From Candidatus Fimihabitans intestinipullorum (GTDB lineage: Bacteria > Bacillota_I > Bacilli_A > RF39 > UBA660), in contig DVML01000007.1 of the NCBI GenBank assembly GCA_018714965.1, forward strand, positions 5,323 through 69,322: 64,000 nt of DNA, read 5' to 3'. The position numbers and the translations under genes are program-made. Below, piece after piece: positions 1 through 64,000 of this stretch. Below the pieces are notes generated by a model. It worked only from the letters and a program-made list of their open reading frames with translations, ran no database searches and had not been told where the DNA came from. The number at the start of each line of letters is the position of its first letter. Positions within the stretch are counted from its first letter, which is position 1.

Positions 1-2
1 TA

Positions 3-425
3 TTGCAATTTAAAAAGAAGTATCCACTAACTGTTGCTTGGAGAATTAAACAACACAGCAAACTTGTGGAAAGCTTTTTGAATCCCGGTGAAGAAGTTTA
101 TTACGCATTTGCTGCACAAAAAAATAATAATCCATTAGATATTATTACGACGTATGCAGTAGTGCTCACAAACAAACGCATTTTACTTGCACAAAAGAGA
201 TTATTGTTTGGATATTTTTATACTGCAATTACACCAGATTTATTTAACGATTTAAAAGTACAGATGGGAATCGTCTGGGGAAAGGTGATCATAGATACCG
301 TAAAAGAACGTGTATATCTGTCTAATATTCAAAAAGATGCACTAGATGAAATCGAAACACAGATTACTGAATATATGATGACAGAAAAGCAAAAATATAG
401 TGCTAATAATCAAAGCAGATCTTAA
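3..425 (+). CDS. bacterial PH (bPH_2/YdbT-like) domain protein; ORF reaches the window edge with TTG as first codon, possibly 5'-partial
   Basis: 140-aa ORF; composition and length typical of bacterial pleckstrin-homology domain proteins; followed by a hairpin+T-run terminator. Confidence 0.4.
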   Translation: MQFKKKYPLTVAWRIKQHSKLVESFLNPGEEVYYAFAAQKNNNPLDIITTYAVVLTNKRILLAQKRLLFGYFYTAITPDLFNDLKVQMGIVWGKVIIDTVKERVYLSNIQKDALDEIETQITEYMMTEKQKYSANNQSRS

Positions 426-437
426 CGATCTGTTTTT
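416..437 (+). terminator. rho-independent terminator
   Basis: CAGATC-ttaac-GATCTG hairpin followed by TTTTT; stop codon sits in loop. Confidence 0.6.
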
Positions 438-545
438 ATGTATGAATAGGCAGAATACTGAAAAAATGGGAAAAGCTTGAATTTTTCCTTTTCATTTTCT
501 GTTTTTTCAGTTATACTGTATATAGTAGAATAGTGGGGAAACAAT

Positions 546-2159
546 ATGATATTAAGAAAACCGTATGCAATATTGATTAAAAATTTCAAATTGATTCACG
601 TTATTTTAACTGGATTGATGGCATATTTACTTTATAAAACATGGAATATCATGCAGTTTTTTAGCGACTATTTTAGTCAAGGAGAATCCATCGTTGGACA
701 AGATATAGCAAGTTCCTTGATTAGTTTTAGAGTGTATTTAGTCATAGGAATAATTATAGCAGGTTTAATTACGGTACTAGTGTTAATGTATTTAAAGAAA
801 AAACCGATCACATACTATATATATTCCATTATCACATTTATTTTTGTCACAGTTATATTCGTATTGACAAAAAATACGATTGTTACAATGGAAGGTCAAT
901 TGGTAAGTGCGCGGATCGCACGAGCGATGAGTGATTTTGTAAATATCGCGTTTATTGCTCAAATCATTGCTTCTCTCATGACTTTTGTGCGAGCGACAGG
1001 ATTTGATATTAAGAAGTTCAATTTCGTAAAAGATCTGCAAGAGTTAGATATTGCAGTGGAAGATAACGAAGAGTTTGAAGTCGATGTCGAGGTAGATACG
1101 GATCGATTTAAACGTGATTTGAAACGTAGATGGCGACATATGAAATATGTCTATGTAGAAAATAAACTATTAATTAATATTATTGCCGCGGTTGCAGTAG
1201 TGGGATTGGGAGTATTTATTTTCTTTAAATCTGGAATGGCTGATAAGAAATATAAGGAAGGTCAATATTTCTACACCTATGATTTTATGATGAAAGTAAA
1301 CCGTTCTTATATCACAAATACGGATTATAAAATGGATGCATTAGATAATTACAAAAATTTAGTGGTTTTAGAGATTACCACAAGAAAGTTATCGGAACCG
1401 ACAGATCATTTAGAACTTGCAAAACTAGAGTTGAATGTTGGCGATAAGCATTATTACCCAACAAAAGCTTACAAAAATCAGTTAAAAGATTTAGGATCAT
1501 TGTACCAAGACGAAAAAATACCAACGCAGTCAGAAGTGACGTACTTACTTGCATATGAAGTCCCTACAAATTATTTAAATAAATCGATGATGTTAAGATA
1601 TATCAATGGATTAAAAAGCAAGGATAATAAAATCCAAGCAATGTATGTAAATGTAAAGTTGAATCCTAAGAATTTAATGACAGATTTAAAACCAGAGACT
1701 GTTCAACTGGGCAGTGAAATGAACACCAAAGGCACTATCCTTGGTGAAAGTAAATTGAAGATCAATTCATACGAGATCAACGATCAATTTAAATTAGATT
1801 ATAATTTCTGTGTAGCACAAAATGAGTGTGTTCCATCGACTGAGTATGTAAAACCTGATATTTTAAGTAACTATGATAAGACTCTTTTGAAATTAACAGG
1901 TTCTTTAAAAATGGATGACACTATTCAGCTTCGTGGTGTTAGTACAATATTTCAATTGATCCAAATGTTCGGAACAATCGAGTATGAAATAGATGGTAAG
2001 ATGAAAGAACAACCATTCCAAATAAAAGAAGTAAAGCCGACGAGTGCGACAAACGAAAGTATCACATATATCGAAGTTACTCCTGAGATGAAGAACGCAA
2101 CGAAAATTAGAATTCACTTCCGCTTGAGGAATCAAGAATTTATTTATCAGCTCAAATAG
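546..2159 (+). CDS. hypothetical polytopic membrane protein (several N-terminal TM helices, large extracytoplasmic C-terminal part)
   Basis: 537-aa ORF, RBS GGGGAAA upstream, hydrophobic segments in first 200 aa; no recognisable catalytic motif. Confidence 0.5.
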   Translation: MILRKPYAILIKNFKLIHVILTGLMAYLLYKTWNIMQFFSDYFSQGESIVGQDIASSLISFRVYLVIGIIIAGLITVLVLMYLKKKPITYYIYSIITFIFVTVIFVLTKNTIVTMEGQLVSARIARAMSDFVNIAFIAQIIASLMTFVRATGFDIKKFNFVKDLQELDIAVEDNEEFEVDVEVDTDRFKRDLKRRWRHMKYVYVENKLLINIIAAVAVVGLGVFIFFKSGMADKKYKEGQYFYTYDFMMKVNRSYITNTDYKMDALDNYKNLVVLEITTRKLSEPTDHLELAKLELNVGDKHYYPTKAYKNQLKDLGSLYQDEKIPTQSEVTYLLAYEVPTNYLNKSMMLRYINGLKSKDNKIQAMYVNVKLNPKNLMTDLKPETVQLGSEMNTKGTILGESKLKINSYEINDQFKLDYNFCVAQNECVPSTEYVKPDILSNYDKTLLKLTGSLKMDDTIQLRGVSTIFQLIQMFGTIEYEIDGKMKEQPFQIKEVKPTSATNESITYIEVTPEMKNATKIRIHFRLRNQEFIYQLK

Positions 2160-2181
2160 TATGTAAACTGCAGAAAAAGAA

Positions 2182-2210
2182 TAAGAAATTTAAAAAATAT
2201 GTGATATAAT
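2182..2210 (+). promoter_or_regulatory. sigma-A-type promoter with extended -10 (TGaTATAAT), weak -35 (TAAGAA)
   Basis: TGATATAAT at 2202-2210; positioned ~45 nt upstream of a small ORF that heads the transfer/pilus gene block. Confidence 0.45.
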
Positions 2211-2256
2211 ATAAAAATAGAGGACGGTATGTCATATTTGAAAGGAGGGTGACAAA

Positions 2257-2382
2257 TTGTGGGATCGATGTGTATTTAAAAATACACCAGTAGGATTATT
2301 ACAGGGAACATTTGTGATAACACCGAATGATCTTGAGCAGATTTGTGACCTTGATGTTGATAATAAGGTGGTGAGAAAGTGA
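2257..2382 (+). CDS. 41-aa small ORF (MWDRCVFKNTPVGLLQGTFVITPNDLEQICDLDVDNKVVRK), TTG start
   Basis: Perfect SD AAGGAGGG with 7-nt spacer to TTG; stop TGA overlaps GTG start of next gene (GTGA coupling); below the 60-aa cutoff of the ORF track. Confidence 0.4.
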   Translation: MWDRCVFKNTPVGLLQGTFVITPNDLEQICDLDVDNKVVRK

Positions 2383-2780
2383 GTAAATCGTTTTGGGGAA
2401 TATTTATTATTGTACTAGGTGTCATTTCAATATTTTTTGTAAACTTCTTTCAGAACATTACAAACGCAGATGAACAAAACTTTAATTTGCTGAAGGAAAC
2501 AACAGAAGCAGCGATGTACGATGCGTTTGATTTTGCATCATATCGTGCATATGGTGCGGTTCGAATCGATCGCGAGAAATTCGTAGAAAATTTTTTAAGA
2601 CGCTTTGCACAAAACGTAAATTTAGGGCATACATATAAAATTCAGATTTACGATGTGAATGAAATGCCGCCAAAAGTTAGTATCAAGGTATCAAGCTCCA
2701 ATACAGCTAATTTTACAGGAGAGACAATCGACTTTGATGTAACGAATAAATTAGATGCGATATTAGAAACGCCATATTAG
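2379..2780 (+). CDS. hypothetical membrane-anchored protein (single N-terminal TM)
   Basis: 133-aa ORF, GTG start preceded by AAGGTGGTGAG RBS; N-terminal hydrophobic helix. Confidence 0.5.
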   Translation: MSKSFWGIFIIVLGVISIFFVNFFQNITNADEQNFNLLKETTEAAMYDAFDFASYRAYGAVRIDREKFVENFLRRFAQNVNLGHTYKIQIYDVNEMPPKVSIKVSSSNTANFTGETIDFDVTNKLDAILETPY

Positions 2781-2795
2781 AATAGGAGAATAAAA

Positions 2796-3644
2796 ATGAA
2801 TAATATAATAGTAACATTTCAAAGATTTTTGAAAAATAAAAATACTGTAACAATTATCGGGGTTGTAGCAGTTATCGGAATTTTATATTGGGGATATAAC
2901 ATGCAGATTAATAATGCAGTTACACCAGTACGTAACATTCCAGTAGCAGTCGATACGATTCAACCAAGAACGAAAATTACAAAAGATATGATTGAATATG
3001 TAGATGTTGCACCTGTTGTGTTAAGTGACAACGTAATCCGTGTAGCATCACAAGTTATTGGAAAATATAGTAACTATAATACTGTAATTCCACAAGGTAG
3101 TATGTTCTATCAAGATACGTTAGTAACAGAGGAAGAATTACCAGATTCAGCATTTACACAAGTAGGTAAAAATGAAGTTGTATATAACTTCCCAGTTACG
3201 ATGGATTCTACATACGGAAACTCAATTTTTCCTGGCAATAAGATTGATATTTATATGAAAGCAACAACAGATGCCGGACAAATCATGGTAGGTAAATTAG
3301 TTGAAAACATTAAAGTATTAGCAGTTAAGGATAAAGATGGACGTCACGTATTTGAAAATACAGAAGAAGCACGTACACCATCAATGTTAATTTTTGGAGT
3401 AGATCCAGAAATCAATATCTTGTTACGTAAAGCAAGTTACATGGATGATTTTGATGTAGAATTATTCCCAGTACCACACGGACAAGAAGTTGATGAAAGT
3501 GGAGAAACACAAGTTAGTACACAATACTTAAAAGACTTCATTAACGCAAATACAGTAGTAATTGATCAATCAACAGATACAAATACAAACACGAATAACA
3601 ATTCAGGAAATAATACAAATACCCAAGAACAAGCAGGTGCATAA
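2796..3644 (+). CDS. Flp/Tad pilus assembly protein CpaB/RcpC-like (SAF domain)
   Basis: N-terminal TM then IPVAVDTIQPRTKITKDMIEYVDVAP...IPQGSM segment matching the CpaB SAF-domain pattern (V.VA..DI..GT.IT.DM....P....P.G); strong RBS. Confidence 0.55.
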   Translation: MNNIIVTFQRFLKNKNTVTIIGVVAVIGILYWGYNMQINNAVTPVRNIPVAVDTIQPRTKITKDMIEYVDVAPVVLSDNVIRVASQVIGKYSNYNTVIPQGSMFYQDTLVTEEELPDSAFTQVGKNEVVYNFPVTMDSTYGNSIFPGNKIDIYMKATTDAGQIMVGKLVENIKVLAVKDKDGRHVFENTEEARTPSMLIFGVDPEINILLRKASYMDDFDVELFPVPHGQEVDESGETQVSTQYLKDFINANTVVIDQSTDTNTNTNNNSGNNTNTQEQAGA

Positions 3645-3645
3645 T

Positions 3646-4935
3646 ATGTTTAATGATGCAATGTTTGCCCAGATTGACTTTGGACCACTAAAAGAATTAT
3701 TGGAAAATGATGATGTAACTGATATTTCTTATAGTAATGGAGGTCAATTATGGTTGAAGACACTATCGCGTGGTATTTTCCGCGTGGAAAACGATGTGGT
3801 CAATGATGCGTTTATGGAAAAACTAGCTTTCCAATGTTCCAACGTTATGGGTAAGACCTTTAACATGGCTCACCCTTTCTTGGATGCGGAGAGTGCAGAA
3901 TTGCGTTTGAATTTCGTACACGATTCTATCGCGAGAAACGGAATCGCCTGCGTAATGCGTAAAACACCAGCGAAAATTCGTTTGGAAAAAGAAAAAATAT
4001 TAGCAGAAAATTATATTACACTTGATGTTCATGACTTCTTAATGAAGGCAATTGAAGGACATTGCAACATAATTGTATGTGGAGAAACTGGTTCTGGTAA
4101 AACAGAGTTTGTCAAATATCTGGCTTCTCATATCAAAGAAAATGAGAAAGTTATTACAATTGAGGATACTTTGGAATTGCACTTGGATCGAATTTTTCCA
4201 CATCGGGATATCGTAGCAATGAAAACAAATAATATTGCTTCTTATTCAGATGTATTAGTAACTTGTATGAGACAGAATCCAAAGTGGATTTTGTTATCTG
4301 AGGTTCGTAGTGCGGAAGCAGTTATGGCTGTACGTAACTCGATTTCATCAGGTCACTATATTTTATCGACGATCCATGCGGATAAAGCAGAGTCTATTCC
4401 GAACCGTATGTACAGTTTGTTGGAAACAAATCAAGATATTGACCAGTTTTTGAAATCTATTTATCGTTATGTTCAATTAGGTGTTTATATTCGTGGATAT
4501 CAAGATAGAGTAACGAAGAGATTTCATCGTGAGATCGCTTCTGTTGTTGAATTTTACGTAACAGAGAATAACGAAGCAAAATATAATGTGATTTATAAAA
4601 AATTAAACGACGGTCATGTCGTAAGACAAAATCCTAGTAAATATTTACTTGAATATTTAGAGGGGCAAGGCGTAGAATTGCCAAAAGATATTATTCGAAC
4701 AGACTTAAATGAAAAAGAAGATAATACAGAGAAAGATGTGGAGAATACCACAACATCTACTGTAACTTCTACTCCGCAAGAACAAGCACAACAAGTATCT
4801 CAAGCAAGTCAATCTGCGGTGCAAAATCAAACGCCAGCTATGCCGGTAGGACAGACAGGTACTCAGCAGAATGCAAGTGCTACTTCTCAAGCGGGAGCAT
4901 TTAATCCGTTTGCAAATGTAAAACCAGTAGAATAA
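3646..4935 (+). CDS. TadA/CpaF-family secretion ATPase (VirB11/PilT superfamily)
   Basis: Walker A GETGSGKTE, Asp box ITIEDTLEL, His box LSTIHAD; start reassigned to ATG 3646 (RBS AGGTG, 7-nt spacer) directly after CpaB-like stop; Q/T/S-rich low-complexity C-terminal tail. Confidence 0.8.
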   Translation: MFNDAMFAQIDFGPLKELLENDDVTDISYSNGGQLWLKTLSRGIFRVENDVVNDAFMEKLAFQCSNVMGKTFNMAHPFLDAESAELRLNFVHDSIARNGIACVMRKTPAKIRLEKEKILAENYITLDVHDFLMKAIEGHCNIIVCGETGSGKTEFVKYLASHIKENEKVITIEDTLELHLDRIFPHRDIVAMKTNNIASYSDVLVTCMRQNPKWILLSEVRSAEAVMAVRNSISSGHYILSTIHADKAESIPNRMYSLLETNQDIDQFLKSIYRYVQLGVYIRGYQDRVTKRFHREIASVVEFYVTENNEAKYNVIYKKLNDGHVVRQNPSKYLLEYLEGQGVELPKDIIRTDLNEKEDNTEKDVENTTTSTVTSTPQEQAQQVSQASQSAVQNQTPAMPVGQTGTQQNASATSQAGAFNPFANVKPVE

Positions 4936-4948
4936 GGAGGGAATCATT

Positions 4949-5851
4949 ATGACGTTTATTATATTTGTAGTTGTTGCTGCAATCCTTATTTTCGTTTATT
5001 CATATCGAAAAAATTCTGGGCAGAACGTATATAAATATATTTCGAAACAAGCAGGTGTCATTTATGAAAAATACGCACCATACTCATTTCGGGAAGTACG
5101 ACAAAAAGTAAAAGATTTAGGACAAGAATATTCGACGAGACAATATGTCATTCAAATCGGTGTATTTGCTGCATCTGCAGCAGTTATTTCTTACCTATAT
5201 TTTTACAATCTGATTATTTCCATTATATATTCATGTTTGTCAGTCCTAGTGATTCCTTATCTGACTTATTTGAGATGTAAGAGATTGTATAGTGAGTTTG
5301 TCTTCGAGCAAATTCAAGTTTATACGACAAATACAATCATGGAATTTGCAACCACTCAATCGTTTGTTAAAGCGTTAGAGGGAGTGTATGAATCAGGAGT
5401 ATTAGAAGACCCTGTAAAGTCTGATGTAAAAATGATGATAGATATGGCTTACGAGAATGGTACAGTTGAACAGTCTATTGAATATATGAATTCTAGATAT
5501 GATTACTATATCGTAAAGAACATGCACCAACTATTCTTACAAATCACCAATGAAGGTGCGAAAGACTCTAGTGATGCACTAGAAAATATGTCTCTTGATA
5601 TCGATATGCTTGTTGAAAACGTATATAGCGATAGAATGGACCGTGCGCAGTTCCACAAAAAGTTTTTACAATTTGGAATTATTCTATATTTGATGGTTAT
5701 GTTAGTGCAGTTTTTGCTAGGAGTAGATACCTATATTCAAATGTTAGATAATATGTTAGTACAATTATTATTACATTTGATTATTATCGTCAATACAGCA
5801 TTCCTATTAAATGGTGAAAAATATTATAATGAGAATGTGGGGGCTGAGTAA
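4949..5851 (+). CDS. TadB-like polytopic membrane platform protein (T2SS-F-like)
   Basis: 300 aa, N- and C-terminal TM helices with cytoplasmic middle, position immediately after TadA-like ATPase; RBS AAGGAGGG. Confidence 0.45.
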   Translation: MTFIIFVVVAAILIFVYSYRKNSGQNVYKYISKQAGVIYEKYAPYSFREVRQKVKDLGQEYSTRQYVIQIGVFAASAAVISYLYFYNLIISIIYSCLSVLVIPYLTYLRCKRLYSEFVFEQIQVYTTNTIMEFATTQSFVKALEGVYESGVLEDPVKSDVKMMIDMAYENGTVEQSIEYMNSRYDYYIVKNMHQLFLQITNEGAKDSSDALENMSLDIDMLVENVYSDRMDRAQFHKKFLQFGIILYLMVMLVQFLLGVDTYIQMLDNMLVQLLLHLIIIVNTAFLLNGEKYYNENVGAE

Positions 5852-6633
5852 TGGAATTTATTTTAATCGCAGTAATTATTATATTTGTATTATCTTATAA
5901 CCATCATATTGACATGCATAAATTTATTGGAGATACGGAACCGTATTTTCGAATTTTAATGGAAGAAGACTATATATTTCTTCTAAGATTAAAGTATGGA
6001 GACAGTATCGATGTCGAAAAAATGTTTGGGATGCGCGTGCGCAATGGGCTCATCGCAACGGCAGCCATGCTTTTCATTTTGATGTCACAGGCAAATTTCT
6101 TAAATGTGTTATTTTCCGTTATCGTTGGATTTGTAGTATTTAAATTGCCTTATCAAAAATTAAAAGGGTATTATAAAGCTAATTTGCATAGAATTAACCA
6201 AATGTTACCATATTATTTGAAGAGTTTGGAGATCTTAGTTCAACACTATACAGTTCCAGTAGCGCTAAATCGTTCTGTTGAAACAGCGCCGGAAATTTTC
6301 CGATCTGGATTAAGAGAAATGATTGCTAAAATTGAAGCGGGAGATTCTAGTGTAGATCCATATATGGATTTCGCAAAAGAATATCCAGTACGTGATTCTA
6401 TGCGTATGATGCGTTTATTATATCGTTTAGGATTAGGATCACAGGAGAATAAGCAAGAGCAACTTATGATGTTTGCGAGAAGTGTATCACAACTTCAAAA
6501 CAAAGCACGTGAGCAAAAATATAAAGAACGTCTTGAGAAAATGGAAAATAAAACAATGATGATGTTGATGACAACAGGTGGAGGAATTTTATTACTCATG
6601 TTATTCTCAATGACAATGATGATGAATTTATAA
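5851..6633 (+). CDS. TadC-like polytopic membrane platform protein
   Basis: 260 aa, similar topology, TAATG stop/start overlap with preceding gene. Confidence 0.45.
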   Translation: MEFILIAVIIIFVLSYNHHIDMHKFIGDTEPYFRILMEEDYIFLLRLKYGDSIDVEKMFGMRVRNGLIATAAMLFILMSQANFLNVLFSVIVGFVVFKLPYQKLKGYYKANLHRINQMLPYYLKSLEILVQHYTVPVALNRSVETAPEIFRSGLREMIAKIEAGDSSVDPYMDFAKEYPVRDSMRMMRLLYRLGLGSQENKQEQLMMFARSVSQLQNKAREQKYKERLEKMENKTMMMLMTTGGGILLLMLFSMTMMMNL

Positions 6634-6704
6634 AATATAGTGTTTATAAAATAAAAAATATATGTTATACTAATAATGGTAGAGGTGTAAGGTGGTGAGA
6701 AAGA

Positions 6705-6881
6705 ATGAAAGAAGCAGCTGGAGAAGCAAACATGACAGTTATTACAATCATTTTGATTGGTATTATCGCAGCAATCGCTTACCCGATGATTAATAACTTA
6801 ATTACAAGTCAACAAGAAAAAGCTGAATGTCTTGATGCGGGTGGAACACCAGAAGAGTGTGGTGCGATCGCTAACCAATAG
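6705..6881 (+). CDS. 58-aa Flp-like prepilin candidate (MKEAAG/EANMTVITIILIGIIAAIAY...)
   Basis: Not in ORF track (<60 aa); RBS GGTGGTGAG; short charged leader ending in Gly followed by ~20 hydrophobic residues and a small Cys-containing tail, in the position of flp within a tad-like gene order. Confidence 0.4.
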   Translation: MKEAAGEANMTVITIILIGIIAAIAYPMINNLITSQQEKAECLDAGGTPEECGAIANQ

Positions 6882-6908
6882 TAAAAATAATAATGGAGGA
6901 ATAGAATT

Positions 6909-7331
6909 ATGAGAGAAGGTTTAGGAAATGTATTTATGTACAATATCATCATTCTTTTCCTCGTGTTAATGGTGGTATTTTTGGTTGGTACCATTAGTTA
7001 TAATAAGGCATTTAGAGTCAATAGTAGAATTATCAATGCGATCGAGAAATACGAAGGATACAATGGCCCTGCGTATGAAGAAATCGATCGCACTTTGGCT
7101 ATTATAGGATACCGCCGTGAGGGAGCTGTTGATTGCCCAACAAGAGACGGTGTTAGAGCCATGACGAATTTCACAGGTAAATATCAGTACTGTGTGTATG
7201 AATTTAAAATCAATGACAAATTTTACAATTACGGAGTTTTAACATATATTGATTTTGATTTGCCGGTTGCAGGAAAAGTAAAATTGCCGATTTATTCTAA
7301 AACCGATCAAATATATCAATTTCAAAGGTAA
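6909..7331 (+). CDS. TadE-like minor pilin/pseudopilin candidate, paralog A
   Basis: 140 aa; MREGLG/NVF... short leader then a single hydrophobic helix; shares GN...VG..SY.KA..V...IINAIE..EG...GYR...CP...YCV...YFD.P pattern with next gene. Confidence 0.4.
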   Translation: MREGLGNVFMYNIIILFLVLMVVFLVGTISYNKAFRVNSRIINAIEKYEGYNGPAYEEIDRTLAIIGYRREGAVDCPTRDGVRAMTNFTGKYQYCVYEFKINDKFYNYGVLTYIDFDLPVAGKVKLPIYSKTDQIYQFQR

Positions 7332-7346
7332 TAACGAGGTGATGAG

Positions 7347-7784
7347 ATGAATCAAGCGGTAGGTAATACGGCGATTGTCAATGTTGTTGTCGTATTTGTG
7401 ATTATCATTAGTGGGCTATTCGTCGGATCACTAAGCTATTCGAAAGCATATAAAGTAAAAAATATTATTATTAATGCAATAGAAGAACACGAGGGATTTG
7501 ATGAAGAAACAAAAGCTGAAATAGAAGAAACTTTGACTGAAATGGGATATCGTATTAATCGAAATGGTCAACAAAAATGTCCAAATCCAACAGTAGATGG
7601 TACGGTCGAAGCCTTAAATACAGCTAGTAATCATCATTATTGTGTTTGGAGAGTCAAAGAGACGAGGGGAACTTACTACATAGCAACAGCTTATATGTAT
7701 TTTGATATCCCACTTGTCGATGGATTTGAGGCACCTGTAACTGGTCATACCAAAACAATTTATAATGATGAAGCTCACGATTAA
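7347..7784 (+). CDS. TadE-like minor pilin/pseudopilin candidate, paralog B (tandem duplicate)
   Basis: 145 aa; MNQAVG/NTAIVN...; clear paralogy with 6909..7331. Confidence 0.4.
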   Translation: MNQAVGNTAIVNVVVVFVIIISGLFVGSLSYSKAYKVKNIIINAIEEHEGFDEETKAEIEETLTEMGYRINRNGQQKCPNPTVDGTVEALNTASNHHYCVWRVKETRGTYYIATAYMYFDIPLVDGFEAPVTGHTKTIYNDEAHD

Positions 7785-7804
7785 ATAGAGGAGATGGTGG
7801 ATCA

Positions 7805-8821
7805 ATGAATGTTATTGTAGCGAATCGATATCAATCATTACTACAAGGGCTTAATATTGATATCATTAAACAGATGGTTGGAGAGTTTGAAGTAGATGAT
7901 ATTATATCAACTTTTCAAAATTTCTTTTACCAAAGAATGATTTTAGATATTACAGCCATCAAAAACTATAAAGATGTTAAGACGTTACAAAAACTATCGA
8001 TATCTTTAGATATGGATAAAGTTATTTTGCTATTAGATGATTCACCGGAAAGTACATCACCGGATTATATCTCTAAACTGGTATCGATGGGAATTTATAA
8101 TTTTACAAAAAACGCAGAAGGTATAATGTATCTCTATAATAATCCAAATTCTTATCGAGATGTGGCACAATACCAGCAGTTGGATGTTGTAACTCCTATC
8201 GTTCAAGGGCAAGATGGAGCTTCAGTAAATCAAACAGGGTTGATGCAACCGGAACATGGGCGTATTATTGGCGTTAAAAACGTGACGGATGATTCTGGTG
8301 CGACAACTTTGATTTATATGATGAAAAAACAATTAGAAAAAAACTATTCTGTTGTTGCGATAGAAGTAGATAAGAGAGACTTTATGTTCTTTAGAGAAAA
8401 GGGATTGGTTAGTACGAATACTCAGGGAATAGGAAATGAAGTTTCAAAGTACAGTAATAAGGATGTCATATTGATTGATATTAATAGAAGTGCAAGTGCA
8501 GAAAGCCTTTGTACAGAAGTGTTTTACCTAATAGAGCCATCTATCATTAAATTGAATAAACTCATGATGACTGATGGAAAAGTATTGCAAAAATTAAAAG
8601 GGAAAAAAGTTATTTTAAATCAAAGTTTACTAAGTTCAAAAGATGTGTTAGATTTTGAGTATGAATCTAAAATTAAAATTTTTTATAACATGCCACCTTT
8701 AAACGAGAGAGAAGCAAATATTCAGGTTTTGAATTCTTTCTTAACGAAAGCGGGATTTACACGTCAAGCTGGAGGAGAACAAGAAAAAAAGAGTAAACTA
8801 CTAGGAATTTTTAATATATAA
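7805..8821 (+). CDS. hypothetical cytoplasmic protein; possibly a degenerate TadZ/CpaE-like assembly factor
   Basis: 338 aa soluble protein in tad-like block; no intact Walker A (only GVKNVTDDSGATTL); assignment by position only. Confidence 0.2.
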   Translation: MNVIVANRYQSLLQGLNIDIIKQMVGEFEVDDIISTFQNFFYQRMILDITAIKNYKDVKTLQKLSISLDMDKVILLLDDSPESTSPDYISKLVSMGIYNFTKNAEGIMYLYNNPNSYRDVAQYQQLDVVTPIVQGQDGASVNQTGLMQPEHGRIIGVKNVTDDSGATTLIYMMKKQLEKNYSVVAIEVDKRDFMFFREKGLVSTNTQGIGNEVSKYSNKDVILIDINRSASAESLCTEVFYLIEPSIIKLNKLMMTDGKVLQKLKGKKVILNQSLLSSKDVLDFEYESKIKIFYNMPPLNEREANIQVLNSFLTKAGFTRQAGGEQEKKSKLLGIFNI

Positions 8822-8823
8822 AA

Positions 8824-8852
8824 TTGACATTTCTATGAAATTCTTATATAAT
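8824..8852 (+). promoter_or_regulatory. consensus sigma-A promoter TTGACA-N17-TATAAT
   Basis: TTGACA at 8824-8829, TATAAT at 8847-8852, exactly 17-nt spacer; 23 nt upstream of RBS AAGGGAGG of the first VirB2-like gene. Confidence 0.7.
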
Positions 8853-8875
8853 TATTATAACAAGGGAGGTAACAT

Positions 8876-9202
8876 ATGTTTACATTAGTAAGTCCAGATG
8901 CAATTTGTGGAGGTATCACAATTCCAGGATCTATCGTAAGTATTATCAATATGGTAATCTTAGTTATTCAAATTGCAATTCCTATCATCTTAATCGTCAT
9001 GGGGATGTTAGATTTAGGAAAAGCTGTTATGGCTGGAAAAGAAGATGAAATTAAAAAGAACCAAACGTTATTCTTTAAACGTGTAATAGCAGCAGTTATG
9101 GTATTTTTAATTATTGCAGTTGTTAAATTAGTATTTGGAGTATTAGCAGATGCTAGTGGAGACAATACAGCAGTAGATTGTATCAGCAAAATTATTGGAT
9201 AA
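8876..9202 (+). CDS. VirB2/TrbC-like two-helix small membrane protein (T4SS pilin candidate), paralog 1
   Basis: 108 aa; helix1 (IPIILIVMGML) - charged loop (DLGKAVMAGKEDEIKKNQTLFFKR) - helix2 (VIAAVMVFLIIAVVKLV), C-terminal Cys; architecture of T4SS pilins. Confidence 0.4.
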   Translation: MFTLVSPDAICGGITIPGSIVSIINMVILVIQIAIPIILIVMGMLDLGKAVMAGKEDEIKKNQTLFFKRVIAAVMVFLIIAVVKLVFGVLADASGDNTAVDCISKIIG

Positions 9203-9225
9203 AACAAGAGTATTCTTGTTTTTTT
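9203..9225 (+). terminator. rho-independent terminator (probably attenuating)
   Basis: AACAAGA-gtat-TCTTGTT hairpin followed by TTTTTTT directly after paralog 1 stop. Confidence 0.6.
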
Positions 9226-9292
9226 GTGCCATAAAACTTGGAAAGGGGAAACGAATATGGTATACTTATATATGTAAAGATGGTGAAATAAT

Positions 9293-10063
9293 ATGAATTT
9301 AAAAAAATATATGAGAGATCTTATCGTACTAGCTTTTATATGCATGTGTATATCTCCTGTGAATGTACTCGCTGTTTGGGCAGGAGCACCACCGACTCCT
9401 ACAACTACGCCGACTCCTGGCACAAGTACGGAAAAGCAAGAGACATACGCAGAATGTCAACAAACACACCAGGGAAATTCTGGTTCTATGTGTCAAAAAG
9501 AAGCACAGGAAGCAGCGAAAGAAATAGAAAACAACAAAAAAATACAAGAAGGTAGTGGGTATGGAGAATGTAAAAAGGATTTGTCATATTTGCCAGAAAA
9601 TTCACAAGCTCTATATTGTGGAAAATATCAGAACACAACAGCTGAAGAATATGAAGAGATGACAGGAAAGAATGAAGCGAAAGCAGAAAATACATCAAAT
9701 AGCGGTCCGTCCTTAGAAGAAACATCATATAATATTCCATCTACGACTTGTGGTGGGTCTATTGAACTTCCTTTAGCACTTGCAACGATAACTTCAAATG
9801 CGGTTAATTTAGGAAAAATTGTTGTCCCAATTATTTTGATTATTATGGGGATGATTGACTTTTTTAAAGCAACAGCGGCAAGTGATGCAGATGCTACTTC
9901 TAAAGCCGGTAAAAAATTGACAAGACGTATTGTTGCGGCAATTGCAGCGATGTTGATCGTAACTTTGGTACAGTTTATCTTTAGTAATTTTGGAACAGCT
10001 ACAGGAAAGACGAGTGTAACGAGTTGTATAGATTGTTTTATTAATGGTAATTGTGGTGTATAA
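9293..10063 (+). CDS. secreted Cys-rich protein fused to a C-terminal VirB2-like two-helix module (paralog 2)
   Basis: Signal peptide (MNLKKYMRDLIVLAFICMCISPVNVLA), Thr/Pro linker, Cys-containing ~130-aa domain, then VPIILIIMGMIDFFKATAASDADATSKAGKKLTRRIVAAIAAMLIVTLV matching the paralog 1/3 motif. Confidence 0.4.
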   Translation: MNLKKYMRDLIVLAFICMCISPVNVLAVWAGAPPTPTTTPTPGTSTEKQETYAECQQTHQGNSGSMCQKEAQEAAKEIENNKKIQEGSGYGECKKDLSYLPENSQALYCGKYQNTTAEEYEEMTGKNEAKAENTSNSGPSLEETSYNIPSTTCGGSIELPLALATITSNAVNLGKIVVPIILIIMGMIDFFKATAASDADATSKAGKKLTRRIVAAIAAMLIVTLVQFIFSNFGTATGKTSVTSCIDCFINGNCGV

Positions 10064-10109
10064 ACTATGGAAAAGTGACAATAAACATATTTATTATTGT
10101 CCTTTTTTG

Positions 10110-10118
10110 TGTTATAAT
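10110..10118 (+). promoter_or_regulatory. possible extended -10 element (TGtTATAAT) upstream of paralog 3
   Basis: TGTTATAAT in intergenic region 10064-10149; no good -35. Confidence 0.3.
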
Positions 10119-10149
10119 GAAATTACTATTATGGGTAAGTGGGGATATT

Positions 10150-10521
10150 ATGAGAAAAAGCAACATTAAGAATAGAATATCAATGTCATTATTTACAGCA
10201 ATGATGTTTTTTGCTGGTAAGACGAACGTATTTGCAGTAGATAAAACATGTGAAGGAATTATGAGTCCTGAGGTGTTAACGTTAATCAAAGACATTTATA
10301 ATACTATTTCAGTTATGATGGTCGTGGCACTTGTCATATTTGGAATATTAGATTTTATTCAAGCAATAGCAGGAGACAAAGATGATGCGTTAAAAAAAGC
10401 TGCTGCCAAGTTTACAAAACGTGCAATTATTGTAATGGTGATAATTTTATTACCAGTGATTCTTGATATGTTGTTAGCTATTTTATGGCCGGATGTATCG
10501 TCATGTTTAGATGATATCTAA
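10150..10521 (+). CDS. VirB2/TrbC-like two-helix small membrane protein, paralog 3
   Basis: Start reassigned to ATG 10150 (RBS AAGTGGGGA, 6-nt spacer; ORF-track start 10051 overlaps previous gene); signal-like N-terminus, then VMMVVALVIFGILDFIQAIAGDKDDALKKAAAKFTKRAIIVMVIILLPVIL. Confidence 0.4.
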   Translation: MRKSNIKNRISMSLFTAMMFFAGKTNVFAVDKTCEGIMSPEVLTLIKDIYNTISVMMVVALVIFGILDFIQAIAGDKDDALKKAAAKFTKRAIIVMVIILLPVILDMLLAILWPDVSSCLDDI

Positions 10522-10538
10522 AAGAGGAGAGTGAAGAA

Positions 10539-12506
10539 ATGATTACATGGATAATTAATATTTTTCTTAGTTTCTTTTTCTTACTAGATCAAATTGTTTA
10601 TGGCTTAATCGAATGTTTGTATCAAATGATACTACAAATTGCTAACATATCTGTTATTAGCCAAGCATCTATGCAAGAATTTGCAAATAGAATTTATGTT
10701 CTAGTGGGAGTTGTAATGTTATTCAAAGTTGCCTTCTCTTTGATTCAATTATTTGCAAATCCTGATAAGATGAGTGATTCAACTATGGGAGCAGGATCGT
10801 TAGTAAAACGTATTATTATATCACTCGTTTTACTCGTTATGGCTCCAACGATATTTCAATTAGCATTCCGTATTCAAGGGACTATTTTGAATGCCGGAAT
10901 TCTAGAAAAAGTAATTTTAGATTCCGATGTTGCACCGGATGGACAAAATCCAATTGATGTAGATTGTTCTTTGGAAGAGAATCAAGCATATCGTGTCTGT
11001 GGTGGAACGACAATTGCGTTTGCTATCTTTAGAGGGTTTGTTACACCGAACGAAAACTTGTATGAAGAAAATGAAAACGGAGAACAAGTATTATCAAGTG
11101 ATTATGCGGATTATGAAGAAAATGTAGAACAATATAATGAAGCGGTAAAAGAGCAAAATATTGGAAAATTATTGGATCCGATTTTGGCTGGAGAATCTGG
11201 GGATCGTCCATTTAATTATAGTTTTTTAATTTCAACGATTGCCGGGGCATTTGCAGCATGGACTTTATTTATGTTCTGTTTTGATGTTGCGATTCGTGCA
11301 GTAAAACTTGCCTTCTTGCAATTACTAGCTCCTGTTCCTATTTTAGCTAGAGTAGAACCAAAAAGTGACAAAATATTTGATAATTGGCTGAAAGAATGTA
11401 TTTCTACTTATTTAGAAGTATTTGTTAGATTGATTGCGCTATATTTTGTCGTATTTATTATTCAAGAGATTAGCGCAAACGGATTATTTAGTTTCTATGA
11501 GTATACTGCCGAAGGAGCAACAAAGCAAGCAGAAGATGTAGGACTTTTAGCAACGGCATTTATCGTATTAGGTTTGTTAATGTTTGCTCAAAAAGCTCCA
11601 AAATTAATTTCTGATATCTTCGGAGTTAAATCTGGTGATTTCACTATGAATCCATTTAAAAAATCTCCAATGATCGGTGGAGCTGTTGGACTAGCTGCTG
11701 GTACTGCAATTGGTGGAATGGCAGCTGCTCAATCGGCCAAAGCAAATGGTAAAAATCCGATTGGTGCAGCGCTGAAAGGAGCTTTAACAGGCGGTGCTAG
11801 GGGTGCAAGCGCAGGATCACGTGAAAAAAGTTTTATGAAGACACTTGGTGCAGCCGGAGATGCTTCTACTAGGTATGCACGAAAGATACCGAATAACACA
11901 GAGAATTCAACGCCTGGAGGAAAAATGTTGGCGGTTGCCCAACGAATGGGATTTATGAAGACGGCTGGACAAAGAGATAAGGAAAAGGTTGATTCATACA
12001 ACCGATATAATAAATCGGCAAAAGCATTTAAGGATCGTGCAAAATCTCAAGCAATGAAGAAAAAGGATACAGAGGTAACAATTTCAAAAGGTGCTTTAGC
12101 CGGAACGAGTTGGACGAGGTATGGATTAGAGGCTGAGTTAGATCTTGCGAAGAAAACTGGAAATACAACCGATATTGAAGCGGTAAGTATGGCTCTTGAT
12201 GACTGGGACAAACAAAAAGCGGATGATATCGCAAAAGACTGGGAGCATCAATATAAAACTAATGGATTACAAGTGGATGATGCTGAAGCATTGCAATACT
12301 TAACAGAAATGACAAACGAAGTTAATGATAATCAATCTTATTATGATGGCATTTTTGATGCTAGTAAGAGTGTGGATGACAATTCTAAAGCAGTTGCTAA
12401 AGCTAATGCTGAATTTCAAGATTCTGAAGAATTTAAACGTAATCGAGATAATGATCAATATGCTGAGAGCGCTGTCGGACCTATGTTCCAGACAAAAGGA
12501 AAATAG
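10539..12506 (+). CDS. VirB6/TrbL/PrgH-like polytopic T4SS channel protein
   Basis: 655 aa with multiple TM helices, central extracytoplasmic loop, Gly/Ala/Lys-rich cytoplasmic C-terminal region; sits immediately before VirB3-like and VirB4-like genes as in prgH-prgI-prgJ. Confidence 0.45.
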   Translation: MITWIINIFLSFFFLLDQIVYGLIECLYQMILQIANISVISQASMQEFANRIYVLVGVVMLFKVAFSLIQLFANPDKMSDSTMGAGSLVKRIIISLVLLVMAPTIFQLAFRIQGTILNAGILEKVILDSDVAPDGQNPIDVDCSLEENQAYRVCGGTTIAFAIFRGFVTPNENLYEENENGEQVLSSDYADYEENVEQYNEAVKEQNIGKLLDPILAGESGDRPFNYSFLISTIAGAFAAWTLFMFCFDVAIRAVKLAFLQLLAPVPILARVEPKSDKIFDNWLKECISTYLEVFVRLIALYFVVFIIQEISANGLFSFYEYTAEGATKQAEDVGLLATAFIVLGLLMFAQKAPKLISDIFGVKSGDFTMNPFKKSPMIGGAVGLAAGTAIGGMAAAQSAKANGKNPIGAALKGALTGGARGASAGSREKSFMKTLGAAGDASTRYARKIPNNTENSTPGGKMLAVAQRMGFMKTAGQRDKEKVDSYNRYNKSAKAFKDRAKSQAMKKKDTEVTISKGALAGTSWTRYGLEAELDLAKKTGNTTDIEAVSMALDDWDKQKADDIAKDWEHQYKTNGLQVDDAEALQYLTEMTNEVNDNQSYYDGIFDASKSVDDNSKAVAKANAEFQDSEEFKRNRDNDQYAESAVGPMFQTKGK

Positions 12507-12526
12507 AAAAAGGGGGTTAAAAGGAT

Positions 12527-12841
12527 ATGAATGGATTTTTAATACCAGCAAACTCAAAGAAATCATTGTATATTTTTGGACTATTTACAACCAACGAGCT
12601 GATTATGTTTGCTGCTGGAGTGGGATTGACGTTGATTTTCTTAATTGCATTCCCGCTCAATAATATATGGTTCTCGATCTTGGCATTGATGCCAGGCTTA
12701 ATCACTGGTCTATTGGTACTTCCAGTACCTCATTATCACAATGTTATGACTTTTTTAAAGGAAATGTATTTATTTTATACAGAACGTCAAAAATTTGTTT
12801 GGAAAGGATGGTGTTTCTTAGATGGCAGCGACAAAGAGTAA
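12527..12841 (+). CDS. VirB3/PrgI/TcpE-like small two-TM protein
   Basis: 104 aa, two hydrophobic helices, directly upstream of the VirB4-like ATPase; RBS AAAGGGGG. Confidence 0.45.
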   Translation: MNGFLIPANSKKSLYIFGLFTTNELIMFAAGVGLTLIFLIAFPLNNIWFSILALMPGLITGLLVLPVPHYHNVMTFLKEMYLFYTERQKFVWKGWCFLDGSDKE

Positions 12842-13367
12842 ATATACAGAGGAAAGTTTTGTTCCTGTTAAAAATATTACAAATGGAATGATTATTCTAG
12901 ATAATAACGAAAAAGTAACAGGTGTTAAAATAATGCCTCGTAATATTTTTATTCTGGAGTATGATATGCAATCAGCAATTATCAATAATCTAAAGAACGT
13001 TTATAATATGATCGATTATGAATTTTGGATCATTGCAGCAGACCGTCCGGTCGATATCAATGTATATTTATCACAATTACAACTTTTATATAATTCCATT
13101 CAAAGTCCAATCAAAAGAAAGTTGATTATCGAGGATATTAATAAAGCAAATAGTTTCATGAACAATAACATTGTAGATACAGAGTATTTCTTATTGTTTA
13201 GAGAACGTGATGATGATAAAATTCAAAAGAGAATTCGTACTTTGATTACACAGTTTGGAAATGCAGGATTATCTTCACATCAAACGACAAATGAGGATTT
13301 GAGAATTATTTTGGATAACTTCTTAAATGGTGGAGTTACAACGACGTTTGGGACGGTGATGTCATAA
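12822..13367 (+). CDS. 181-aa soluble protein translationally coupled to VirB4-like ATPase; either the separately encoded VirB4 N-terminal part or an accessory transfer protein
   Basis: Stop TAA overlaps downstream ATG (TAATG); combined length 181+594=775 aa matches a full-size VirB4. Confidence 0.4.
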   Translation: MAATKSKYTEESFVPVKNITNGMIILDNNEKVTGVKIMPRNIFILEYDMQSAIINNLKNVYNMIDYEFWIIAADRPVDINVYLSQLQLLYNSIQSPIKRKLIIEDINKANSFMNNNIVDTEYFLLFRERDDDKIQKRIRTLITQFGNAGLSSHQTTNEDLRIILDNFLNGGVTTTFGTVMS

Positions 13368-15151
13368 TGAATATTAAGAGTCAATTAGCGCCAAAAGGAT
13401 TAGAATTTAAACCAAGTGAATTTATCATCAGTGATAAGTATGCTACGATTATGACCGTGATTTCTTATCCGAAATTTATTAACCCGGGATTTTTAGCAAA
13501 CTTAACAAGTTTATCCGGAATTAAGGTAGTTATTAAACATATTCCTATGCCATTTAGTGTCATTAGTAAGATGCTAAATAAAGAGATTGCTGATTTGAAA
13601 CAGCGATATCAAGAGGAAAATGATAAGACGATTCAGGAGAGAATTCGTCAGGATTATGAATCATTAGAAGTTTTTATTCAGATGCTTGCATCAAGTCAGT
13701 CCAAGATTTATGACTTTCAATTACACATTATGATAACTGCCAATTCTGAAGAAGAGTTGATTGCGAAAAAGTTACAAGTTAGAAGTTATTTGGAAGCGAT
13801 GGAGTTACGTGCAGTACCACTTCGATTTGAACAAGAAAAAGTATTAAAATCTATTTTACCTATTTATCCAAAACAAGATATAGAAGATCGAATTGGGACT
13901 CCGATTCCATCTCCAACGATTGCTGCGATGTACCCATTTATTTTTGATAGTATTAAAGACCCAGGATTGTCAACATTACTTGGAGTTGATTTCTCAGGTG
14001 GAGTTATTCTGTTTAATCAGTTTTTATATCAAATCAAAAAAGAACATAATCGTAATAATGCAAATATGATTATTTTAGGTACTTCTGGTAGTGGTAAATC
14101 AACAGCAGCTAAAGTAATGTTACGTAGTCACTTTAGAAATAATAGTCAAGTCATTATGATAGACCCTGAAGGCGAATTAGAGGAAATGGCAAGATTATAT
14201 GGTGGAGATTTCATCGACCTTGGAAAAGGTGGAGAATATGGAATGATCAATCCACTAGAAATTGTTATGGATGCGGATGAAGATGAGATTAAACAGGGAT
14301 TGGGATATACTGTATTAACAAGAACACTCCAAACTTTAAAGGCATTCATTAAATATTACGATCCAAGTATTACAGAGGACGTTATTACTTTATTTAGTGA
14401 GGTTGTACAAGAAACATATAAGCGATTTGGAATTGATTTCAATACAGATTTTTCTAGATATACATCAAAAGATTATCCTATCTTTAAAGATGTATATGCC
14501 ACGATTTATGGAAAATTGAAGTCAATGCCTGAAAAAACACATGAACGTGACATTCTTGAACAATTGGAATTAAAGATTAGACCAATCGTTAAGGAATTAC
14601 GTTATTATTTCGATGGGCATACGACAATTAAGCCAAAGAGTGAGTTTATCGTATTTAATATTAAGGAATTGATGAATGCGGATGTGAATATTCGTAATGC
14701 GTTATTCTTTAATATCTTGAAATACGCATGGGGAATGACGTTAAATAAAAGCGTTAATACGATATTATCCGTGGATGAGGCTCATGTATTGTTAAGCGGA
14801 AATAATACATTAGGTGCTGATTTCTTGGCGCAAATTCAAAGACGTGCGCGTAAGTATAACACGGGAACAATTATTATTACACAACAACCGAGTGATTTTA
14901 GTGATAATGCAGTTATCACGCAGGGAAAAGCGATTTTTGATAACGCTTCTTACTACTTAGTTATGGGACTAAAAAAACAAGCAGTAGAAGATTTGGCTCG
15001 TTTAATCGATTTGAACGACAACGAGAAAGAGAGTATTAAAGGTTATAATCAGGGAGAAGCATTATTTGTATGTGGTAGTCGTCGTATGCAAATCAATGTT
15101 ATCGTATCAGAACAAGAATTAGATTCATTTGGTTCAGGAGGAGGATTATAA
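13367..15151 (+). CDS. VirB4/PrgJ/TcpF-family conjugative ATPase
   Basis: Walker A GTSGSGKST, downstream VDEAH Walker B-like motif, N-terminal motif resembling the N-terminal signature of Gram-positive VirB4 homologs; 594 aa. Confidence 0.8.
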   Translation: MNIKSQLAPKGLEFKPSEFIISDKYATIMTVISYPKFINPGFLANLTSLSGIKVVIKHIPMPFSVISKMLNKEIADLKQRYQEENDKTIQERIRQDYESLEVFIQMLASSQSKIYDFQLHIMITANSEEELIAKKLQVRSYLEAMELRAVPLRFEQEKVLKSILPIYPKQDIEDRIGTPIPSPTIAAMYPFIFDSIKDPGLSTLLGVDFSGGVILFNQFLYQIKKEHNRNNANMIILGTSGSGKSTAAKVMLRSHFRNNSQVIMIDPEGELEEMARLYGGDFIDLGKGGEYGMINPLEIVMDADEDEIKQGLGYTVLTRTLQTLKAFIKYYDPSITEDVITLFSEVVQETYKRFGIDFNTDFSRYTSKDYPIFKDVYATIYGKLKSMPEKTHERDILEQLELKIRPIVKELRYYFDGHTTIKPKSEFIVFNIKELMNADVNIRNALFFNILKYAWGMTLNKSVNTILSVDEAHVLLSGNNTLGADFLAQIQRRARKYNTGTIIITQQPSDFSDNAVITQGKAIFDNASYYLVMGLKKQAVEDLARLIDLNDNEKESIKGYNQGEALFVCGSRRMQINVIVSEQELDSFGSGGGL

Positions 15152-15177
15152 TCACACATTAGTATGGTGGTGATGAC

Positions 15178-17004
15178 ATGCATTTTTTAGCCGGATTGGG
15201 AAAGAAATTATTAGTTGACAAGGCAAAAAAGAAAATTGCTGGTAAAGCGAGAGGCGATTTGCCAACACTTAAGGCCCCTTTACTTATGATTGGTGGATTA
15301 CTTGCAGGATTAGGATTGTTTCCAATAATCCTAATCCTTTTAATGGTGGCTGTGGTATGTTATGTCATATTTGCCCCAATTGAAGGTGCTGTCAATTTCG
15401 TAAAAGGAATAGCAAATGCAGTTGGAGATTTTTTCCAAAGCGTTGGGAACTTCTTTGTTTATGGAAGTTTTGCTAATGACAAGACAACTTACTATAATGA
15501 ATTAAAGAAACATTATGATCATTGGAAAGGCGAGGGAGTTATCTTAGATGTAGCATGGATTGCTTCGGCTACTAATTATGCTAGATTAGCGGATTTAAAT
15601 GACAGTGGTGAATGTACGCCTGAAGTTGATGCTGATGGAAATGTAACTCAATGTGGAGAAGAAACAGACTATGGACAGATGACTGGAGAAGTCAAAGAAT
15701 TAGTCGAAGGAATGGTAACTTCTGCTGATGGCAGGTCGCTTCGAAAATCCGATGATGAATATAAGGCTTGGATGTTAGATGAAAATTCTGGAAAATCATG
15801 GATCGAAAGGCATATGGAACAAGTAGATGCAGATATTCCATCAAATCCAGAGAAGAAAAAAGATTTCTTAGAAGATGCTGTAGAGCAAATTTTTCAGATG
15901 AAAGAAGCTTATAATGAAATTGCTCAAATGATGAAAACATCATCAACATGTGGAAGTTACGAGGAAATAAAATTATGTGATACGAAAAGCCGTGGGTTTA
16001 CTGGAGGTTATGCAAATCAACCTTGGGTAAGTGGAAGTTATCAACATACTTTTTGGAACTGTGATAAAGGAACATGTTCTGCAAATACGACACTTCCATT
16101 AGGAAAAAACGAATATGGAACACTAGAAGTTGATGAGCTTGGTTTTACATATATGGAAATAGGTGGAACTAAGTTCTATACGGCTGCAGTTGGATCTTAT
16201 TATTTCGATGATCCATCTGAAGCGATAGGTACGAGATATCGTATTACGACAGATGCTGGAAATGTATATCATATTATTTTAGCCGATGTTCTTGCGGATC
16301 AAGATGCCAAAAAGGGAAATAATGATTCTAGTCCATATTGTTTAACGCAAGCGAATACATTTGGTGATATGTATTTTGATCGTGTATATATGCAAACGCA
16401 TAGTCCTGAAACTTATAATTTATTTATGAGTGATGGAACGAACAATCATGACTTCGATGAAAATCATAAATTTAGTGGTACAATTGTTAAAATTGAGAGA
16501 ATGACAGGTTCTTCAGATTGTACAGGAGACTTTGGATTTACTGGTGAAGTAGATGATCCAATTATTGAGGATTCTGCAGTTTCCAAAGATTATTCTTTAT
16601 TTAGTGGAAATGGAAATCCATTTGAAGTACCTCAGTGTACATGGTTTGCGTGGGCAAGATTTTATCAAGTCTATGGATATGACAGTGGTGCACGTGGTAA
16701 TGGTGAAGCAAATGCGAGAGAGATTGTAGCAGCAAATCCTGGCAAATTCCAAATGAGTGATACTCCGGCTCCAGGAGCAGTGTTTAGTATTCCACCATAT
16801 GGAGGATCAGGAATCACAGAATATGGACACGTAGGATTTATAGAAGCATTTGATGGAGAAAGTATCTGGATTTCAGAGGGTAATGTTAAATTATCTGGAT
16901 ATGGTTCTGGAAATATGTGGTTTCATAAAGAAAATTGGGCGTCTTATAAAGCTCGTTATCCGGGTATTGAGTTTGCGGTTCCAGTAAATGCAAAGAAAAA
17001 ATAG
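15178..17004 (+). CDS. membrane-anchored cell-wall hydrolase with C-terminal CHAP domain (PrgK/VirB1-like role)
   Basis: N-terminal TM; C-terminal CTWFAW...GHVGFIE Cys/His arrangement typical of CHAP amidase/peptidase domains; ~300-aa central Cys-containing domain of unknown type. Confidence 0.65.
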   Translation: MHFLAGLGKKLLVDKAKKKIAGKARGDLPTLKAPLLMIGGLLAGLGLFPIILILLMVAVVCYVIFAPIEGAVNFVKGIANAVGDFFQSVGNFFVYGSFANDKTTYYNELKKHYDHWKGEGVILDVAWIASATNYARLADLNDSGECTPEVDADGNVTQCGEETDYGQMTGEVKELVEGMVTSADGRSLRKSDDEYKAWMLDENSGKSWIERHMEQVDADIPSNPEKKKDFLEDAVEQIFQMKEAYNEIAQMMKTSSTCGSYEEIKLCDTKSRGFTGGYANQPWVSGSYQHTFWNCDKGTCSANTTLPLGKNEYGTLEVDELGFTYMEIGGTKFYTAAVGSYYFDDPSEAIGTRYRITTDAGNVYHIILADVLADQDAKKGNNDSSPYCLTQANTFGDMYFDRVYMQTHSPETYNLFMSDGTNNHDFDENHKFSGTIVKIERMTGSSDCTGDFGFTGEVDDPIIEDSAVSKDYSLFSGNGNPFEVPQCTWFAWARFYQVYGYDSGARGNGEANAREIVAANPGKFQMSDTPAPGAVFSIPPYGGSGITEYGHVGFIEAFDGESIWISEGNVKLSGYGSGNMWFHKENWASYKARYPGIEFAVPVNAKKK

Positions 17005-17016
17005 AGGAGGTTTAGC

Positions 17017-17454
17017 ATGGTGAAAAGTTCTAATAAACATACAGGTATGTTAGCCGTAGGATGTATTGTGATATGGGGAGTATTCTTATATTTTACTTTT
17101 CATCAGCCAGTCTCTAAGGATCCTGTTTTTGAAGTCTATTCAAATATCAATAAAGTTTATCAAAATTTTGAAATTGATTATTTATCCTATGTAAAAACCG
17201 CAACAGATTATGAGGGAAATGATTTAAAAGATCACACTCATATTACGTATACGCCTATAGACAATACTAAGTTAGGTACTTATAATGTAGAATATACTTT
17301 GACGGATGATCATAATCGTTCTGTTACGAGGACAGTAAGAATTAAAATTGAAGCGTATCCAGGAGCAAGTAATGTATCAACTGATCCAGGAGCGAGTTAT
17401 ATATCAGAGGAAGAATTAAGAGATAAGATAAATGGAACACAAGGAGGCATGTAG
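17017..17454 (+). CDS. small membrane-anchored protein with Ig-like (DUF5011-like) domain
   Basis: N-terminal TM; GTYNVEYTLTDDHNRSVTRTVRIKI beta-sandwich-like signature. Confidence 0.4.
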   Translation: MVKSSNKHTGMLAVGCIVIWGVFLYFTFHQPVSKDPVFEVYSNINKVYQNFEIDYLSYVKTATDYEGNDLKDHTHITYTPIDNTKLGTYNVEYTLTDDHNRSVTRTVRIKIEAYPGASNVSTDPGASYISEEELRDKINGTQGGM

Positions 17455-17456
17455 AT

Positions 17457-19880
17457 ATGAAATTGAAATTTAGAGCAGATTCAAAAGATATTACGATATT
17501 TTGTATTTTCTGTGTAGCACTTTTATATTTTGTTGCGATTGCAATATTAAATGTTGTAGAGTTTATCGAGTCATCAACGTTGTGGGGATTTAACCCGATC
17601 CCTGCGTTTACGGAATATTTTTTTCCAACGATGGTTTTATATTTAATATGTTTGATATTGATTATTGCAAGTGTTTCTTCTTATTTCTTTGATAGAGAAA
17701 AAGGAATCGGAGTACAGGCTGGGAAAAAAGATAAAGGCGGATATTCTAGATGGGCAAAAGAAAAGGAATTACAAGCTCAAAAGGAAATTAAAAAAGTAAA
17801 CCCTGCCGACGATGAGATTCCATATGCCGGAGTTCCTCTGATTAATAAAGGAAAAGAAATATGGGTGGATGATGGGGAATATCATAACTTAATTATCGGA
17901 GCAACCGGAAGTGGTAAAACTCAGATCATGGTTAACCCATTAGTAAAATTACTTGCAAAACATGGTGAATCTATGATTGTAACCGACCCTAAAGGAGAAA
18001 TTTACGAGGAAAATGCTAATTTATTACGTGAAAAAGGTTATAACATTGTCGTTTTAAACTTCCGTGATCCGTTGAAAGGAAATTCATGGAACCCAATGAC
18101 GTTGCCTTATAATCTATATAAAAGCGGAAATCAAGATAAGGCAATCGAGTTAATCGATGACTTGGCAGCTAACATACTATATGATGATAATTCTAAAAAT
18201 CAGGATCCTTTCTGGGAAAAGACATCAGCTGACTACTTTGCTGGATTATCTTTAGCTTTGTTTGAAGATGCAAAAGAAGAAGAGATCAATTTGAATAGTA
18301 TCAGTTTGATGGTCAATATTGGAGAGGAGAAGTTAGCTGGCTCTACTTATATCAAGGAATATTTTAGCGATAAAGATCCAAGTGGAGCAGCTTATACGAA
18401 TGCCTCAGGAACATTAATTGCACCGAGTGAAACAAAGGGGAGTATCTTATCTGTATTTAAGCAAAAGATAAAATTGTTTGCATCTCGTGAAAATTTATCT
18501 GAGATGTTAAGCCATAGTGATTTTGATATTAAAGATATCGGTCGTCAAAAGACAGCTGTTTTTATCATTGTACAAGATGAGAAGACGACATATCACTCAC
18601 TCGTAACGATCTTCTTGAAACAAACGTATGAAACATTAATCGATGTAGCACAAGAAAATGGTGGGAAACTACAATATCGTACAAATTTCATTTTGGACGA
18701 GTTTGCCAACATGCCACCATTAAAAGATGTCACGACGATGATTACTGCATCCCGTTCTAGAAGAATGCGCTTTAACTTTATCATTCAGAACTTTGCTCAA
18801 TTGTATCAAGTATATGGAAAAGAAAACGGTGAGACGATCAAGGGTAACTGTGGTAACATTATTTATCTTATCAGTAGTGAGTTGGCAGCGTTGGAAGAAA
18901 TCAGCAAAATGTGTGGTGAAGTAAAATCTAAAGAAAAGGATAAAACAGCGAGCACCCCACTTGTTACAGTCAGTGACTTGCAACGTTTACAGCAGTTTGA
19001 AACAATTATTTTACGTTTACGTACAATGCCATTTAAGACAAAATTAACACCCAATTTTAAGATGATTCAAAATGGATTCTGGGGAAAGGAATATCCAAAA
19101 GCAGATTATCCTATTAGAGAACGTAAAAAAGTTCAAGTGTTCGATATTAAAAAATTTGTGGATGAAAAGCGTAAGAAAAAGATGGAAGAAATGTTTGGAC
19201 CTTCTGCAGGTAAAGGCCCAATGCCATCTCGTCCAATGACTTCACGCCCAATGCCAGGTGGAATGCCATCTCGTCCAATGACACCACCAATGGGACCTAC
19301 ACCACCGACAGGTGATTTTAACGTCGATGAGATCGTAAAGAGAATTGATGCGAAGATTGCGGAATTGGAAGAGGAAGAACGTAAAGAAAAAGAAGAAATG
19401 GAGAAAAAGAGAAAGCAGGAAGAAGAGAGACGGATTAGAGAGGCAATGGAGGCCAAAAGAAAAGAAAAGCAAGAACAGCAGAGAGCAGAAACGCAACAAA
19501 TACGACCGAAGCCTCCGGTTCCAGAAACTCCAATTCCGAAGGTACCACCACGCCCAATTGTAGAGGAGAAGAAAACTGCTCAAACGGTAGTACCAACGCC
19601 ATCTAAAGTAGCACCATCACCAGTTCCACCACGTCCAGAGGTGAAACATGATGTGAAACCACAACCAAACATAGTACCTCCAAAAGGAAAGGAAGAAGCA
19701 GTATTCTCTGCTCCTATCTATGGAGATACAGATTTTCCAAAACCATCGGTTCCTACCCCTGAGAGAAAGGGTATAACAGAACTACCGCAGAAGCCACAAA
19801 TGGAACCAAGAGTGATCACACCTGCAGTAACGGATGATCAGTTCTTTGATGACTTCTTCAGTGACGATGACGATGAGTAA
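17457..19880 (+). CDS. VirD4/TraG/PcfC-family type IV coupling protein with long disordered C-terminal extension
   Basis: Two N-terminal TM helices; Walker A GATGSGKTQ; TraG-like core to ~residue 570; C-terminus has PSRPM repeats, EK-rich stretch, Pro-rich stretch and acidic tail DDQFFDDFFSDDDDE. Confidence 0.8.
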   Translation: MKLKFRADSKDITIFCIFCVALLYFVAIAILNVVEFIESSTLWGFNPIPAFTEYFFPTMVLYLICLILIIASVSSYFFDREKGIGVQAGKKDKGGYSRWAKEKELQAQKEIKKVNPADDEIPYAGVPLINKGKEIWVDDGEYHNLIIGATGSGKTQIMVNPLVKLLAKHGESMIVTDPKGEIYEENANLLREKGYNIVVLNFRDPLKGNSWNPMTLPYNLYKSGNQDKAIELIDDLAANILYDDNSKNQDPFWEKTSADYFAGLSLALFEDAKEEEINLNSISLMVNIGEEKLAGSTYIKEYFSDKDPSGAAYTNASGTLIAPSETKGSILSVFKQKIKLFASRENLSEMLSHSDFDIKDIGRQKTAVFIIVQDEKTTYHSLVTIFLKQTYETLIDVAQENGGKLQYRTNFILDEFANMPPLKDVTTMITASRSRRMRFNFIIQNFAQLYQVYGKENGETIKGNCGNIIYLISSELAALEEISKMCGEVKSKEKDKTASTPLVTVSDLQRLQQFETIILRLRTMPFKTKLTPNFKMIQNGFWGKEYPKADYPIRERKKVQVFDIKKFVDEKRKKKMEEMFGPSAGKGPMPSRPMTSRPMPGGMPSRPMTPPMGPTPPTGDFNVDEIVKRIDAKIAELEEEERKEKEEMEKKRKQEEERRIREAMEAKRKEKQEQQRAETQQIRPKPPVPETPIPKVPPRPIVEEKKTAQTVVPTPSKVAPSPVPPRPEVKHDVKPQPNIVPPKGKEEAVFSAPIYGDTDFPKPSVPTPERKGITELPQKPQMEPRVITPAVTDDQFFDDFFSDDDDE

Positions 19881-19908
19881 ATCTAGAAAAAATCTAGATT
19901 TTCTTTTT
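19880..19908 (+). terminator. rho-independent terminator closing the transfer/pilus block
   Basis: AATCTAGA-aaaaa-TCTAGATT hairpin followed by TTCTTTTT. Confidence 0.65.
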
Positions 19909-19976
19909 ATGTCGATGAAAATGTGTGATTGTACTTTCTAATTTAAATCAAGCGACATATATTAAATTGAGGGTGG

Positions 19977-20273
19977 TTGATGATGATACCGAGTATTTCC
20001 ATATCTGAACTATTGCACATGAATTTTCGTGGAAATTTGATCGATCTTAGAAGTACGCAAAATTATAATAATAATCACATACCGGGCGCGATTCATATTC
20101 CATTTGAGACATTGCTCGCAAGAGCGAAACAATTACTAGATCCAAATGAAACTTATTATATATATTGCCAAAAGGGAACAAAAAGTATAAGAGTTTGCCA
20201 AATATTGAATCAAATGGGATATCACACGGTCAATATCACTGGGGGATACGAAAGTTGGATATTAGAAAAATAG
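19977..20273 (+). CDS. single-domain rhodanese-like sulfurtransferase
   Basis: 98 aa; YCQKGTKS active-site-Cys loop context typical of rhodanese. Confidence 0.6.
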   Translation: MMMIPSISISELLHMNFRGNLIDLRSTQNYNNNHIPGAIHIPFETLLARAKQLLDPNETYYIYCQKGTKSIRVCQILNQMGYHTVNITGGYESWILEK

Positions 20274-20295
20274 AGTGGAAACACTCTATTTTTTA
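20271..20295 (+). terminator. rho-independent terminator
   Basis: AGAGTG-gaaa-CACTCT hairpin then ATTTTTTAT. Confidence 0.55.
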
Positions 20296-20369
20296 TATGG
20301 AATAGAAAGTATTTTCATTTTCCTTTAATTTGTATTATAATGGAAAGTAGGATAAGAAAGGAGGAACAT

Positions 20370-21437
20370 ATGGATTATATAATTATAGGATTACTTGTTA
20401 TACTTTTGATTCTTGTCGTTATAAGTCTTATGAAAAACATTAACGAATCTAATATAACTGAGCGGTTAGGGAAATTAGAAACAGAAGTGATTCGAGAACT
20501 TGGGGAGTTTAAAATAGATTTAAATAAAGGAATGAACGAAGATTTTAACTCACTGAATGAAAAAATGGAAGAAAAACTTCGTATGATTAACGATCGAGTC
20601 AATGAACGACTCGATGAAAATTTTGAAAAGACGAATAAAACTTTTACATCTGTTTTAGAAAGACTTTCCAAAATCGACGAAGCACAGAAAAAAATAGATT
20701 TACTTTCAAATGATATTGTTTCGTTACAGAGTGTATTGACGGATAAGAAAACGAGAGGTATTTTTGGTGAGGCAAACTTATCTCACATTATGTCCAGCGT
20801 ATTTGGAGAACATAATGATAAAATATATCAATTACAGTATTCTTTCGAAAATGGAACGATCGCAGATTGTGTTTTATTTGCACCTGAACCACTTGGAACG
20901 ATCGCAATCGATTCGAAATTTCCGTTAGAACACTATCGTATCATGGTAGATAAAAGTCGTAGTAATGCAAGCAGAGTAGAAGCAGAAAAGCAATTTAAAC
21001 AGGATATGAAAAAGCATATTGATGCGATTGCATCGAAGTATATTATTCCTGGAATTACTAGTGATCAAGCAATTTTATTTTTACCGGCAGAAGCTATTTT
21101 TGCAGAAGTCAATGCATATCATAGTGAAATTATTGAGTATGCTTATAAACGAAGAGTTTGGATTACTTCCCCGACAACTTTAATTAGTACTTTAACGACA
21201 ATTCAAATGATTATTAAAAATATGGAACGTGATCGATATGCATCGATTATTCATCAGCAACTTCGTTTGTTAGATGAAGAATTTAAGCGGTATAAAGATC
21301 GCTGGGATAAACTATCACGTAGTATTGATACAGTAAGTCGAGACGTAAAAGAAATACATACAACGACGACAAAAATTACAAAGAGATTTGATTCAATCAA
21401 TCAAGTAGAAATGGATGATATACATGAAATTCAATAG
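20370..21437 (+). CDS. rmuC: DNA recombination protein RmuC
   Basis: N-terminal TM, long coiled coil, C-terminal region with SPTTLISTLTTIQ motif typical of RmuC; start moved to ATG 20370 (RBS AGAAAGGAGG). Confidence 0.6.
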   Translation: MDYIIIGLLVILLILVVISLMKNINESNITERLGKLETEVIRELGEFKIDLNKGMNEDFNSLNEKMEEKLRMINDRVNERLDENFEKTNKTFTSVLERLSKIDEAQKKIDLLSNDIVSLQSVLTDKKTRGIFGEANLSHIMSSVFGEHNDKIYQLQYSFENGTIADCVLFAPEPLGTIAIDSKFPLEHYRIMVDKSRSNASRVEAEKQFKQDMKKHIDAIASKYIIPGITSDQAILFLPAEAIFAEVNAYHSEIIEYAYKRRVWITSPTTLISTLTTIQMIIKNMERDRYASIIHQQLRLLDEEFKRYKDRWDKLSRSIDTVSRDVKEIHTTTTKITKRFDSINQVEMDDIHEIQ

Positions 21438-22041
21438 AAAATTTAATTTGATTTTAGTATGTATTGCAATTTGCTGTGGGTTATATCTTGGAATCGATAA
21501 GATGATATCGGGGGATATTTATAGTGCACTAATTCGTTTCGCAATCGTTCCTGTTATGTTGGTACCATTGATTTTGAGGAAGGTATTTCATCGAGAAATA
21601 GGAGCTAAATTAGAGACGATCTATTTATTATTTGTATTTTGCGCACACTTTTTAGGATCTATTATAGATTTGTATCATAGTGTACCTGGATATGATAAAG
21701 TAATGCATTTACTTTCTGGAAGTGTTTCTGCGTTGGTCGCATTATACGTCTTGATTAAATTGAATCAATATAGTGAAAAATCCTTGTTTTTCAATGTGCT
21801 CTTTATCATAGCTTTTACGATTATGATTGCTGGTTTCTGGGAATACTATGAATATACGTGCGATCAGTTATTTCAAAAAGATGCTCAAAATGTATTAACC
21901 ACTGGAGTAGGAGATACAATGCAAGATATGATTGCTGCGACGATCGGTAGTATTTTGGTCATTATCATGTATTTATATGAAGTGTTATCTCATTCAAATT
22001 GGTTTATTACGAGATTTATGAAAGAGACAAGAGAAAGCTAA
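21415..22041 (+). CDS. hypothetical integral membrane protein
   Basis: 208 aa, ~5 TM helices. Confidence 0.45.
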   Translation: MIYMKFNRKFNLILVCIAICCGLYLGIDKMISGDIYSALIRFAIVPVMLVPLILRKVFHREIGAKLETIYLLFVFCAHFLGSIIDLYHSVPGYDKVMHLLSGSVSALVALYVLIKLNQYSEKSLFFNVLFIIAFTIMIAGFWEYYEYTCDQLFQKDAQNVLTTGVGDTMQDMIAATIGSILVIIMYLYEVLSHSNWFITRFMKETRES

Positions 22042-22070
22042 GAGGAAAAATAAATATCTTGTTGTAAGAT

Positions 22071-23726
22071 ATGAGTATGGAGAAACAACGAAAAAGAAAA
22101 TATTTATCTTATCGAGAGTTGAAAGAATATGGATATGAGAAACCATATTCTTTTTTGATGCAAGCATATTTAAGAGTTCATCATGCGATGTGGCTTCGCA
22201 AAAAACTAAAAGAGGAAAACAAGTATTTAAATGAAATGTATGAAAATATTGATTCTAATATCGTTTTAGATGAAGTTCAAAGAAAAGTTATCGTATGCGA
22301 AGAAGATCATATTTTTATCGTAGCTGGAGCAGGAAGTGGAAAGACGACAACGATTGTTTCAAAAGTGAAATATTTAATTGAGAAGCAGAGTGTCTTAGCT
22401 GAACGAATTCTTGTAATAACATATACAAATCAAGCCGTGAATGAATTGAAGCAGAGACTTCATCAAATGGTTGGAGATTCAGTAAAGGTTATGACATTTC
22501 ATAAATTTTGTCTCGATTTGGTACAAACATATGAGCATGAATACTATGTTTGTGAGGATGATTCAGAGATTATTTTAGATGTTATTTTCGAATGGAAGCA
22601 AATGCATCAGAAACAATATGAACAGTTACGGTATTTTTATTATGATGAATTTGAGGTGCCGATAGATCATCCTCGATCATTTTTGAAAAAATGTCAAAAA
22701 TTTATATCACAGTTTTTAGAGTTAGGATATGTTTTAGATGATTTTATCATGTGGAAAGAACAATATTCAGACAACAAATCTATTTTAATATTTATAGAAT
22801 GTATCGAGTGGATATATAGGAGATATTTAATTGTTTTAAAAGAAAATGATCTGATTACATTTTCACAGATGATTCAAAAGGCACAAGATGTTTTAATGAA
22901 ACGAGAAATAGAAATTCCCTATGAATATGTATTTGTCGATGAATTTCAAGATATTTCTAAAATTCGTTATCAGTTAATACGAATTTTAATGGAGCGATTG
23001 CAAGTTAAGACTGTATGTGTAGGAGATGATTTTCAAGCGATATATTCATTTGCAGGATCCGATGTGAGATTTTTCTTTGACCAGATGAACTATCCATATG
23101 GTATGGAAGTGTTTTACATTGTGAATACTTACCGAAACAGTCAACAATTGATTACGATCGCAGGAGAATTTATTATGGAAAATAAATTGCAATTAAAAAA
23201 GAAATTGCGGTCGTCTCATCGTGAAAATTTTCCTATTGTTCTTTTTCCCTATCAGGGGAATATCACTTCCATATTGCGTCATATATTAAAGGAAATTTAT
23301 CTATGTCATAAGAATGCCTCAATTTTATTTCTAGGAAGATATCAGTTTGATGAAAAATTAATATGGGAAACGGGGCTATTTGTAAAGAAAGAAGAACGGA
23401 TATTTTGCGAAAACTATCCAACATTAGAACTTGTTTTTTATACAGTTCATCAGGCAAAAGGGTTAGGATTTGACGAAGTGGTTCTTTTGAACGCAAGTAA
23501 AGGAAGATACGGATTTCCAACAGAAGTAGAAGCAGATAGAATTGATCAGATATTAAGACAGGGGAATAAGAAAGAACAGCTGATGGAAGAAAGACGGTTA
23601 TTTTATGTTGCACTTACGCGAACAAAACATAAAGTGTATATATTGTATCCGAAATACAGAGTTTCTTCTTTTATCAGAGAAATACAAAAAAAGAAACATG
23701 TAGAAACGAAGTCGATTGTTTCATAA
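22071..23726 (+). CDS. UvrD/HelD-like superfamily I DNA helicase
   Basis: Walker A AGAGSGKTTT ~90 aa from N-terminus, VDEFQD (motif II) and downstream helicase motifs. Confidence 0.65.
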   Translation: MSMEKQRKRKYLSYRELKEYGYEKPYSFLMQAYLRVHHAMWLRKKLKEENKYLNEMYENIDSNIVLDEVQRKVIVCEEDHIFIVAGAGSGKTTTIVSKVKYLIEKQSVLAERILVITYTNQAVNELKQRLHQMVGDSVKVMTFHKFCLDLVQTYEHEYYVCEDDSEIILDVIFEWKQMHQKQYEQLRYFYYDEFEVPIDHPRSFLKKCQKFISQFLELGYVLDDFIMWKEQYSDNKSILIFIECIEWIYRRYLIVLKENDLITFSQMIQKAQDVLMKREIEIPYEYVFVDEFQDISKIRYQLIRILMERLQVKTVCVGDDFQAIYSFAGSDVRFFFDQMNYPYGMEVFYIVNTYRNSQQLITIAGEFIMENKLQLKKKLRSSHRENFPIVLFPYQGNITSILRHILKEIYLCHKNASILFLGRYQFDEKLIWETGLFVKKEERIFCENYPTLELVFYTVHQAKGLGFDEVVLLNASKGRYGFPTEVEADRIDQILRQGNKKEQLMEERRLFYVALTRTKHKVYILYPKYRVSSFIREIQKKKHVETKSIVS

Positions 23727-25037
23727 TGTTTCTTTGGTATATACTTTTCTAGTAATTACATTGCTGGAATTGATTAGAAATTCTTTATTTAAATAATCGT
23801 AGTAAGTTCCTGGAGTAATAATTCCGTTAATTGCAAGGACGCCTTTTCCTAGAGAACCCAAGATATAGTCCACGATCATGGCACAATTCGTTTTTAAGAC
23901 GAAAAACTTTTTATGCTTTCCGCGCGTAATTCTTTTGAACTTAGCATTGGCTAGTTTATAGAGATCGCTAGACATGTCATTAAAGTCACCGTTGGGAATT
24001 TTTCCCATTTCGTATAATTGTAAATCGGGATAATAATCTTCGGTATCTGTCGATATTAAATCCTGAATTCTTTTTTGTACTTTTTGTTTTTGCTCAGATG
24101 TTAAAGAAAGTCCAAAGATGACGAGATAGCGATTTTTATTTTCGATCGCGTAATGGATATATTTTTCTTTGTCGGCAATGCATATAATTCCGTCCCCAAT
24201 TGAGTCGAATAGCTTTCTAGAGTGTCGATTGTAGTTTCCGTAGGAGTATATTTTGTTTTCGAAGGCTACTTCTACATGTCCCATAGAAGCTGATCCATTT
24301 TTGGCCAGATGAATGATAACTTCAATATCTGGAGTCGAATTAGATTTGCTTGCATTAAAATGTTTGGTGTCATGTTCTACCTCTAGCATGTCATTAATAC
24401 GAGATAGTAGTTTTTGGGGAATGAAAGCCGTAAATAATAATGGGAGTGACACTTTGATTCTTTCCTTCATTCGGTTTGTTATTGTAGTGGGTAAGATCAT
24501 TTGAATGAAATCGATAAAATAAGAAATTCCTAAGAAGATTAGATAGATTCCAATGACGATTTCAGCATATTTCATATTATCCGTAGGTTTATAAATGAGA
24601 AGAATTGCGAAAATGAGAGTTGCGATTCCTTTGCATAAAACACTAAAACTACCACGAATATGATATTTAAAATATATGACATAGTTGATGAAATGTAAGG
24701 CACTCATGACGAGAATATAAAACCCAAAAACAACAGTAAGACTTTTTAATATAAATGGGGTTTGATATTGAATAAAAGTGGCAAATAATAGTTGAACACC
24801 ACTTTCCACAAGCGTAGCCGCAATTTTTCCACGTCGTTTTATTAAAATCATTATAAGTTGAAGAACAGCACGAAAAGAAATACCAATAGATAGAAGGAAT
24901 AAGATCAATTCCATCAAGGTTGTACCATTGATGCAAGTAAAAATACCAATGATTATAAAAAAAACACTGATTGCAAAAAGGGTATAAGTTTCAATTTTCT
25001 TTTGAATCATCGGCATCACCTCGATAGTATTATACAA
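23721..25037 (-). CDS. hypothetical membrane protein (N-terminal multi-TM region + soluble C-terminal domain)
   Basis: 438-aa ORF on minus strand. Confidence 0.45.
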   Translation of the reverse strand: MYNTIEVMPMIQKKIETYTLFAISVFFIIIGIFTCINGTTLMELILFLLSIGISFRAVLQLIMILIKRRGKIAATLVESGVQLLFATFIQYQTPFILKSLTVVFGFYILVMSALHFINYVIYFKYHIRGSFSVLCKGIATLIFAILLIYKPTDNMKYAEIVIGIYLIFLGISYFIDFIQMILPTTITNRMKERIKVSLPLLFTAFIPQKLLSRINDMLEVEHDTKHFNASKSNSTPDIEVIIHLAKNGSASMGHVEVAFENKIYSYGNYNRHSRKLFDSIGDGIICIADKEKYIHYAIENKNRYLVIFGLSLTSEQKQKVQKRIQDLISTDTEDYYPDLQLYEMGKIPNGDFNDMSSDLYKLANAKFKRITRGKHKKFFVLKTNCAMIVDYILGSLGKGVLAINGIITPGTYYDYLNKEFLINSSNVITRKVYTKETL

Positions 25038-25077
25038 TAGAAAACTTGATAAAAATAGACAAAATCATAAAAAAATG

Positions 25078-25106
25078 TTGAAATACTTGTGAAAGTTAGT
25101 TATAAT
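25078..25106 (+). promoter_or_regulatory. sigma-A promoter TTGAAA-N17-TATAAT
   Basis: TTGAAA 25078-25083, TATAAT 25101-25106, upstream of RBS AAGGGAGG. Confidence 0.6.
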
Positions 25107-25133
25107 ATTAGGTAGAATAAAGGGAGGATAAAA

Positions 25134-26705
25134 ATGGGGAAATTATCAATAGTAGAATTAGGACAACCAATGGAAGTTGATGTTGTTCGTTATTATAAAA
25201 AAAATGATACAAATTATTTCATGTATACAAAAAATGAAATAGACGATCAAGGATATGTAAAATTATATGCTGCAAAAATATCTGAAGAAAATGGGATACT
25301 AAAAACGACGGATATTACAAATCCTACGGAGTGGAATGATGTTAAAAATACGATGAAACAAATCGTACGCGATAATCGTGAATTAAGTCCTGTTTCTGTA
25401 GAAGATCTAAATGTGGCAACATTAAAAGGGTTAGAATTAACAGAACGTCATGTTTTTAAATTAGCGGAGAATATCGTATCCTATTTAAGTGCAAATCAAA
25501 AGCAGTTTGAAGATGAAACAAAAGATAATTTTTCTTTAGAACAATTAGTTGAAGAAACTCCAGAAGCGCCAACGACATTTGATCAAGTGGTATCAGAAGA
25601 ACCACAGAATCAAGTGGAAACTCCTGTAGAAGAGAGTAACCCATTTCAAATGTTTACGCCAGCACCAGAGGAGACACCAAAAGAAAACGTTTCATTTGAT
25701 CAACCATATGAGCCAGCTTCAATGGAACCAGCAGTTGCAACTCCAGTTGAAGAGCCTCAACCAATGATTGAAGAAGCAAAACTTAATATAGGAGATAAAG
25801 AAGCGATTGAAGAATTGGATTTAAGTGGCATTAACTTGAAAAATTCTCAAGATAATATAGCGACAGATGAATCTTTGTTAGCTCCAAAAATGGAAACGGA
25901 TGATAGTGTTTTTTCTACATCTGAGAATTTTACATTACCACAAGAAGAATTGAAAGATGTTACTTTAATGAATGTTGGTGAAGAAAATAATAATGCAACA
26001 TCATCTTGGGAAAACTTTGAAATGCCAGTGACACCAGTATCTGAAACAACGGTAGAGGAATCAACTGGTGATGCTGTTGTAACTTCAACAGAAAAAGCAG
26101 AAGAACATAAAGGCTTCTTCGGAAATTTATTTGGTAAAAAGCATCAGGAGAAAAAAGAGGAAGAAACTGTTATAGAACCGACTTCTAATAAGGAAGAAGC
26201 AAAAAAATTATTTGCAAGTTTAGAGAGAAATGAAGTGCAATTACCTGTAGAGTCAGTTACAACAGAGTCTGAAGTAATGATTCCAGAAGAATCAACAAAA
26301 GAAGATTCTATTGTGTTACCTACAGTAGAGCCGACAGATGAAGAGCCATTACAACCTATTTCAGTTGATAATGTGGTACAAGAAGAACCTAAAGTAGAAG
26401 AAGCACAACCATTTAATTTCAACGGATTCGATCCATTAAATGAATCACCATCTTATGAAGTACCAAGTTTTGATTCACTTGGATTAAATGACAATCGTGA
26501 AACTTCTGTAACAATAGAACCTGCAGCAACACAACAAGAGTCATCTACTGAGGAACAAGCAGATTTAACAGAGGCAAACTATCAGACTTTATATTTTGAT
26601 GAAAAACGAAAAGCTGAAGATTTGGCTGAAAAAGTTGAATCACTTCAAATGGAAGTGGATCAATTAAAGAAAAAATTAGAAGAAGTAAAGAACATCATAT
26701 TATAA
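25134..26705 (+). CDS. highly acidic, largely disordered protein with folded N-terminal ~120-aa domain and C-terminal coiled coil
   Basis: 523 aa; E/T/P/V-rich low-complexity middle; last 40 aa heptad-like (LAEKVESLQMEVDQLKKKLEEVKNII). Confidence 0.5.
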   Translation: MGKLSIVELGQPMEVDVVRYYKKNDTNYFMYTKNEIDDQGYVKLYAAKISEENGILKTTDITNPTEWNDVKNTMKQIVRDNRELSPVSVEDLNVATLKGLELTERHVFKLAENIVSYLSANQKQFEDETKDNFSLEQLVEETPEAPTTFDQVVSEEPQNQVETPVEESNPFQMFTPAPEETPKENVSFDQPYEPASMEPAVATPVEEPQPMIEEAKLNIGDKEAIEELDLSGINLKNSQDNIATDESLLAPKMETDDSVFSTSENFTLPQEELKDVTLMNVGEENNNATSSWENFEMPVTPVSETTVEESTGDAVVTSTEKAEEHKGFFGNLFGKKHQEKKEEETVIEPTSNKEEAKKLFASLERNEVQLPVESVTTESEVMIPEESTKEDSIVLPTVEPTDEEPLQPISVDNVVQEEPKVEEAQPFNFNGFDPLNESPSYEVPSFDSLGLNDNRETSVTIEPAATQQESSTEEQADLTEANYQTLYFDEKRKAEDLAEKVESLQMEVDQLKKKLEEVKNIIL

Positions 26706-26719
26706 TATGATGTTTTTTT
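26693..26719 (+). terminator. rho-independent terminator
   Basis: CATCATAT-tata-ATATGATG hairpin then TTTTTTT overlapping stop codon. Confidence 0.6.
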
Positions 26720-26788
26720 ATGTTTGATACCTCATACAAGATAACATAAAGTAAAAAAGATGCGCATAAAATTAGGTGAGGTGGATCT

Positions 26789-27700
26789 ATGAAAAACGCT
26801 ATTCGTTATTACTATAACTTATATGTGGAAAATATCCACCAAGCAGATCAACAGTATCGTTTTCAAATAGGCCAAGATCATTATTTATTTGTCGTTGTCG
26901 ATCTATCTTTGGAAGAAGTGATGGAAGTCTATCAACTTTCTACACAATTATTACAGCATGGAGTGTTATGTCATGAAATCATCTTGAATCAGCAGAATCA
27001 AGTTGTAACAATTATAAATCAAAAGCCGTATGTACTTTTAAAAATGCGTTTTTATAAAAATGATCTGGTCATATTAAACGATTGCTTTTATTTGACACAA
27101 TATGGAATAGAAGCAAATAAGAGTGATCTTTTAAAGAGAAATGACTGGTATCAATTATGGACTTTAAAAATTGATTATTTAGAATATCAAGTAAGTCAAT
27201 TTGGAAAGAAGTTTCCAATTGTTCGTGAAAGTTTTGGTTATTTTATAGGTTTGTCGGAAAATAGTATTACGTTATTTCAACAGTTATCAAAAAAGAATGC
27301 TCCCCTTTGTGTTGCGCATCGAAGAGTTTATAAGAATCAAACTTTATCTGATTTTTATAATCCACTGAATTTTGTCATCGACTTTCGTATCAGAGATATA
27401 AGCGAGTATTTTAAGATGCGATTTTTTGAAGGAATTCCTATATTAGAGGAAATAGAATCATATTTGAAAAGGGCAAATCTATCAGAAGACGAATTACAAT
27501 TGTTTTTTTGTCGTATGATGTTTCCTACTTATTATTTCGATCTGTATGAAAAGATTATAGCAGGAGAAGTTCCAGAGAAGGCTCTTTTGGATATTGTAGA
27601 TCATGTTTTAGAATATGAAGAATTTTTAAGAGCATTATATTTAGTTATTTTAAAAAGAACTTTATTACCAGAAATAGAATGGATAAAGAAAAAAATGTAA
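26789..27700 (+). CDS. CotS/YtaA-like phosphotransferase-fold protein (tentative)
   Basis: 303 aa; N-terminal region resembles spore-coat CotS-family kinase-like proteins; weak. Confidence 0.3.
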   Translation: MKNAIRYYYNLYVENIHQADQQYRFQIGQDHYLFVVVDLSLEEVMEVYQLSTQLLQHGVLCHEIILNQQNQVVTIINQKPYVLLKMRFYKNDLVILNDCFYLTQYGIEANKSDLLKRNDWYQLWTLKIDYLEYQVSQFGKKFPIVRESFGYFIGLSENSITLFQQLSKKNAPLCVAHRRVYKNQTLSDFYNPLNFVIDFRIRDISEYFKMRFFEGIPILEEIESYLKRANLSEDELQLFFCRMMFPTYYFDLYEKIIAGEVPEKALLDIVDHVLEYEEFLRALYLVILKRTLLPEIEWIKKKM

Positions 27701-27702
27701 GA

Positions 27703-27945
27703 TTAAGATCTTACATTGACAACTTCTTTAATTTCTGGAATCTCTTCTTTTAATGCGAATTCAATCCCATCTTTTAATGTGTAGTCTAACATTTCACAGT
27801 TAGAACAAGCCCCAGTCATTTGTATATATACAATATGATCCTGGTATTTAATAAATTCAATATTTCCACCTTCTGAAATTAAGAAAGGCCTTAATTGATC
27901 TAAGACATCTATAATTTTCTTTTCTGTTTCTGACATGTTCATCAC
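27703..27945 (-). CDS. NifU-like (Nfu) Fe-S cluster assembly domain protein
   Basis: 80 aa with GACSNC motif in NifU C-terminal-domain context. Confidence 0.6.
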   Translation of the reverse strand: MMNMSETEKKIIDVLDQLRPFLISEGGNIEFIKYQDHIVYIQMTGACSNCEMLDYTLKDGIEFALKEEIPEIKEVVNVRS

Positions 27946-27989
27946 CTTTACAAATTATACAATACATTTCTAAATTAGTAAACAACCTT

Positions 27990-28019
27990 TTGCATTTCTA
28001 TAATTATCTATGCTATAAT
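27990..28019 (+). promoter_or_regulatory. sigma-A promoter TTGCAT-N18-TATAAT with TGc extended -10
   Basis: TTGCAT 27990-27995; TGCTATAAT 28011-28019. Confidence 0.55.
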
Positions 28020-28038
28020 AAACAAAGAGGTGGGAACC

Positions 28039-28422
28039 ATGGCAAATTATAAGAAAGGAAATATAGTAACGGGAACGGTCACAGGAATAGAATCTTATGG
28101 TGTATTTGTATCTTTTGATGAATACTATAGTGGATTGATCCATATTTCTGAGATTTCTCATGGTTTTGTGAAAGACATCCACGATTATGTAAAAGTAGGC
28201 GATGTAATCAAAGTAGAGATATTAGAGGTCGATGAAGAGACATCACATTTAAAATTAAGTATTAAAAATATCGGTGTTGAAAAACCAAAATCAAATCGCC
28301 GAAAAAAGAGAAAAATAGAGGAAACTGCGTCTGGTTTTCGTACATTAGCAAAGAAATTACCATATTGGATTAAGGAAAATTTAAAAAAACAGGAAAATGG
28401 AATAAATTCTATTGACAAATAA
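28039..28422 (+). CDS. S1 RNA-binding domain protein (general stress protein 13/YugI-like)
   Basis: S1 domain signature GNIVTGTVTGIESYGVFV...GLIHISEIS; basic C-terminal tail; start at ATG 28039 with RBS AAGAGGTG. Confidence 0.65.
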   Translation: MANYKKGNIVTGTVTGIESYGVFVSFDEYYSGLIHISEISHGFVKDIHDYVKVGDVIKVEILEVDEETSHLKLSIKNIGVEKPKSNRRKKRKIEETASGFRTLAKKLPYWIKENLKKQENGINSIDK

Positions 28423-28461
28423 ATATATAAATGTTATATTTAATTACGTCCAGTGGTTTAC

Positions 28462-28538
28462 GGGCGCTTAGCTCAGTTGGTTAGAGCACCTGCCTTACAA
28501 GCAGGGGGTCATAGGTTCGAGTCCTATAGCGCCCACCA
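28462..28538 (+). tRNA. tRNA-Val (anticodon TAC)
   Basis: Cloverleaf folded by hand; anticodon loop CTTACAA; encoded CCA. Confidence 0.85.
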
Positions 28539-28547
28539 TATTTTTTT

Positions 28548-28623
<76 letters not shown>

Positions 28624-28628
28624 TCGAT

Positions 28629-28712
28629 GGGGGGATAGCGAAGTGGTCAAACGCGGCAGACTGTAAATCTGTTCCTTCGGGTTCAAAGGTTCAAATCCTT
28701 TTCCCCCCACCA
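28629..28712 (+). tRNA. tRNA-Tyr (anticodon GTA), long variable arm
   Basis: Loop CTGTAAA; acceptor GGGGGGA/TCCCCCC; CCA. Confidence 0.8.
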
Positions 28713-28739
28713 CTGATTATGACCAGTTTTACATAAATT

Positions 28740-28814
28740 TGCCTCGTAGCCAAGCGGTAAGGCACCACACTTTGACTGTGGCATTCGCTAGTTCGAGTCT
28801 AGCCGAGGCAGCCA
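28740..28814 (+). tRNA. tRNA-Gln (anticodon TTG)
   Basis: U1-A72 acceptor TGCCTCG/CGAGGCA as in Bacillus tRNA-Gln; loop CTTTGAC; discriminator G, CCA. Confidence 0.75.
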
Positions 28815-28821
28815 TTATTAT

Positions 28822-28897
28822 GTTCCGCTAGCTCAGTAGGTAGAGCATTTGACTTTTAATCAAAGGGTCCGGAGTTCGAATCTCCGGCGGGACACCA
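28822..28897 (+). tRNA. tRNA-Lys (anticodon TTT)
   Basis: Loop CTTTTAA; CCA. Confidence 0.8.
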
Positions 28898-28909
28898 TTT
28901 TGAATATTG

Positions 28910-28936
28910 CAAATCCATTGGATTTGTTTTATTTTT
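28910..28936 (+). terminator. rho-independent terminator after first tRNA group
   Basis: CAAATCC-att-GGATTTG hairpin then TTTTATTTTT. Confidence 0.65.
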
Positions 28937-28998
28937 AACTATCGCTTGCATAAAATAGGATAGAAATTCATAGAATTAAAAAAAACATATAAAAAAGC

Positions 28999-29027
28999 TT
29001 GCAAAAATAAGATAGTTATTGTATAAT
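28999..29027 (+). promoter_or_regulatory. sigma-A promoter TTGCAA-N17-TATAAT for second tRNA group
   Basis: TTGCAA 28999-29004, TATAAT 29022-29027. Confidence 0.65.
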
Positions 29028-29061
29028 TTAAATTGTCTGATTTATATCAGGTCAATGTGTT

Positions 29062-29150
29062 GCCTGAGTGGCGGAATAGGTAGACGCACAGGACTTAAAA
29101 TCCTGCGAGGGTTATACCTCATGCCGGTTCAAGTCCGGCCTTAGGCACCA
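29062..29150 (+). tRNA. tRNA-Leu (anticodon TAA), long variable arm
   Basis: Loop CTTAAAA; CCA. Confidence 0.8.
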
Positions 29151-29153
29151 ACT

Positions 29154-29244
29154 GGAGAAATACCCAAGTCTGGTTGAAGGGACCGGTCTTGAAAACCGGG
29201 AGGTCGGAAACGGCGCGGGGGTTCGAATCCCTCTTTCTCCGCCA
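29154..29244 (+). tRNA. tRNA-Ser (anticodon TGA), long variable arm
   Basis: Loop CTTGAAA; CCA. Confidence 0.8.
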
Positions 29245-29251
29245 TTTATAT

Positions 29252-29328
<77 letters not shown>

Positions 29329-29332
29329 ATTT

Positions 29333-29408
29333 GGTCCCGTGGTGTAGCGGTTATCACGTCTGCCTGTCACGCAGAAGATCGCGAGTTCGATTCTCGTCGG
29401 GACCGCCA
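29333..29408 (+). tRNA. tRNA-Asp (anticodon GTC)
   Basis: Loop CCTGTCA; CCA. Confidence 0.8.
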
Positions 29409-29416
29409 TTTATTTT

Positions 29417-29492
29417 GGCTCTGTAGCTCAGTCGGTAGAGCAAGGGACTGAAAATCCCTGTGTCGATGGTTCGATTCCATTCGGAGCCACCA
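29417..29492 (+). tRNA. tRNA-Phe (anticodon GAA)
   Basis: Loop CTGAAAA; CCA. Confidence 0.8.
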
Positions 29493-29524
29493 TTTTAATG
29501 TGAATATATACCACATAAGGAAGT

Positions 29525-29548
29525 AATACATTTTGTATTATTTTTTTT
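29525..29548 (+). terminator. rho-independent terminator after tRNA-Phe
   Basis: AATACA-ttt-TGTATT hairpin then ATTTTTTTT. Confidence 0.55.
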
Positions 29549-29618
29549 ATTCCCTCTTTTTTTGTTAGCAAAAATATGGTATTATTATATATAGGATAAA
29601 ATAGAAAGGGGAAGTTAT

Positions 29619-30776
29619 ATGGAAGAATCAAAGCAAACAAACAAATCAAATCCACAATCACAGGATCAAAGCACATCTGTTTTTGGAGGGTTTAAAATTG
29701 CCGAGGATCAAGGGTCTGGACAAGCAACCCCTATTGAAAATAAACAGGAAACACCGGAGGTGTCAGAACAACAAGGACCTGTTGACATACCAACACCACA
29801 AGAATCTGCACCAGTAGAAGTGAAACCTGCAGAGAATAATACATCATCAGAGTCAATGGACTTGTTTGATGGATTTCCTATTGCTGATGAGAACAATGAG
29901 ACATCAGAATCAGTCACGACTCCACCACCAGTGACAGCACCTGAAGTAAAACAAGATTCTAATATACAGTCCCCGACGAATGTGGTCGCAGAATCGGAAT
30001 CTCAAGACTCTGTTCAGGCAAATCAGGAGACGAAAGTAGAAGAAATGCCAACTCCACCTGTCAATGGTGCAGAAATGACACCGCCGGTTGAACCTTCTAA
30101 TGGTCAAGATAATAATAATGACCAAAATAATAAAGAGAAACCAGTAAAAAAAGGCGTAGACTTTTTTCTGATAGGGTTATTCATATTATTGGCTATCGTT
30201 ATTTTTAATCTTCCTACGATTAGTAGTTATTTGAAAGGGGATAAGAAAAAAGCATCTCCAACACCAACACCAACTGCGACACCGACAGCAACACCTGAAC
30301 CAACTGCCGTTGCTTATACAAAATTAACTTGCAACGCAACGGAATCAACAGAGAATGTTACAGATGAAAATGATTTACCTGCTATTTATACGTATACTGC
30401 AGGAGGAGTAACTAAGAGTTTGTCACGTGTGTTTTATTCTAGCAATGGAAAATTGAAACAGGTCGAAAATATTATTACGATAGATTATCAAACAGTAGAT
30501 ACAACAAATCAAGCTCAATTTGATCAACAAAAGCAACGTTGTGCTACTTTAAGTGAAACACCAATTAGTGCAGACGGATACAAATATACATGTAAGCAGA
30601 CAGATAATAAGTTCGTGGAGACAGAAACTTTTGATTTGACTCAAAATGATCAAGCGGTAACTGTTACAAAAGATGGAGTAACAACTATGATGTCGAGTGG
30701 ATATTCATTAGATGACGATATGAACAAAGTAAAAGAAGTAGTGGTACTATTGGGGAATAAAGTTGTTTGTAAATAA
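29619..30776 (+). CDS. secreted/membrane-anchored protein with disordered acidic N-terminal region, one TM, TP-rich linker and C-terminal globular domain
   Basis: 385 aa; central hydrophobic helix FFLIGLFILLAIVIF; PTPTPTATPTATPEPT linker. Confidence 0.45.
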   Translation: MEESKQTNKSNPQSQDQSTSVFGGFKIAEDQGSGQATPIENKQETPEVSEQQGPVDIPTPQESAPVEVKPAENNTSSESMDLFDGFPIADENNETSESVTTPPPVTAPEVKQDSNIQSPTNVVAESESQDSVQANQETKVEEMPTPPVNGAEMTPPVEPSNGQDNNNDQNNKEKPVKKGVDFFLIGLFILLAIVIFNLPTISSYLKGDKKKASPTPTPTATPTATPEPTAVAYTKLTCNATESTENVTDENDLPAIYTYTAGGVTKSLSRVFYSSNGKLKQVENIITIDYQTVDTTNQAQFDQQKQRCATLSETPISADGYKYTCKQTDNKFVETETFDLTQNDQAVTVTKDGVTTMMSSGYSLDDDMNKVKEVVVLLGNKVVCK

Positions 30777-30799
30777 ATACACTTCGGTGTATTTTTTTT
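30776..30799 (+). terminator. rho-independent terminator
   Basis: AATACAC-ttcg-GTGTATT hairpin then TTTTTT. Confidence 0.65.
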
Positions 30800-30818
30800 C
30801 TGAAATGATAAAAATATA

Positions 30819-30847
30819 TTGCAAAATATAAAAAGTGGTGCTATAAT
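30819..30847 (+). promoter_or_regulatory. sigma-A promoter TTGCAA-N17-TATAAT with TGc extended -10 for tRNA-Arg/Pro group
   Basis: TTGCAA 30819-30824; TGCTATAAT 30839-30847. Confidence 0.65.
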
Positions 30848-30914
30848 GTATGATGTAATTGCCGATAAATGCATATTTATCTCAGTTATCTCATATTTAT
30901 TAATATGAATGAGT

Positions 30915-30991
30915 GCGCCCTTAGCTCAATTGGATAGAGCGTTAGACTACGGATCTAAAGGTTAGGGGTTCGACTCCCTTAGGGCGCACCA
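30915..30991 (+). tRNA. tRNA-Arg (anticodon ACG)
   Basis: Loop CTACGGA; CCA. Confidence 0.8.
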
Positions 30992-30994
30992 TCT

Positions 30995-31071
30995 CGGGAA
31001 ATAGCACAATTTGGTAGTGCACTTGGTTTGGGACCAAGGGGTTGCAGGTTCAAATCCTGTTTTCCCGACCA
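30995..31071 (+). tRNA. tRNA-Pro (anticodon TGG)
   Basis: Loop TTTGGGA; CCA. Confidence 0.8.
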
Positions 31072-31123
31072 TTTGAAATAAAAGCCTTGGTTATCAAGGC
31101 TTTTCTCATATATATTGAATTAT

Positions 31124-31200
31124 CGGGAAGTAGCACAGCTTGGTAGTGCACTTGGTTCGGGACCAAGAGGTCGCAGGTTCAAATCCTGTCTTCCCGACCA
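31124..31200 (+). tRNA. tRNA-Pro (anticodon CGG)
   Basis: Loop TTCGGGA; near-identical backbone to previous tRNA-Pro; CCA. Confidence 0.8.
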
Positions 31201-31232
31201 CGTTGTAAATCAATCAATGATTGATTATATAT

Positions 31233-31259
31233 AAGATCCAATTGATTTGGATCTTTTTT
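31233..31259 (+). terminator. rho-independent terminator after tRNA-Pro
   Basis: AAGATCCAA-ttgat-TTGGATCTT 9-bp stem then TTTT. Confidence 0.65.
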
Positions 31260-31312
31260 GTTCGATTTTTTTCAAAAACATGTTATACTAGGTGTGTAAG
31301 TAGGGTGGAATT

Positions 31313-31741
31313 ATGAAGAGGGTTGTGTGTTTGATAGGACTTGCTATTTTACTTTGTGGGTGTGAACAGAAAAAGACGTTGGTTTGTACAAAGAATAGTA
31401 CTTCATATGGTGTAGAAGCAAAAGAGAAGATTGCAATTACATTTGATAAATATAAAGTAAAGAAGACTGTTGTAGATATTCAAAGTACAATTGCTATAGA
31501 ACATCAAGACCAAATAAAAGCATATATGGATCAATTTTTAACGCTATACGAAAAACATAGAAAAGAAAATGGAGTTAAAGTTGATGTAACACAAGAAAAA
31601 AATATAGTACGTTTTAAAATGTCGATCAACCCTTGGCAAGCAAGTGAAAAAATTACAGGTGTTCCACAGACTGCTGATTTAGAGGAAACGAAGCAGTATT
31701 TCAAACGAGACGGATATCAATGCAAACAAAACGAGGCTTAA
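31313..31741 (+). CDS. lipoprotein (lipobox LLCGC)
   Basis: 142 aa; signal peptide with L-L-C-G-C lipobox. Confidence 0.55.
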   Translation: MKRVVCLIGLAILLCGCEQKKTLVCTKNSTSYGVEAKEKIAITFDKYKVKKTVVDIQSTIAIEHQDQIKAYMDQFLTLYEKHRKENGVKVDVTQEKNIVRFKMSINPWQASEKITGVPQTADLEETKQYFKRDGYQCKQNEA

Positions 31742-32646
31742 GATTGAGCCCCGTTTTTTTGTTGCTTTTTGAGTCGCATATTTTTAAAAATATAATAAAC
31801 GATAATCTCCATGATCCCTATTCCTATCATAACTCCGGCGATGATAAGCATAGATAGAGAGATAGAAGAAAAGATAATATTGCTAAATTGGATCATTAAA
31901 CTGTATTCTGCAGATAGGAAAATATCCGACATTCCTGGCAAAAGACAACCGATAGCTATGATTACAATACTAGCACACAAGACAGGAATTGCTTGAAATA
32001 ATAGCCATTTTTGATGCTTCCACTTTAATGGGACCAGAACAATAGCAAATGCAATAGTAAATAGAAGACAAACGTTTCTTAAATGATCACTGGAAATTGT
32101 TTGAACATTTTCGATAAGTTTCGCATCTAAGTGATTTATAATTTGTTCTGATGTTGGGATGGAATCGATAATTTTCTGTGAGTAAGATTTTGCGAGGGAT
32201 ACGAATTTTTTCTTTTGATCTTCTGTTAAAGATTGGCCGCTATTTTGAGCGAATCTATCTACATTTTCTTCGATAAGCTGATCCAGTTCTTGTTTGGTAA
32301 TTGGATCATAAGCTTTTCCATTGACAACCTGATCGATTGTCTCACCGATAATCGTTCCAAAGAAGTTTTTAACTTCCGTTGAATTTAAAGAGCTATCTAC
32401 AAATTCTTTTGGAATGTTATTTTCTTCTGCTGCCAGATAAATTTCATCGATCGTATCGCTAAAAATAGGGGATGAGACTGTTCCATTTTCTCCAGTAGTT
32501 GTAATTGTCATTCTTTGAATAGATCTTTGAATATAGTTTGATTTTAAAGAAGCATTTGTCTGAAATAATACAGCAGTTACGATGCATCCTAAGAATAACA
32601 AAATAGAGATAAGAACAGATATCAATTGATTAAGGGCATGTTTCAT
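31738..32646 (-). CDS. hypothetical membrane protein
   Basis: 302 aa; N-terminal and C-terminal TM segments; convergent with previous gene across a shared hairpin. Confidence 0.45.
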   Translation of the reverse strand: MKHALNQLISVLISILLFLGCIVTAVLFQTNASLKSNYIQRSIQRMTITTTGENGTVSSPIFSDTIDEIYLAAEENNIPKEFVDSSLNSTEVKNFFGTIIGETIDQVVNGKAYDPITKQELDQLIEENVDRFAQNSGQSLTEDQKKKFVSLAKSYSQKIIDSIPTSEQIINHLDAKLIENVQTISSDHLRNVCLLFTIAFAIVLVPLKWKHQKWLLFQAIPVLCASIVIIAIGCLLPGMSDIFLSAEYSLMIQFSNIIFSSISLSMLIIAGVMIGIGIMEIIVYYIFKNMRLKKQQKNGAQS

Positions 32647-32758
32647 AGAGTCACCTTCCTATGAATATTATAATGGTTATTTTTTATTTTCGCAAATTGG
32701 AGAGGGTGGCAATTTTCGTCATTTTATTGTATAATAGCCTATAGAAAGTTGGGGAAAA

Positions 32759-35272
32759 ATGAAAAAAAAGCAAGATCTTATATATCAATTTTTGTTAATT
32801 TTTTTTGTATTATTCCTATTTTGGCTAGTAGTAGATAGTGATGTTTTATTTGGATCAAAAACGGACTGGATTAGTCAACATGTCGTTTTTCCTGAATATT
32901 TGAGAACTCTTTTCTACGATACGGGAGAGTTATTTCCAAATTTCGCACCTCATATCGGTGCTGGTCAAAACATATATGTGCTTTCTTATTATGGACTTTT
33001 AAATCCTATTATTATGCTTTCTTATCTTTTTCCACAGGTATCGATGGTAGACTATATTATTACAATCAATTATGTTTTATTTTTATGTACAGGATTGTTT
33101 TTTTATCATTTTATGAGGAGTCATAAAAAGTCACCAAATATTTCTTTATTAACGACGCTTTTGGTAATATTTAGCAGTTGTCTTTTATTTCATTTCCATC
33201 GTCATTTTATGTTTGTCAATTACATGCCTTTCCTAATTTTAGGCCTTATGGGAATTGATCATTATTTTAAAACAAATAAAAAATGGATCTATATGTTATC
33301 TACATTTATGATGATTATGATGAGCTATTATTATAGTGTGACTGGAATTTTTGTCATGGTTATTTATGGAATTTATCAATATATTCGAGTTCATGAAAAG
33401 ATAACGGTGCAAGAGTTTTTGAAAGATGGGATTCGGTTTATTATTCCTATTGTCGTCACTATTTTGATGGCTGGGGTTTTATTATTACCGACGGCTTATA
33501 CAATTTTAAATGGACGTACTGATCAGACAACATCGATTCAATTAGCATCGTTATTCATTCCTGATTTAAATTTAGATGGTTTACTCTATGGAACCTATAG
33601 TCTTGGGTTTACGAGTGTTATTTTATTTGCGTTAATCGAAAATTTATTTTCTGAAAAAAGAGAAAATAAATGGTTATCCATTGCGGTAATATGCGTACTT
33701 GTCTTTCCTATTTTTATTTATTTGTTGAATGGGACACTTTATGTAAGGGATAAGATATTACTTCCATTTTTACCGCTGATGGGAATTTTATTAGCTGATT
33801 TCTTAGAGATGTTTAAAAATAAAGAATTACATTTAAAAGTGTTATATATTTCCACTGCAGTGATTGTCTTACTTGCGTTAATACAAAACGAGCAAGAAAT
33901 TTTCTTCTATATCGATATTGTAATTATGTGGATTATTCTTTTTATCGGAAGTAAAATTGGATATAGAACGATATGCATAGGAACGATTATACTAGTAGCA
34001 TTTACAAACTTTATTATTGCGAATGCTAGTGATCAGTATGTTACAAAGGAAGAGTATAATACTTATTTTTCAAAAGAAAAACAAGAATTAATCGATCAAG
34101 TCTTAGAAAAAGAAGATAAGATTGTAAGAAGTAATCAACTAGATGATCCACTCTATACGATCAATAAAATATATCGTGATAATTATTATCAAACGTCTAT
34201 CTATTCATCTACATATAATGCAAATTATCGTAATTTTTATGATTCTGTGTTTGAACATCCATTATCTCATCGTAATAGTCTTATTACATCACAGACAAAT
34301 AATATTCTGTATCAGATGTTTATGGGAGTTCAATATGTTACAACGAAGAGAAAGGCCCCCGTCGGATATCGCAAAGTAGCTGGAGAAGAAGGAGAAACAT
34401 CGATATATAAAAATGCGAATGTTTTGCCGATTGGATATGTATCTTATCAAACTTTGAATGGAGAAGTGTTTGATAAAATTGAATTTCCATATAAAGATGA
34501 AGTATTATTAAATCAGACTGTGACGAAAAATAGCAGTAATGATCAATATGAGACACATATCAAAGAAATCGATTTACAGACAACTCCAAAATATATTGAA
34601 AGTGGTATCGATTATCGAAAGACTGATCAAGGATACCACATAGATGTATCAGAAACTAGTATGATGCAATTGAAATTAGATCACTCTTTGAAAAATAAAA
34701 TTTTAATTATTTCCTTCGATGTAAAAAATCAACCTGATTGTAGTGTTGGTGATCTTCGAATTACGATCAACCAAGTCAAAAATAAATTGACTTGTTCTGA
34801 TTGGCTTTATCAGAATCACAATGATACATTTAAATATGTGATTTCTTCATCGAAAGCTACAGCAACGCTTACGATCGGATTTGATCCAGGTAGTTATGAT
34901 TTAGAAAATATTCATGTATATGAATTAGATTATAATGATATAAAAGATGTGAAGAAGTCAAAAGATGAATGGAAACTAAATACAGACAAATCAAAAGGTG
35001 ATGTCTTAACGGGAAAAGTCACGGCAAAACAAGATGGATATTTTACAACAAGTATTCCATACGATGAAGGATTTACTGTTCTTGTCGATGGAAAAGAAGT
35101 AGAGTATGAAATGGTAAATAAGGGATTTGTAGGATTTCCAATCGAAGAAGGAACTCATACAGTCACACTAGAGTATCAATCTCCTTGGTTTAAAGCAGGA
35201 TTGTTCCTTAGTGGAATTGGACTATTAAGTGCATTAGTAATTATTATATTTGATATAAAAAAAAGAAAATAA
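32759..35272 (+). CDS. YfhO-family membrane glycosyltransferase-like protein
   Basis: 837 aa, >10 TM helices, N-terminal motif GSKTDWISQHVVFPEYLRTLFYDTGELFPNFAPHIGAGQNIYVLSYYGLLNP characteristic of YfhO family. Confidence 0.75.
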   Translation: MKKKQDLIYQFLLIFFVLFLFWLVVDSDVLFGSKTDWISQHVVFPEYLRTLFYDTGELFPNFAPHIGAGQNIYVLSYYGLLNPIIMLSYLFPQVSMVDYIITINYVLFLCTGLFFYHFMRSHKKSPNISLLTTLLVIFSSCLLFHFHRHFMFVNYMPFLILGLMGIDHYFKTNKKWIYMLSTFMMIMMSYYYSVTGIFVMVIYGIYQYIRVHEKITVQEFLKDGIRFIIPIVVTILMAGVLLLPTAYTILNGRTDQTTSIQLASLFIPDLNLDGLLYGTYSLGFTSVILFALIENLFSEKRENKWLSIAVICVLVFPIFIYLLNGTLYVRDKILLPFLPLMGILLADFLEMFKNKELHLKVLYISTAVIVLLALIQNEQEIFFYIDIVIMWIILFIGSKIGYRTICIGTIILVAFTNFIIANASDQYVTKEEYNTYFSKEKQELIDQVLEKEDKIVRSNQLDDPLYTINKIYRDNYYQTSIYSSTYNANYRNFYDSVFEHPLSHRNSLITSQTNNILYQMFMGVQYVTTKRKAPVGYRKVAGEEGETSIYKNANVLPIGYVSYQTLNGEVFDKIEFPYKDEVLLNQTVTKNSSNDQYETHIKEIDLQTTPKYIESGIDYRKTDQGYHIDVSETSMMQLKLDHSLKNKILIISFDVKNQPDCSVGDLRITINQVKNKLTCSDWLYQNHNDTFKYVISSSKATATLTIGFDPGSYDLENIHVYELDYNDIKDVKKSKDEWKLNTDKSKGDVLTGKVTAKQDGYFTTSIPYDEGFTVLVDGKEVEYEMVNKGFVGFPIEEGTHTVTLEYQSPWFKAGLFLSGIGLLSALVIIIFDIKKRK

Positions 35273-35335
35273 ATTTCTCTTTTTTCATACATTCATCTTC
35301 AAAGAAATAAAATGAAGTAGTGAGAAGGTTGATGT

Positions 35336-36586
35336 ATGAAAAAGAAAATATTGATTTGTTTGCTCGTCATATGGGGATTATGGATTGCAAGTTATTTATT
35401 TATCCGAATTGAAATTCATGGGGATAAAAAAGTATGGATTCGATTAAACGAACCGTATGAAGAGTTTGGAGCATCTGCTAGTTTCTTTGGGAAACATCTC
35501 GAAATTCAGATGACGGATAATATTAATACAAAAAAGAGTGGTACTTATTATGTATGTTATAAAACGAGAAATTTTTTAGGGATTGCTCGCTATAAAAAAA
35601 GAATAGTAGTTGTAGCAGATGAAAAAAAACCACAGATCGTTTTAAAAGGGGCTTCTTATATGGTTTTAAATCAAGGAAGCAAATATAAAGAACCCGGATA
35701 TCATGCACTCGATAATATAGATGGAACAATCACCGATAAAGTAAAAGTTTCTGGTACTGTGAACCCTGATAAAATTGGAAAGTATCGAATTACTTATCAG
35801 GTATCAGATAGCAGTAAGAATATGACGACTGTGACACGAACGGTCCATGTGATTTCATCAAATTTCCGATATCTCAATGAGTATGATAATATCGATAATA
35901 CACTGCGAGGATGGTGGACAGATAACAAGAAAGATCATAATCGACCATTAGGTGGAGCAGATATCAATGAATTAAAAAAGTATAATACATATTTTATGGG
36001 AGAAGATGAAAAGAGAATATATTTAACATTTGATGAAGGATCGAATGATACTTATATTAATGAAATTCTTGACGTATTAAAAGAAAAGAATGTAAAAGCA
36101 ACATTCTTCCTGTGTCATAATTATATTATTCACAATAAAGAGGTTTTAAAGCGTATGGTAAAAGAAGGACATCTAGTGGGAAATCATACAGCAGATCATA
36201 AAAAGATGCCAACATTAGCAACACGTGAAAACTTTGATGAATTTAAAAAGCAAATTCAAAAAAATGAGGAAGCTTTTTATAAGATGACAGGTAAGGAAAT
36301 GGGGAAAGTATATCGTGAACCTGCTGGAGAGTGGAGTTATCGAAGTTTGAAAATTGTATCTGATATGGGATATCGTACATATTTTTGGAGTGCAGATCAC
36401 TATGATTTCGATTATACAGTAACGAAAGAAAAGGCGTATGATGAAATGATGAAACGATATCACAATGGTGCGATATATTTACTACATCCGAAGAACAAAG
36501 GAAATTATGAAGCCTTAGGAGACTTCATCGATGAAATGAAATCGCGAGGTTATACGTTTGGTTTGGTCGATGAAATTGGAAATTAA
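35336..36586 (+). CDS. polysaccharide (peptidoglycan) deacetylase, NodB-homology domain, with N-terminal Ig-like (DUF5011-like) domain
   Basis: TFDEGSNDTYINEILDVLKEKNVKATFF and HTADHKKMP motifs (NodB TFDDG/H-x-x-x-H); signal/TM at N-terminus. Confidence 0.7.
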   Translation: MKKKILICLLVIWGLWIASYLFIRIEIHGDKKVWIRLNEPYEEFGASASFFGKHLEIQMTDNINTKKSGTYYVCYKTRNFLGIARYKKRIVVVADEKKPQIVLKGASYMVLNQGSKYKEPGYHALDNIDGTITDKVKVSGTVNPDKIGKYRITYQVSDSSKNMTTVTRTVHVISSNFRYLNEYDNIDNTLRGWWTDNKKDHNRPLGGADINELKKYNTYFMGEDEKRIYLTFDEGSNDTYINEILDVLKEKNVKATFFLCHNYIIHNKEVLKRMVKEGHLVGNHTADHKKMPTLATRENFDEFKKQIQKNEEAFYKMTGKEMGKVYREPAGEWSYRSLKIVSDMGYRTYFWSADHYDFDYTVTKEKAYDEMMKRYHNGAIYLLHPKNKGNYEALGDFIDEMKSRGYTFGLVDEIGN

Positions 36587-36660
36587 TAAAAAGTTGTTGA
36601 CATTTGATAATGTCTTTGATATAATCTATTTGTGTCTTTTGAAAAGGCATAAATAGTTAT

Positions 36661-36737
36661 GGGGAATTAGCTCAGTTGGCTAGAGCACCTGCCTTGCACG
36701 CAGGGGGTCGCGGGTTCGAGTCCCACATTCTCCACCA
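36661..36737 (+). tRNA. tRNA-Ala (anticodon TGC)
   Basis: GGGGAAT acceptor with G3:U70; loop CTTGCAC; CCA. Confidence 0.85.
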
Positions 36738-36863
36738 TGATGAAAGTAACCGTTGATTTTCAACGGTTTTTATTTATAATAAATGACTAGTATTCGCTTT
36801 AGAGAGAAAAAATTTGTAAAATAAAATAATTGTGCTATAATATGCTAGCAGCGGAGGGATAAT

Positions 36864-37541
36864 ATGTATGACAAAATACAAATAGAAAATGGAAAATTAG
36901 TAGTATTTGCAAAATCTGATTTAGGAAATATTGTACAAGAAGTACCATTGAGTAAATTAAATTTAGAAAAAATTTTAACAGGAAACAAGATAGAATATTA
37001 CGAGCAAAAGATAGAGCAGAATAATCAAGATAAGATAAAATATCGCGACAGATTTCGTATGAATCTTCGCATTGCACGTTTATCTAAAGTGATTACTGGA
37101 TTGATCATTGCAGTACTTGTTACCTCAGGCTTTTACTTTATGCCACTTACACCACTTGTAACAAATTTAGGAATGCTCGCATTTGTTGGAACTGTAGTGA
37201 CAGGTGGAGTAGTTATAAATAAAGCAGAGAAAAATAAAGATCAGTTATGCGCTAAATTAAGTGAAATAAATAAAGTCAATGGTTATTTAAAAGCAGAACT
37301 AATAAATCTTTCTAATTATCAAAATTTGTTAAATTCTGAACCACGTCACATTGCTTTAAAGGATGACGAAAAAGATAATTTAGAAGAGTCGTATAACGAA
37401 GAATTAAAGCGTCAATTATTAATGTATAAAGAAGAAGTTTTAGCTTTTCAAAGATTAGCAAAACAAGAAGTGCAGGATGAACACTATTACAAATTGACTC
37501 ATGATTGTTTTGATATTCCAAAACAACGAGTAAAAAAGTAA
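36864..37541 (+). CDS. hypothetical membrane protein with coiled-coil C-terminal half
   Basis: 225 aa; two central TM helices. Confidence 0.4.
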   Translation: MYDKIQIENGKLVVFAKSDLGNIVQEVPLSKLNLEKILTGNKIEYYEQKIEQNNQDKIKYRDRFRMNLRIARLSKVITGLIIAVLVTSGFYFMPLTPLVTNLGMLAFVGTVVTGGVVINKAEKNKDQLCAKLSEINKVNGYLKAELINLSNYQNLLNSEPRHIALKDDEKDNLEESYNEELKRQLLMYKEEVLAFQRLAKQEVQDEHYYKLTHDCFDIPKQRVKK

Positions 37542-37648
37542 TTAGTCGTATCGTTGTATGAAAAACATCCATGAAATGTTTAACATGGATGTTTTTATTG
37601 TCACTTTTTCGGAATAGTTACATATTTTATATTGGGAGAGATGTCAGA

Positions 37649-38743
37649 ATGGGAAAATATAAAATATGTGTTTATGCGATATGCAAGAATGAGGAAAAGT
37701 TTGTAGAACGATGGATGAATTCGATGAAGGAAGCTGACTACGTTGTCGTATTAGATACAGGTTCAACGGATCAAAGTAAGAAAAAGTTAGAAGAGATGGG
37801 CGCTATTGTAAAGATTGAGGAGATTCGTCCTTGGCGTTTTGATGTAGCCCGAAATCACTCGTTGGATCTTGTTCCTAAAGATGTTGATATTTGTGTTTGT
37901 ACAGATTTAGATGAAGTGTTTGAAGCGGGATGGAGACAAAAGTTGGAAGATGCTTGGAAACCAGAAACGACGAGAGCACGATATAACTATAATTGGAGTT
38001 TTGATGAATATGGAAAGCCAGCAGTTAATTTTTATATTGAAAAAATTCATAAGAGAGAAGGCTATCGTTGGACGCATCCAGTACACGAAGTATTATCGTA
38101 CGATGGGGAAGAGTCATTTATCACTTTAGATGATATGACAGTAAATCACTATCCCGATCAAACAAAATCGAGATCAAGTTATCTTCCTTTATTAGAATTA
38201 TCGGTAAAAGAAGATCCTGAAGATGATAGAAATATGCATTATTTGGGAAGAGAATACATGTATTATGGGAGATATCAAGAAGCTATTGATACACTTAAGA
38301 AACATTTATCTTTAAAAAGAGCAACTTGGAAAGATGAACGATGCGCATCCATGCGTTTTATTGGAAGATGCTATCAATATCAAGAAGATTTTGAACACGC
38401 AGAAGAATGGTTTATAAAGGCGACACAAGAGGCACCTTATTTGAGAGATCCTTTTGTAGAATTAGGATTACTTTACTATTTTCAAAAAAGATATCAAGAA
38501 GCTGTTCGCGTATTAGAACAAGCGCTGGCTATTCCGAAAAACGAAAAAAGTTATATCAATGAACCATTTTGTTATAACGGTACTGTAGAAGACGTACTTT
38601 CTATCTGCTATTTTGAATTAGGAAATGATGAAAAATCACTCATTTATGTGAATGCGGCACTATCATTGGATCCAAACAACGAAAGGATTATCAACAATAA
38701 GAAGTTTATAGAAAATCATTTTAAAGAGCTAAAACAATCATAA
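37649..38743 (+). CDS. family 2 glycosyltransferase with C-terminal TPR repeats
   Basis: ICVYAICKNEE...VVVLDTGSTD and TDLDE (GT2 nucleotide-binding/DxD); start at ATG 37649 (RBS GGGAGAG). Confidence 0.6.
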   Translation: MGKYKICVYAICKNEEKFVERWMNSMKEADYVVVLDTGSTDQSKKKLEEMGAIVKIEEIRPWRFDVARNHSLDLVPKDVDICVCTDLDEVFEAGWRQKLEDAWKPETTRARYNYNWSFDEYGKPAVNFYIEKIHKREGYRWTHPVHEVLSYDGEESFITLDDMTVNHYPDQTKSRSSYLPLLELSVKEDPEDDRNMHYLGREYMYYGRYQEAIDTLKKHLSLKRATWKDERCASMRFIGRCYQYQEDFEHAEEWFIKATQEAPYLRDPFVELGLLYYFQKRYQEAVRVLEQALAIPKNEKSYINEPFCYNGTVEDVLSICYFELGNDEKSLIYVNAALSLDPNNERIINNKKFIENHFKELKQS

Positions 38744-38801
38744 GTTTTAGCTTTTTTTAATAAATAGAAAAAAAAGAAATAAAATAAAGTAAGGTGATTA
38801 T

Positions 38802-39026
38802 ATGGCTATTAGGATCGGCTTTCTTACACTTGGTTTTTTTATGTCACTGATTGGGAGTATCTATATTATTACTTATTTAAATTTGATGACAGTAGGGTAT
38901 AATTTTTTAGAATATGTCAACTTTATAATTAGACGTACAGAATGTATTATCTTTATGATAGGCATGATTTTGATGTTATTATCAATTTATTTACCAGGAG
39001 GAGATAAATATGAATTACATTTATGA
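38802..39026 (+). CDS. small membrane protein (2 TM)
   Basis: 74-aa hydrophobic ORF. Confidence 0.35.
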   Translation: MAIRIGFLTLGFFMSLIGSIYIITYLNLMTVGYNFLEYVNFIIRRTECIIFMIGMILMLLSIYLPGGDKYELHL

Positions 39027-39651
39027 TATCTTAATTAATTTTCAACCAATTTTGTATGATTTTTATGAATGGAATTTAAATGATAATATTGAACATATCA
39101 GAAAAGTACCGATGTTCCGTGTTACTGAAAAAGATCTAAATGAGATTCGAGATTATAAGATACAATTAGATCGAGACATACTTGTAAAGATTTATAAAAA
39201 AACGGAAAAATTTACAAAGCATGATTTAGAATTGATCCCATATGTCTGTATTTTTAGCAGCGAAAAAGAAGCATTAGCGGTTCAGTTTGATAAAAAAGGA
39301 ATAGCAATAAAGAAAAGCAAGCTATTGATAGATGAGGAAAATGAAGTATTAGATGTTGCAGAACGGGTTTCTATTTTTTCACTTACATATAAAAAATTAA
39401 AAAAGGAAGTATGCGTTACAAATAAGACGAGACGCGAGGTGGCAACCGAAAGGTGGTTAAGAAGAGAGTTAAAAAAATTAAAAGACAGAAATATTGAAAA
39501 ATTAAAATATTTGTATTATGAATGTTTCAATCAAAAAGAGAAAGATATAAAAAAGATTATCACAAATTTTGAAAACACTTTGGAGTGTGGTGGAAATGAG
39601 ATTATAGAAAGAATGCAGAGTTTCTTTAAGCTCACACAATCTCAGAAATAA
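39010..39651 (+). CDS. hypothetical protein
   Basis: 213-aa K/E-rich ORF, no motif recognised. Confidence 0.4.
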   Translation: MNYIYDILINFQPILYDFYEWNLNDNIEHIRKVPMFRVTEKDLNEIRDYKIQLDRDILVKIYKKTEKFTKHDLELIPYVCIFSSEKEALAVQFDKKGIAIKKSKLLIDEENEVLDVAERVSIFSLTYKKLKKEVCVTNKTRREVATERWLRRELKKLKDRNIEKLKYLYYECFNQKEKDIKKIITNFENTLECGGNEIIERMQSFFKLTQSQK

Positions 39652-39653
39652 TA

Positions 39654-39682
39654 TTGACACATCAAAGAAACTATATTATACT
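39654..39682 (+). promoter_or_regulatory. sigma-A promoter TTGACA-N17-TATACT
   Basis: TTGACA 39654-39659, TATACT 39677-39682; drives T-box leader of asnS. Confidence 0.65.
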
Positions 39683-39689
39683 ACTTGTA

Positions 39690-39904
39690 GAACTGTGAAG
39701 TGGAGAAGTAGGGTTTGAACTGCACGAAAGAGAGTCGGGATGGTGGAAACCGATGTGTAAGCAAATTTGAATAACACCATGGAGTTGTCTAGATGAAATA
39801 ATAGTAGTTTAGACCGGTCATACCGTTATCGATGAAGAGAGCAAGATTACTTGAAGAAGGGTGGTACCGCGTCTTTTTGACGTCCCTTTACAAGTAATTT
39901 TTTT
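39690..39904 (+). promoter_or_regulatory. T-box riboswitch leader, Asn specifier (AAC)
   Basis: AGAGAG box (39729-39734), specifier AAC+A (39773-39776), canonical T-box AGGGTGGTACCGCG (39858-39871), terminator T-run 39898-39904. Confidence 0.8.
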
Positions 39905-39921
39905 GTAAGGAGGCTGATAGA

Positions 39922-41313
39922 ATGAAATCGATAGATGTGAAAGATCTAAGGCAAAAATTAGAAGATTACATGGGCAAAGAAATTCGCTTGCAAGGGTGGA
40001 TTCGTAATCATAGAAAGCAAAAAGAATTTGGCTTTATTGATTTTTACGATGGAACTTGTTTTGGGAGTGTACAATTAGTCTACGATAATACATTAGAAAG
40101 TTTTGAGCAGATTCAAAAATATAGAGTAGGATCTAGTATTGAGGTTTTAGGAACAGTAGAAAAGTCTCCTGCTAAGGGACAAACGTTTGAAATTAAAGTT
40201 TCTACACTTACTTTATTGGGAGATAGTCCAGAAGATTATCCAATTCAACCAAAGAGACATACGAGAGAATTTTTAAGAGAAGTAGGATATCTTCGTCCGA
40301 GAGTAAATTTATTTCAAGCGGTTTTCCGTGTAAGAAGCGTTGTGGCAATGGCAATTCATACGTATTTTCAAGAAAATGGATACATCTATTTTCATGCTCC
40401 ACTTATTACGGCAAGTGATTGTGAAGGAGCAGGTGAAATGTTCCAAGTGACCACTTTAGATTTAGAAAAACTTCCGAAAACAGAGGATGATAAAATTGAT
40501 TTTCATCAAGATTTTTTCGGAAAACCAGCAAGTTTAACAGTGTCTGGTCAATTACAGGCGGAAGCTTTCGCAATGGCATTTAAAAGAGTATATACATTTG
40601 GACCGACGTTTCGTGCGGAAAATTCAAATACGAAAACACATGCAAGTGAGTTTTGGATGATTGAACCAGAAATAGCGTTCTGTGATTTAGATGGAGTTAT
40701 GGATATCGAGGAAGATATGTTAAAGTTTATCATTCGCTATGTATTAGAACATTGCGAAGAGGAAATGAAATTCTTTGATTCTTTCGTTGAAAAAGGCATC
40801 ATTCAAAAGTTAAAAGATGTCGTCGATGCCAAGGCTGCTCGTATTACACATAAAGAAGCAATTGATATTTTACTTGCAAGTGGTGAGAAATTTGAAAATA
40901 AACCAACTTATGGAGAAGATTTAGCAACAGAACACGAAAAATACTTAACGGGAGTCCACTTTAAAAGTCCTGTCTTTGTAACAGATTGGCCAAAGGATAT
41001 CAAAGCGTTTTACATGAGACAAAACGATGATGGACAGACGGTTGCTGCTGTTGATTTATTAGTGCCAGGAGCAGGAGAATTGATGGGTGGAAGCCAGAGA
41101 GAAGAGCGACTTGATAGATTAGAGAGTCGTATGAAAGAATTAAATATGGAAACAGAAGGTATGGAATGGTATTTGAACTTACGTCGTTATGGTGGATGTA
41201 AGCACTCTGGATTCGGAATGGGATTTGAGCGTCTTTTAATCTATATGACGGGAGTAGAGAACATTCGTGATGTTATTCCATTCCCAAGAACACCTGGAAA
41301 CTGTGAGTTTTAA
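39922..41313 (+). CDS. asnS: asparagine--tRNA ligase
   Basis: 463 aa class IIb aaRS (FRAE, GGS..ER, GFGMGFERL motifs); Asn-specific T-box upstream. Confidence 0.85.
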   Translation: MKSIDVKDLRQKLEDYMGKEIRLQGWIRNHRKQKEFGFIDFYDGTCFGSVQLVYDNTLESFEQIQKYRVGSSIEVLGTVEKSPAKGQTFEIKVSTLTLLGDSPEDYPIQPKRHTREFLREVGYLRPRVNLFQAVFRVRSVVAMAIHTYFQENGYIYFHAPLITASDCEGAGEMFQVTTLDLEKLPKTEDDKIDFHQDFFGKPASLTVSGQLQAEAFAMAFKRVYTFGPTFRAENSNTKTHASEFWMIEPEIAFCDLDGVMDIEEDMLKFIIRYVLEHCEEEMKFFDSFVEKGIIQKLKDVVDAKAARITHKEAIDILLASGEKFENKPTYGEDLATEHEKYLTGVHFKSPVFVTDWPKDIKAFYMRQNDDGQTVAAVDLLVPGAGELMGGSQREERLDRLESRMKELNMETEGMEWYLNLRRYGGCKHSGFGMGFERLLIYMTGVENIRDVIPFPRTPGNCEF

Positions 41314-41367
41314 AAAGAGAAATAATTCTCTTTTTCTTGTATGGAAGTAAAAAAGAGGAGAAATAAA

Positions 41368-41757
41368 ATGAGACAGAAAGGATTTACATTATTGGAATTA
41401 TTAGCTGTGATTGTGATATTGGCGATCGTTGCACTAATTACAGTGCCATTGATCATGAATACTATAGAAGATGCCAAAGAAGGTGCATATGAAGAGAGTG
41501 TAAGAGGTGCGATTGCTACAGCTAGTATGGATGCGGCACGCTCTAAATTTCAATACGAAAATTATGTAGTAAAAGATGGTGGCGTCTATCGGGATGATAC
41601 GAAGATCGATATGAAAGGTGGTATTTCTGGTACAGGTATCATCGTTATTCGTAAAGAAGAAGGAGTAAAAGTTTCCATTCAAAATGGTGAGATATGTGCG
41701 TATAAAGATTTTAAAGATGAACATGTTACTTATGAAAAAAGAACTTGTCCAGAATAA
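41368..41757 (+). CDS. type IV pilin-like / ComGC-like prepilin
   Basis: MRQKG/FTLLELLAVIVILAIVALI class III signal (G/FTLLE) followed by a small globular domain; start at ATG 41368 (RBS AAGAGGAG). Confidence 0.65.
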   Translation: MRQKGFTLLELLAVIVILAIVALITVPLIMNTIEDAKEGAYEESVRGAIATASMDAARSKFQYENYVVKDGGVYRDDTKIDMKGGISGTGIIVIRKEEGVKVSIQNGEICAYKDFKDEHVTYEKRTCPE

Positions 41758-41793
41758 AATAGTATAATTTGGTATTTTTCTTCCAAACTAATA

Positions 41794-42363
41794 ATGAGGA
41801 GGAAAAATATGAAGAAATTAATAGGAATCTGTTGTGCTTTAATGCTTTTCTGTGGATGTTCTCTTGGAGAAGATATGACGAATACGCCAACGAAAAAAAC
41901 GGAAGAATTCTTATCGAAATATCAAACATTAGATGGCGATGTTTTAGATAGTTTAGATAATGTCATCGATGAAGATGTCAATTTTAATACAACGCAGAGA
42001 GATCAGTATCGTGAATTGATGAAGAAACATTATCAAAACTTGACGTATGAGATCAAAGACGAAAAGATCGATGGAAATAAGGCAACAGTTACAGCAGAGA
42101 TAGAAGTGACAGATTATACAAACATATTAGAAGAAGCGGATAAAGTACTCAAAGAAACTCCTGAGAAATTTCAAGATGAAAGTAAGAATTTTGACGAGAG
42201 TAAATTTATGGACTATCGTCTAGAAAAATTGAAAGATGCATCTGATACCGTAACGTATACGGTCAACTTTCACTTAACAAAGAAAGATGGTACTTGGGAG
42301 ATGGATCCATTATCTGATGAGCAAGAACAAAAAATACATGGTATGTATCGAAATGAAAGATAA
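41794..42363 (+). CDS. lipoprotein (lipobox LFCGC)
   Basis: Signal peptide MKKLIGICCALMLFCGC; acidic mature domain. Confidence 0.55.
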   Translation: MRRKNMKKLIGICCALMLFCGCSLGEDMTNTPTKKTEEFLSKYQTLDGDVLDSLDNVIDEDVNFNTTQRDQYRELMKKHYQNLTYEIKDEKIDGNKATVTAEIEVTDYTNILEEADKVLKETPEKFQDESKNFDESKFMDYRLEKLKDASDTVTYTVNFHLTKKDGTWEMDPLSDEQEQKIHGMYRNER

Positions 42364-42428
42364 GCAATTATCTTTTTTTCGTATTCTAAACGTGTCCACT
42401 TCGACATAAACTGATATAGGTGAAAGTT

Positions 42429-43523
42429 ATGAAGAAATGGATGATATTCATTGTTTGTCTTTTTATATTTCCGCTAAATGTAAATGCGATTTCGACAAGC
42501 GCACAAGCATCGATTTTATTGGATCAAAATTCTAATCGAATTTTATATGGGCAAAATATAGACACTGTTCGTAGTGTTGCGAGTATTTCTAAAATTATGA
42601 CAGGAATTTTAGCTGTGGAAAGTGGGAAGTTAGATCATACAGTTACAATTAACGATGTCGTTTTAAGAGCCTATGGATCAGGAATATATGTCAAAGTTGG
42701 AGAAAAACTAAAATTACGCGATTTAGTATATGGCTTGATGCTTCGAAGTGGAAACGATGCTGCGCTTGCCATTGCTGATTACGTCGGTGGTAGTGTCGAT
42801 AAGTTTGTAGCATTAATGAATGAAAAAGCGAAAGAAATCGGAATGAAGAATACGACATTTCATAATCCAAGTGGATTAGATGAAGAAGAGGAAGTTGGAA
42901 ATTATTCTACCGCCTATGACATGGCAATTCTAATGAGTTATGCCATGAAGAACGAAGATTTTAAAAAAATAGTGGGAACGAAAAAGTATACGTTAAAGAC
43001 AAATAAAAATCATTATATATGGTATAACAAAAATAAGTTATTGCAAACGTATCAATATGCGACAGGTGGTAAGACAGGATTTACCAAAAAGGCACGTCGG
43101 ACTTTAGTGTCAACCGCAACAAAAGGAAATGTAAACTTAATAGCAGTGACTCTAAACGATGGAAATGATTTTCAGGATCATGAAAATTTACACGAATATG
43201 GATTTGATAATTTCCAGTCCTATTTGGTTTTAAAAAAGGGAAATCTAAAGATTGCGAAAGAAAATTATTATCGTGGAGATACGCTCTATATCAATCAAGA
43301 TATTCGAATCGCATTACAACCATCGGAAAAAGATGCTGTTCATATCAATTATAAATTAGAAAAAAAAGATGATTATAAAAATGGTGATCAGGTAGGAGTT
43401 GTAGAATTATTTTTAGGAGAAGAAAAAATTTCGGACGTTCCAATTATGGTGCGTGTCGAAAACAATGGCAAGCACTACCAAAAAAGCTTATGGGATAAAA
43501 TCAAGGGTTGGTTCACATCATGA
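42429..43523 (+). CDS. dacB: D-alanyl-D-alanine carboxypeptidase (sporulation-type DacB-like)
   Basis: SxxK (ASISKIMT), SGN (RSGNDAA) and KTG (GGKTGFT) motifs; followed by spmA-spmB as in the classic dacB-spmA-spmB operon. Confidence 0.75.
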   Translation: MKKWMIFIVCLFIFPLNVNAISTSAQASILLDQNSNRILYGQNIDTVRSVASISKIMTGILAVESGKLDHTVTINDVVLRAYGSGIYVKVGEKLKLRDLVYGLMLRSGNDAALAIADYVGGSVDKFVALMNEKAKEIGMKNTTFHNPSGLDEEEEVGNYSTAYDMAILMSYAMKNEDFKKIVGTKKYTLKTNKNHYIWYNKNKLLQTYQYATGGKTGFTKKARRTLVSTATKGNVNLIAVTLNDGNDFQDHENLHEYGFDNFQSYLVLKKGNLKIAKENYYRGDTLYINQDIRIALQPSEKDAVHINYKLEKKDDYKNGDQVGVVELFLGEEKISDVPIMVRVENNGKHYQKSLWDKIKGWFTS

Positions 43524-44104
43524 TGAATAAAATATGGGCTTTTTTCATCGTAAGTAGTATTCTATTTTCATTATGCACAGGAAATTTAGATACGATGAAT
43601 AAGCAAATCTTAGATACTGGGAAAGTAGCATTTGAAATGACAGTGAAAATTATACCAGTAATGGCATTATGGTTAGGAATTATGAAAATCGCATCGCTAT
43701 CGGGACTGTTATCTAAAATGGCATGTAAAATATCACGACCATTAAAAATTTTGTTTCCTGATATTCCCAAGAATCATGAATCTTTTTCCTTGATTTCATC
43801 TAATATCATTGCAAATTTATTTGGACTAGGTAACGCAGCAACTCCATTTGGATTGAAAGCGATGGAATCTTTACAAACGATCAATCCGAAAAAAGATACG
43901 GCAAGTCGTAGTATGATCACGTTTTTAGTGTTAAACACGAGTGGGCTTACTTTGATCCCGACGACGATTATTTCTCTGCGGATGATGTATGGCAGTAAAA
44001 ATCCAACAGAAATCGTAGTAGGATGTATTTTAGCAACGTTGTGTGCGACATTGGCTGGCCTTTTGATGGATCGATTCCTTGCGCGTAGGAGCAATCATGA
44101 TTAG
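43520..44104 (+). CDS. spmA: spore maturation protein A (nucleoside-recognition domain)
   Basis: ~195-aa polytopic membrane protein immediately after dacB, ATGA overlap. Confidence 0.6.
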   Translation: MMNKIWAFFIVSSILFSLCTGNLDTMNKQILDTGKVAFEMTVKIIPVMALWLGIMKIASLSGLLSKMACKISRPLKILFPDIPKNHESFSLISSNIIANLFGLGNAATPFGLKAMESLQTINPKKDTASRSMITFLVLNTSGLTLIPTTIISLRMMYGSKNPTEIVVGCILATLCATLAGLLMDRFLARRSNHD

Positions 44105-44618
44105 CGCTATTTCTAATATGTTAATTCCATGTTTGGTATGTGGTATTATCCTCTATGGCGTAAGACATAAAGTCGATGTATACGACGCTTTTATCGAGGG
44201 AGCAAAAGAAAGTTTTCCGATGATAAAATCGATGTTTCCAACGTTTTTAGGTATGATTTTTGGTATCAATTTATTCTTAAATAGTGGTATATTAGAATTT
44301 CTTTTGAATTTTTTAAATCCTTTCCTAGAGTTTCTAAAAATTCCATTAGATATTGTTCCAATGGCAGTGTTACGACCAATTTCAGGAAGTTCTACTTTGG
44401 CTATTCTAAACTACATTTTTGAAGTGTCTGGACCGGACAGTTTTATCGGACGACTTGCTTCTATCATTCAAGGATCTACCGATACTACATTTTATATTAT
44501 TACACTGTATTTTGGATGTGTTGGAATCAAAAAAATTAAGTATGCCTTATGGGCAGGGCTTTTTGCAGATTTGATTGGAATTACTGCTAGTTTAATCATC
44601 GTACAATTGCTTTTTTAA
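44097..44618 (+). CDS. spmB: spore maturation protein B
   Basis: ~173-aa polytopic membrane protein overlapping spmA end. Confidence 0.6.
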   Translation: MISAISNMLIPCLVCGIILYGVRHKVDVYDAFIEGAKESFPMIKSMFPTFLGMIFGINLFLNSGILEFLLNFLNPFLEFLKIPLDIVPMAVLRPISGSSTLAILNYIFEVSGPDSFIGRLASIIQGSTDTTFYIITLYFGCVGIKKIKYALWAGLFADLIGITASLIIVQLLF

Positions 44619-44654
44619 GATGTTTCCTGTATAATCTAATCACAGGTGATTGGT

Positions 44655-45371
44655 ATGGAAAGACTACAGAAAGTGATTGCAAATTACGGAGTTTGTTCTA
44701 GACGTAAGGCAGAAGAACTAATTTCAAAAGGACATGTTACTGTGAATGGAAAGTTAGTTACAACGTTAGGGACAACGGTAAGTGATAAAGATATCATCGA
44801 AGTTGATGGAGAACGAATTAACAAAGAACAAAAAGAGTATATTTTACTGTTTAAACCAAGAGGTACTGTAACGACCACACATGATGATAAAGGTAGAAAA
44901 ACAGTCATGGATTATATCGAGACAGATAAGAGAGTTTACCCGGTAGGAAGGTTAGATTATGATACGACAGGTGTCTTGCTCTTGACAAACGATGGGGAAC
45001 TATCTAATATGTTAATGCATCCAAAAGCGGAAATAGAAAAAGTATATGTTGCTAAAGTAAAAGGTATATTGAGTGGGGAAGAGATCAATCGTTTGAAACG
45101 AGGAGTTGTGATCGACGGTAGAAAGACAGCGCCAGCCAAGGTAAAAGTGCGAAAGGTAGATAAGAAGGCGCAGACAAGTATCGTTGAGATCTCGATTCAC
45201 GAAGGTCGTAATCATCAAGTAAAGAAGATGTTTGAACGTGTCGGACACGATGTATTAAAGTTAAAAAGAGAACGTCTTGCTTTTTTAGATTTAAAGGGAT
45301 TAAAATCTGGAGAATATCGATATTTAAAAATAAAAGAGGTTCATCAATTATATATGCTTGCAAAAAAATAA
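44655..45371 (+). CDS. rluB: RluB/RsuA-family pseudouridine synthase (S4 domain + catalytic domain)
   Basis: N-terminal S4-like RLQKVIANYGVCSRRKAEELI; catalytic VGRLDYDTTGVLLLTNDG with Asp. Confidence 0.7.
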   Translation: MERLQKVIANYGVCSRRKAEELISKGHVTVNGKLVTTLGTTVSDKDIIEVDGERINKEQKEYILLFKPRGTVTTTHDDKGRKTVMDYIETDKRVYPVGRLDYDTTGVLLLTNDGELSNMLMHPKAEIEKVYVAKVKGILSGEEINRLKRGVVIDGRKTAPAKVKVRKVDKKAQTSIVEISIHEGRNHQVKKMFERVGHDVLKLKRERLAFLDLKGLKSGEYRYLKIKEVHQLYMLAKK

Positions 45372-45398
45372 AAAAGATTTCAAAATTGAAATCTTTTT

Positions 45399-45593
45399 TT
45401 ATTCGTCTATTACGATAGCACCAGTAGGGCACATATCAGCAGCATCTTGAATTTCTTCTTCTGCTTCTTTGATATTGCTTCCTTCCACTACAGTTGCTAA
45501 TCCTTCTTCGTCAATTTCAAAGATATTACTAGCAATTCCTTGGCATGCACCACAACCGATACATACATCTCTATTTACATGAACTTTTTCCAT
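45399..45593 (-). CDS. 4Fe-4S ferredoxin
   Basis: 64 aa with CIGCGAC and C-terminal CP motif; bidirectional hairpin between it and rluB. Confidence 0.7.
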   Translation of the reverse strand: MEKVHVNRDVCIGCGACQGIASNIFEIDEEGLATVVEGSNIKEAEEEIQDAADMCPTGAIVIDE

Positions 45594-45703
45594 ATATTTC
45601 CTCCCGTTTCATTATAAAAAATTTTATGCGAAAATGCAAGGAAATAGTTTAAAAACTTTGTCAAATATGGTATGATGTAAGCAGACGGTAGGTGAGGGTT
45701 ATT

Positions 45704-46525
45704 ATGGCAAGTCGAATGGAACGTTATTATCAATTAAATACCGAAACGCCAAGACGTAGCAAACGAAATCAAGCATTATATGAGAAGATATACGAAACAA
45801 GTGGAGAATACTCTAATATCGAAGGAATTGCTAAGATAGAAAAGACAAATGAAATCGATATTAATAAAATTAAAGAAATGTTACGTCAAAGAGAAGAGAG
45901 AAAAAAAGGAAGAGTAGTAAATCAAGAGAATGTTAAAAAAACGACGCCAGAACCACCGAAAGTAGAAAAAATAGAGCCGGCCGTAGAAAAAAATTATGAT
46001 ATTCGTGATATTTTAGTAAAAGCAAAATCTCAAAAAGAAGAAACAGAAAGCGATCGATATCATAGTTTGAAAAATACTCAATATAACATTTTAAAGGGAA
46101 TTAATCTAAAGGACGAACTAAATAGAAGAGATTATATGGATCAAGATGAAGATGAATTAAAAGAATTGATTCATACGATTACGAATGCAAGTTTATTAAA
46201 TAAAATGGCTGATGAAGATTTATCGTTAGATTTGTTAAGCGACTTAAAATCGGTCGATAATACACAGATCAATAGTGAAGCAATTCAGGCTATTTTAAAA
46301 GAGGAAAAAGAAGAACAGAGAAAACAAGATTTCGATGATACGAGAGATCTAGATAAATCATTCTATACTTCTAGTTTGAACTTTAGCGATGAAGATTTTG
46401 ATGAATTAGGAGAAATTAAAAAGAAGATTACAAAACGGAGAGCTATTTTAAAAGGCATTGGAATGGTCGTTATTTTGATTCTTGTTGTCGTTGCAGCATA
46501 CTTTGTGGGAAAATATTTATTATAA
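45704..46525 (+). CDS. hypothetical charged protein with C-terminal TM anchor
   Basis: Start at ATG 45704 (RBS GGTGAGGG); K/E-rich; C-terminal GIGMVVILILVVVAAYFVG. Confidence 0.45.
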   Translation: MASRMERYYQLNTETPRRSKRNQALYEKIYETSGEYSNIEGIAKIEKTNEIDINKIKEMLRQREERKKGRVVNQENVKKTTPEPPKVEKIEPAVEKNYDIRDILVKAKSQKEETESDRYHSLKNTQYNILKGINLKDELNRRDYMDQDEDELKELIHTITNASLLNKMADEDLSLDLLSDLKSVDNTQINSEAIQAILKEEKEEQRKQDFDDTRDLDKSFYTSSLNFSDEDFDELGEIKKKITKRRAILKGIGMVVILILVVVAAYFVGKYLL

Positions 46526-46537
46526 AAAGAAAAGTAA

Positions 46538-47638
46538 TTAACTTTTCTTTTTTTCGGTATAAAATATTTTTAACATGATACCGAGTGGAACGAGGAAAAA
46601 GAAGATATATAGAAGAACAGGATAGACTTTAGACAAAAACTGATAGGCATCCGTATTTGTTGGAAAGATAATTTCACTGAGGAAGAAAATGATACCAAGT
46701 AAAACAGTATAGATGATTTTTTCATTTTTTTCACTCTGTGTATGCCATATTCTTTTGATGCCGTTTTCTACAAAGTATACAGCGATAGCACACGTGATTA
46801 ACATGTCAAATATCCATTGGATAGATAGCGTGTTTTCCACGCGTGTGATAAATCCTAAAATAGAAACTCTTTTTAAAATGTGAAATTCTGCATATTGATA
46901 GAGCTGACATAATTCTATTCCTAGAATAGATAATGTACAAAAAGCAATGATGAATAACATGACATTTGTGATCAGATAGGAATAAATTACGTGTTGATTA
47001 AAGTGTCGATCTTTTTTTATTTGATCTTTTGGTATGATTGTAAGTAAAAAGATAGGGAGTATATTATACGCAACATAGTGTAAAGAACCAGTTACAATAG
47101 GTTGTAAACCTTCGTCCATGAATGGTCTTAGGTTGTTGATATCAACTTGGCCCACAAGACCAATAAAACTAAGTAAATATAAGAATATATCGATATATAA
47201 TAGGATCATAATAACACGGGCAAATGTAGGCAGTCCTTTAGACAGCATATACCAAATACCGATTGCAAAAATAATCCCGATCATTGTAACAGGAGTACGA
47301 TATAGATATTGTGAGTTGATGAAGTTGCACAAATTATAAAATATAGTAACGGCAAGAGAAAGGACGAAACCGAGTAATAATAGATTGAGAATAAGAGCGA
47401 TCTTTCTTCCGAATAATTCCTGATTTAATTCGATAATAGAAAGATTTGGTTTGTAATTCATAATATAGAGAAAAATAAAGATTGGAATCAAACCTATAAT
47501 GATAGCAAATAAAATTGATATCGGAGTATTTTGCTTTGAAATGAAAAATAAATTATTGATGGAAATACCAACAAAGCAAGAATGCATAATAAAGTAGATA
47601 AAAGAGTCAAACTGTATGTTGCTAATTTGTTTTTTCAT
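46538..47638 (-). CDS. spore germination protein, GerAB/GerKB-type permease subunit
   Basis: 366-aa 10-TM APC-like protein; third gene of a gerA-like operon. Confidence 0.6.
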   Translation of the reverse strand: MKKQISNIQFDSFIYFIMHSCFVGISINNLFFISKQNTPISILFAIIIGLIPIFIFLYIMNYKPNLSIIELNQELFGRKIALILNLLLLGFVLSLAVTIFYNLCNFINSQYLYRTPVTMIGIIFAIGIWYMLSKGLPTFARVIMILLYIDIFLYLLSFIGLVGQVDINNLRPFMDEGLQPIVTGSLHYVAYNILPIFLLTIIPKDQIKKDRHFNQHVIYSYLITNVMLFIIAFCTLSILGIELCQLYQYAEFHILKRVSILGFITRVENTLSIQWIFDMLITCAIAVYFVENGIKRIWHTQSEKNEKIIYTVLLGIIFFLSEIIFPTNTDAYQFLSKVYPVLLYIFFFLVPLGIMLKIFYTEKKKS

Positions 47639-48839
47639 CTCTTACATCCTCCTCTTTTTGAATGGTTTCATTGAGAGCCCCTTTTGTTTCGAGATTGATC
47701 GATATGTCGATATTTACTTTTATATATGGAAAAACGTCGTCATCCCACACGCTTTGAACATGTTTAAAGTAGTCGGGATGATAGCGATAATAGTATAATC
47801 CAAATCCAAAAATGTCTGATTTGTATTTATTTTGTGCGGTTGAAATCGCACTTTGTAACATGTCGTGAAGAGAATCTTCAAATTTTTTCGTTATTTTTTC
47901 TAGATCGCTAGGTTGCAATAAATCGTAATCACAATTAATTTCTTGTAAAGAACCGTCTGTGGTTACATCGATATCGATAGAAGGTTGATTTTTATCAATC
48001 TTATAATTTCGATTGACACGGATATTTGTAATGTTGGCATTGGCAAAATTGTTTCCATCACATTTTGTTGTGACGATGACGTTTTTAGCATTGCCATTGA
48101 TAATATTGATACCCCTACTTTCCTCTCGTTTCGCAAAGCCAACTAGCTTGTCTTCTTTAAAAATGCCTAGATTGCTTAATTCAATATAAGTTTTAGGTTC
48201 AGAATTTTCTAAGTTTGCCATGTTTGATCCTTCTTCTGAATCCCCACTGATAATAATACTAGGTAGAACGGGATCGACACCGGGACGTAAAACACTACGT
48301 ATAAATTGACTATATCCAACATTTGTGGAAATTGATTGATTCGTACTGGAATTTTGTAAGTTGATTACGATATTTTGAGATGGAAACGCTTCTAGGGGCG
48401 AAAGAACTTTGACGACGTCTTTTGCTTTCTGATCTCGTGTAATTAAAAAGAAGAATTTTTTTCTAGATTCTGGATCTCGCATGAATAAATCGACGACTTT
48501 AAAAACACCTTCTTTTGCGATATCACTACTCATGACGATTACAGAAACATGTCCTAGATATGTCGACCTTGGATTTTTTAAATCGATTTCTCGCATTGCT
48601 TCTGATAAAGTAGGACCAACTCCACTAAAGACAGTCGTTTGACTTTCTCCTTCTTTGCTACTCACTTGTGCTTTTTTTGCATTGGCAATGGAGTAGCTAA
48701 TCTCATATCCACTTTCGACCTTATCGATTGCAACTGCTGTTACAATCGATAAATCATCTAATTCTTTGTAATCGAAACATCCGGTAAAGAAAAATATGAG
48801 AGATAAAATCAATATTAATTTATATTTCAGATTGATCAA
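47622..48839 (-). CDS. spore germination lipoprotein, GerAC-type subunit
   Basis: Lipobox FFTGC after signal peptide; 405 aa; middle gene of operon. Confidence 0.6.
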   Translation of the reverse strand: MINLKYKLILILSLIFFFTGCFDYKELDDLSIVTAVAIDKVESGYEISYSIANAKKAQVSSKEGESQTTVFSGVGPTLSEAMREIDLKNPRSTYLGHVSVIVMSSDIAKEGVFKVVDLFMRDPESRKKFFFLITRDQKAKDVVKVLSPLEAFPSQNIVINLQNSSTNQSISTNVGYSQFIRSVLRPGVDPVLPSIIISGDSEEGSNMANLENSEPKTYIELSNLGIFKEDKLVGFAKREESRGINIINGNAKNVIVTTKCDGNNFANANITNIRVNRNYKIDKNQPSIDIDVTTDGSLQEINCDYDLLQPSDLEKITKKFEDSLHDMLQSAISTAQNKYKSDIFGFGLYYYRYHPDYFKHVQSVWDDDVFPYIKVNIDISINLETKGALNETIQKEEDVRDEKTN

Positions 48840-50307
48840 CTCCTAATCTACGTCGATTTTTCTTTGTAAAGAAGTCTGGACGATATTTTATTTTGTTTCT
48901 GGCACGACGAACGAGTCCATCTTTTAAGATTGCTTGATTGAGAGGACTTAATGGAGTTAAATATGGTGTCCCCATGATTTCTAGACTACAAATTTTAGTG
49001 AGAAAGATGATTCCAATTACGACGAATCCAACCAGGCCCATAATAGCAGAGGCAATCAGAAATATGACGCGCCAAAATCTAAGTGCATTTATAAAATCAA
49101 TATCAGTAAAGAGAAACCCTGATATAGAAGTCATTGCGACGACAATGACGACGATAGGGGATACAATTCCAGCATTTACTGCAGCATCACCTAATACGAG
49201 AGCGCCTACGATACTAATCGAAGATCCCATAGCGCTAGGAATACGAATATCGCTTTCTCTTAGAATTTCAAAAGTGGTAATGAGAATTAAAATTTCAAAG
49301 ATGGTTGGAATTGGAACACCTTCTCGTTGTACTGCGATCGAGATGAGTAGTCGATCGGGAATGATCTCTTGATTGAATGTTGTCACCGCGATATAAAGTG
49401 CGGGAGTCATAATAGTAGTGAGAAATGCTAGAAATCTTAACGCTCTTGATAAAGTTACATTAGAAGGTTTTTGATAGTAATCATCTGCTGTTTGGAAAAA
49501 GTCCATAAATAAACCTGGTAGTACAATTACGTAAGGAGAGTTTTCCACAATGATGGCTATTTTTCCATCTAAGATAGATCCACAGACAAGATCAGGCCTT
49601 TCTGTTGTCACAGCTTTTGGAAAATCTGTGTATTGCTTAGTAGATAGATATTCTAGAATATAACCACAATCTAAAATGCCATCAATATCTATTTTTTTTA
49701 GTTTATTGACGATTTTTTCTACTTTTTCCTGTGGTACGACGTCCTGTAAGTATGCCACTGCTACTTTCGTTTTCGATCTTCTACCAACGATTGTTTCGTT
49801 TAACCATAGATGAGGATCTTTAATTCTCTTTCGAATCAATCCTAAATTCATCATGTAATTTTCTGTAAAACTATCTTTTGGACCTCGTAAATTTTTTTCG
49901 TCATTTGCTTCTGTAACGCCTCGATCTAGTACACTTTTTGTCTCTAATGCGATTGCGCTACTGTTTCCATCGATAAAAATGACTGTGAATCCCGAAGATA
50001 AAAAGTAAAAGAGATTGTCAAAGTCTTCTACCGTCCTCATTTTACTATTTAAAATTGTATCTTTGAGACGTTGGTAAACTTTGTTCGTGCTTAGTTTTAT
50101 TTCGTCTTTTACATCTTCACTCAAGCTTCGCATTAAAAAGTCGCTTACTTTGTCATCGCTCGCGACACTTTCGATATACATATATGCGACCGTATTTTTT
50201 TTGAAATGAATGATACGAGAATTAATATCACAACTATTCCCATTCATTTGTTTTATGGTGTCGATATTTTTTTGTAAATTTGTATATAATTTCTTTGTTT
50301 TATTCAT
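48820..50307 (-). CDS. spore germination protein, GerAA-type subunit
   Basis: N-terminus MNKTKKLYTNLQKNIDTIKQMNGNS typical of GerAA; C-terminal 5-TM region; start moved to ATG 50307 (RBS GAGGGA), ORF-track start 50409 would overlap rlmD. Confidence 0.6.
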   Translation of the reverse strand: MNKTKKLYTNLQKNIDTIKQMNGNSCDINSRIIHFKKNTVAYMYIESVASDDKVSDFLMRSLSEDVKDEIKLSTNKVYQRLKDTILNSKMRTVEDFDNLFYFLSSGFTVIFIDGNSSAIALETKSVLDRGVTEANDEKNLRGPKDSFTENYMMNLGLIRKRIKDPHLWLNETIVGRRSKTKVAVAYLQDVVPQEKVEKIVNKLKKIDIDGILDCGYILEYLSTKQYTDFPKAVTTERPDLVCGSILDGKIAIIVENSPYVIVLPGLFMDFFQTADDYYQKPSNVTLSRALRFLAFLTTIMTPALYIAVTTFNQEIIPDRLLISIAVQREGVPIPTIFEILILITTFEILRESDIRIPSAMGSSISIVGALVLGDAAVNAGIVSPIVVIVVAMTSISGFLFTDIDFINALRFWRVIFLIASAIMGLVGFVVIGIIFLTKICSLEIMGTPYLTPLSPLNQAILKDGLVRRARNKIKYRPDFFTKKNRRRLGVDQSEI

Positions 50308-50397
50308 AGGCATCCCTCGTTCATCATTATCATACCCAAAATTAATCAGAATATCATAAATATCAATGATGTATGTTATAATTAGTATGGTGATTTT

Positions 50398-51636
50398 ATG
50401 GAAAAACATATTTTAAAAATAGAAAAATTGGATCATAGTGGAAGAGGAATTGCGCATTGTTGCGATAAAATTGTGTTTGTTCCATATGCTTTAATAGACG
50501 AAGTTGTCGAAGTGGAAATTGTAAAAGAAAAGAAATCGTGGATGGAAGGGCGTATGATTCGAATTTTAGAATCTTCTGAAAGACGAATCAATCCAACTTG
50601 TCCGTATTACGATGTTTGTGGTGGCTGTGATGTAATGCATATGTCTTATCAAGATCAAATCGCATGGAAGGAAGAAAAAGTAAAAGAGATTATGCAAAAG
50701 TTTGCTGGATTGTCTCCGTCGGCCATTTCTCATTTGATTCCATGTGAGCAAGAGAAAAATTATCGAAATAAATTAGTATTGCAAGTAAAAGATGATATTG
50801 GTTTTTTTGAAAAAAGAAGTCATCATCTTGTCAAAATTGAAGAGTGTCAAATTAGTGATGCACGCATAAATGAAGTATTACGAACGATTCGTTCTCGTAT
50901 TCCACTAACGAATGTTTATCAAATTATGATTCGTGCGAGCAAAAATACGGATGATATCATGGTGGTTTTCGATGTTTCTAAGCCGTTTATAATAGAGAAC
51001 GTAGTATCTATATTGAAAGATAAAGTCTCTTCTATTATTATGAAACAAAATCATAAATATAAAACAGTATTTGGAAAAAATGATATTGTTGAGAAGTTAA
51101 ATGGCGTGTCATTTCAGATCGCTTCAGATGCTTTTTTTCAAGTCAATACTAAGCAAACAGAAAAATTGTATCAAGCAGTGAAAGATGCTTTTGTATTGTC
51201 TCATGATGATGTTGTTTTGGATTTGTATTGTGGAACTGGAACCATTGGTATTTTTTTAGCTCCATTTGTGAAACAAGTCATCGGAGTAGAAGTAAATGCA
51301 CAGGCGATAGAAAGTGCGAAGAAGAATCAAGAATTAAATAAAGTCTCTAATATAGAATGGAAATTAGGTAAAGTAGAAGATGTGATACCTGGCTTACAAG
51401 TAGATCCAAATGTTGTGATTGTCGATCCACCTCGTAGTGGCTTAGACGTGAAGACGATAGAAAGAATCAAAGATTGGAATGTAGAAAAAGTAGTGTATGT
51501 ATCTTGTGATCCTGTTACACTCGCACGAGATTTAAAAATGTTACAAGAAAAATACGTCGTTGTAAAGATAGTTCCAGTTGATATGTTTCCACAGACAAAA
51601 CATGTGGAATGTGTATGCGCGCTTGAGAGGCGTTAA
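50398..51636 (+). CDS. rlmD: 23S rRNA (uracil-C5)-methyltransferase RlmD/RumA family
   Basis: N-terminal TRAM, Fe-S Cys cluster CPYYDVCGGC, SAM-binding LDLYCGTGTIG, catalytic VDPPR. Confidence 0.75.
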   Translation: MEKHILKIEKLDHSGRGIAHCCDKIVFVPYALIDEVVEVEIVKEKKSWMEGRMIRILESSERRINPTCPYYDVCGGCDVMHMSYQDQIAWKEEKVKEIMQKFAGLSPSAISHLIPCEQEKNYRNKLVLQVKDDIGFFEKRSHHLVKIEECQISDARINEVLRTIRSRIPLTNVYQIMIRASKNTDDIMVVFDVSKPFIIENVVSILKDKVSSIIMKQNHKYKTVFGKNDIVEKLNGVSFQIASDAFFQVNTKQTEKLYQAVKDAFVLSHDDVVLDLYCGTGTIGIFLAPFVKQVIGVEVNAQAIESAKKNQELNKVSNIEWKLGKVEDVIPGLQVDPNVVIVDPPRSGLDVKTIERIKDWNVEKVVYVSCDPVTLARDLKMLQEKYVVVKIVPVDMFPQTKHVECVCALERR

Positions 51637-51640
51637 AATC
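51589..51640 (+). repeat. left copy of imperfect direct repeat (contains GTGGAATGTGT) at rlmD 3' end
   Basis: Similar to 52683..52730: identical 11-mer plus shared ACAAACA, GCG, TTAAAA, AATAAAG blocks. Confidence 0.5.
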
Positions 51641-51832
51641 TAATAAATAAAGGAAAAAGCAACTATTCAGTAGGATGTGAAAAAATCGCAAAAAAATGAT
51701 ATTTTTACTAGTTTTAAAAAATTTTTTTACATAGGTTGTTTTAGTAGTATATGTTTCCATATACAAGGTCTAGTGGTATTGGTTGAATAATCTATATAGT
51801 AATTTATAAACAAGATATGAAAGTGGTGTTTT

Positions 51833-52510
51833 ATGAGAAAAAATATGTTAGATATGTTTATGGAGAATACAAAAAATTATTTACATTTAAATAATAATCA
51901 ATTGTTGAAAATAAAAGATATATTAATGCGAGGCGAGGCAATATATATTTTAGACGAACAGCCACCAATTGATATAATGAAAAAATTTCCTGAATTTATG
52001 GGAGAATTTGGGTTATTATTAATCAATAATATATGGTTTCTTACTGTTTCGAATAAAAAGACATGTTATATTCCAATTGAATTAGATAATTTTATATCAA
52101 CTGGAGTTATTCAATTTTTTGCACATTCTCATCCAGATGATGGTACTACGGCAAATCTTTTTCCATCGTTTTCAGATTTATTATCAATTGATGCAATAGA
52201 TCATAAATTTTATATTATAAGTGCTTATGGAATAACAGAAGTGGATATTACAAAGGCTAAAGACTTGAATTTTTTAGATGAAAGATTTGAAAATTATATT
52301 TTGGATAATCATATTTCTTATGAAGAATATATGAAAAACCAATTTAAAATTTATATGAATTTTATGGAATTTATTGGATGTAAATTAAATATTATACCTT
52401 ATGAAAATACAAAACAAATAAGTGAGATTTTAAGCAGTAAACAATTATTACAACATGAATTTTGGAATAAAACTATTGGGACTACATCCTATCCAGGTAA
52501 AAAATTATAA
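51833..52510 (+). CDS. hypothetical protein with possible JAB/MPN (RadC-like) metalloprotease-like motif
   Basis: FFAHSHPDDGTTANLFPSFSD resembles H-x-H-P...P-S-x-x-D of RadC/JAB domains (longer spacer); lies in a very AT-rich ~1-kb islet. Confidence 0.3.
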   Translation: MRKNMLDMFMENTKNYLHLNNNQLLKIKDILMRGEAIYILDEQPPIDIMKKFPEFMGEFGLLLINNIWFLTVSNKKTCYIPIELDNFISTGVIQFFAHSHPDDGTTANLFPSFSDLLSIDAIDHKFYIISAYGITEVDITKAKDLNFLDERFENYILDNHISYEEYMKNQFKIYMNFMEFIGCKLNIIPYENTKQISEILSSKQLLQHEFWNKTIGTTSYPGKKL

Positions 52511-52682
52511 TTTTTAAACTAAAAAAATATACATAATTAATAGTAATATGTTGATATTGTTTTTATAAAAAATATTGTTATGGTTTGATGAAATGATTAA
52601 AATGATATTTGGAGTAAATAGTTTATTATATTATGAAGTAGTCAGTTATACCAATACATATAAAAACCAACTAGTCATAATG

Positions 52683-52730
52683 TACAAACAAGGCACGTGG
52701 AATGTGTGGCGTCTTTGCATTTAAAAAATA
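52683..52730 (+). repeat. right copy of imperfect direct repeat
   Basis: See 51589..51640. Confidence 0.5.
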
Positions 52731-52740
52731 AAGTATAGGA

Positions 52741-53535
52741 GTGAAGAATGATATGGAAGAATATTTAGAGTTTGCTGAATATATTGCAAGACAAGCAGGA
52801 ACTATTATGTTGAAATATTTTTACCGAGATCATGGTGCTAGTTATAAGAGTGATGCCACAATTGTAACCTTAGCAGATAAAGAGATCAATTCATTTTTAA
52901 TTGAAAAAGTAAAAGAAAAATATCCTACACATGCTGTAGACGGAGAAGAAGAACAATCTGGGACAAGCAAATATGTATGGGTTTGTGATCCTGTCGATGG
53001 GACAGCCATGTATGCAAGACATGTACCGGTAGCTGTATTTTCTTTAGCTTTCGTAGTAGATGGAACTCCGGTTGTTGGTGTTGTGTATGATCCTTTTACA
53101 GATAATTTGTATTCGGCGATGAAGGGAAAGGGAGCATATAAAAATAATGAGAAAATAAGTGTAAATACTTTTGAACTAAGTAGCAAAGAAAGTGTCGCTC
53201 ATTATGATATGTGGCCTCATGCAGATTACAATATATATGATTTTATAAAAGAATTAGGAAAGAGTACTTACTTTGTTAGCATAGGTAGTGTGATTAGAGC
53301 TAGTATGTGTGTTGCTGAAGGAAATTTTACACTTGCGATTTTTCCTGGAACAAAACACAAAAATTGCGATATTGCTGCTGTGAAGGTGATAGTTGAAGAA
53401 GCAGGAGGGAAAGTAACAGATTTATTTGGACATGAGCAAAGGTATGATCAAAATATAAATGGTGCGTTAATAAGCAATGGAAACGTACACGAAGAAGTAG
53501 CAAAAGGAATTACAAAATATTTATTAGATAGATAA
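52741..53535 (+). CDS. inositol monophosphatase family protein (SuhB-like)
   Basis: WVCDPVDGT metal-binding motif and family-typical layout; start may instead be ATG 52753. Confidence 0.7.
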   Translation: MKNDMEEYLEFAEYIARQAGTIMLKYFYRDHGASYKSDATIVTLADKEINSFLIEKVKEKYPTHAVDGEEEQSGTSKYVWVCDPVDGTAMYARHVPVAVFSLAFVVDGTPVVGVVYDPFTDNLYSAMKGKGAYKNNEKISVNTFELSSKESVAHYDMWPHADYNIYDFIKELGKSTYFVSIGSVIRASMCVAEGNFTLAIFPGTKHKNCDIAAVKVIVEEAGGKVTDLFGHEQRYDQNINGALISNGNVHEEVAKGITKYLLDR

Positions 53536-53615
53536 TGACACTATAAAAAATTGAAAATTAAAAACATTTGTAATGTGGAGTATAATTGTGAGCATATTAA
53601 TATGGGGGGAATACT

Positions 53616-54737
53616 ATGAAATCTAAAGTAACGATGATATTATGTGTGCTCGCTGTTGGAATTGGATTATGGTTGGGAATCGATTCTCAGTCGAAAGAAA
53701 AAGATCAGAAAGTTTCAAAAACGTTGGATAGGAAAGCAGATGTCATTGAAAAAACGATAAATCATATGACATTAGAAGAAAAAGTAGGGCAAATGTTCAT
53801 TGTACGACTTCCAGAAAAAGATGCCCTGACAGCGATTGATCAGTATCATTTGGGAGGTTATATTTTATATGCGAGAGATTTTCGCAATCATACGAAGGAA
53901 AGTGCGACTTCTATGATAAAGTCGTATCAAGACAATTCTAAAATCCCTATGCTGATCGGAGTGGATGAGGAAGGTGGAACTGTCAATCGAGTTAGCTTAT
54001 ATCCAGCTTTTCGTAATTCACCGTTCCGTTCTCCACAAGAGGTATACAAAAGCGGTGGATGGGAGATGATTACGAGTGATGCGATCGAAAAAAGTAAATT
54101 ATTGCGCTCTCTTGGAATCAATGTCAATTTTGCGCCTGTTGTAGATGTTTCCGAAAATCCAAATGATTACATTTATAATCGCAGTTTTGGTAGCGATGCA
54201 GACATGACAGCGCAGTATGCGAAAAAGGTTGTTAAGGCAATGCACAAGGAGCATATAGAACCTGTATTAAAACATTTTCCAGGATATGGAAATAACGTAA
54301 ATACTCATACTGGAATCGCCCATGATACGAGAAGTTATGAACAATTTGAAACTTCCGATTTTATCCCATTTCAAGAAGGTGTGAAAGCAGGAGCAAATAT
54401 CATTTTAGTTTCTCATAATATCGTACATTCTATGGATGATAAATATCCAGCATCTTTATCGCCTAAGGTTCATAAGATTCTGAGAGAAACATTGAGCTTT
54501 GATGGTGTGGTAGTGACAGATGATTTATATATGGAAGGCATTACACAATATGTCAAAAAAGAAGAAGCAGCCATCTTGGCGGTACAGGCAGGAAATGATC
54601 TTATTTGTTGTACTGATTTTCAAACTCAAATACTAGCAGTAGTGAGTGCAGTAAAAGATGGAAGAATCAGTGAAGAAAGAATTAATTCCTCTGTTAGACG
54701 TATTTTAAAATTAAAAAAAGAGATGGGAATTTTGTAA
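53616..54737 (+). CDS. glycoside hydrolase family 3 beta-N-acetylhexosaminidase (NagZ-like), secreted/lipoprotein-type
   Basis: Signal peptide; GH3 N-terminal domain motifs (IGVDEEGG, KHFPGYG, catalytic D in VVTDDL). Confidence 0.7.
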   Translation: MKSKVTMILCVLAVGIGLWLGIDSQSKEKDQKVSKTLDRKADVIEKTINHMTLEEKVGQMFIVRLPEKDALTAIDQYHLGGYILYARDFRNHTKESATSMIKSYQDNSKIPMLIGVDEEGGTVNRVSLYPAFRNSPFRSPQEVYKSGGWEMITSDAIEKSKLLRSLGINVNFAPVVDVSENPNDYIYNRSFGSDADMTAQYAKKVVKAMHKEHIEPVLKHFPGYGNNVNTHTGIAHDTRSYEQFETSDFIPFQEGVKAGANIILVSHNIVHSMDDKYPASLSPKVHKILRETLSFDGVVVTDDLYMEGITQYVKKEEAAILAVQAGNDLICCTDFQTQILAVVSAVKDGRISEERINSSVRRILKLKKEMGIL

Positions 54738-54905
54738 TTTTTGAACAAAGATACTTGCGCAATTTGTCGAATTATGTTATATTGATAGTGCAAGATTTTC
54801 TTGCGGGTATTATGAAACTTTCCCACGTTACATCGTACCCTTTTTATGACAGACAGAACTTATCTGTCTTTTCTTTTGGTTTATGATATAATAAAACAAG
54901 AAAAG

Positions 54906-55769
54906 ATGGTGCATATGAAAGCAATTTTAGAATATGAAGTAAAAGAAAGAGAAACATTGCTTCCCTTTCTGGAGCAGAATTTAAAAGATATATCAAAAAA
55001 GAAAATAAAAAGTTATTTAACGCATGGCTGTGTATATGTAGATCATAAAAAAGTAACACAGTATAACTATAGTTTAGTGCCTGGACAAAAGATAGAGATA
55101 CATCGAAGCCAAAGAAGTAGTGAGAATACGGGAGAACTAGATATTTTATACGAGGATAGAGACTTACTTGTCGTGAATAAGAAATCCGGGTTACTTACGA
55201 TTTCGACAGAGAAAGAAAAAGAGAGAACCCTGTATCATATGGCAAGTAATTACGTAAAGAAAAACTATAAAAATGGCAAGATATTCATCGTTCATCGGTT
55301 AGATAGAGATACATCTGGAGTCGTTGTATTTGCTAAGAATGAGCATATGAAAGAGATGTTACAAAAAAATTGGAACGAACTTGTTTCATATCGTGGATAT
55401 ATTGCGATTCTCGAAGGAAATTTGCCAAAGAGAGAAGGCATGATTCATACATGGTTAAAAGAAGATGGAAACTATCGAGTGCATTCAGTAAAAAATAAAA
55501 AAGACGGTAAGGAAGCAATAACACTATATAAGGTAATCAAAGAAAGAAAAGATACAACTATCGTTGAAATAGAGTTAAAAACTGGAAGAAAAAATCAGAT
55601 ACGAGTTCACTTTAGCGAACTTGGTTATCCCGTTGTAGGAGATAAAAAATATGGTGCTCGAAAGCGCTCTTCTCGGTTAGAGTTGCACGCACATCGTTTA
55701 AAATTAAGACATCCGGTGACACATAGAGAAATGGAATGGATTGCTCCGATTCCTGAAGAGATGAAGTAG
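54906..55769 (+). CDS. RluA-family pseudouridine synthase
   Basis: HRLDRDTSGVVVFAKN catalytic motif; start ATG 54906 or 54915. Confidence 0.7.
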   Translation: MVHMKAILEYEVKERETLLPFLEQNLKDISKKKIKSYLTHGCVYVDHKKVTQYNYSLVPGQKIEIHRSQRSSENTGELDILYEDRDLLVVNKKSGLLTISTEKEKERTLYHMASNYVKKNYKNGKIFIVHRLDRDTSGVVVFAKNEHMKEMLQKNWNELVSYRGYIAILEGNLPKREGMIHTWLKEDGNYRVHSVKNKKDGKEAITLYKVIKERKDTTIVEIELKTGRKNQIRVHFSELGYPVVGDKKYGARKRSSRLELHAHRLKLRHPVTHREMEWIAPIPEEMK

Positions 55770-55782
55770 AAAAGAGGTAAAT

Positions 55783-56139
55783 ATGAATCATTTATTTATT
55801 GCATATCCAAAGTGCAGTACTTGTCAAAAAGCAAAGAAATGGTTAGAGGATCATAAGATTGAATTTGAAGAAAGACATATTGTCGATAACCGTCCTTTAA
55901 AAGAAGAATTGAGAAAGTGGCATCGTGAAAGTGGATTACCATTGAAGCGTTTTTTTAATACGAGTGGATTAAAATATAAGGAACTAGGATTAAAAGATAA
56001 ACTTCCAACGATGAGTGAAGAGGAACAATTAGATTTACTATCTAGCGATGGAATGTTAGTAAAAAGACCACTTTTGATTACACCATCGCATATATATGTT
56101 GGATTTAAAGAAAAAGAGTGGAGTAGTTTAGAATCATGA
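55783..56139 (+). CDS. ArsC/Spx/YffB-family thioredoxin-fold protein
   Basis: 118 aa; N-terminal CSTC motif in ArsC-family position. Confidence 0.55.
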   Translation: MNHLFIAYPKCSTCQKAKKWLEDHKIEFEERHIVDNRPLKEELRKWHRESGLPLKRFFNTSGLKYKELGLKDKLPTMSEEEQLDLLSSDGMLVKRPLLITPSHIYVGFKEKEWSSLES

Positions 56140-56630
56140 TAGAACATCAAGAACATGAATTTCCGCCGTTTTATGAAGAGGATTCTAAGATTCTTATTTT
56201 AGGTAGTTTTCCATCTAAAAAATCGAGGGAAGTGGGTTTTTATTACATGCATCCGCAAAATCGTTTTTGGAAAGTACTAGCTCGTGTTTTTGAGTGTGAG
56301 CTTCCTGAGACACTGTCGGATAAGAAAGAATTCTTGAGAAAAAATCATATTGCTCTTTGGGATGTCATTGAAAGCTGCGATATTAAAAATTCGAGTGATG
56401 CTAGTATACGGAATGTAGAACCGACGAAGATCGTTGAACTGATGAAGAAGACAGAGATTGACACCATTGTAACAACAGGAAAAAAGGCACATGAGTTATA
56501 TCAGAAGCACAGTAAAGATATCGTAGGAATTGAAGATATTACGCTACCGTCTACAAGTTCTGCCAACATTGCTAATTATAGCGAAGACGATTTGGTTAAG
56601 TGCTATCAGAGATTGAAGGAGTTTTTATGA
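56136..56630 (+). CDS. uracil-DNA glycosylase superfamily protein (Mug/TDG-like, G:T/U mismatch type)
   Basis: ILILGSFPSKKS...HPQNRFWKVL N-terminal motif typical of COG3663-type UDG-fold glycosylases; ATGA overlaps on both sides. Confidence 0.5.
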   Translation: MIEHQEHEFPPFYEEDSKILILGSFPSKKSREVGFYYMHPQNRFWKVLARVFECELPETLSDKKEFLRKNHIALWDVIESCDIKNSSDASIRNVEPTKIVELMKKTEIDTIVTTGKKAHELYQKHSKDIVGIEDITLPSTSSANIANYSEDDLVKCYQRLKEFL

Positions 56631-57715
56631 AATTATCGAAGGAAATGGTAGAACCTTTACTTCATTGGTATCAAGAGAATGCGAGAAAGTTACCTTGGAG
56701 AAGTGATGCGACTCCTTACCACGTGTGGGTAAGTGAAATCATGTTACAACAGACGCGAGTAGAAGCTGTCATTGATTACTATTACCGATTCATGGAAGCA
56801 CTTCCAACAATTCAGGATTTGGCTATGATCGACGAGGAAAAACTTTTGAAACTATGGGAAGGACTTGGATATTATAGCCGTGTGCGAAATTTGCAGAAAA
56901 CAGCGCAACTTCTATGTCGAGATAATGAAGGGAAACTCCCAGAAAATTATGATGAGTTAATAAAACTTCCTGGGATCGGACCTTATACTGCAGGAGCGAT
57001 TAGCTCGATCGCATATCAGAAAAAGGTAGCAGCTGTCGATGGGAATGTTTTACGCGTCGTCAGTCGTCTTTCCTTAGATCCTGCATGTATCGATGAAGAG
57101 CGTGTCAAGAAAATGTGGAAAGAAGAAATCGAAAAGGTGATGCCGACAGAAAGTGGTATGTTTAATCAGGCTATGATGGAAATTGGAGCCACTGTTTGTA
57201 TTCCGAATGGAAAACCGCTTTGTCATGCATGTCCACTGTCACATCTATGTAAAGCATATTGTCAAAACAAAGTATTAGAATATCCTGTGCGAAAACAGAA
57301 GAGAAAAAGAGAAGTTATACCGATGACTGTATTTTTAATGTTGTATCATGATCGTGTCGCACTTTTAAAAAGAGATCATGAAGGACTGCTTGCTAATTTT
57401 TACGAGTTTCCAAATGTCGATGGAACATTATCGCAAGAAGAAGCGGAAACTTATTTAAAACAGAACAATATAAAATGGATTGGAATAGAAGAAGGACCAA
57501 ATGCAAAACATATTTTTACACATAAAGAGTGGCATATGAAAAGCTATATTGTATGGCTACAAGAACCAGTGGATTCTTATTTGTTTTCCACAGGAAAAGA
57601 ATTAAACGAAGTCTATCCGGTTCCAAGTGCCTTTGAAAAATACCGCAAATGTGTGGAAAACTTGTGGAACGAAGAGGCTTATTTACATTTTTCCACAGGA
57701 AAACTTTTAAAGTGA
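56627..57715 (+). CDS. mutY: A/G-specific adenine DNA glycosylase
   Basis: HhH-GPD motifs (VWVSEIMLQQTRV, LPGIGPYTAGAI), 4Fe-4S Cys cluster C-x6-C-x2-C-x5-C, C-terminal NUDIX-like domain. Confidence 0.75.
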   Translation: MKLSKEMVEPLLHWYQENARKLPWRSDATPYHVWVSEIMLQQTRVEAVIDYYYRFMEALPTIQDLAMIDEEKLLKLWEGLGYYSRVRNLQKTAQLLCRDNEGKLPENYDELIKLPGIGPYTAGAISSIAYQKKVAAVDGNVLRVVSRLSLDPACIDEERVKKMWKEEIEKVMPTESGMFNQAMMEIGATVCIPNGKPLCHACPLSHLCKAYCQNKVLEYPVRKQKRKREVIPMTVFLMLYHDRVALLKRDHEGLLANFYEFPNVDGTLSQEEAETYLKQNNIKWIGIEEGPNAKHIFTHKEWHMKSYIVWLQEPVDSYLFSTGKELNEVYPVPSAFEKYRKCVENLWNEEAYLHFSTGKLLK

Positions 57716-57731
57716 CAAAGGATGTGTAAAG

Positions 57732-57748
57732 TTGACAATATTTGTCAA
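57732..57748. promoter_or_regulatory. perfect 7-3-7 inverted repeat TTGACAA-TAT-TTGTCAA (operator candidate)
   Basis: Perfect palindrome ~30 nt upstream of extended -10 TGCTATACT and ~55 nt upstream of ATG 57803. Confidence 0.4.
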
Positions 57749-57802
57749 AAGAAATGTGTAAATCATTTCTTTTTTTGCTATACTAATAATAGGGTGATGT
57801 GC

Positions 57803-59068
57803 ATGCCGGACTTAATTTATTTGGATCATACTTATCAAGTGCTAGAGCGTGTTAATTTAAATCAACATAAGTATATATTTGCACTACATTTGAACCGGTT
57901 AGAATATCTAGAACATTCCGAAGGAATGACATATATAAAACCAAAGCCGGAAGATTTTAAGAATAGTAAAGATCTAACATATGTAGCAGAGCAATATTTA
58001 CTAACACAGTTTCAAAGAGATGTGGAAGCAAAGATCAACAGCGGTCAAATTCACTCTTTGGATGAACTAAAAGACACTATGAAAAATTTTAAAACATTTG
58101 CAGAACAAGACCCAAAATTACACAACTTAATGCAGGTAAATCAGAATATGAGCTTATCGGATCCTAAATTCATGAAGATGGTGACGGAAATGATTCAATA
58201 TTATGAATCGAGAGGAATCGACAGAACACCATTAGAGTTAGAGAATGCAAAAAAAGTTGATGCGAACGATAAGGAATACATCCAACATGTCGATCAACAG
58301 GGAAACGTGAGTGTCGTAGAGAATAATTCTGTATTTGGTGTAAAAGAAGAATACGAGCGAAGAAAAGATGATATAAAAGATCTTTCAAAAGAAAGTGGAA
58401 GCTTAAATGCAGATACGATTTTTAAAGACATGGAACAGTCTAAAATTGGAGTTCATCTTGAACAAGCTCATCAAGTCAATAAACAAGAGTTAAATACGGA
58501 TGAAAAGGAACGTATGAATACTGTAGAGCAAACTGTAGATGATGAAGTTTTATATGATCCAATTAATAACATATATTATAATGCACGGACCCAAGAGGTT
58601 TTAACAACAGAGCAAAAAGATGGTATGATTGCAGTAAAACGAACATCTGGAACCAATCACGAGACAATGAATGATGGTACGATAAGAGATGAAGAATTCG
58701 ATGCTATTCCGATGGAAGAGTTTCAAGCTGATTGTTTGTTAGCTGAAGAGATGATCAATCAAATGAGCGATGAAAAAAAAGACATCAATGTGGATGAACT
58801 CGTAAGCAGAATTGTCAATAAGAAAGCAGCGATGACACCGGAACAAAGAAGAGAATATCAATCTAAATTATCTAACTACGTTCAATTCCGAATGGAAAAA
58901 TTAAGAGAGTTGGAGCCAGAACAAAAAAGTATGGGTGGATACCAATATCAATTAAAACCACCAACACGTACAGAGGTAAGTGGGTATGCAACGCCAGTAT
59001 TACTTGGAATGCTCGTTGGATTAACATTATTTGCGGCACCAGTGATTGCACTTTTATTTCAAGCGTAA
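57803..59068 (+). CDS. hypothetical charged protein with C-terminal TM anchor
   Basis: Start at ATG 57803 (RBS AGGGTG, 6-nt spacer); ORF-track start 57722 overlaps promoter/operator; last 30 aa hydrophobic. Confidence 0.45.
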   Translation: MPDLIYLDHTYQVLERVNLNQHKYIFALHLNRLEYLEHSEGMTYIKPKPEDFKNSKDLTYVAEQYLLTQFQRDVEAKINSGQIHSLDELKDTMKNFKTFAEQDPKLHNLMQVNQNMSLSDPKFMKMVTEMIQYYESRGIDRTPLELENAKKVDANDKEYIQHVDQQGNVSVVENNSVFGVKEEYERRKDDIKDLSKESGSLNADTIFKDMEQSKIGVHLEQAHQVNKQELNTDEKERMNTVEQTVDDEVLYDPINNIYYNARTQEVLTTEQKDGMIAVKRTSGTNHETMNDGTIRDEEFDAIPMEEFQADCLLAEEMINQMSDEKKDINVDELVSRIVNKKAAMTPEQRREYQSKLSNYVQFRMEKLRELEPEQKSMGGYQYQLKPPTRTEVSGYATPVLLGMLVGLTLFAAPVIALLFQA

Positions 59069-59224
59069 TTGTGCAAAAATTGGCATATAAAAAAATAAAA
59101 AGGGAATTGGCTTGAAAAATAAAAGAAAAAAGAGAATCACAAAAAAGATTCTCTTTTTTCTGTGTTTAAAAAGACAAAAAATTTACCAACATAATCATAG
59201 AATGTTAATAGAGAGGGAGATAAT

Positions 59225-61549
59225 ATGTTTGGAAATTTTACAGAAGAAACAAGAAAAATACTAGTAATTGCAAAATCAGAGATGAAAGCATTAAAACATC
59301 CATATGTAGGTAGTGAACATTTATTACTCGCTATTTTAAAAAATAAAAATAATGTGTCAAAGAGGTTAGGAGAGTATGACATTACTTACGAAAATGTCAA
59401 ACAAGAAATAGAGCGAATCATCGGAGCTGGTTCGATGGAAGCAACGTGGTTTTTATATACGCCACTATTAAAGAGAATTTTAGAGAATGCGATCTTAGAT
59501 AGTAAAGAAAATAACCAAAGTGAAGTAACGACAGAACATTTGTTTTCTAGTTTGCTAGAAGAAGGAGAAGGTGTTGCAATTCGTATTTTGTTAGGAATGG
59601 GAGTAGACTTGGATGAATTATATGGAGAATTTTCTTATAAAATCAATCGTTCAGTGAAAGGGAAGAAACATAAGAAATTATTGTTGGAAGAATTGGGAGT
59701 AGATTTGACGAAAAAAGCGAGAGAACAAGAGCTTGATCCCGTGATTGGACGTGAGACGGAAATGCAACGTGTGTTAGAAATACTATCCCGTCGTACGAAA
59801 AATAACCCCCTATTAATAGGGGCGGCAGGTGTAGGAAAAACAGCAATTGTAGAAGAGTTGAGTCGTCGTATCGCACTAGGGGATGTGCCGATGGCTTTAA
59901 AGAATAAACGAATTATTAGCCTCGATATGGCAACGGCTGTCGCTGGTACAAAATATCGTGGGGAATTCGAAGAACGCATTCGAAAAATATTAAAAGAAAT
60001 CGAAGAGAACGACGATATCATTCTCTTTATCGACGAAATTCATACGTTGGTTGGAGCTGGAGGAGCGGAAGGTGCAATTGATGCATCAAACATTTTTAAA
60101 CCTGCTTTAGCACGAGGGAAACTACGTTGTATCGGAGCTACGACAATACAAGAATATAAGAAGTTTATGGAGGAGGATAGCGCATTAGAGCGACGTTTTC
60201 AAAAGGTATATATCGAAGCGCCGACAAGAGAAGTAGTAAAAGAAATTTTAATGAAGTTAAAACCAATTTATGAATCTTTTCATTACGTTACGGTAAAAGA
60301 AGAGATGATTGATTTTATGATAGAGTTGAGTGAAAGGTATATCTATGATCGGAATCAACCGGATAAAGCAATTGATTTGATGGATGAAGTTTGCGCGAAA
60401 GTAAGTTTAAAAGAAAGCAAAGAATATACTAAGTATCATCAACTAGGAAAAAAGTTGAAAGAGGTTATAGAAGAGAAAAATCAAGCAATATTAGATAACC
60501 GTTTTGATATCGCATCGAAATGGAAAGAAAAAGAAAATCAATTGGCAGATCAAATGAATCAACTAGAACTCAAATTATATCATAAGAAAAAGACGAAGAC
60601 TGTGACGAAAAAAGATATCGCAGAAGTACTACATTTAAAGACGAAGATTCCTGTCTATGAAATATTAAAAGAGAATAAGCGAGTAGTAGAAGAAATCGAA
60701 AAGAATATTACGCATCATATCATCGGACAGAAAAAGGCTGTCGAAGAGACGATTCAGGTGGCAAAGCGAATTAAACTAGGATTAAAAGAGGAATGCAAGC
60801 CTTATTCTATGCTATATTGCGGTCCGAGTGGGGTTGGGAAGACGGAGTTATCTAAAGTGTTTGGATCCGAATTAGTAGGAAAAGAAAACGTGATTCGTCT
60901 CGATATGAGCGAATATACAGAAGCGCATTCAGTGAGTAAAATTGTTGGTGCTCCACCGGGATATGTAGGGTATAAAGACCATCAAAATGTTTTAGAGGAA
61001 ATTAGGAACAAGCCTTACTCTGTCTTAATTCTAGATGAGATTGAAAAGGCTCATCCAAGTATTATTCATCTTTTATTTCAAATTTTAGATGAAGGAAAAA
61101 TAAAAGATTCCAACGGAGTGGTAGTACGTTTTGATCATGTTGTTATATTGATGACTTCCAATATTGGATTCCATGAAATAAATATCGGTTTTACAAAGGA
61201 AAACAACGATGTGGTATTGACGAAGTTAAAAGAAAATTTTTCGGTTCCTTTTATCAATCGCATCGATCAGATTATTGTGTTTGATACGCTTCAAGAATCT
61301 GAGATTCGTCAGATTATCGAGCAACAATTAGAAACATTGAAACAAAAATATAAAAGGAAGGGAATTCAAATTAAATTTGGACGTGAGATTCTACCTTCTT
61401 TGGTTAATTTGAGTGATTATCGCGAGTTTGGTGCACGAAGAATTTCTAAGTTAATCAAGGATAAAATAGAAAATCAAATGATGGAAGATATATTGAATCA
61501 TAAAGAATGTATTACGATAACCAAAATAAAAGAAGAGGCGACCGTTTGA
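59225..61549 (+). CDS. clpC: Clp/Hsp100 ATPase with two AAA+ modules (ClpC-like)
   Basis: Clp_N repeats at N-terminus; Walker A GAAGVGKTA and GPSGVGKTE; 774 aa. Confidence 0.65.
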   Translation: MFGNFTEETRKILVIAKSEMKALKHPYVGSEHLLLAILKNKNNVSKRLGEYDITYENVKQEIERIIGAGSMEATWFLYTPLLKRILENAILDSKENNQSEVTTEHLFSSLLEEGEGVAIRILLGMGVDLDELYGEFSYKINRSVKGKKHKKLLLEELGVDLTKKAREQELDPVIGRETEMQRVLEILSRRTKNNPLLIGAAGVGKTAIVEELSRRIALGDVPMALKNKRIISLDMATAVAGTKYRGEFEERIRKILKEIEENDDIILFIDEIHTLVGAGGAEGAIDASNIFKPALARGKLRCIGATTIQEYKKFMEEDSALERRFQKVYIEAPTREVVKEILMKLKPIYESFHYVTVKEEMIDFMIELSERYIYDRNQPDKAIDLMDEVCAKVSLKESKEYTKYHQLGKKLKEVIEEKNQAILDNRFDIASKWKEKENQLADQMNQLELKLYHKKKTKTVTKKDIAEVLHLKTKIPVYEILKENKRVVEEIEKNITHHIIGQKKAVEETIQVAKRIKLGLKEECKPYSMLYCGPSGVGKTELSKVFGSELVGKENVIRLDMSEYTEAHSVSKIVGAPPGYVGYKDHQNVLEEIRNKPYSVLILDEIEKAHPSIIHLLFQILDEGKIKDSNGVVVRFDHVVILMTSNIGFHEINIGFTKENNDVVLTKLKENFSVPFINRIDQIIVFDTLQESEIRQIIEQQLETLKQKYKRKGIQIKFGREILPSLVNLSDYREFGARRISKLIKDKIENQMMEDILNHKECITITKIKEEATV

Positions 61550-61552
61550 CAG

Positions 61553-62167
61553 TTGCTTCTTTTTCGAGGCTCTAAAAGACTTGCAAAACTTTTCAGAAAT
61601 GATATAATTATTTCAGGTGATATTATGAAGAGTATAGAAGATGTACAAGTAGCCATGAATAAAAATGCTTATTTAACAGATGAGATCAAGGCAAACATCA
61701 TGTCACTCGTAAGTATTTTTCATAATCGCTTCCCAAATGTGGATTTAGACAATTTATGTAAAAATTTAACAACGTTAAAAATTGATAAAGCGACAAAGTT
61801 TATTACTTTAGAACCAATTTCATATAATGGAATGTTGAATGTTCTATCGATTAATAAAGGATCTTTAAAAGAGGTTCCAGATGCGAAAAATTTATTGATG
61901 AGTGCAATTATTTGTATGATTGCTACCAACCAGAGAGGAATTACAGGTTTTTGTGACAATCCAAAATTTGAAGCGTTGAATGCAGGATATGTCGCAGGAA
62001 TGGCAAATATGTTAGTTGGAAATGATAGCGACGTCGATTATTACACTGATGAAATTATCGCAACTAATTTATTTGGTCAAATTGTAGGACCAGATGTGTT
62101 AGCAAAAGCATTTTTTGAAAATAATTCATCAATTATTGTAAATCAATTTATGAATGCGGGGGAATGA
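61553..62167 (+). CDS. hypothetical protein
   Basis: ORF only; likely true start ATG ~61625. Confidence 0.35.
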   Translation: MLLFRGSKRLAKLFRNDIIISGDIMKSIEDVQVAMNKNAYLTDEIKANIMSLVSIFHNRFPNVDLDNLCKNLTTLKIDKATKFITLEPISYNGMLNVLSINKGSLKEVPDAKNLLMSAIICMIATNQRGITGFCDNPKFEALNAGYVAGMANMLVGNDSDVDYYTDEIIATNLFGQIVGPDVLAKAFFENNSSIIVNQFMNAGE

Positions 62168-62170
62168 AGA

Positions 62171-62503
62171 ATGGTGTTAGACGATAAGATGGAACAATTA
62201 GATGCGTTTTTGAATCAAACAGCATACGTATTAAATCGCAGAAAGAAGAGTCCAGGATATCCAAGTAAAATTAGTGAGAATACGAAGGACTTGACAAATT
62301 TGCTTTTGATGACGAATCCAAGTCAAGAGAAAATTGACGCATTCCTAGCTTATGTTCCAGGAGAATGGATGTTGCAAGGAACAGTCGATGAAAGACATTT
62401 AAATGTAGGAATAGAGACGCTTCCAGAGGAAGTAAACCAAATGATTGCTACATATAAAATGGGAGCAAAAACGGAAACAGGACCGAATTTACATTTATCG
62501 TAA
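62171..62503 (+). CDS. hypothetical protein
   Basis: 110-aa ORF. Confidence 0.35.
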   Translation: MVLDDKMEQLDAFLNQTAYVLNRRKKSPGYPSKISENTKDLTNLLLMTNPSQEKIDAFLAYVPGEWMLQGTVDERHLNVGIETLPEEVNQMIATYKMGAKTETGPNLHLS

Positions 62504-62560
62504 ACCCGGTCTTTTTTTTTAAAATGAATCATGTTATACTAAAAATAGAAAGTAGGGGGA

Positions 62561-63301
62561 ATGAAAATGGCACAGAAAAGACAATCCAACAAGAAAGAGA
62601 AAGGTGTGTTAAAGAAACGACCACAATTAAAGGAAATCCCTCAACCTACGAAATTGTTGTTAGGTATGGCTTTTGCTATTATTATGTTAAGTGGTTATCT
62701 TTTGATTTCCAACATTGTACATGCTTTTGCAGTTAGTGAGAAAGTAGTAATCGATTATTCTAGCTATGAAGCTGGTGTGTTGAAAACGACATTACATGAG
62801 ATGAATGCAAATTTGATCCAATTGAATCAAGCGACATCTAGTAGTTTCTTGACAAGTATAGAATTGGAAGAATTAAAAGCGGATTTTAACGAAAGTATTG
62901 AGGCCATGAATCAATTATCATATTTAACGGAGCGCGGAAAGAAAAAAGTTAGCCAAAAACAGTTATATGAAATTTATAAAGAAAATAAAAAATTACAAAT
63001 GATTTCTTTACTTCGGATTTATACAAAATTAGAAAAAATGGATCCAAGTTATCAAGTGACAAGAGATGCGTTTACGCGTAATGTTTTAAATTTGATGTTA
63101 GCAAGTGGCTCTATCTCTAGAGAGCTTTACAATAACTTCCGTTATACTTCATTCGATGATAGTGATATATTAGGAAGCATTAGCTTCGATCAAAGTGGAC
63201 AAATTCCATCGCAGACGATGCAACTAACGACAAATTATGTACAATTGACAGATGCACTATTAAAAATGGTATTAACGAAGGGAGGACTGGTCTATGCATA
63301 A
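62561..63301 (+). CDS. hypothetical membrane-anchored protein
   Basis: One N-terminal TM; coiled-coil-like remainder. Confidence 0.4.
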   Translation: MKMAQKRQSNKKEKGVLKKRPQLKEIPQPTKLLLGMAFAIIMLSGYLLISNIVHAFAVSEKVVIDYSSYEAGVLKTTLHEMNANLIQLNQATSSSFLTSIELEELKADFNESIEAMNQLSYLTERGKKKVSQKQLYEIYKENKKLQMISLLRIYTKLEKMDPSYQVTRDAFTRNVLNLMLASGSISRELYNNFRYTSFDDSDILGSISFDQSGQIPSQTMQLTTNYVQLTDALLKMVLTKGGLVYA

Positions 63302-63713
63302 GAAATTATTTTATTTCAGAACGGCTTTTTTAGAGTTAAATACGATCCTTTTTGTGTATTGTCTTATCCGAGGTGGATATTATAATGTGATTTTAGCGGG
63401 ATACTTCACGTTGTTGATTATTTTGCTTCAAATCCTAACTTATTTAGAATGGAAAAAACAAAAAAAGGAATTAATGGAAGATATGTTATTCCACATATTA
63501 TCTATTACTTGTCACGCTTCTTTGTTTGTTGTATTATTACGTACGGTATTTGATCAGAATATTTTATCTACTTATTTCTTAGAAGAACAGGGAATTGCAA
63601 CACATGGAATTAATATCATGTATTTAAATTCGAATTTTATTTACATCAGCATCCTATTTATGTTATTAATATTATATGGGTGTATCAAAGGAAAAACAAA
63701 AAAGCGATCATAG
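63294..63713 (+). CDS. hypothetical integral membrane protein
   Basis: 139 aa, 4 TM helices, 8-nt overlap with upstream gene. Confidence 0.4.
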   Translation: MHKKLFYFRTAFLELNTILFVYCLIRGGYYNVILAGYFTLLIILLQILTYLEWKKQKKELMEDMLFHILSITCHASLFVVLLRTVFDQNILSTYFLEEQGIATHGINIMYLNSNFIYISILFMLLILYGCIKGKTKKRS

Positions 63714-64000
63714 TGATTGCTTTTTTCTACTTTGTTAGCACAATGATAATGTTTTAAGAGATGTTATTGATGCATTTAAAAAAATTGTTATGATAAAAGA
63801 TGAGTGTTTGAAAATTTGTGTTTTGACATGAATCGATATGTATGAGAAGATGAGGTAGAGGAGGAATGAAAATGCATACATTGCGCAGACATGAATTGAT
63901 GCGATACTTAGATAAGGACGAGAGTCATCAATGGAAGGAATGTTTGATTTGCAGTTTTATTCCAGCATTCTATCATAAGAAAGTAAAAGTTATAGAAGCT

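Follow-up and report, generated by a model that had tools for sequence, protein, structure and literature searches.

In a 64,000-nt chromosomal stretch of Candidatus Fimihabitans intestinipullorum (GCA_018714965.1 DVML01000007.1:5323-69322; hereafter called the window), a gene encoding a small VirB2-like protein, designated P1 in this work, lies between a type-IV-filament-like gene block and genes of a T4SS. It is preceded by a promoter with perfect -35 and -10 hexamers and directly followed by a hairpin. A first-pass annotation of the window had interpreted this as an internal strong promoter combined with a partial terminator, an arrangement suited to the over-production of a major structural subunit within an operon, and had assigned a pilin-like role to P1. 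The locus raises the question whether these signals are functional and specific for P1, how the genes behind the hairpin are transcribed and whether P1 can be regarded as a pilin-type subunit.

Organization of the Locus

Three paralogs, P1, P2 and P3, follow one another in this order and share a C-terminal module in which two transmembrane helices, joined by a charged loop, are flanked by a Cys on either side. The coordinates of the genes and of all regulatory elements discussed below are listed in Table 1. The N-termini of P2 and P3 are signal-peptide-like. P3 evolves fast and has four database relatives, whereas 685 homologs, all of them unnamed, were found for P1, which is the conserved paralog of the cluster. 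Downstream of the paralogs follow ORFs encoding a TrbL/VirB6-like protein, a PrgI/VirB3-like protein, a VirB4 ATPase split into two ORFs, a CHAP hydrolase and a VirD4 of the CD1115-type, the latter scoring above its curated cutoff. The block upstream includes an ATPase of the T2SSE family (94.8 bits, above the Pfam threshold), an RcpC/CpaB-like protein below threshold and several small membrane proteins which are of the Flp/TadE-type by form only.

In the related loci described below the gene order is conserved: ATPase, membrane proteins, a small Flp-like gene, two TadE-like genes, a gene encoding a protein of 338 amino acids (g338), optional paralogs, P1, an optional P2-type gene, TrbL, PrgI, VirB4N and VirB4C; the labels TadB, TadC, TadE and flp used for synteny are positional guesses. 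While the window carries three pilin-like paralogs, up to eight are present in related loci. No relaxase was detected among the window proteins tested, and a megablast search of positions 7800-15200 against plasmids gave no match. The remaining window represents ordinary chromosome with a class II aminoacyl-tRNA synthetase behind a T-box, a PBP5-type carboxypeptidase, GerA, a YutH-like spore protein, ClpC and tRNA clusters. Based on GerA, YutH and PBP5 the host is apparently a walled, spore-forming member of the Bacillota.

Table 1. Genes and predicted regulatory elements of the P1 region (positions in the window).
Feature	Position	Strand	Remarks
P1 promoter, sigma-A type	8824..8852	+	-35 TTGACA 8824-8829; 17-nt spacer 8830-8846; -10 TATAAT 8847-8852
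Predicted P1 transcription start, A8859	8858..8859	+	Leader of ~17 nt; placed by the 'TA' conserved in orthologs
P1 Shine-Dalgarno sequence AAGGGAGG	8862..8869	+	6 nt before ATG (8876); duplex energy -12.8 kcal/mol
P1, 108 aa	8876..9202	+	Two transmembrane helices, charged loop KAVMAGKEDEIKK, no signal peptide; short conserved member of the pilin-like module family
Intrinsic-terminator-like hairpin after P1	9201..9225	+	AAAACAAGA / GUAU / UCUUGUUUU and T7 run 9219-9225; 2 G-C pairs, weak
Putative P2 restart promoter	9238..9266	+	TTGGAA 9238-9243; 17-nt spacer; extended -10 TGgTATACT 9258-9266; 26 nt before P2 ATG
P2, 256 aa	9293..10063	+	Signal peptide, Pro/Thr-rich Cys-containing N-terminal region, C-terminal pilin-like module; A1 HMM E = 2e-23
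Strong hairpin and T6 after P2	10077..10108	+	GACAATAA...TTATTGTC; stem 10077-10101; canonical terminator form of the lineage
Perfect extended -10 promoter TGTTATAAT	10110..10118	+	Directly past the post-P2 T-tract; T-tract/TGnTATAAT junction recurs in ortholog loci
P3, third paralog	10150..10521	+	Signal peptide and module; start ambiguous (10051, 10117 or 10150)
Hairpin and T-tract directly after VirD4 stop	19879..19908	+	Predicted end of T4SS transcription unit; -9.6 kcal/mol, z = -3.5

A Consensus Promoter Ahead of P1

The hexamers TTGACA and TATAAT, separated by exactly 17 nt, as well as the ribosome binding site and the 108-codon ORF behind them (stop codon TAA, 9200-9202) were read directly from the sequence and agree in every position with the initial description. 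The -35 hexamer begins 2 nt past the stop of g338, and the promoter is located within the non-coding gap of 54 nt, on the coding strand, which separates this stop from the ATG of P1. From the end of the -10 hexamer to the ATG there are 23 nt. The Shine-Dalgarno sequence of P1 is the strongest in the cluster. Since no terminator is present between the upstream gene and the promoter, P1 is probably also transcribed from upstream.

A scan of the first 20 kb ranked the P1 promoter first, with 12 of 12 matching positions, among 104 promoter-like sites. The rarity of such promoters, which had been asserted from inspection, could be quantified: in the 64-kb window two perfect TTGACA-17-TATAAT sites are present at an expectation of 0.07, and none of 100 dinucleotide-preserving shuffles reached this number. 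The second perfect site (36597-36625) serves a single tRNA gene (36661-36734), which is followed by a hairpin (36748-36768) and then by an extended -10 element for the next gene. Sites with one mismatch precede a tRNA cluster, a T-box leader and a protein gene. Because the other perfect site drives a lone tRNA in a like layout, the P1 promoter is predicted to belong to the strongest class of this genome, a class common to stable-RNA genes.

One might object that AT-rich intergenic DNA yields many TATAAT-like strings and that both promoter and terminator are functionless chance matches. Weak promoter-like sites are in fact not enriched in the first 20 kb, with 104 sites compared to 94 in shuffled sequences. 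The perfect matches behave differently in that their number far exceeds expectation and both are found at functional positions. Together with p-values from 1e-32 to 1e-40 for the conservation across species (in related loci, see below), this leaves a chance origin with a negligible probability.

An inverted repeat of 5 bp in the promoter spacer (ATTTC-TAT-GAAAT) was rejected as operator, as it is weakened by a C-to-T exchange in the closest public sequence (L001, a MAG contig labelled 'uncultured Tenericutes' with 99% identity) and the spacer is poorly conserved. A search of the flanks against Rfam matched no known RNA family.

The Hairpin Behind P1

The hairpin with its T7 run, originally located at 9203-9225, is present as well. 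Its core stem is formed by AACAAGA (9203-9209) and TCTTGTT (9214-9220) around the loop GTAT and can be extended to 9 bp (9201-9222), in which form it starts inside the stop codon. Folding resulted in -7.3 kcal/mol (z = -3.1) in a context of 31 nt and in -9.0 kcal/mol (z = -2.3) in a context of 41 nt. By a strict measure the hairpin reaches -5.9 kcal/mol, a value surpassed by about 94% of the P1 terminators in the orthologs, for which the overall median is -8.6 kcal/mol. Of the characteristics of an intrinsic terminator, a U-tract directly 3' of the stem and a position just past the stop codon are found, but the stem is not of the stable G+C-rich kind, with two G-C pairs in 9 bp, and our terminator scan, which needs three G-C pairs, does not call it. 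AT-rich stems are, however, the norm among the gene-end hairpins of this genome, and the P1 hairpin shares their AAA-stem-TTT form; such hairpin-plus-T sites at gene ends number 32 in the window compared to 7.1 in shuffles, an enrichment of about 4.5-fold. In L001 the hairpin is identical. It is real though weak, and as it ranks among the weakest 6% or so of its orthologs, leakiness is plausible in this genome. Some read-through into P2 may then occur, which would end at the strong terminator behind P2.

An AT-rich stem of this weakness might alternatively act as a 3' stabiliser or processing boundary which shields the P1 mRNA from exonucleases instead of terminating transcription. For papA such a role has been proposed, and in the pap system an excess of pilin is known to be reached through differences in mRNA stability. 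We consider such a role of the P1 hairpin improbable, because in the orthologs the T-tract is conserved directly past the stem, the same hairpin-plus-T form is enriched at gene ends throughout the window, and a promoter typical of the boundary of a transcription unit lies directly behind. Termination, at whatever efficiency, is the function we predict for this element.

Conservation of Promoter and Terminator Among Related Loci

A scan with one genome per species yielded 398 relatives of P1. Eighty loci were fetched, nearly all of them from MAGs of uncultured gut Bacilli, 'Tenericutes' or Mycoplasmatota, with protein identities to P1 of 38-59%. Genes of the family were located with an HMM search (213 in total, one to eight per locus), and the same scoring of promoter, Shine-Dalgarno sequence and hairpin was applied to them and to 415 other genes from the same loci. 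All counts cover 79 other species-level genomes and leave out the window and L001; the loci are phylogenetically related and the counts for this reason not fully independent.

With this reservation for related loci, a promoter score of at least 11.5 was obtained for 53 of the 82 P1-type genes and for 8 of 393 controls (p = 2.5e-40), and a hairpin with T-tract of -5 kcal/mol or better near the stop for 57 of 79 and 33 of 400, respectively (p = 3e-32). Both signals together were found at 43 of 78 P1-type genes in these related loci, but at a single one of 385 controls. The median duplex energy of the Shine-Dalgarno sequence amounts to -10.8 kcal/mol for P1-type genes vs. -7.7 kcal/mol for controls (p = 7e-18). 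Within 584 kb of locus sequence there are 28 perfect 12/12 sites, 19 of which are situated exactly at a P1 ortholog, and the promoter scan independently recovered the sites in two of the loci (L061 and L028).

The pattern of sequence variation is that of a promoter: between loci the hexamers are 85-94% identical, the spacer 48% and the flanks 37-40%. Positions which had not been selected for are also conserved: the -35 is preceded by an A and the -10 by a G, and a 'TA' 6-7 nt past the -10 is kept in 79-81% of 58 aligned ortholog promoters and matches A8859 of the window, the predicted start. In most P1 orthologs 23-26 nt separate the end of the -10 from the ATG. The sequences of the ortholog hairpins are of many types unrelated to one another, the folds reach z-values between -4.5 and -7.7, and the hairpins begin between -9 and +30 nt from the stop codon; what is conserved across loci is the structure and not the sequence.

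The signals follow P1 and not its neighbours. The promoter accompanies the P1-type gene whether g338, a paralog or an unrelated insert of about 1.1 kb lies upstream, and the hairpin does so whether a long P2-type gene or TrbL lies downstream. Where P1 is duplicated in tandem (L013, L020, L054), the promoter is found ahead of the first copy and the hairpin behind the second. The other paralogs are without the pair of signals, with a promoter score of at least 11.5 in 3-9% and a hairpin in 10-16%. Promoter and terminator of P1 are almost certainly functional, specific for P1 and under selection, as judged by these comparisons. The bracketing of this gene, first noticed in one sequence, is hence kept in dozens of divergent genomes whatever the neighbours are, and signals conserved specifically for P1 together with the strongest Shine-Dalgarno sequence of the cluster fit the over-production of an abundant subunit that had been suggested.

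A Putative Restart of Transcription Behind the Terminator

In the regions between P1 and the next gene, the T-tract of the terminator usually runs straight into an extended -10 element, e.g., TTTTTTTATGGTATAAT. The exact motif TGnTATAAT follows the P1 terminator in 38 of 48 loci (79%), as opposed to 26% of the other intergenic regions on the plus strand (p = 4e-11); if one mismatch is allowed, the values are 44 of 48 (92%) and 34% (p = 2e-13). It is usually located 1-8 nt past the terminator stem. In the window the putative restart promoter of P2 matches the consensus in four of six positions of the -35 and five of six of the -10. L001 differs in five bases of the spacer but retains the TG and both hexamers. 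As extended -10 motifs are common in AT-rich genomes (the 26% above), the restart site of the window is less certain when taken alone. Another extended -10 precedes the Flp-like gene (6663-6671), and this type is evidently the standard promoter of these organisms, against which the full -35/-10 consensus of P1 stands out. Promoter scoring that demands a -35 match undervalues promoters of this type. A mini-ORF (MVYLYM, 9257-9277) behind GGAAAGGGG was considered as leader peptide and rejected, since L001 does not preserve its frame and since it shares positions with the restart promoter.

The same junction occurs a second time behind P2. Here the hairpin folds with -13.3 kcal/mol (z = -4.1), and none of 200 shuffles was as good; with its loop of 9 nt it exceeded the 8-nt limit of our hairpin scan, was spotted by eye and confirmed by folding. 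The perfect extended -10 promoter past its T-tract probably drives P3, TrbL, VirB3, VirB4, CHAP and VirD4. The locus is accordingly best drawn as a chain of predicted units, each with promoter and terminator, P1, P2 and P3 to VirD4, and not as one operon with an internal booster. Of the original placement of the promoter 'inside the operon' a part can be retained, but the cluster would be split into several transcription units. The accompanying picture of a partial terminator and sub-operon regulation found no support in this form: a predicted restart promoter is present in the 38 loci and in the window, and the ortholog hairpins are strong, even if leakiness is plausible here.

We regard it as likely that P1 represents a self-contained and very highly expressed transcription unit between the type-IV-filament-like block and the T4SS genes. 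The consensus hexamers would recruit the housekeeping sigma factor with no activator needed, transcription would start near A8859, and a leader of about 17 nt with a near-perfect Shine-Dalgarno sequence would precede the gene. An intrinsic terminator just past the stop would limit the mRNA to about 365 nt. The extended -10 would restart transcription at a lower level for the later genes, with a second terminator-plus-promoter module behind P2 in this genome. P1 would then be made in large molar excess over the proteins of the machinery, which would suit a polymerising or stoichiometrically dominant subunit, e.g., a VirB2-type pilin-like protein.

If the genes formed a single operon, with the P1 promoter as internal booster and the hairpin at 9201-9225 as partial terminator, i.e., as attenuator, P2 through VirD4 would have to be reached by read-through of this hairpin. 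Several features of the window fit such an operon: the hairpin is weak, the P1 promoter is not preceded by a terminator, the restart promoter is imperfect in both hexamers, and the much stronger terminator after P2 makes a P1-P2 read-through transcript plausible. It is opposed by the recurrence of TGnTATAAT close to the stem in most loci, by the strength of the ortholog hairpins and by the conservation of the restart hexamers in L001 while the spacer varies. As a restart promoter follows the terminator in these loci and in the window, the downstream genes need not rely on read-through. We therefore rate the attenuator as rather unlikely, though both arrangements are compatible and can coexist. 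With separate units as the preferred reading, a predicted map of the transcription units is gained for the locus (P1, P2 and P3-to-VirD4), which would facilitate heterologous expression as well as checks in metatranscriptomes.

P1 as a Possible Pilin-Type Subunit

In the alignment of the family Cys11 and Cys102 are invariant and the loop KAVMAGKEDEIKK is nearly invariant. An AF2 model of P1 comprises two helices (residues 18-53 and 56-93; mean pLDDT 77.8), and its N- and C-terminus are predicted to face the same side of the membrane. Two helices joined by a short charged loop are characteristic for a T4SS pilin, and so is the neighbourhood, with TrbL-like, PrgI-like and VirB4 genes within 4 kb downstream in the window and likewise in nearly all loci. 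The signal peptide of a propilin is lacking; P1 has about ten residues before the invariant Cys.

Sequence and structure searches gave a less uniform picture. P1 has no match to PF18895 at E <= 1 and none to Pfam or NCBIfam above threshold; in NCBIfam no match was obtained for P1, P2 or g338, the 'Mbov_0395 pilin-like' family included. Within the family PF18895 (T4SS_pilin) is the most consistent Pfam match, found in 22 of 30 members, all of them sub-threshold, with a best E-value of 1.6e-4; P2 itself matches with E = 0.003 and 18.1 bits, below the cutoff of 26.6. Three of the 30 touch CagC (PF16943) with E-values of at least 0.04, and none matches PF04956 (TrbC/VirB2). A search of PDB sequences with the family profile gave no match, and Foldseek against the PDB and a viral library returned non-significant generic helical hairpins without a solved pilin among them. 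Membership of P1 in the VirB2 family is not established by these data, the label resting on gene context, topology and the sub-threshold PF18895 matches.

The signals might be real and P1 nevertheless an abundant small membrane protein of another kind, for example a T4SS component which acts as a channel without polymerising or interacts with lipids, or a protein of the exclusion/immunity-type. The missing family and structure matches and the difference from VirB2/TrbC propilins, which carry a signal peptide, would be in line with this, and monoderm T4SS are held to lack VirB2 pilins (PMC4027160; PMC12102498). On the other hand the PF18895 and CagC matches of the family, the two helices with charged loop and equally oriented ends, and the position of the gene immediately ahead of those for VirB6-like, VirB3-like and VirB4 proteins in nearly all loci speak for a pilin-type protein, and the tandem variable paralogs have their counterpart in the VirB2 arrays of Patescibacteria, Bartonella and Anaplasma. 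A non-pilin P1 is in our opinion a less likely alternative. From its expression architecture and its status as the conserved paralog one may reasonably conclude that P1 behaves like a subunit of the pilin type. The pilin-like role proposed at the outset is therefore consistent with the evidence, but Pfam matches remain sub-threshold and structural matches to solved pilins were not obtained.

Among up to eight paralogs per locus, the short conserved P1 type appears to be consistently singled out for maximal expression. This is the best available argument at the sequence level for P1 as the bulk structural subunit, and it is relevant as the literature denies VirB2 to monoderm systems (PMC4027160; PMC12102498). 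Joining all observations, one may tentatively envisage a walled, spore-forming Gram-positive lineage with a chromosomal T4SS that apparently lacks a relaxase and builds a filament or channel of the VirB2-type, with P1 as its major subunit. The T4SS would be permanently linked to the type-IV-filament-like block and conserved in hundreds of uncultured species of gut Bacilli, and the long paralogs with signal peptide, variable domain and C-terminal pilin module would serve as interchangeable minor or tip subunits. In its entirety this reading is doubtful. If true, it would contradict the standing view of a monoderm T4SS without VirB2 pilin and would suggest a function other than conjugation, such as contact between cells or the exchange of DNA or protein, in parallel to the system of the Patescibacteria.

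Comparison With Known Systems

A like layout is found in the same genome. The tRNA gene at 36661-36734 has an identical perfect promoter, a short product, a hairpin terminator and an extended -10 element next to it, and differs from P1 in that its product is a tRNA, so that there is no Shine-Dalgarno sequence.

Among filament systems, the pap and fim operons of Escherichia coli are well known for an excess of the major-subunit mRNA (papA, fimA), which has its end at a stem-loop behind the gene; for pap, endonucleolytic processing and differential stability contribute. These are chaperone-usher pili, unlike the P1 system, and we know of no restart promoter described for them. In the tad locus of Aggregatibacter actinomycetemcomitans a 'termination cascade' is said to operate, with flp-1 beside the promoter and terminators behind it. 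The transcript of the flp-1 pilin reportedly far exceeds those of the machinery, and the downstream genes are said to rely on read-through. A read-through cascade differs from the restart promoter of the P1 locus, and filament family and organism are others.

The closest precedent within a T4SS is cag25 of Helicobacter pylori (cagC, a VirB2 orthologue), which has its own promoter and a very short unit and is one of the two most abundant transcripts of the cag island; the authors explain this abundance by the multimerisation of cag25 as a pilin-like subunit (PMC3417554). Like P1, it is a VirB2-type gene in a T4SS locus with a promoter of its own and a short unit. Unlike P1, it belongs to a diderm proteobacterium, is co-transcribed with cag24 and has marginal sequence similarity to the P1 family, and neither consensus -35/-10 hexamers nor a junction of terminator and restart promoter are described there (PMC3417554). 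The T4SS of Patescibacteria are MPF_FATA-related, chromosomal and without relaxase nearby, with 2-11 divergent VirB2-like genes in tandem as recognized by PF18895/PF04956; the paper contains no promoter analysis (PMC12102498). The window resembles these arrays in its three tandem paralogs, its chromosomal T4SS and the absence of a relaxase among the proteins tested. It differs from the epibiotic CPR Patescibacteria in its walled, apparently spore-forming Bacillota host and in the fusion of the cluster to a type-IV-filament-like block.

The control logic as such, a bulk subunit with a strong promoter of its own and an immediate end of the transcript, is already known from cagC, flp-1 and papA. 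The tight junction from terminator to restart promoter and the monoderm Bacillota host set the P1 locus apart from these systems. More unusual still is the surrounding system, a chromosomal T4SS with VirB2-like arrays in a Gram-positive lineage, and the locus offers natural parts, i.e., a strong promoter, Shine-Dalgarno sequence and terminator, for AT-rich uncultured Bacilli.

Conservation of the gene cluster

A type-IV-filament-like block of genes is linked to an MPF_FATA-like T4SS, and the gene order is conserved in the window (546-19880) as well as in all 80 fetched loci (L-numbers) which carry relatives of P1, the 108-aa pilin-like gene. The filament-like block comprises a T2SSE ATPase, a protein with sub-threshold similarity to RcpC/CpaB, a small Flp-like gene and TadE-like genes. 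The location of the cluster in the window is chromosomal and no relaxase was detected among the window proteins tested. P1 relatives are encoded by 398 species-level genomes. Several contigs (L008, L010, L016, L022, L026, L040, L055, L062 and L067) contain this Bacilli-type cluster but bear record titles of other phyla, like "uncultured Muribaculaceae", "Bacteroidaceae", "Ignavibacteriales" or "Actinomycetes". These titles probably reflect mis-binning or mis-labelling rather than a true presence of the cluster in those phyla.

Paralogs that share the pilin-like module form arrays of up to eight genes per locus (window 9293-10521; L051 2660-8220; L014, L021, L046, L056, L058). Many of them are long proteins (250-590 aa) in which the module, at the C-terminus, is combined with a signal peptide and a variable N-terminal domain; they could represent minor subunits, tip subunits or adhesins. 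For P3, the second paralog downstream of P1, only four database relatives were found, compared to 685 for P1.

In the window, VirB4 (12822-15151) is encoded by two ORFs in different frames with an ATGA overlap (see table). Since the same split was found repeatedly in many related genomes (L009, L010, L013, L020, L026, L027, L030, L041 and others), it is probably a conserved two-part protein rather than a pseudogene or a sequencing error.

Features identified in the window
Feature	Position	Remark
Small Flp-like gene (MKEAAGEAN...)	6705-6881	
338-aa protein gene	7805-8821	directly 5' of P1 promoter
VirB4, N part	12822-13367	
VirB4, C part	13367-15151	
Single tRNA gene	36661-36734	downstream of perfect promoter
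Hairpin terminator	36748-36768	after tRNA gene
Extended -10 TGTGCTATAAT	~36832	serves next gene, at 36864
T-box leader	39686-39890	5' of class II aminoacyl-tRNA synthetase gene

Regulatory elements

The Flp-like gene is equipped with an extended -10 promoter of its own, TGTTATACT at 6663-6671, and its Shine-Dalgarno sequence, AAGGTGGTGA, is strong (region 6643-6705); the pairing of TGnTATAAT and AAGGTGGTGA is also present at its orthologs. The 338-aa protein, without a match in Pfam or NCBIfam, is kept at the same position in nearly all loci, and the stop codon of its gene lies 2 nt upstream of the -35 element of P1.

Within the 5' portion of the CHAP hydrolase gene (15178-17004) a perfect and very stable hairpin, GGATTAGGATTG...CAATAATCCTAATCC (15307-15337; -16.2 kcal/mol), is followed by TTTT. 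The Ig-like gene (17017-17454) contains a promoter-like site, TAGACA-17-TATAAT (11/12; 17258-17286), about 170 nt upstream of the VirD4 start, which could serve as an internal promoter for VirD4.

The window holds 14 tRNA genes in total, with two clusters at 28462-31197, and near-consensus promoters precede these clusters (28412) and the T-box leader (39654). Besides that of P1, only one other perfect TTGACA-17-TATAAT promoter occurs in the window, and it drives a single tRNA gene. The layout of this unit (36597-36842) is identical to that of the P1 unit: a perfect promoter, the product, a hairpin and an extended -10 promoter for the next gene.

Follow-up and report, generated by a model that had tools for sequence, protein, structure and literature searches.

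Gram-positive T4SSs are said to lack VirB2-type pilins, with Patescibacteria as the sole exception, and the origin of the Patescibacterial pilins has been left open, such pilins being "absent in MPF-FATA" (two papers of 2025). In Patescibacteria, tandem arrays of 2–11 divergent PF18895/VirB2-like pilins lie beside PrgI, TrsD and VirB4, in T4SS loci that mostly carry no relaxase (Quinonero-Coronel et al. 2025, PMC12102498; Wang et al. 2023). TraB of pIP501, assigned by NCBI to the "CagC family", consists of a signal peptide and a two-helix hairpin and binds mating-pair-formation proteins; its deletion lowers the transfer rate, it oligomerises only to tetramers, and the authors saw no relation to VirB2. 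Transfer of the Mycoplasma ICE depends on CDS15 in M. agalactiae. A first-pass annotation of the locus described here had stated that Gram-positive conjugation systems normally lack proteins of VirB2/TrbC-like architecture. Reviews say the same, Patescibacteria excepted, but the premise is too strong because pIP501 TraB is a similar small hairpin protein with a similar topology.

Three tandem paralogues share a cysteine-flanked two-helix module

The window, that is, the whole stretch of DNA that we analysed, comprises 64,000 nt of contig DVML01000007.1 (positions 5,323 to 69,322, forward strand) from the assembly GCA_018714965.1 of Candidatus Fimihabitans intestinipullorum. Genes of this uncultured host, which belongs to a low-GC gut Bacilli/Mycoplasmatota-labelled lineage, include spore-germination and peptidoglycan genes. 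Three adjacent open reading frames on the + strand, hereafter par1, par2 and par3, were found where the first-pass annotation had placed three tandem paralogues; the par2 product has a 100% identical counterpart among the proteins of Candidatus Fimihabitans intestinipullorum. Pairwise BLASTP aligned par1 with par2 at 34% identity (E 5e-15), par3 with par2 at 32% (E 1e-5) and par3 with par1 at 27% (E 1e-7), and an HMM of their common module, run against the 64-kb window, matched these three products alone (E 1e-42, 7e-37 and 2e-29), which confirms their paralogy. The genes and the elements around them are as follows, in window coordinates.

8824–8852, + strand: sigma-70-type promoter before par1, TTGACA-17-TATAAT, 12 of 12 matches to consensus
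8862–8869, + strand: strong Shine-Dalgarno sequence AAGGGAGG, 6 nt upstream of the par1 ATG (sequence inspection)
8876–9202, + strand: par1, 108 aa, leaderless, bare module with 2 Cys (C11, C102) (open reading frame, paralogue comparison)
9201–9229, + strand: terminator-like hairpin and U-run 3′ of par1 (−7.3 kcal/mol, z −2.9)
9293–10063, + strand: par2, 256 aa, with a signal peptide (aa 1–27), a variable extension (aa 28–148) and the module (aa 149–256) (open reading frame, paralogue comparison)
9399–9684, + strand: hypervariable, sharply bounded block in par2 that encodes the mature N-terminal extension (drop in DNA identity)
10070–10108, + strand: terminator-like hairpin and U-run 3′ of par2 (−10.6 kcal/mol, z −3.2)
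10110–10118, + strand: putative extended −10 element TGTTATAAT before par3, suggested by sequence inspection
10150–10521, + strand: par3, 123 aa from ATG 10150, with a signal-peptide-like N-terminus (MRKSNIK..., ...TNVFA/VD) followed by the module (open reading frame)

The common module spans about 95–105 aa rather than the ~55 aa proposed earlier: it begins at a Cys invariant in the three paralogues (C-G/E-G), upstream of helix 1, and runs through a long hydrophobic helix, a short K/R-rich loop and a second hydrophobic helix to a C-terminal Cys. Hydropathy analysis revealed two hydrophobic segments per module, with K/R denser in the loop than in the tails, in line with the order of hydrophobic helix, charged loop, hydrophobic helix and C-terminal Cys given in the first-pass annotation; the MGM-D-x-x-KA..-type motif reported with it agrees with the family consensus GMLDLGKAVMAxKEDEIKKGQxTFIKR. 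Hydropathy and charge distribution agree with a cytoplasmic loop. The product of par1 has no signal peptide, its reading frame starting 10 residues ahead of the N-terminal Cys, and AlphaFold2 predicted it as a hairpin (pLDDT 83) with helices at residues 18–53 and 56–94 (36 and 39 residues). The module of par2 terminates in CxxCxxxxxC, and that of par3 carries an LLP motif in helix 2 and 2 Cys. Translation of par3 most likely starts at ATG 10150; the alternative start, TTG 10051, would make the gene run over the end of par2. The stop codon of par3 lies 17 nt upstream of the gene for a VirB6-like protein.

Expression signals of par1 and a hypervariable block in par2

Among 18 genes tested, promoters with at most one mismatch from consensus preceded six short leaderless homologues and two other first-array genes, and a hairpin with a T-run lay 3′ of 10 of 18 homologues tested. 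Because of its perfect promoter, strong ribosome-binding site, terminator-like hairpin and 99% conservation, par1 is a candidate for, and probably is, the major subunit. Its identity is 99.1% in both L001 and L002, two close genomes, whereas par2 reaches 66% between close genomes. DNA identity of the par2 block to L001/L002 falls to 33–48%, against 73–100% in its flanks. Likewise, comparison of P0006 with par2 showed 107 of 108 identical positions in the module and just 28 of 109 in the extension. No silent copy of the variable block was found in the 64-kb window.

The par2 extension (aa 28–148) contains a Thr/Pro stretch and 4 Cys. In the AlphaFold2 model of full-length par2, the module has a pLDDT of 73–79 and the extension one of 27–55, so that the latter is not a confidently folded domain. 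The N-terminal parts of par2 had been described as a signal peptide, a Thr/Pro linker and a Cys-containing tip or adhesin domain; the signal peptide, the Thr/Pro stretch and the Cys residues stand, but the folded domain found no support. Neither a Pfam scan nor AlphaFold2 revealed a recognisable enzyme in the extensions of the window's own proteins. The suggested specialisation of par1–par3 into major and minor subunits is plausible, the features that speak for it being the promoter, terminator-like hairpin and conservation of par1 and the hypervariable block of par2.

The module weakly matches a pilin family

Across 104 family members, PF18895 (T4SS_pilin) was the top and only consistent Pfam family, found in 54 of them at E ≤ 0.01 (best E 3.9e-8). 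The gathering cut-off of this model is 26.6 bits; par2 scored 18.1 bits (E 0.0028, model positions 5–71 of 71) and par3 14.8 bits (model positions 7–68), both below the cut-off, and par1 gave no match to PF18895. The alignments span both helices and the loop, covering model positions 1–70 or 4–71 in other members. When five sequences were compared with their reversed counterparts, every forward sequence matched PF18895 first (17.9–33.7 bits) and none of the five reversed ones did. The cut-off was passed by two of five sampled members (33.7 and 27.9 bits), and a 235-aa protein from L012 scored exactly 26.6; most family members lie under the threshold, and the family consensus, at 20.7 bits, did no better than single members. 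The noise level for hairpins reaches ~20 bits, with clearly spurious 7tm_1 matches in 34 of the 104 members.

A sequence relation to TrbC/VirB2 found no support: PF04956 was absent among the 25 Pfam families listed for the 104 members, and when the family was aligned by hhalign with 120 VirB2 homologues, the probability was 0.1%, equal to PrgI and reversed controls. What holds of the proposed VirB2/TrbC-like architecture is the hairpin in all three products, the leaders of par2 and par3 and the weak match to PF18895, but not similarity to PF04956 or a leader in par1. Neither par2 nor the module profile found a solved pilin in PDB sequence searches, which returned only spurious membrane proteins (rhodopsin and anoctamin, for example). 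Fold searches gave non-specific matches or none, the helical hairpin being too generic to discriminate. NCBIfam contained no usable match for par1–par3. Two of its models, NF045849 and NF045848, were matched weakly by 23–25 of the 104 members (NF045849 by 23 at E ≤ 0.05, best 1.3e-4, within the noise range), and unrelated models were matched more often (MamI by 80 and a pyrophosphatase model by 42 of 104). The TraB copy of pRE25 scored ~4 bits against the family HMMs and 0.2% in hhalign.

The array lies between a Tad-like cluster and T4SS genes

Directly downstream of the array, the window encodes VirB6-like, PrgI/VirB3, VirB4, CHAP hydrolase and VirD4 proteins, which upholds the earlier placement of par1–par3 in a T4SS locus. 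These genes, and the cluster on the other side of the array, are as follows.

2379–8821, + strand: Tad-like pilus cluster upstream of par1 (gene content, synteny)
10539–12506, + strand: VirB6/TrbL-like polytopic membrane protein (weak matches: TrbL_4 E 2.6e-4, pLS20_p028 E 1.1e-4)
12527–12841, + strand: PrgI/VirB3-like protein (PF12666 E 1e-3; PF26592 PrgI_like in homologous loci)
12822–15151, + strand: VirB4 as two genes, a TraC-like/TrsD-like N part (12822–13367) and a P-loop part (13367–15151) (NF045975 E 1.7e-14, PF19044 E 8e-16)
15178–17004, + strand: CHAP-domain cell-wall hydrolase, a VirB1 analogue (PF05257 E 6e-15)
17457–19880, + strand: VirD4-type coupling protein (PF02534 E 1.6e-55)

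In the recovered T4SS loci, the VirB6-like gene always comes next after the array. A frameshift or pseudogene as the cause of the two-part VirB4 was rejected because the split is kept in every locus showing both parts. The Tad-like cluster comprises DUF5411, RcpC-like and TadA/CpaF-like ATPase genes, two membrane proteins, a 58-aa Flp-like ORF (6705–6881), two proteins of ~140 aa and a 338-aa protein; relatives carry a gene of 69–79 aa at the position of the Flp-like ORF. This ORF gives the cluster a pilin candidate of its own, separate from the par1–par3 array. PDB sequence searches with the VirB6-like protein and with the 338-aa protein were without result. Conjugation, to which the first-pass annotation had referred, was not established, no relaxase or integrase being found and the locus occupying a conserved chromosomal position.

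A large and almost unannotated family

At E ≤ 1e-3, the family counts 10,073 representatives (50% identity), a number that falls to 5,914 at the stricter limit of E ≤ 1e-10, and it is almost without annotation. A scan of genome contigs with a profile built from a five-sequence alignment recovered 38 loci. In 18 of these, an array of 1–8 copies lies directly upstream of VirB6-like, PrgI, split VirB4, wall hydrolase and VirD4 genes, and the same arrangement occurred in all six loci, on six independent contigs, that were reached via two other family members. Tad-like genes are found upstream of the array in most loci; in L025, L029 and L030, the array stands with VirB6/VirB4 and no upstream ORF matched the window's Tad-cluster proteins, and in L009 and L026, copies lie downstream of VirD4. 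Occurrence of homologues solely outside secretion loci, which had been named as evidence against a pilin, does not describe the family, as shown by the 18 genome-contig loci and the six others; it does describe 17 of the 38 loci, where solitary copies lie distant from any T4SS gene among housekeeping genes. Orphan copies occur in the same genomes as a T4SS locus. In L028, the solitary copy has a confirmed C39-peptidase ABC transporter two genes away, and the syntenic locus L038 is arranged in the same way.

The N-terminal Cys is present in 255 of 256 family members and the C-terminal one in all 256; this terminal pair hardly varies, nor does the CxxC tail. Mature proteins have an even number of Cys in 227 of 256 members (p 3e-39), which would be expected of proteins whose two ends both lie outside the cytoplasm and are disulfide-bonded. 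In a rank-biased sample, 101 of 256 members consist of the bare module, the type of par1, which makes this the largest single architecture class. Extensions are N-terminal, C-terminal or on both sides of the module, highly variable and up to ~450 aa long; the par3 subtype in the L012 array, for example, comprises proteins of 235–487 aa with large N-terminal parts. Fusions of the module to VanY and to a GDSL lipase were found, and one member matched NlpC/P60 at 18.5 bits, below the cutoff of 23. Searches of plasmid and viral collections gave no match in PLSDB plasmids, either to the locus (megablast) or to one family member (tblastn), no relative in 2.9 million viral contigs and no match in PHROGs. 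The Muribaculaceae/Bacteroidaceae labels of five contigs were rejected as probable mis-binning because their GC content of 26–28% is the same as in all other loci.

Comparison with described systems

The Patescibacterial arrays share with those described here divergent tandem copies (2–11 there, 1–8 here), monoderm hosts, the neighbours PrgI, split VirB4 (TrsD plus a P-loop part) and VirB6, a chromosomal location, the usual absence of a relaxase and a type IV-filament system alongside. They differ in that the host here is a low-GC gut Bacilli lineage, VirD4 and a wall hydrolase are present, Cys-rich or enzymatic ectodomain fusions are frequent, and a Tad-like cluster is physically linked with the T4SS genes. 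With VirB2/TrbC/TraA, the paralogues have in common their small size, two hydrophobic helices with a basic loop between them, a Sec-type leader on par2 and par3, a gene position just upstream of the VirB3/VirB4 genes and termini that are both predicted to lie outside. The termini may be joined as in VirB2/TrbC, by a disulfide here and a peptide bond there. However, the module measures ~100 aa against ~65–75 aa for the mature pilins, shows no sequence or profile similarity to them and is leaderless in par1, and the family has a Cys pair, large fused extensions and a monoderm envelope.

The paralogues resemble pIP501 TraB/TrsB as Gram-positive T4SS proteins with a signal peptide (in par2 and par3), a two-helix hairpin and a predicted cytoplasmic loop, whose genes open the mating-pair-formation set; TraB, in contrast, is a single-copy protein without the flanking Cys pair or extensions and is plasmid-borne with a relaxase. 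In the Mycoplasma ICE, from a related lineage, small membrane proteins (NF045849 "Mbov_0395 family pilin-like conjugal transfer protein", NF045848) are likewise encoded before VirB6-like and VirB4 genes, and the VirB4 N part of our locus matches the ICE VirB4 model (E 1.7e-14). These ICEs are mobile and their hosts wall-less, however, and par1–par3 do not match the ICE small-protein models.

Discussion

On the sequence data presented here, par1–par3 have a slightly better than even chance of being paralogous pilin-like subunits of a chromosomal MPF-FATA-type T4SS in a monoderm. In such a system, each hairpin would insert with both ends outside the cell and its loop in the cytoplasm, par2 and par3 via Sec and signal peptidase and the leaderless par1 directly. 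The Cys pair at the ends would form a disulfide that staples the termini together, serving the function that head-to-tail cyclisation has in TrbC/VirB2. VirB4 would then pull subunits from the membrane, and a pilus or short conduit would be built from them with the VirB6-like protein as the platform; the CHAP hydrolase would open the gap through which this structure crosses the wall. We envisage par1 as the bulk subunit. The minor subunits, par2 and par3, would expose their additional N-terminal parts on the outer face, and the hypervariable, replaceable block of par2 would serve as a specificity or adhesion determinant.

A VirB2-type filament may have difficulty accommodating extensions of up to ~450 aa, enzyme domains among them; such large extensions and enzyme fusions suit an anchor more, and the solitary copies near housekeeping genes suit a general anchor. 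It is conceivable, though rather unlikely, that the module is a membrane-resident T4SS component like pIP501 TraB, which would recruit or stabilise the channel and, in its longer versions, hold variable ectodomains at the cell surface beside the machine, with no filament formed. TraB is itself a two-helix hairpin relevant to transfer that forms tetramers at most and has no VirB2 relation, and the module is likewise without detectable VirB2 similarity. Yet no sequence similarity links the module to TraB (~4 bits; hhalign 0.2%), its sole consistent Pfam link is the pilin family PF18895, and the predicted helices of 36 and 39 residues go far beyond what crossing a bilayer needs; moreover, a recruitment factor would need neither 2–8 divergent tandem copies nor a consensus promoter and terminator at the shortest copy. 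An improbable reading makes the hairpin an export handle that delivers or targets polymorphic T4SS cargo; the variable Cys-rich or enzymatic parts would be effectors that the machine presents or releases against neighbouring cells. No relaxase was found, and the T4SS substrate therefore may not be DNA; the fusions to VanY and GDSL lipase with the sub-threshold NlpC/P60 match, the highly variable extensions on either or both sides, the cassette-like replaceable block of par2 and the orphan copies scattered in T4SS-bearing genomes all point the same way. Cargo would not, however, be expected to have the bare module as its largest class, with par1 included, even in a rank-biased sample; the signal peptides would take the extensions across by Sec rather than VirD4, and the window's own extensions contain no recognisable enzyme.

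The array directly follows the Tad-like genes and a conserved 338-aa protein in most loci, and par1–par3 could accordingly be pilins of this adjacent Tad-like (type IVc) machine rather than of the T4SS, which we regard as very unlikely. Pilins of the Flp and type IV kinds carry one hydrophobic helix at the N-terminus behind a short class III leader and form no two-helix hairpin, whereas two hydrophobic helices per module were seen here. In addition, the cluster has its own Flp-like ORF, with a counterpart in relatives, and the family can be found apart from it, since the arrays of L025, L029 and L030 stay with VirB6/VirB4 without matching Tad proteins and the copies of L009 and L026 follow VirD4. 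A two-transmembrane hairpin would also fit holin-, bacteriocin- or immunity-type small membrane proteins outside secretion, as would the copies near C39-peptidase ABC transporters in L028 and L038, but we give this next to no credence: PHROGs, the 2.9 million viral contigs and PLSDB are all without a relative, no phage genes lie nearby and the T4SS synteny is strongly conserved.

Returning to pilin-like subunits, a larger claim would be that a second monoderm lineage beyond Patescibacteria builds a VirB2-type pilus, from arrayed, disulfide-stapled subunits with swappable ectodomains that include enzymes, in a relaxase-less chromosomal FATA-type T4SS joined to a Tad-like machine. We advance this tentatively and consider it doubtful as a whole. 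If true, monoderm T4SSs would have pilin arrays as an ancestral feature or as a part open to exchange, the gut Bacilli system could be kin to the source of the Patescibacterial apparatus, and the system may serve cell-to-cell interaction rather than plasmid conjugation. The locus and its family place PF18895-like pilin arrays in walled, low-GC gut Bacilli with a T4SS of FATA type. They would offer a second independent test case for monoderm pili and a candidate evolutionary link for the Patescibacterial arrays. They would also point to a secretion apparatus that displays variable domains, disulfide-rich or enzymatic, in a manner not recognised before, and more than 10,000 "hypothetical" sequence clusters would receive a working annotation.

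Three tandem paralogs share a two-helix module

Pairwise BLASTP (27–34% identity, E 5e-15 to 1e-5) bore out the first-pass annotation of three tandem paralogous genes, here par1, par2 and par3, and the module HMM matched these three and no other ORF of the 64-kb window:

8876-9202, plus strand: par1, ORF of 108 aa
9293-10063, plus strand: par2, ORF of 256 aa
10051-10521 as an ORF, plus strand: par3, likely start ATG 10150, 123 aa from that ATG

Alignment of the paralogs gave a shared module of ~100 aa instead of the ~55 aa originally proposed. It opens with a Cys invariant in the three paralogs (C-G/E-G context), followed by a long hydrophobic helix 1 that closes with G-M/I-x-D, a charged loop with K/R-R at its end, another hydrophobic helix and a second invariant Cys. 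Hydropathy analysis recovered two hydrophobic segments per module, in line with the earlier reading of two helices and a charged loop, and the K/R content of the loop exceeds that of the tails.

par1 is without a signal peptide, its ORF starting 10 residues before the Cys. Upstream of the gene are a perfect TTGACA-17-TATAAT promoter and AAGGGAGG as ribosome-binding site; a hairpin and U-run follow it (-7.3 kcal/mol, z -2.9). Among 18 homologous array genes tested, comparable promoters lie upstream of 8 and hairpin/T-run terminators downstream of 10, mostly at short, leaderless genes. par2 has the clear signal peptide first annotated (...PVNVLA/VW) and a 3′ hairpin and U-run (-10.6 kcal/mol, z -3.2). 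The extra domain ascribed to it exists as a variable mature N-terminal extension, but AlphaFold2 returned no confident fold for it (pLDDT 27–55). par3 is most likely 123 aa long, because ATG 10150 is preceded by a GGGGA ribosome-binding site and opens a signal-peptide-like N-terminus (MRKSNIKNRISMSLFTAMMFFAGKTNVFA/VD), and the TTG start at 10051 overlaps par2. An extended -10 element of its own seems to precede it, and the gene leads straight into the VirB6-like gene.

The paralogs lie in a conserved chromosomal T4SS locus

A hypothetical protein from the chicken-gut MAG Candidatus Fimihabitans intestinipullorum (Mycoplasmatota incertae sedis at NCBI) matches par2 at 100% identity. The window is chromosomal, with housekeeping genes for an aminoacyl-tRNA synthetase, ClpC, a MutY-like protein and others; neither a relaxase nor an integrase was found among the ORFs scanned. 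Its further features are as follows:

2379-8821: Tad-like pilus cluster, upstream of par1
6705-6881: Flp-like ORF, 58 aa, in the Tad-like cluster
7805-8821: conserved 338-aa protein, last in the Tad-like cluster
from 17 nt after par3: VirB6/TrbL-like protein (weak matches)
12822-15151: VirB4, two overlapping genes (181-aa TraC-like/TrsD-like N part, 594-aa P-loop part)
19977-23726: Rhodanese, RmuC and UvrD-type helicase region
23721-25037 (minus strand), 25134-26705, 26789-27700, 29619-30776: Pfam-less ORFs
28462-31200 and 36661-36737: tRNA genes
42420-43523: PBP5-type D-Ala-D-Ala carboxypeptidase
46538-50409: GerA/GerB/GerC spore-germination operon

The Tad-like cluster, joined head-to-tail with the T4SS genes, encodes DUF5411, an RcpC-like protein, a TadA/CpaF-type ATPase and two membrane proteins, then the Flp-like ORF, two ~140-aa proteins and the 338-aa protein; the last three had no family match. 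The Flp-like ORF, missed by a 60-aa ORF filter, ends in a C-terminal Cys pair. After the VirB6/TrbL-like gene come PrgI/VirB3, the two-gene VirB4, a CHAP hydrolase, a small Ig-like protein and VirD4. Of the 14 tRNA genes, thirteen fall within 2.7 kb, coinciding with a local GC rise to 0.41; four ORFs of 303–523 aa flank this cluster (23721-30776), none with a Pfam match. Given the PBP5-type carboxypeptidase and GerA/B/C, the host appears to be a walled mycoplasma relative that keeps spore-germination genes.

Scanning one genome per species recovered 38 loci, whose gene orders were obtained by ORF and HMM mapping of the fetched stretches. They come from gut MAGs labelled Tenericutes, Mycoplasmatota, Bacilli, Bacillales, Lactobacillales, Firmicutes or Erysipelotrichaceae, with five exceptions (L017, L021, L022, L024, L032) labelled Bacteroidaceae or Muribaculaceae. 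A Bacteroidales origin of these five was rejected, as they are probably mis-binned (26–28% GC, Bacilli-type locus).

Association with secretion genes holds in 18 of the 38, which carry one to eight tandem module genes immediately 5′ of a VirB6-like gene, followed by PrgI and both VirB4 parts wherever the fetched stretch reaches. The largest arrays hold eight copies of 112–487 aa (L012:7983-15525), seven (L022) and six (L023). Five of the L012 genes (235–487 aa) combine large N-terminal parts with a C-terminal par3-type module. Two loci, L009 and L026, have module genes downstream of VirD4. Six further contigs, reached via two other family members, show identical gene order, with an extra 69–79 aa gene where the Flp-like ORF sits. 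VirB4 is split in every locus showing both parts and is therefore a genuine two-gene arrangement; a TrsD and VirB4 neighbour pair is also listed in the Patescibacteria supplement (PMC12102498).

Rhodanese and RmuC come after VirD4 in three loci (window, L009, L026), and a rhodanese gene does so in L040, where the fetched stretch ends; a UvrD-type helicase beside them was seen in the window only. These genes could have a functional link to how the system handles DNA, or could be no more than conserved neighbours. A ~535-aa protein lies 5′ of the cluster in the window, L001, L002 and L039–L041. The shared flanks mean that chromosomal position is kept across genomes whose modules are only 30–40% identical, which argues for vertical inheritance of the locus rather than a recently mobile element.

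In another 17 of the 38 loci there are one or two module genes, mostly with large extensions, among scanned housekeeping neighbours (tRNA synthetases, PolA, GyrB, UvrA, SpoIIIAH); in several, the same MAG also holds a T4SS locus. A short solitary module gene lies immediately 3′ of a SpoIIIAH-like gene in L032:7410-8243, L035:4713-5535 and L036:594-929, with gyrB next in L032; the two genes are divergently arranged in L028 and L038.

par2 contains a hypervariable block

Compared with L001 and L002, two close relatives of the window locus, par1 is 99.1% identical and par2 only 66%. The remaining locus proteins are 90–100% identical, with three exceptions in L002: the CHAP hydrolase (68%), the Flp-like ORF (89%) and the Ig-like protein (not recovered). 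The par2 divergence lies wholly within a block with sharp edges, 9399-9684 (33–48% DNA identity), which encodes the mature N-terminal extension; the alternative allele has ~10 Cys versus 4. The pattern resembles a cassette swap in a region exposed at the surface; no silent copy of the block was found within the 64-kb window. The CHAP hydrolase and the 145-aa Ig-like protein mark a second variable spot (L002:13439-16324 versus window 15178-17454).

The module defines a large family with conserved Cys

In a search of 1.84 billion representative proteins, a nine-module profile retrieved 10,073 matches with E<=1e-3, of which 5,914 reached E<=1e-10; almost all lack annotation. Architectures and Cys were counted in the 256 top-scoring full-module matches, and these counts are somewhat biased because the sample was drawn from the best matches and the Cys are part of the search profile.

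Cys conservation and architecture among the 256 top matches
N-terminal Cys: 255
C-terminal Cys: 256
C-end CxxC: 242
Bare leaderless module (par1 type): 101
N-terminal extension: 60
Signal peptide and C-terminal extension: 42
Extensions on both sides: 25
Signal peptide and module only: 23

Cys makes up 5.3% of the extensions, and the mature-protein Cys count is even in 227 of the 256 (p 3e-39), a parity that fits extracytoplasmic, disulfide-bonded ends and extensions. Signal peptides, charge distribution and Cys parity together point to an N-out/C-out topology.

Pilin-like subunits are the best-supported reading

The proposed kinship with classical VirB2 was not detectable: PF04956 gave no match, and hhalign against 120 VirB2 homologues gave a probability of 0.1%, equal to controls. 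PF18895 (T4SS_pilin; cut-off 26.6 bits) matched par2 (18.1 bits) and par3 (14.8 bits) below the cut-off. It was the top family among 104 members (54 of 104, best E 3.9e-8); the clearly spurious 7tm_1 matched 34 of the 104. In five forward/reversed pairs, PF18895 came first in every forward sequence (17.9–33.7 bits, two above the cut-off, covering nearly the full model), and it matched none of the reversed controls. The family consensus scored 20.7 bits; reversed hairpins reach ~20 bits of noise. Relatedness to PF18895 is therefore regarded as probable for the family and unproven for each window protein. About a quarter of the 104 members matched Mycoplasma ICE models, among them the 'Mbov_0395 family pilin-like conjugal transfer protein' (NCBIfam), at noise level only.

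Among described systems the Patescibacterial T4SS comes closest; in it, arrays of 2–11 divergent PF18895/VirB2-like pilins adjoin PrgI, TrsD and VirB4, usually with the relaxase absent (Wang et al. 2023; Quinonero-Coronel et al. 2025). The main rival is a membrane-resident hairpin of the pIP501 TraB kind that would in addition anchor ectodomains. TraB, named 'CagC family T4SS protein' by NCBI, belongs to a classical Gram-positive T4SS, shares the topology and is needed for efficient transfer; sequence similarity to the module family is absent. Fusions of the module to a VanY D-Ala-D-Ala carboxypeptidase (P0143) and a GDSL lipase (P0134) suggest that the hairpin can carry enzymes, and prompt a cargo-delivery reading; a third member, P0120, has a sub-threshold NlpC/P60 match (18.5 bits, cutoff 23). 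A Tad-pilin identity is poorly supported: although the array lies 3′ of Tad-like genes in most of the 18 array loci, the Tad-like cluster has a Flp-like ORF of its own, and in L025, L029 and L030 the array accompanies VirB6/VirB4 with upstream ORFs unmatched by the window's Tad-cluster proteins. A holin identity is likewise poorly supported.

The best-supported reading is that a monoderm T4SS has pilin-like subunits here and that par1, par2 and par3 encode them. On this view the abundant core subunit would come from par1, and minor ones, exposing their extra N-terminal parts on the outer face, from par2 and par3. A disulfide staple joining the two ends may be the analogue of TrbC/VirB2 cyclisation. 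Following the Gram-negative models that PMC12857230 summarises, VirB4 would extract the subunits for assembly on VirB6, possibly into a filament.

Papers from 2025 describe VirB2-type pilins as absent from Gram-positive T4SSs except in Patescibacteria (PMC12102498, PMC12857230), and no description of the module family or locus was found in the literature searched. The general idea of such pilins is not new, as PF18895 shows, and so does a 'pilin-like' NCBIfam model for Mycoplasma ICEs. T4SS specialists should find real interest in the locus, but its sequence links are weak and any filament is putative.
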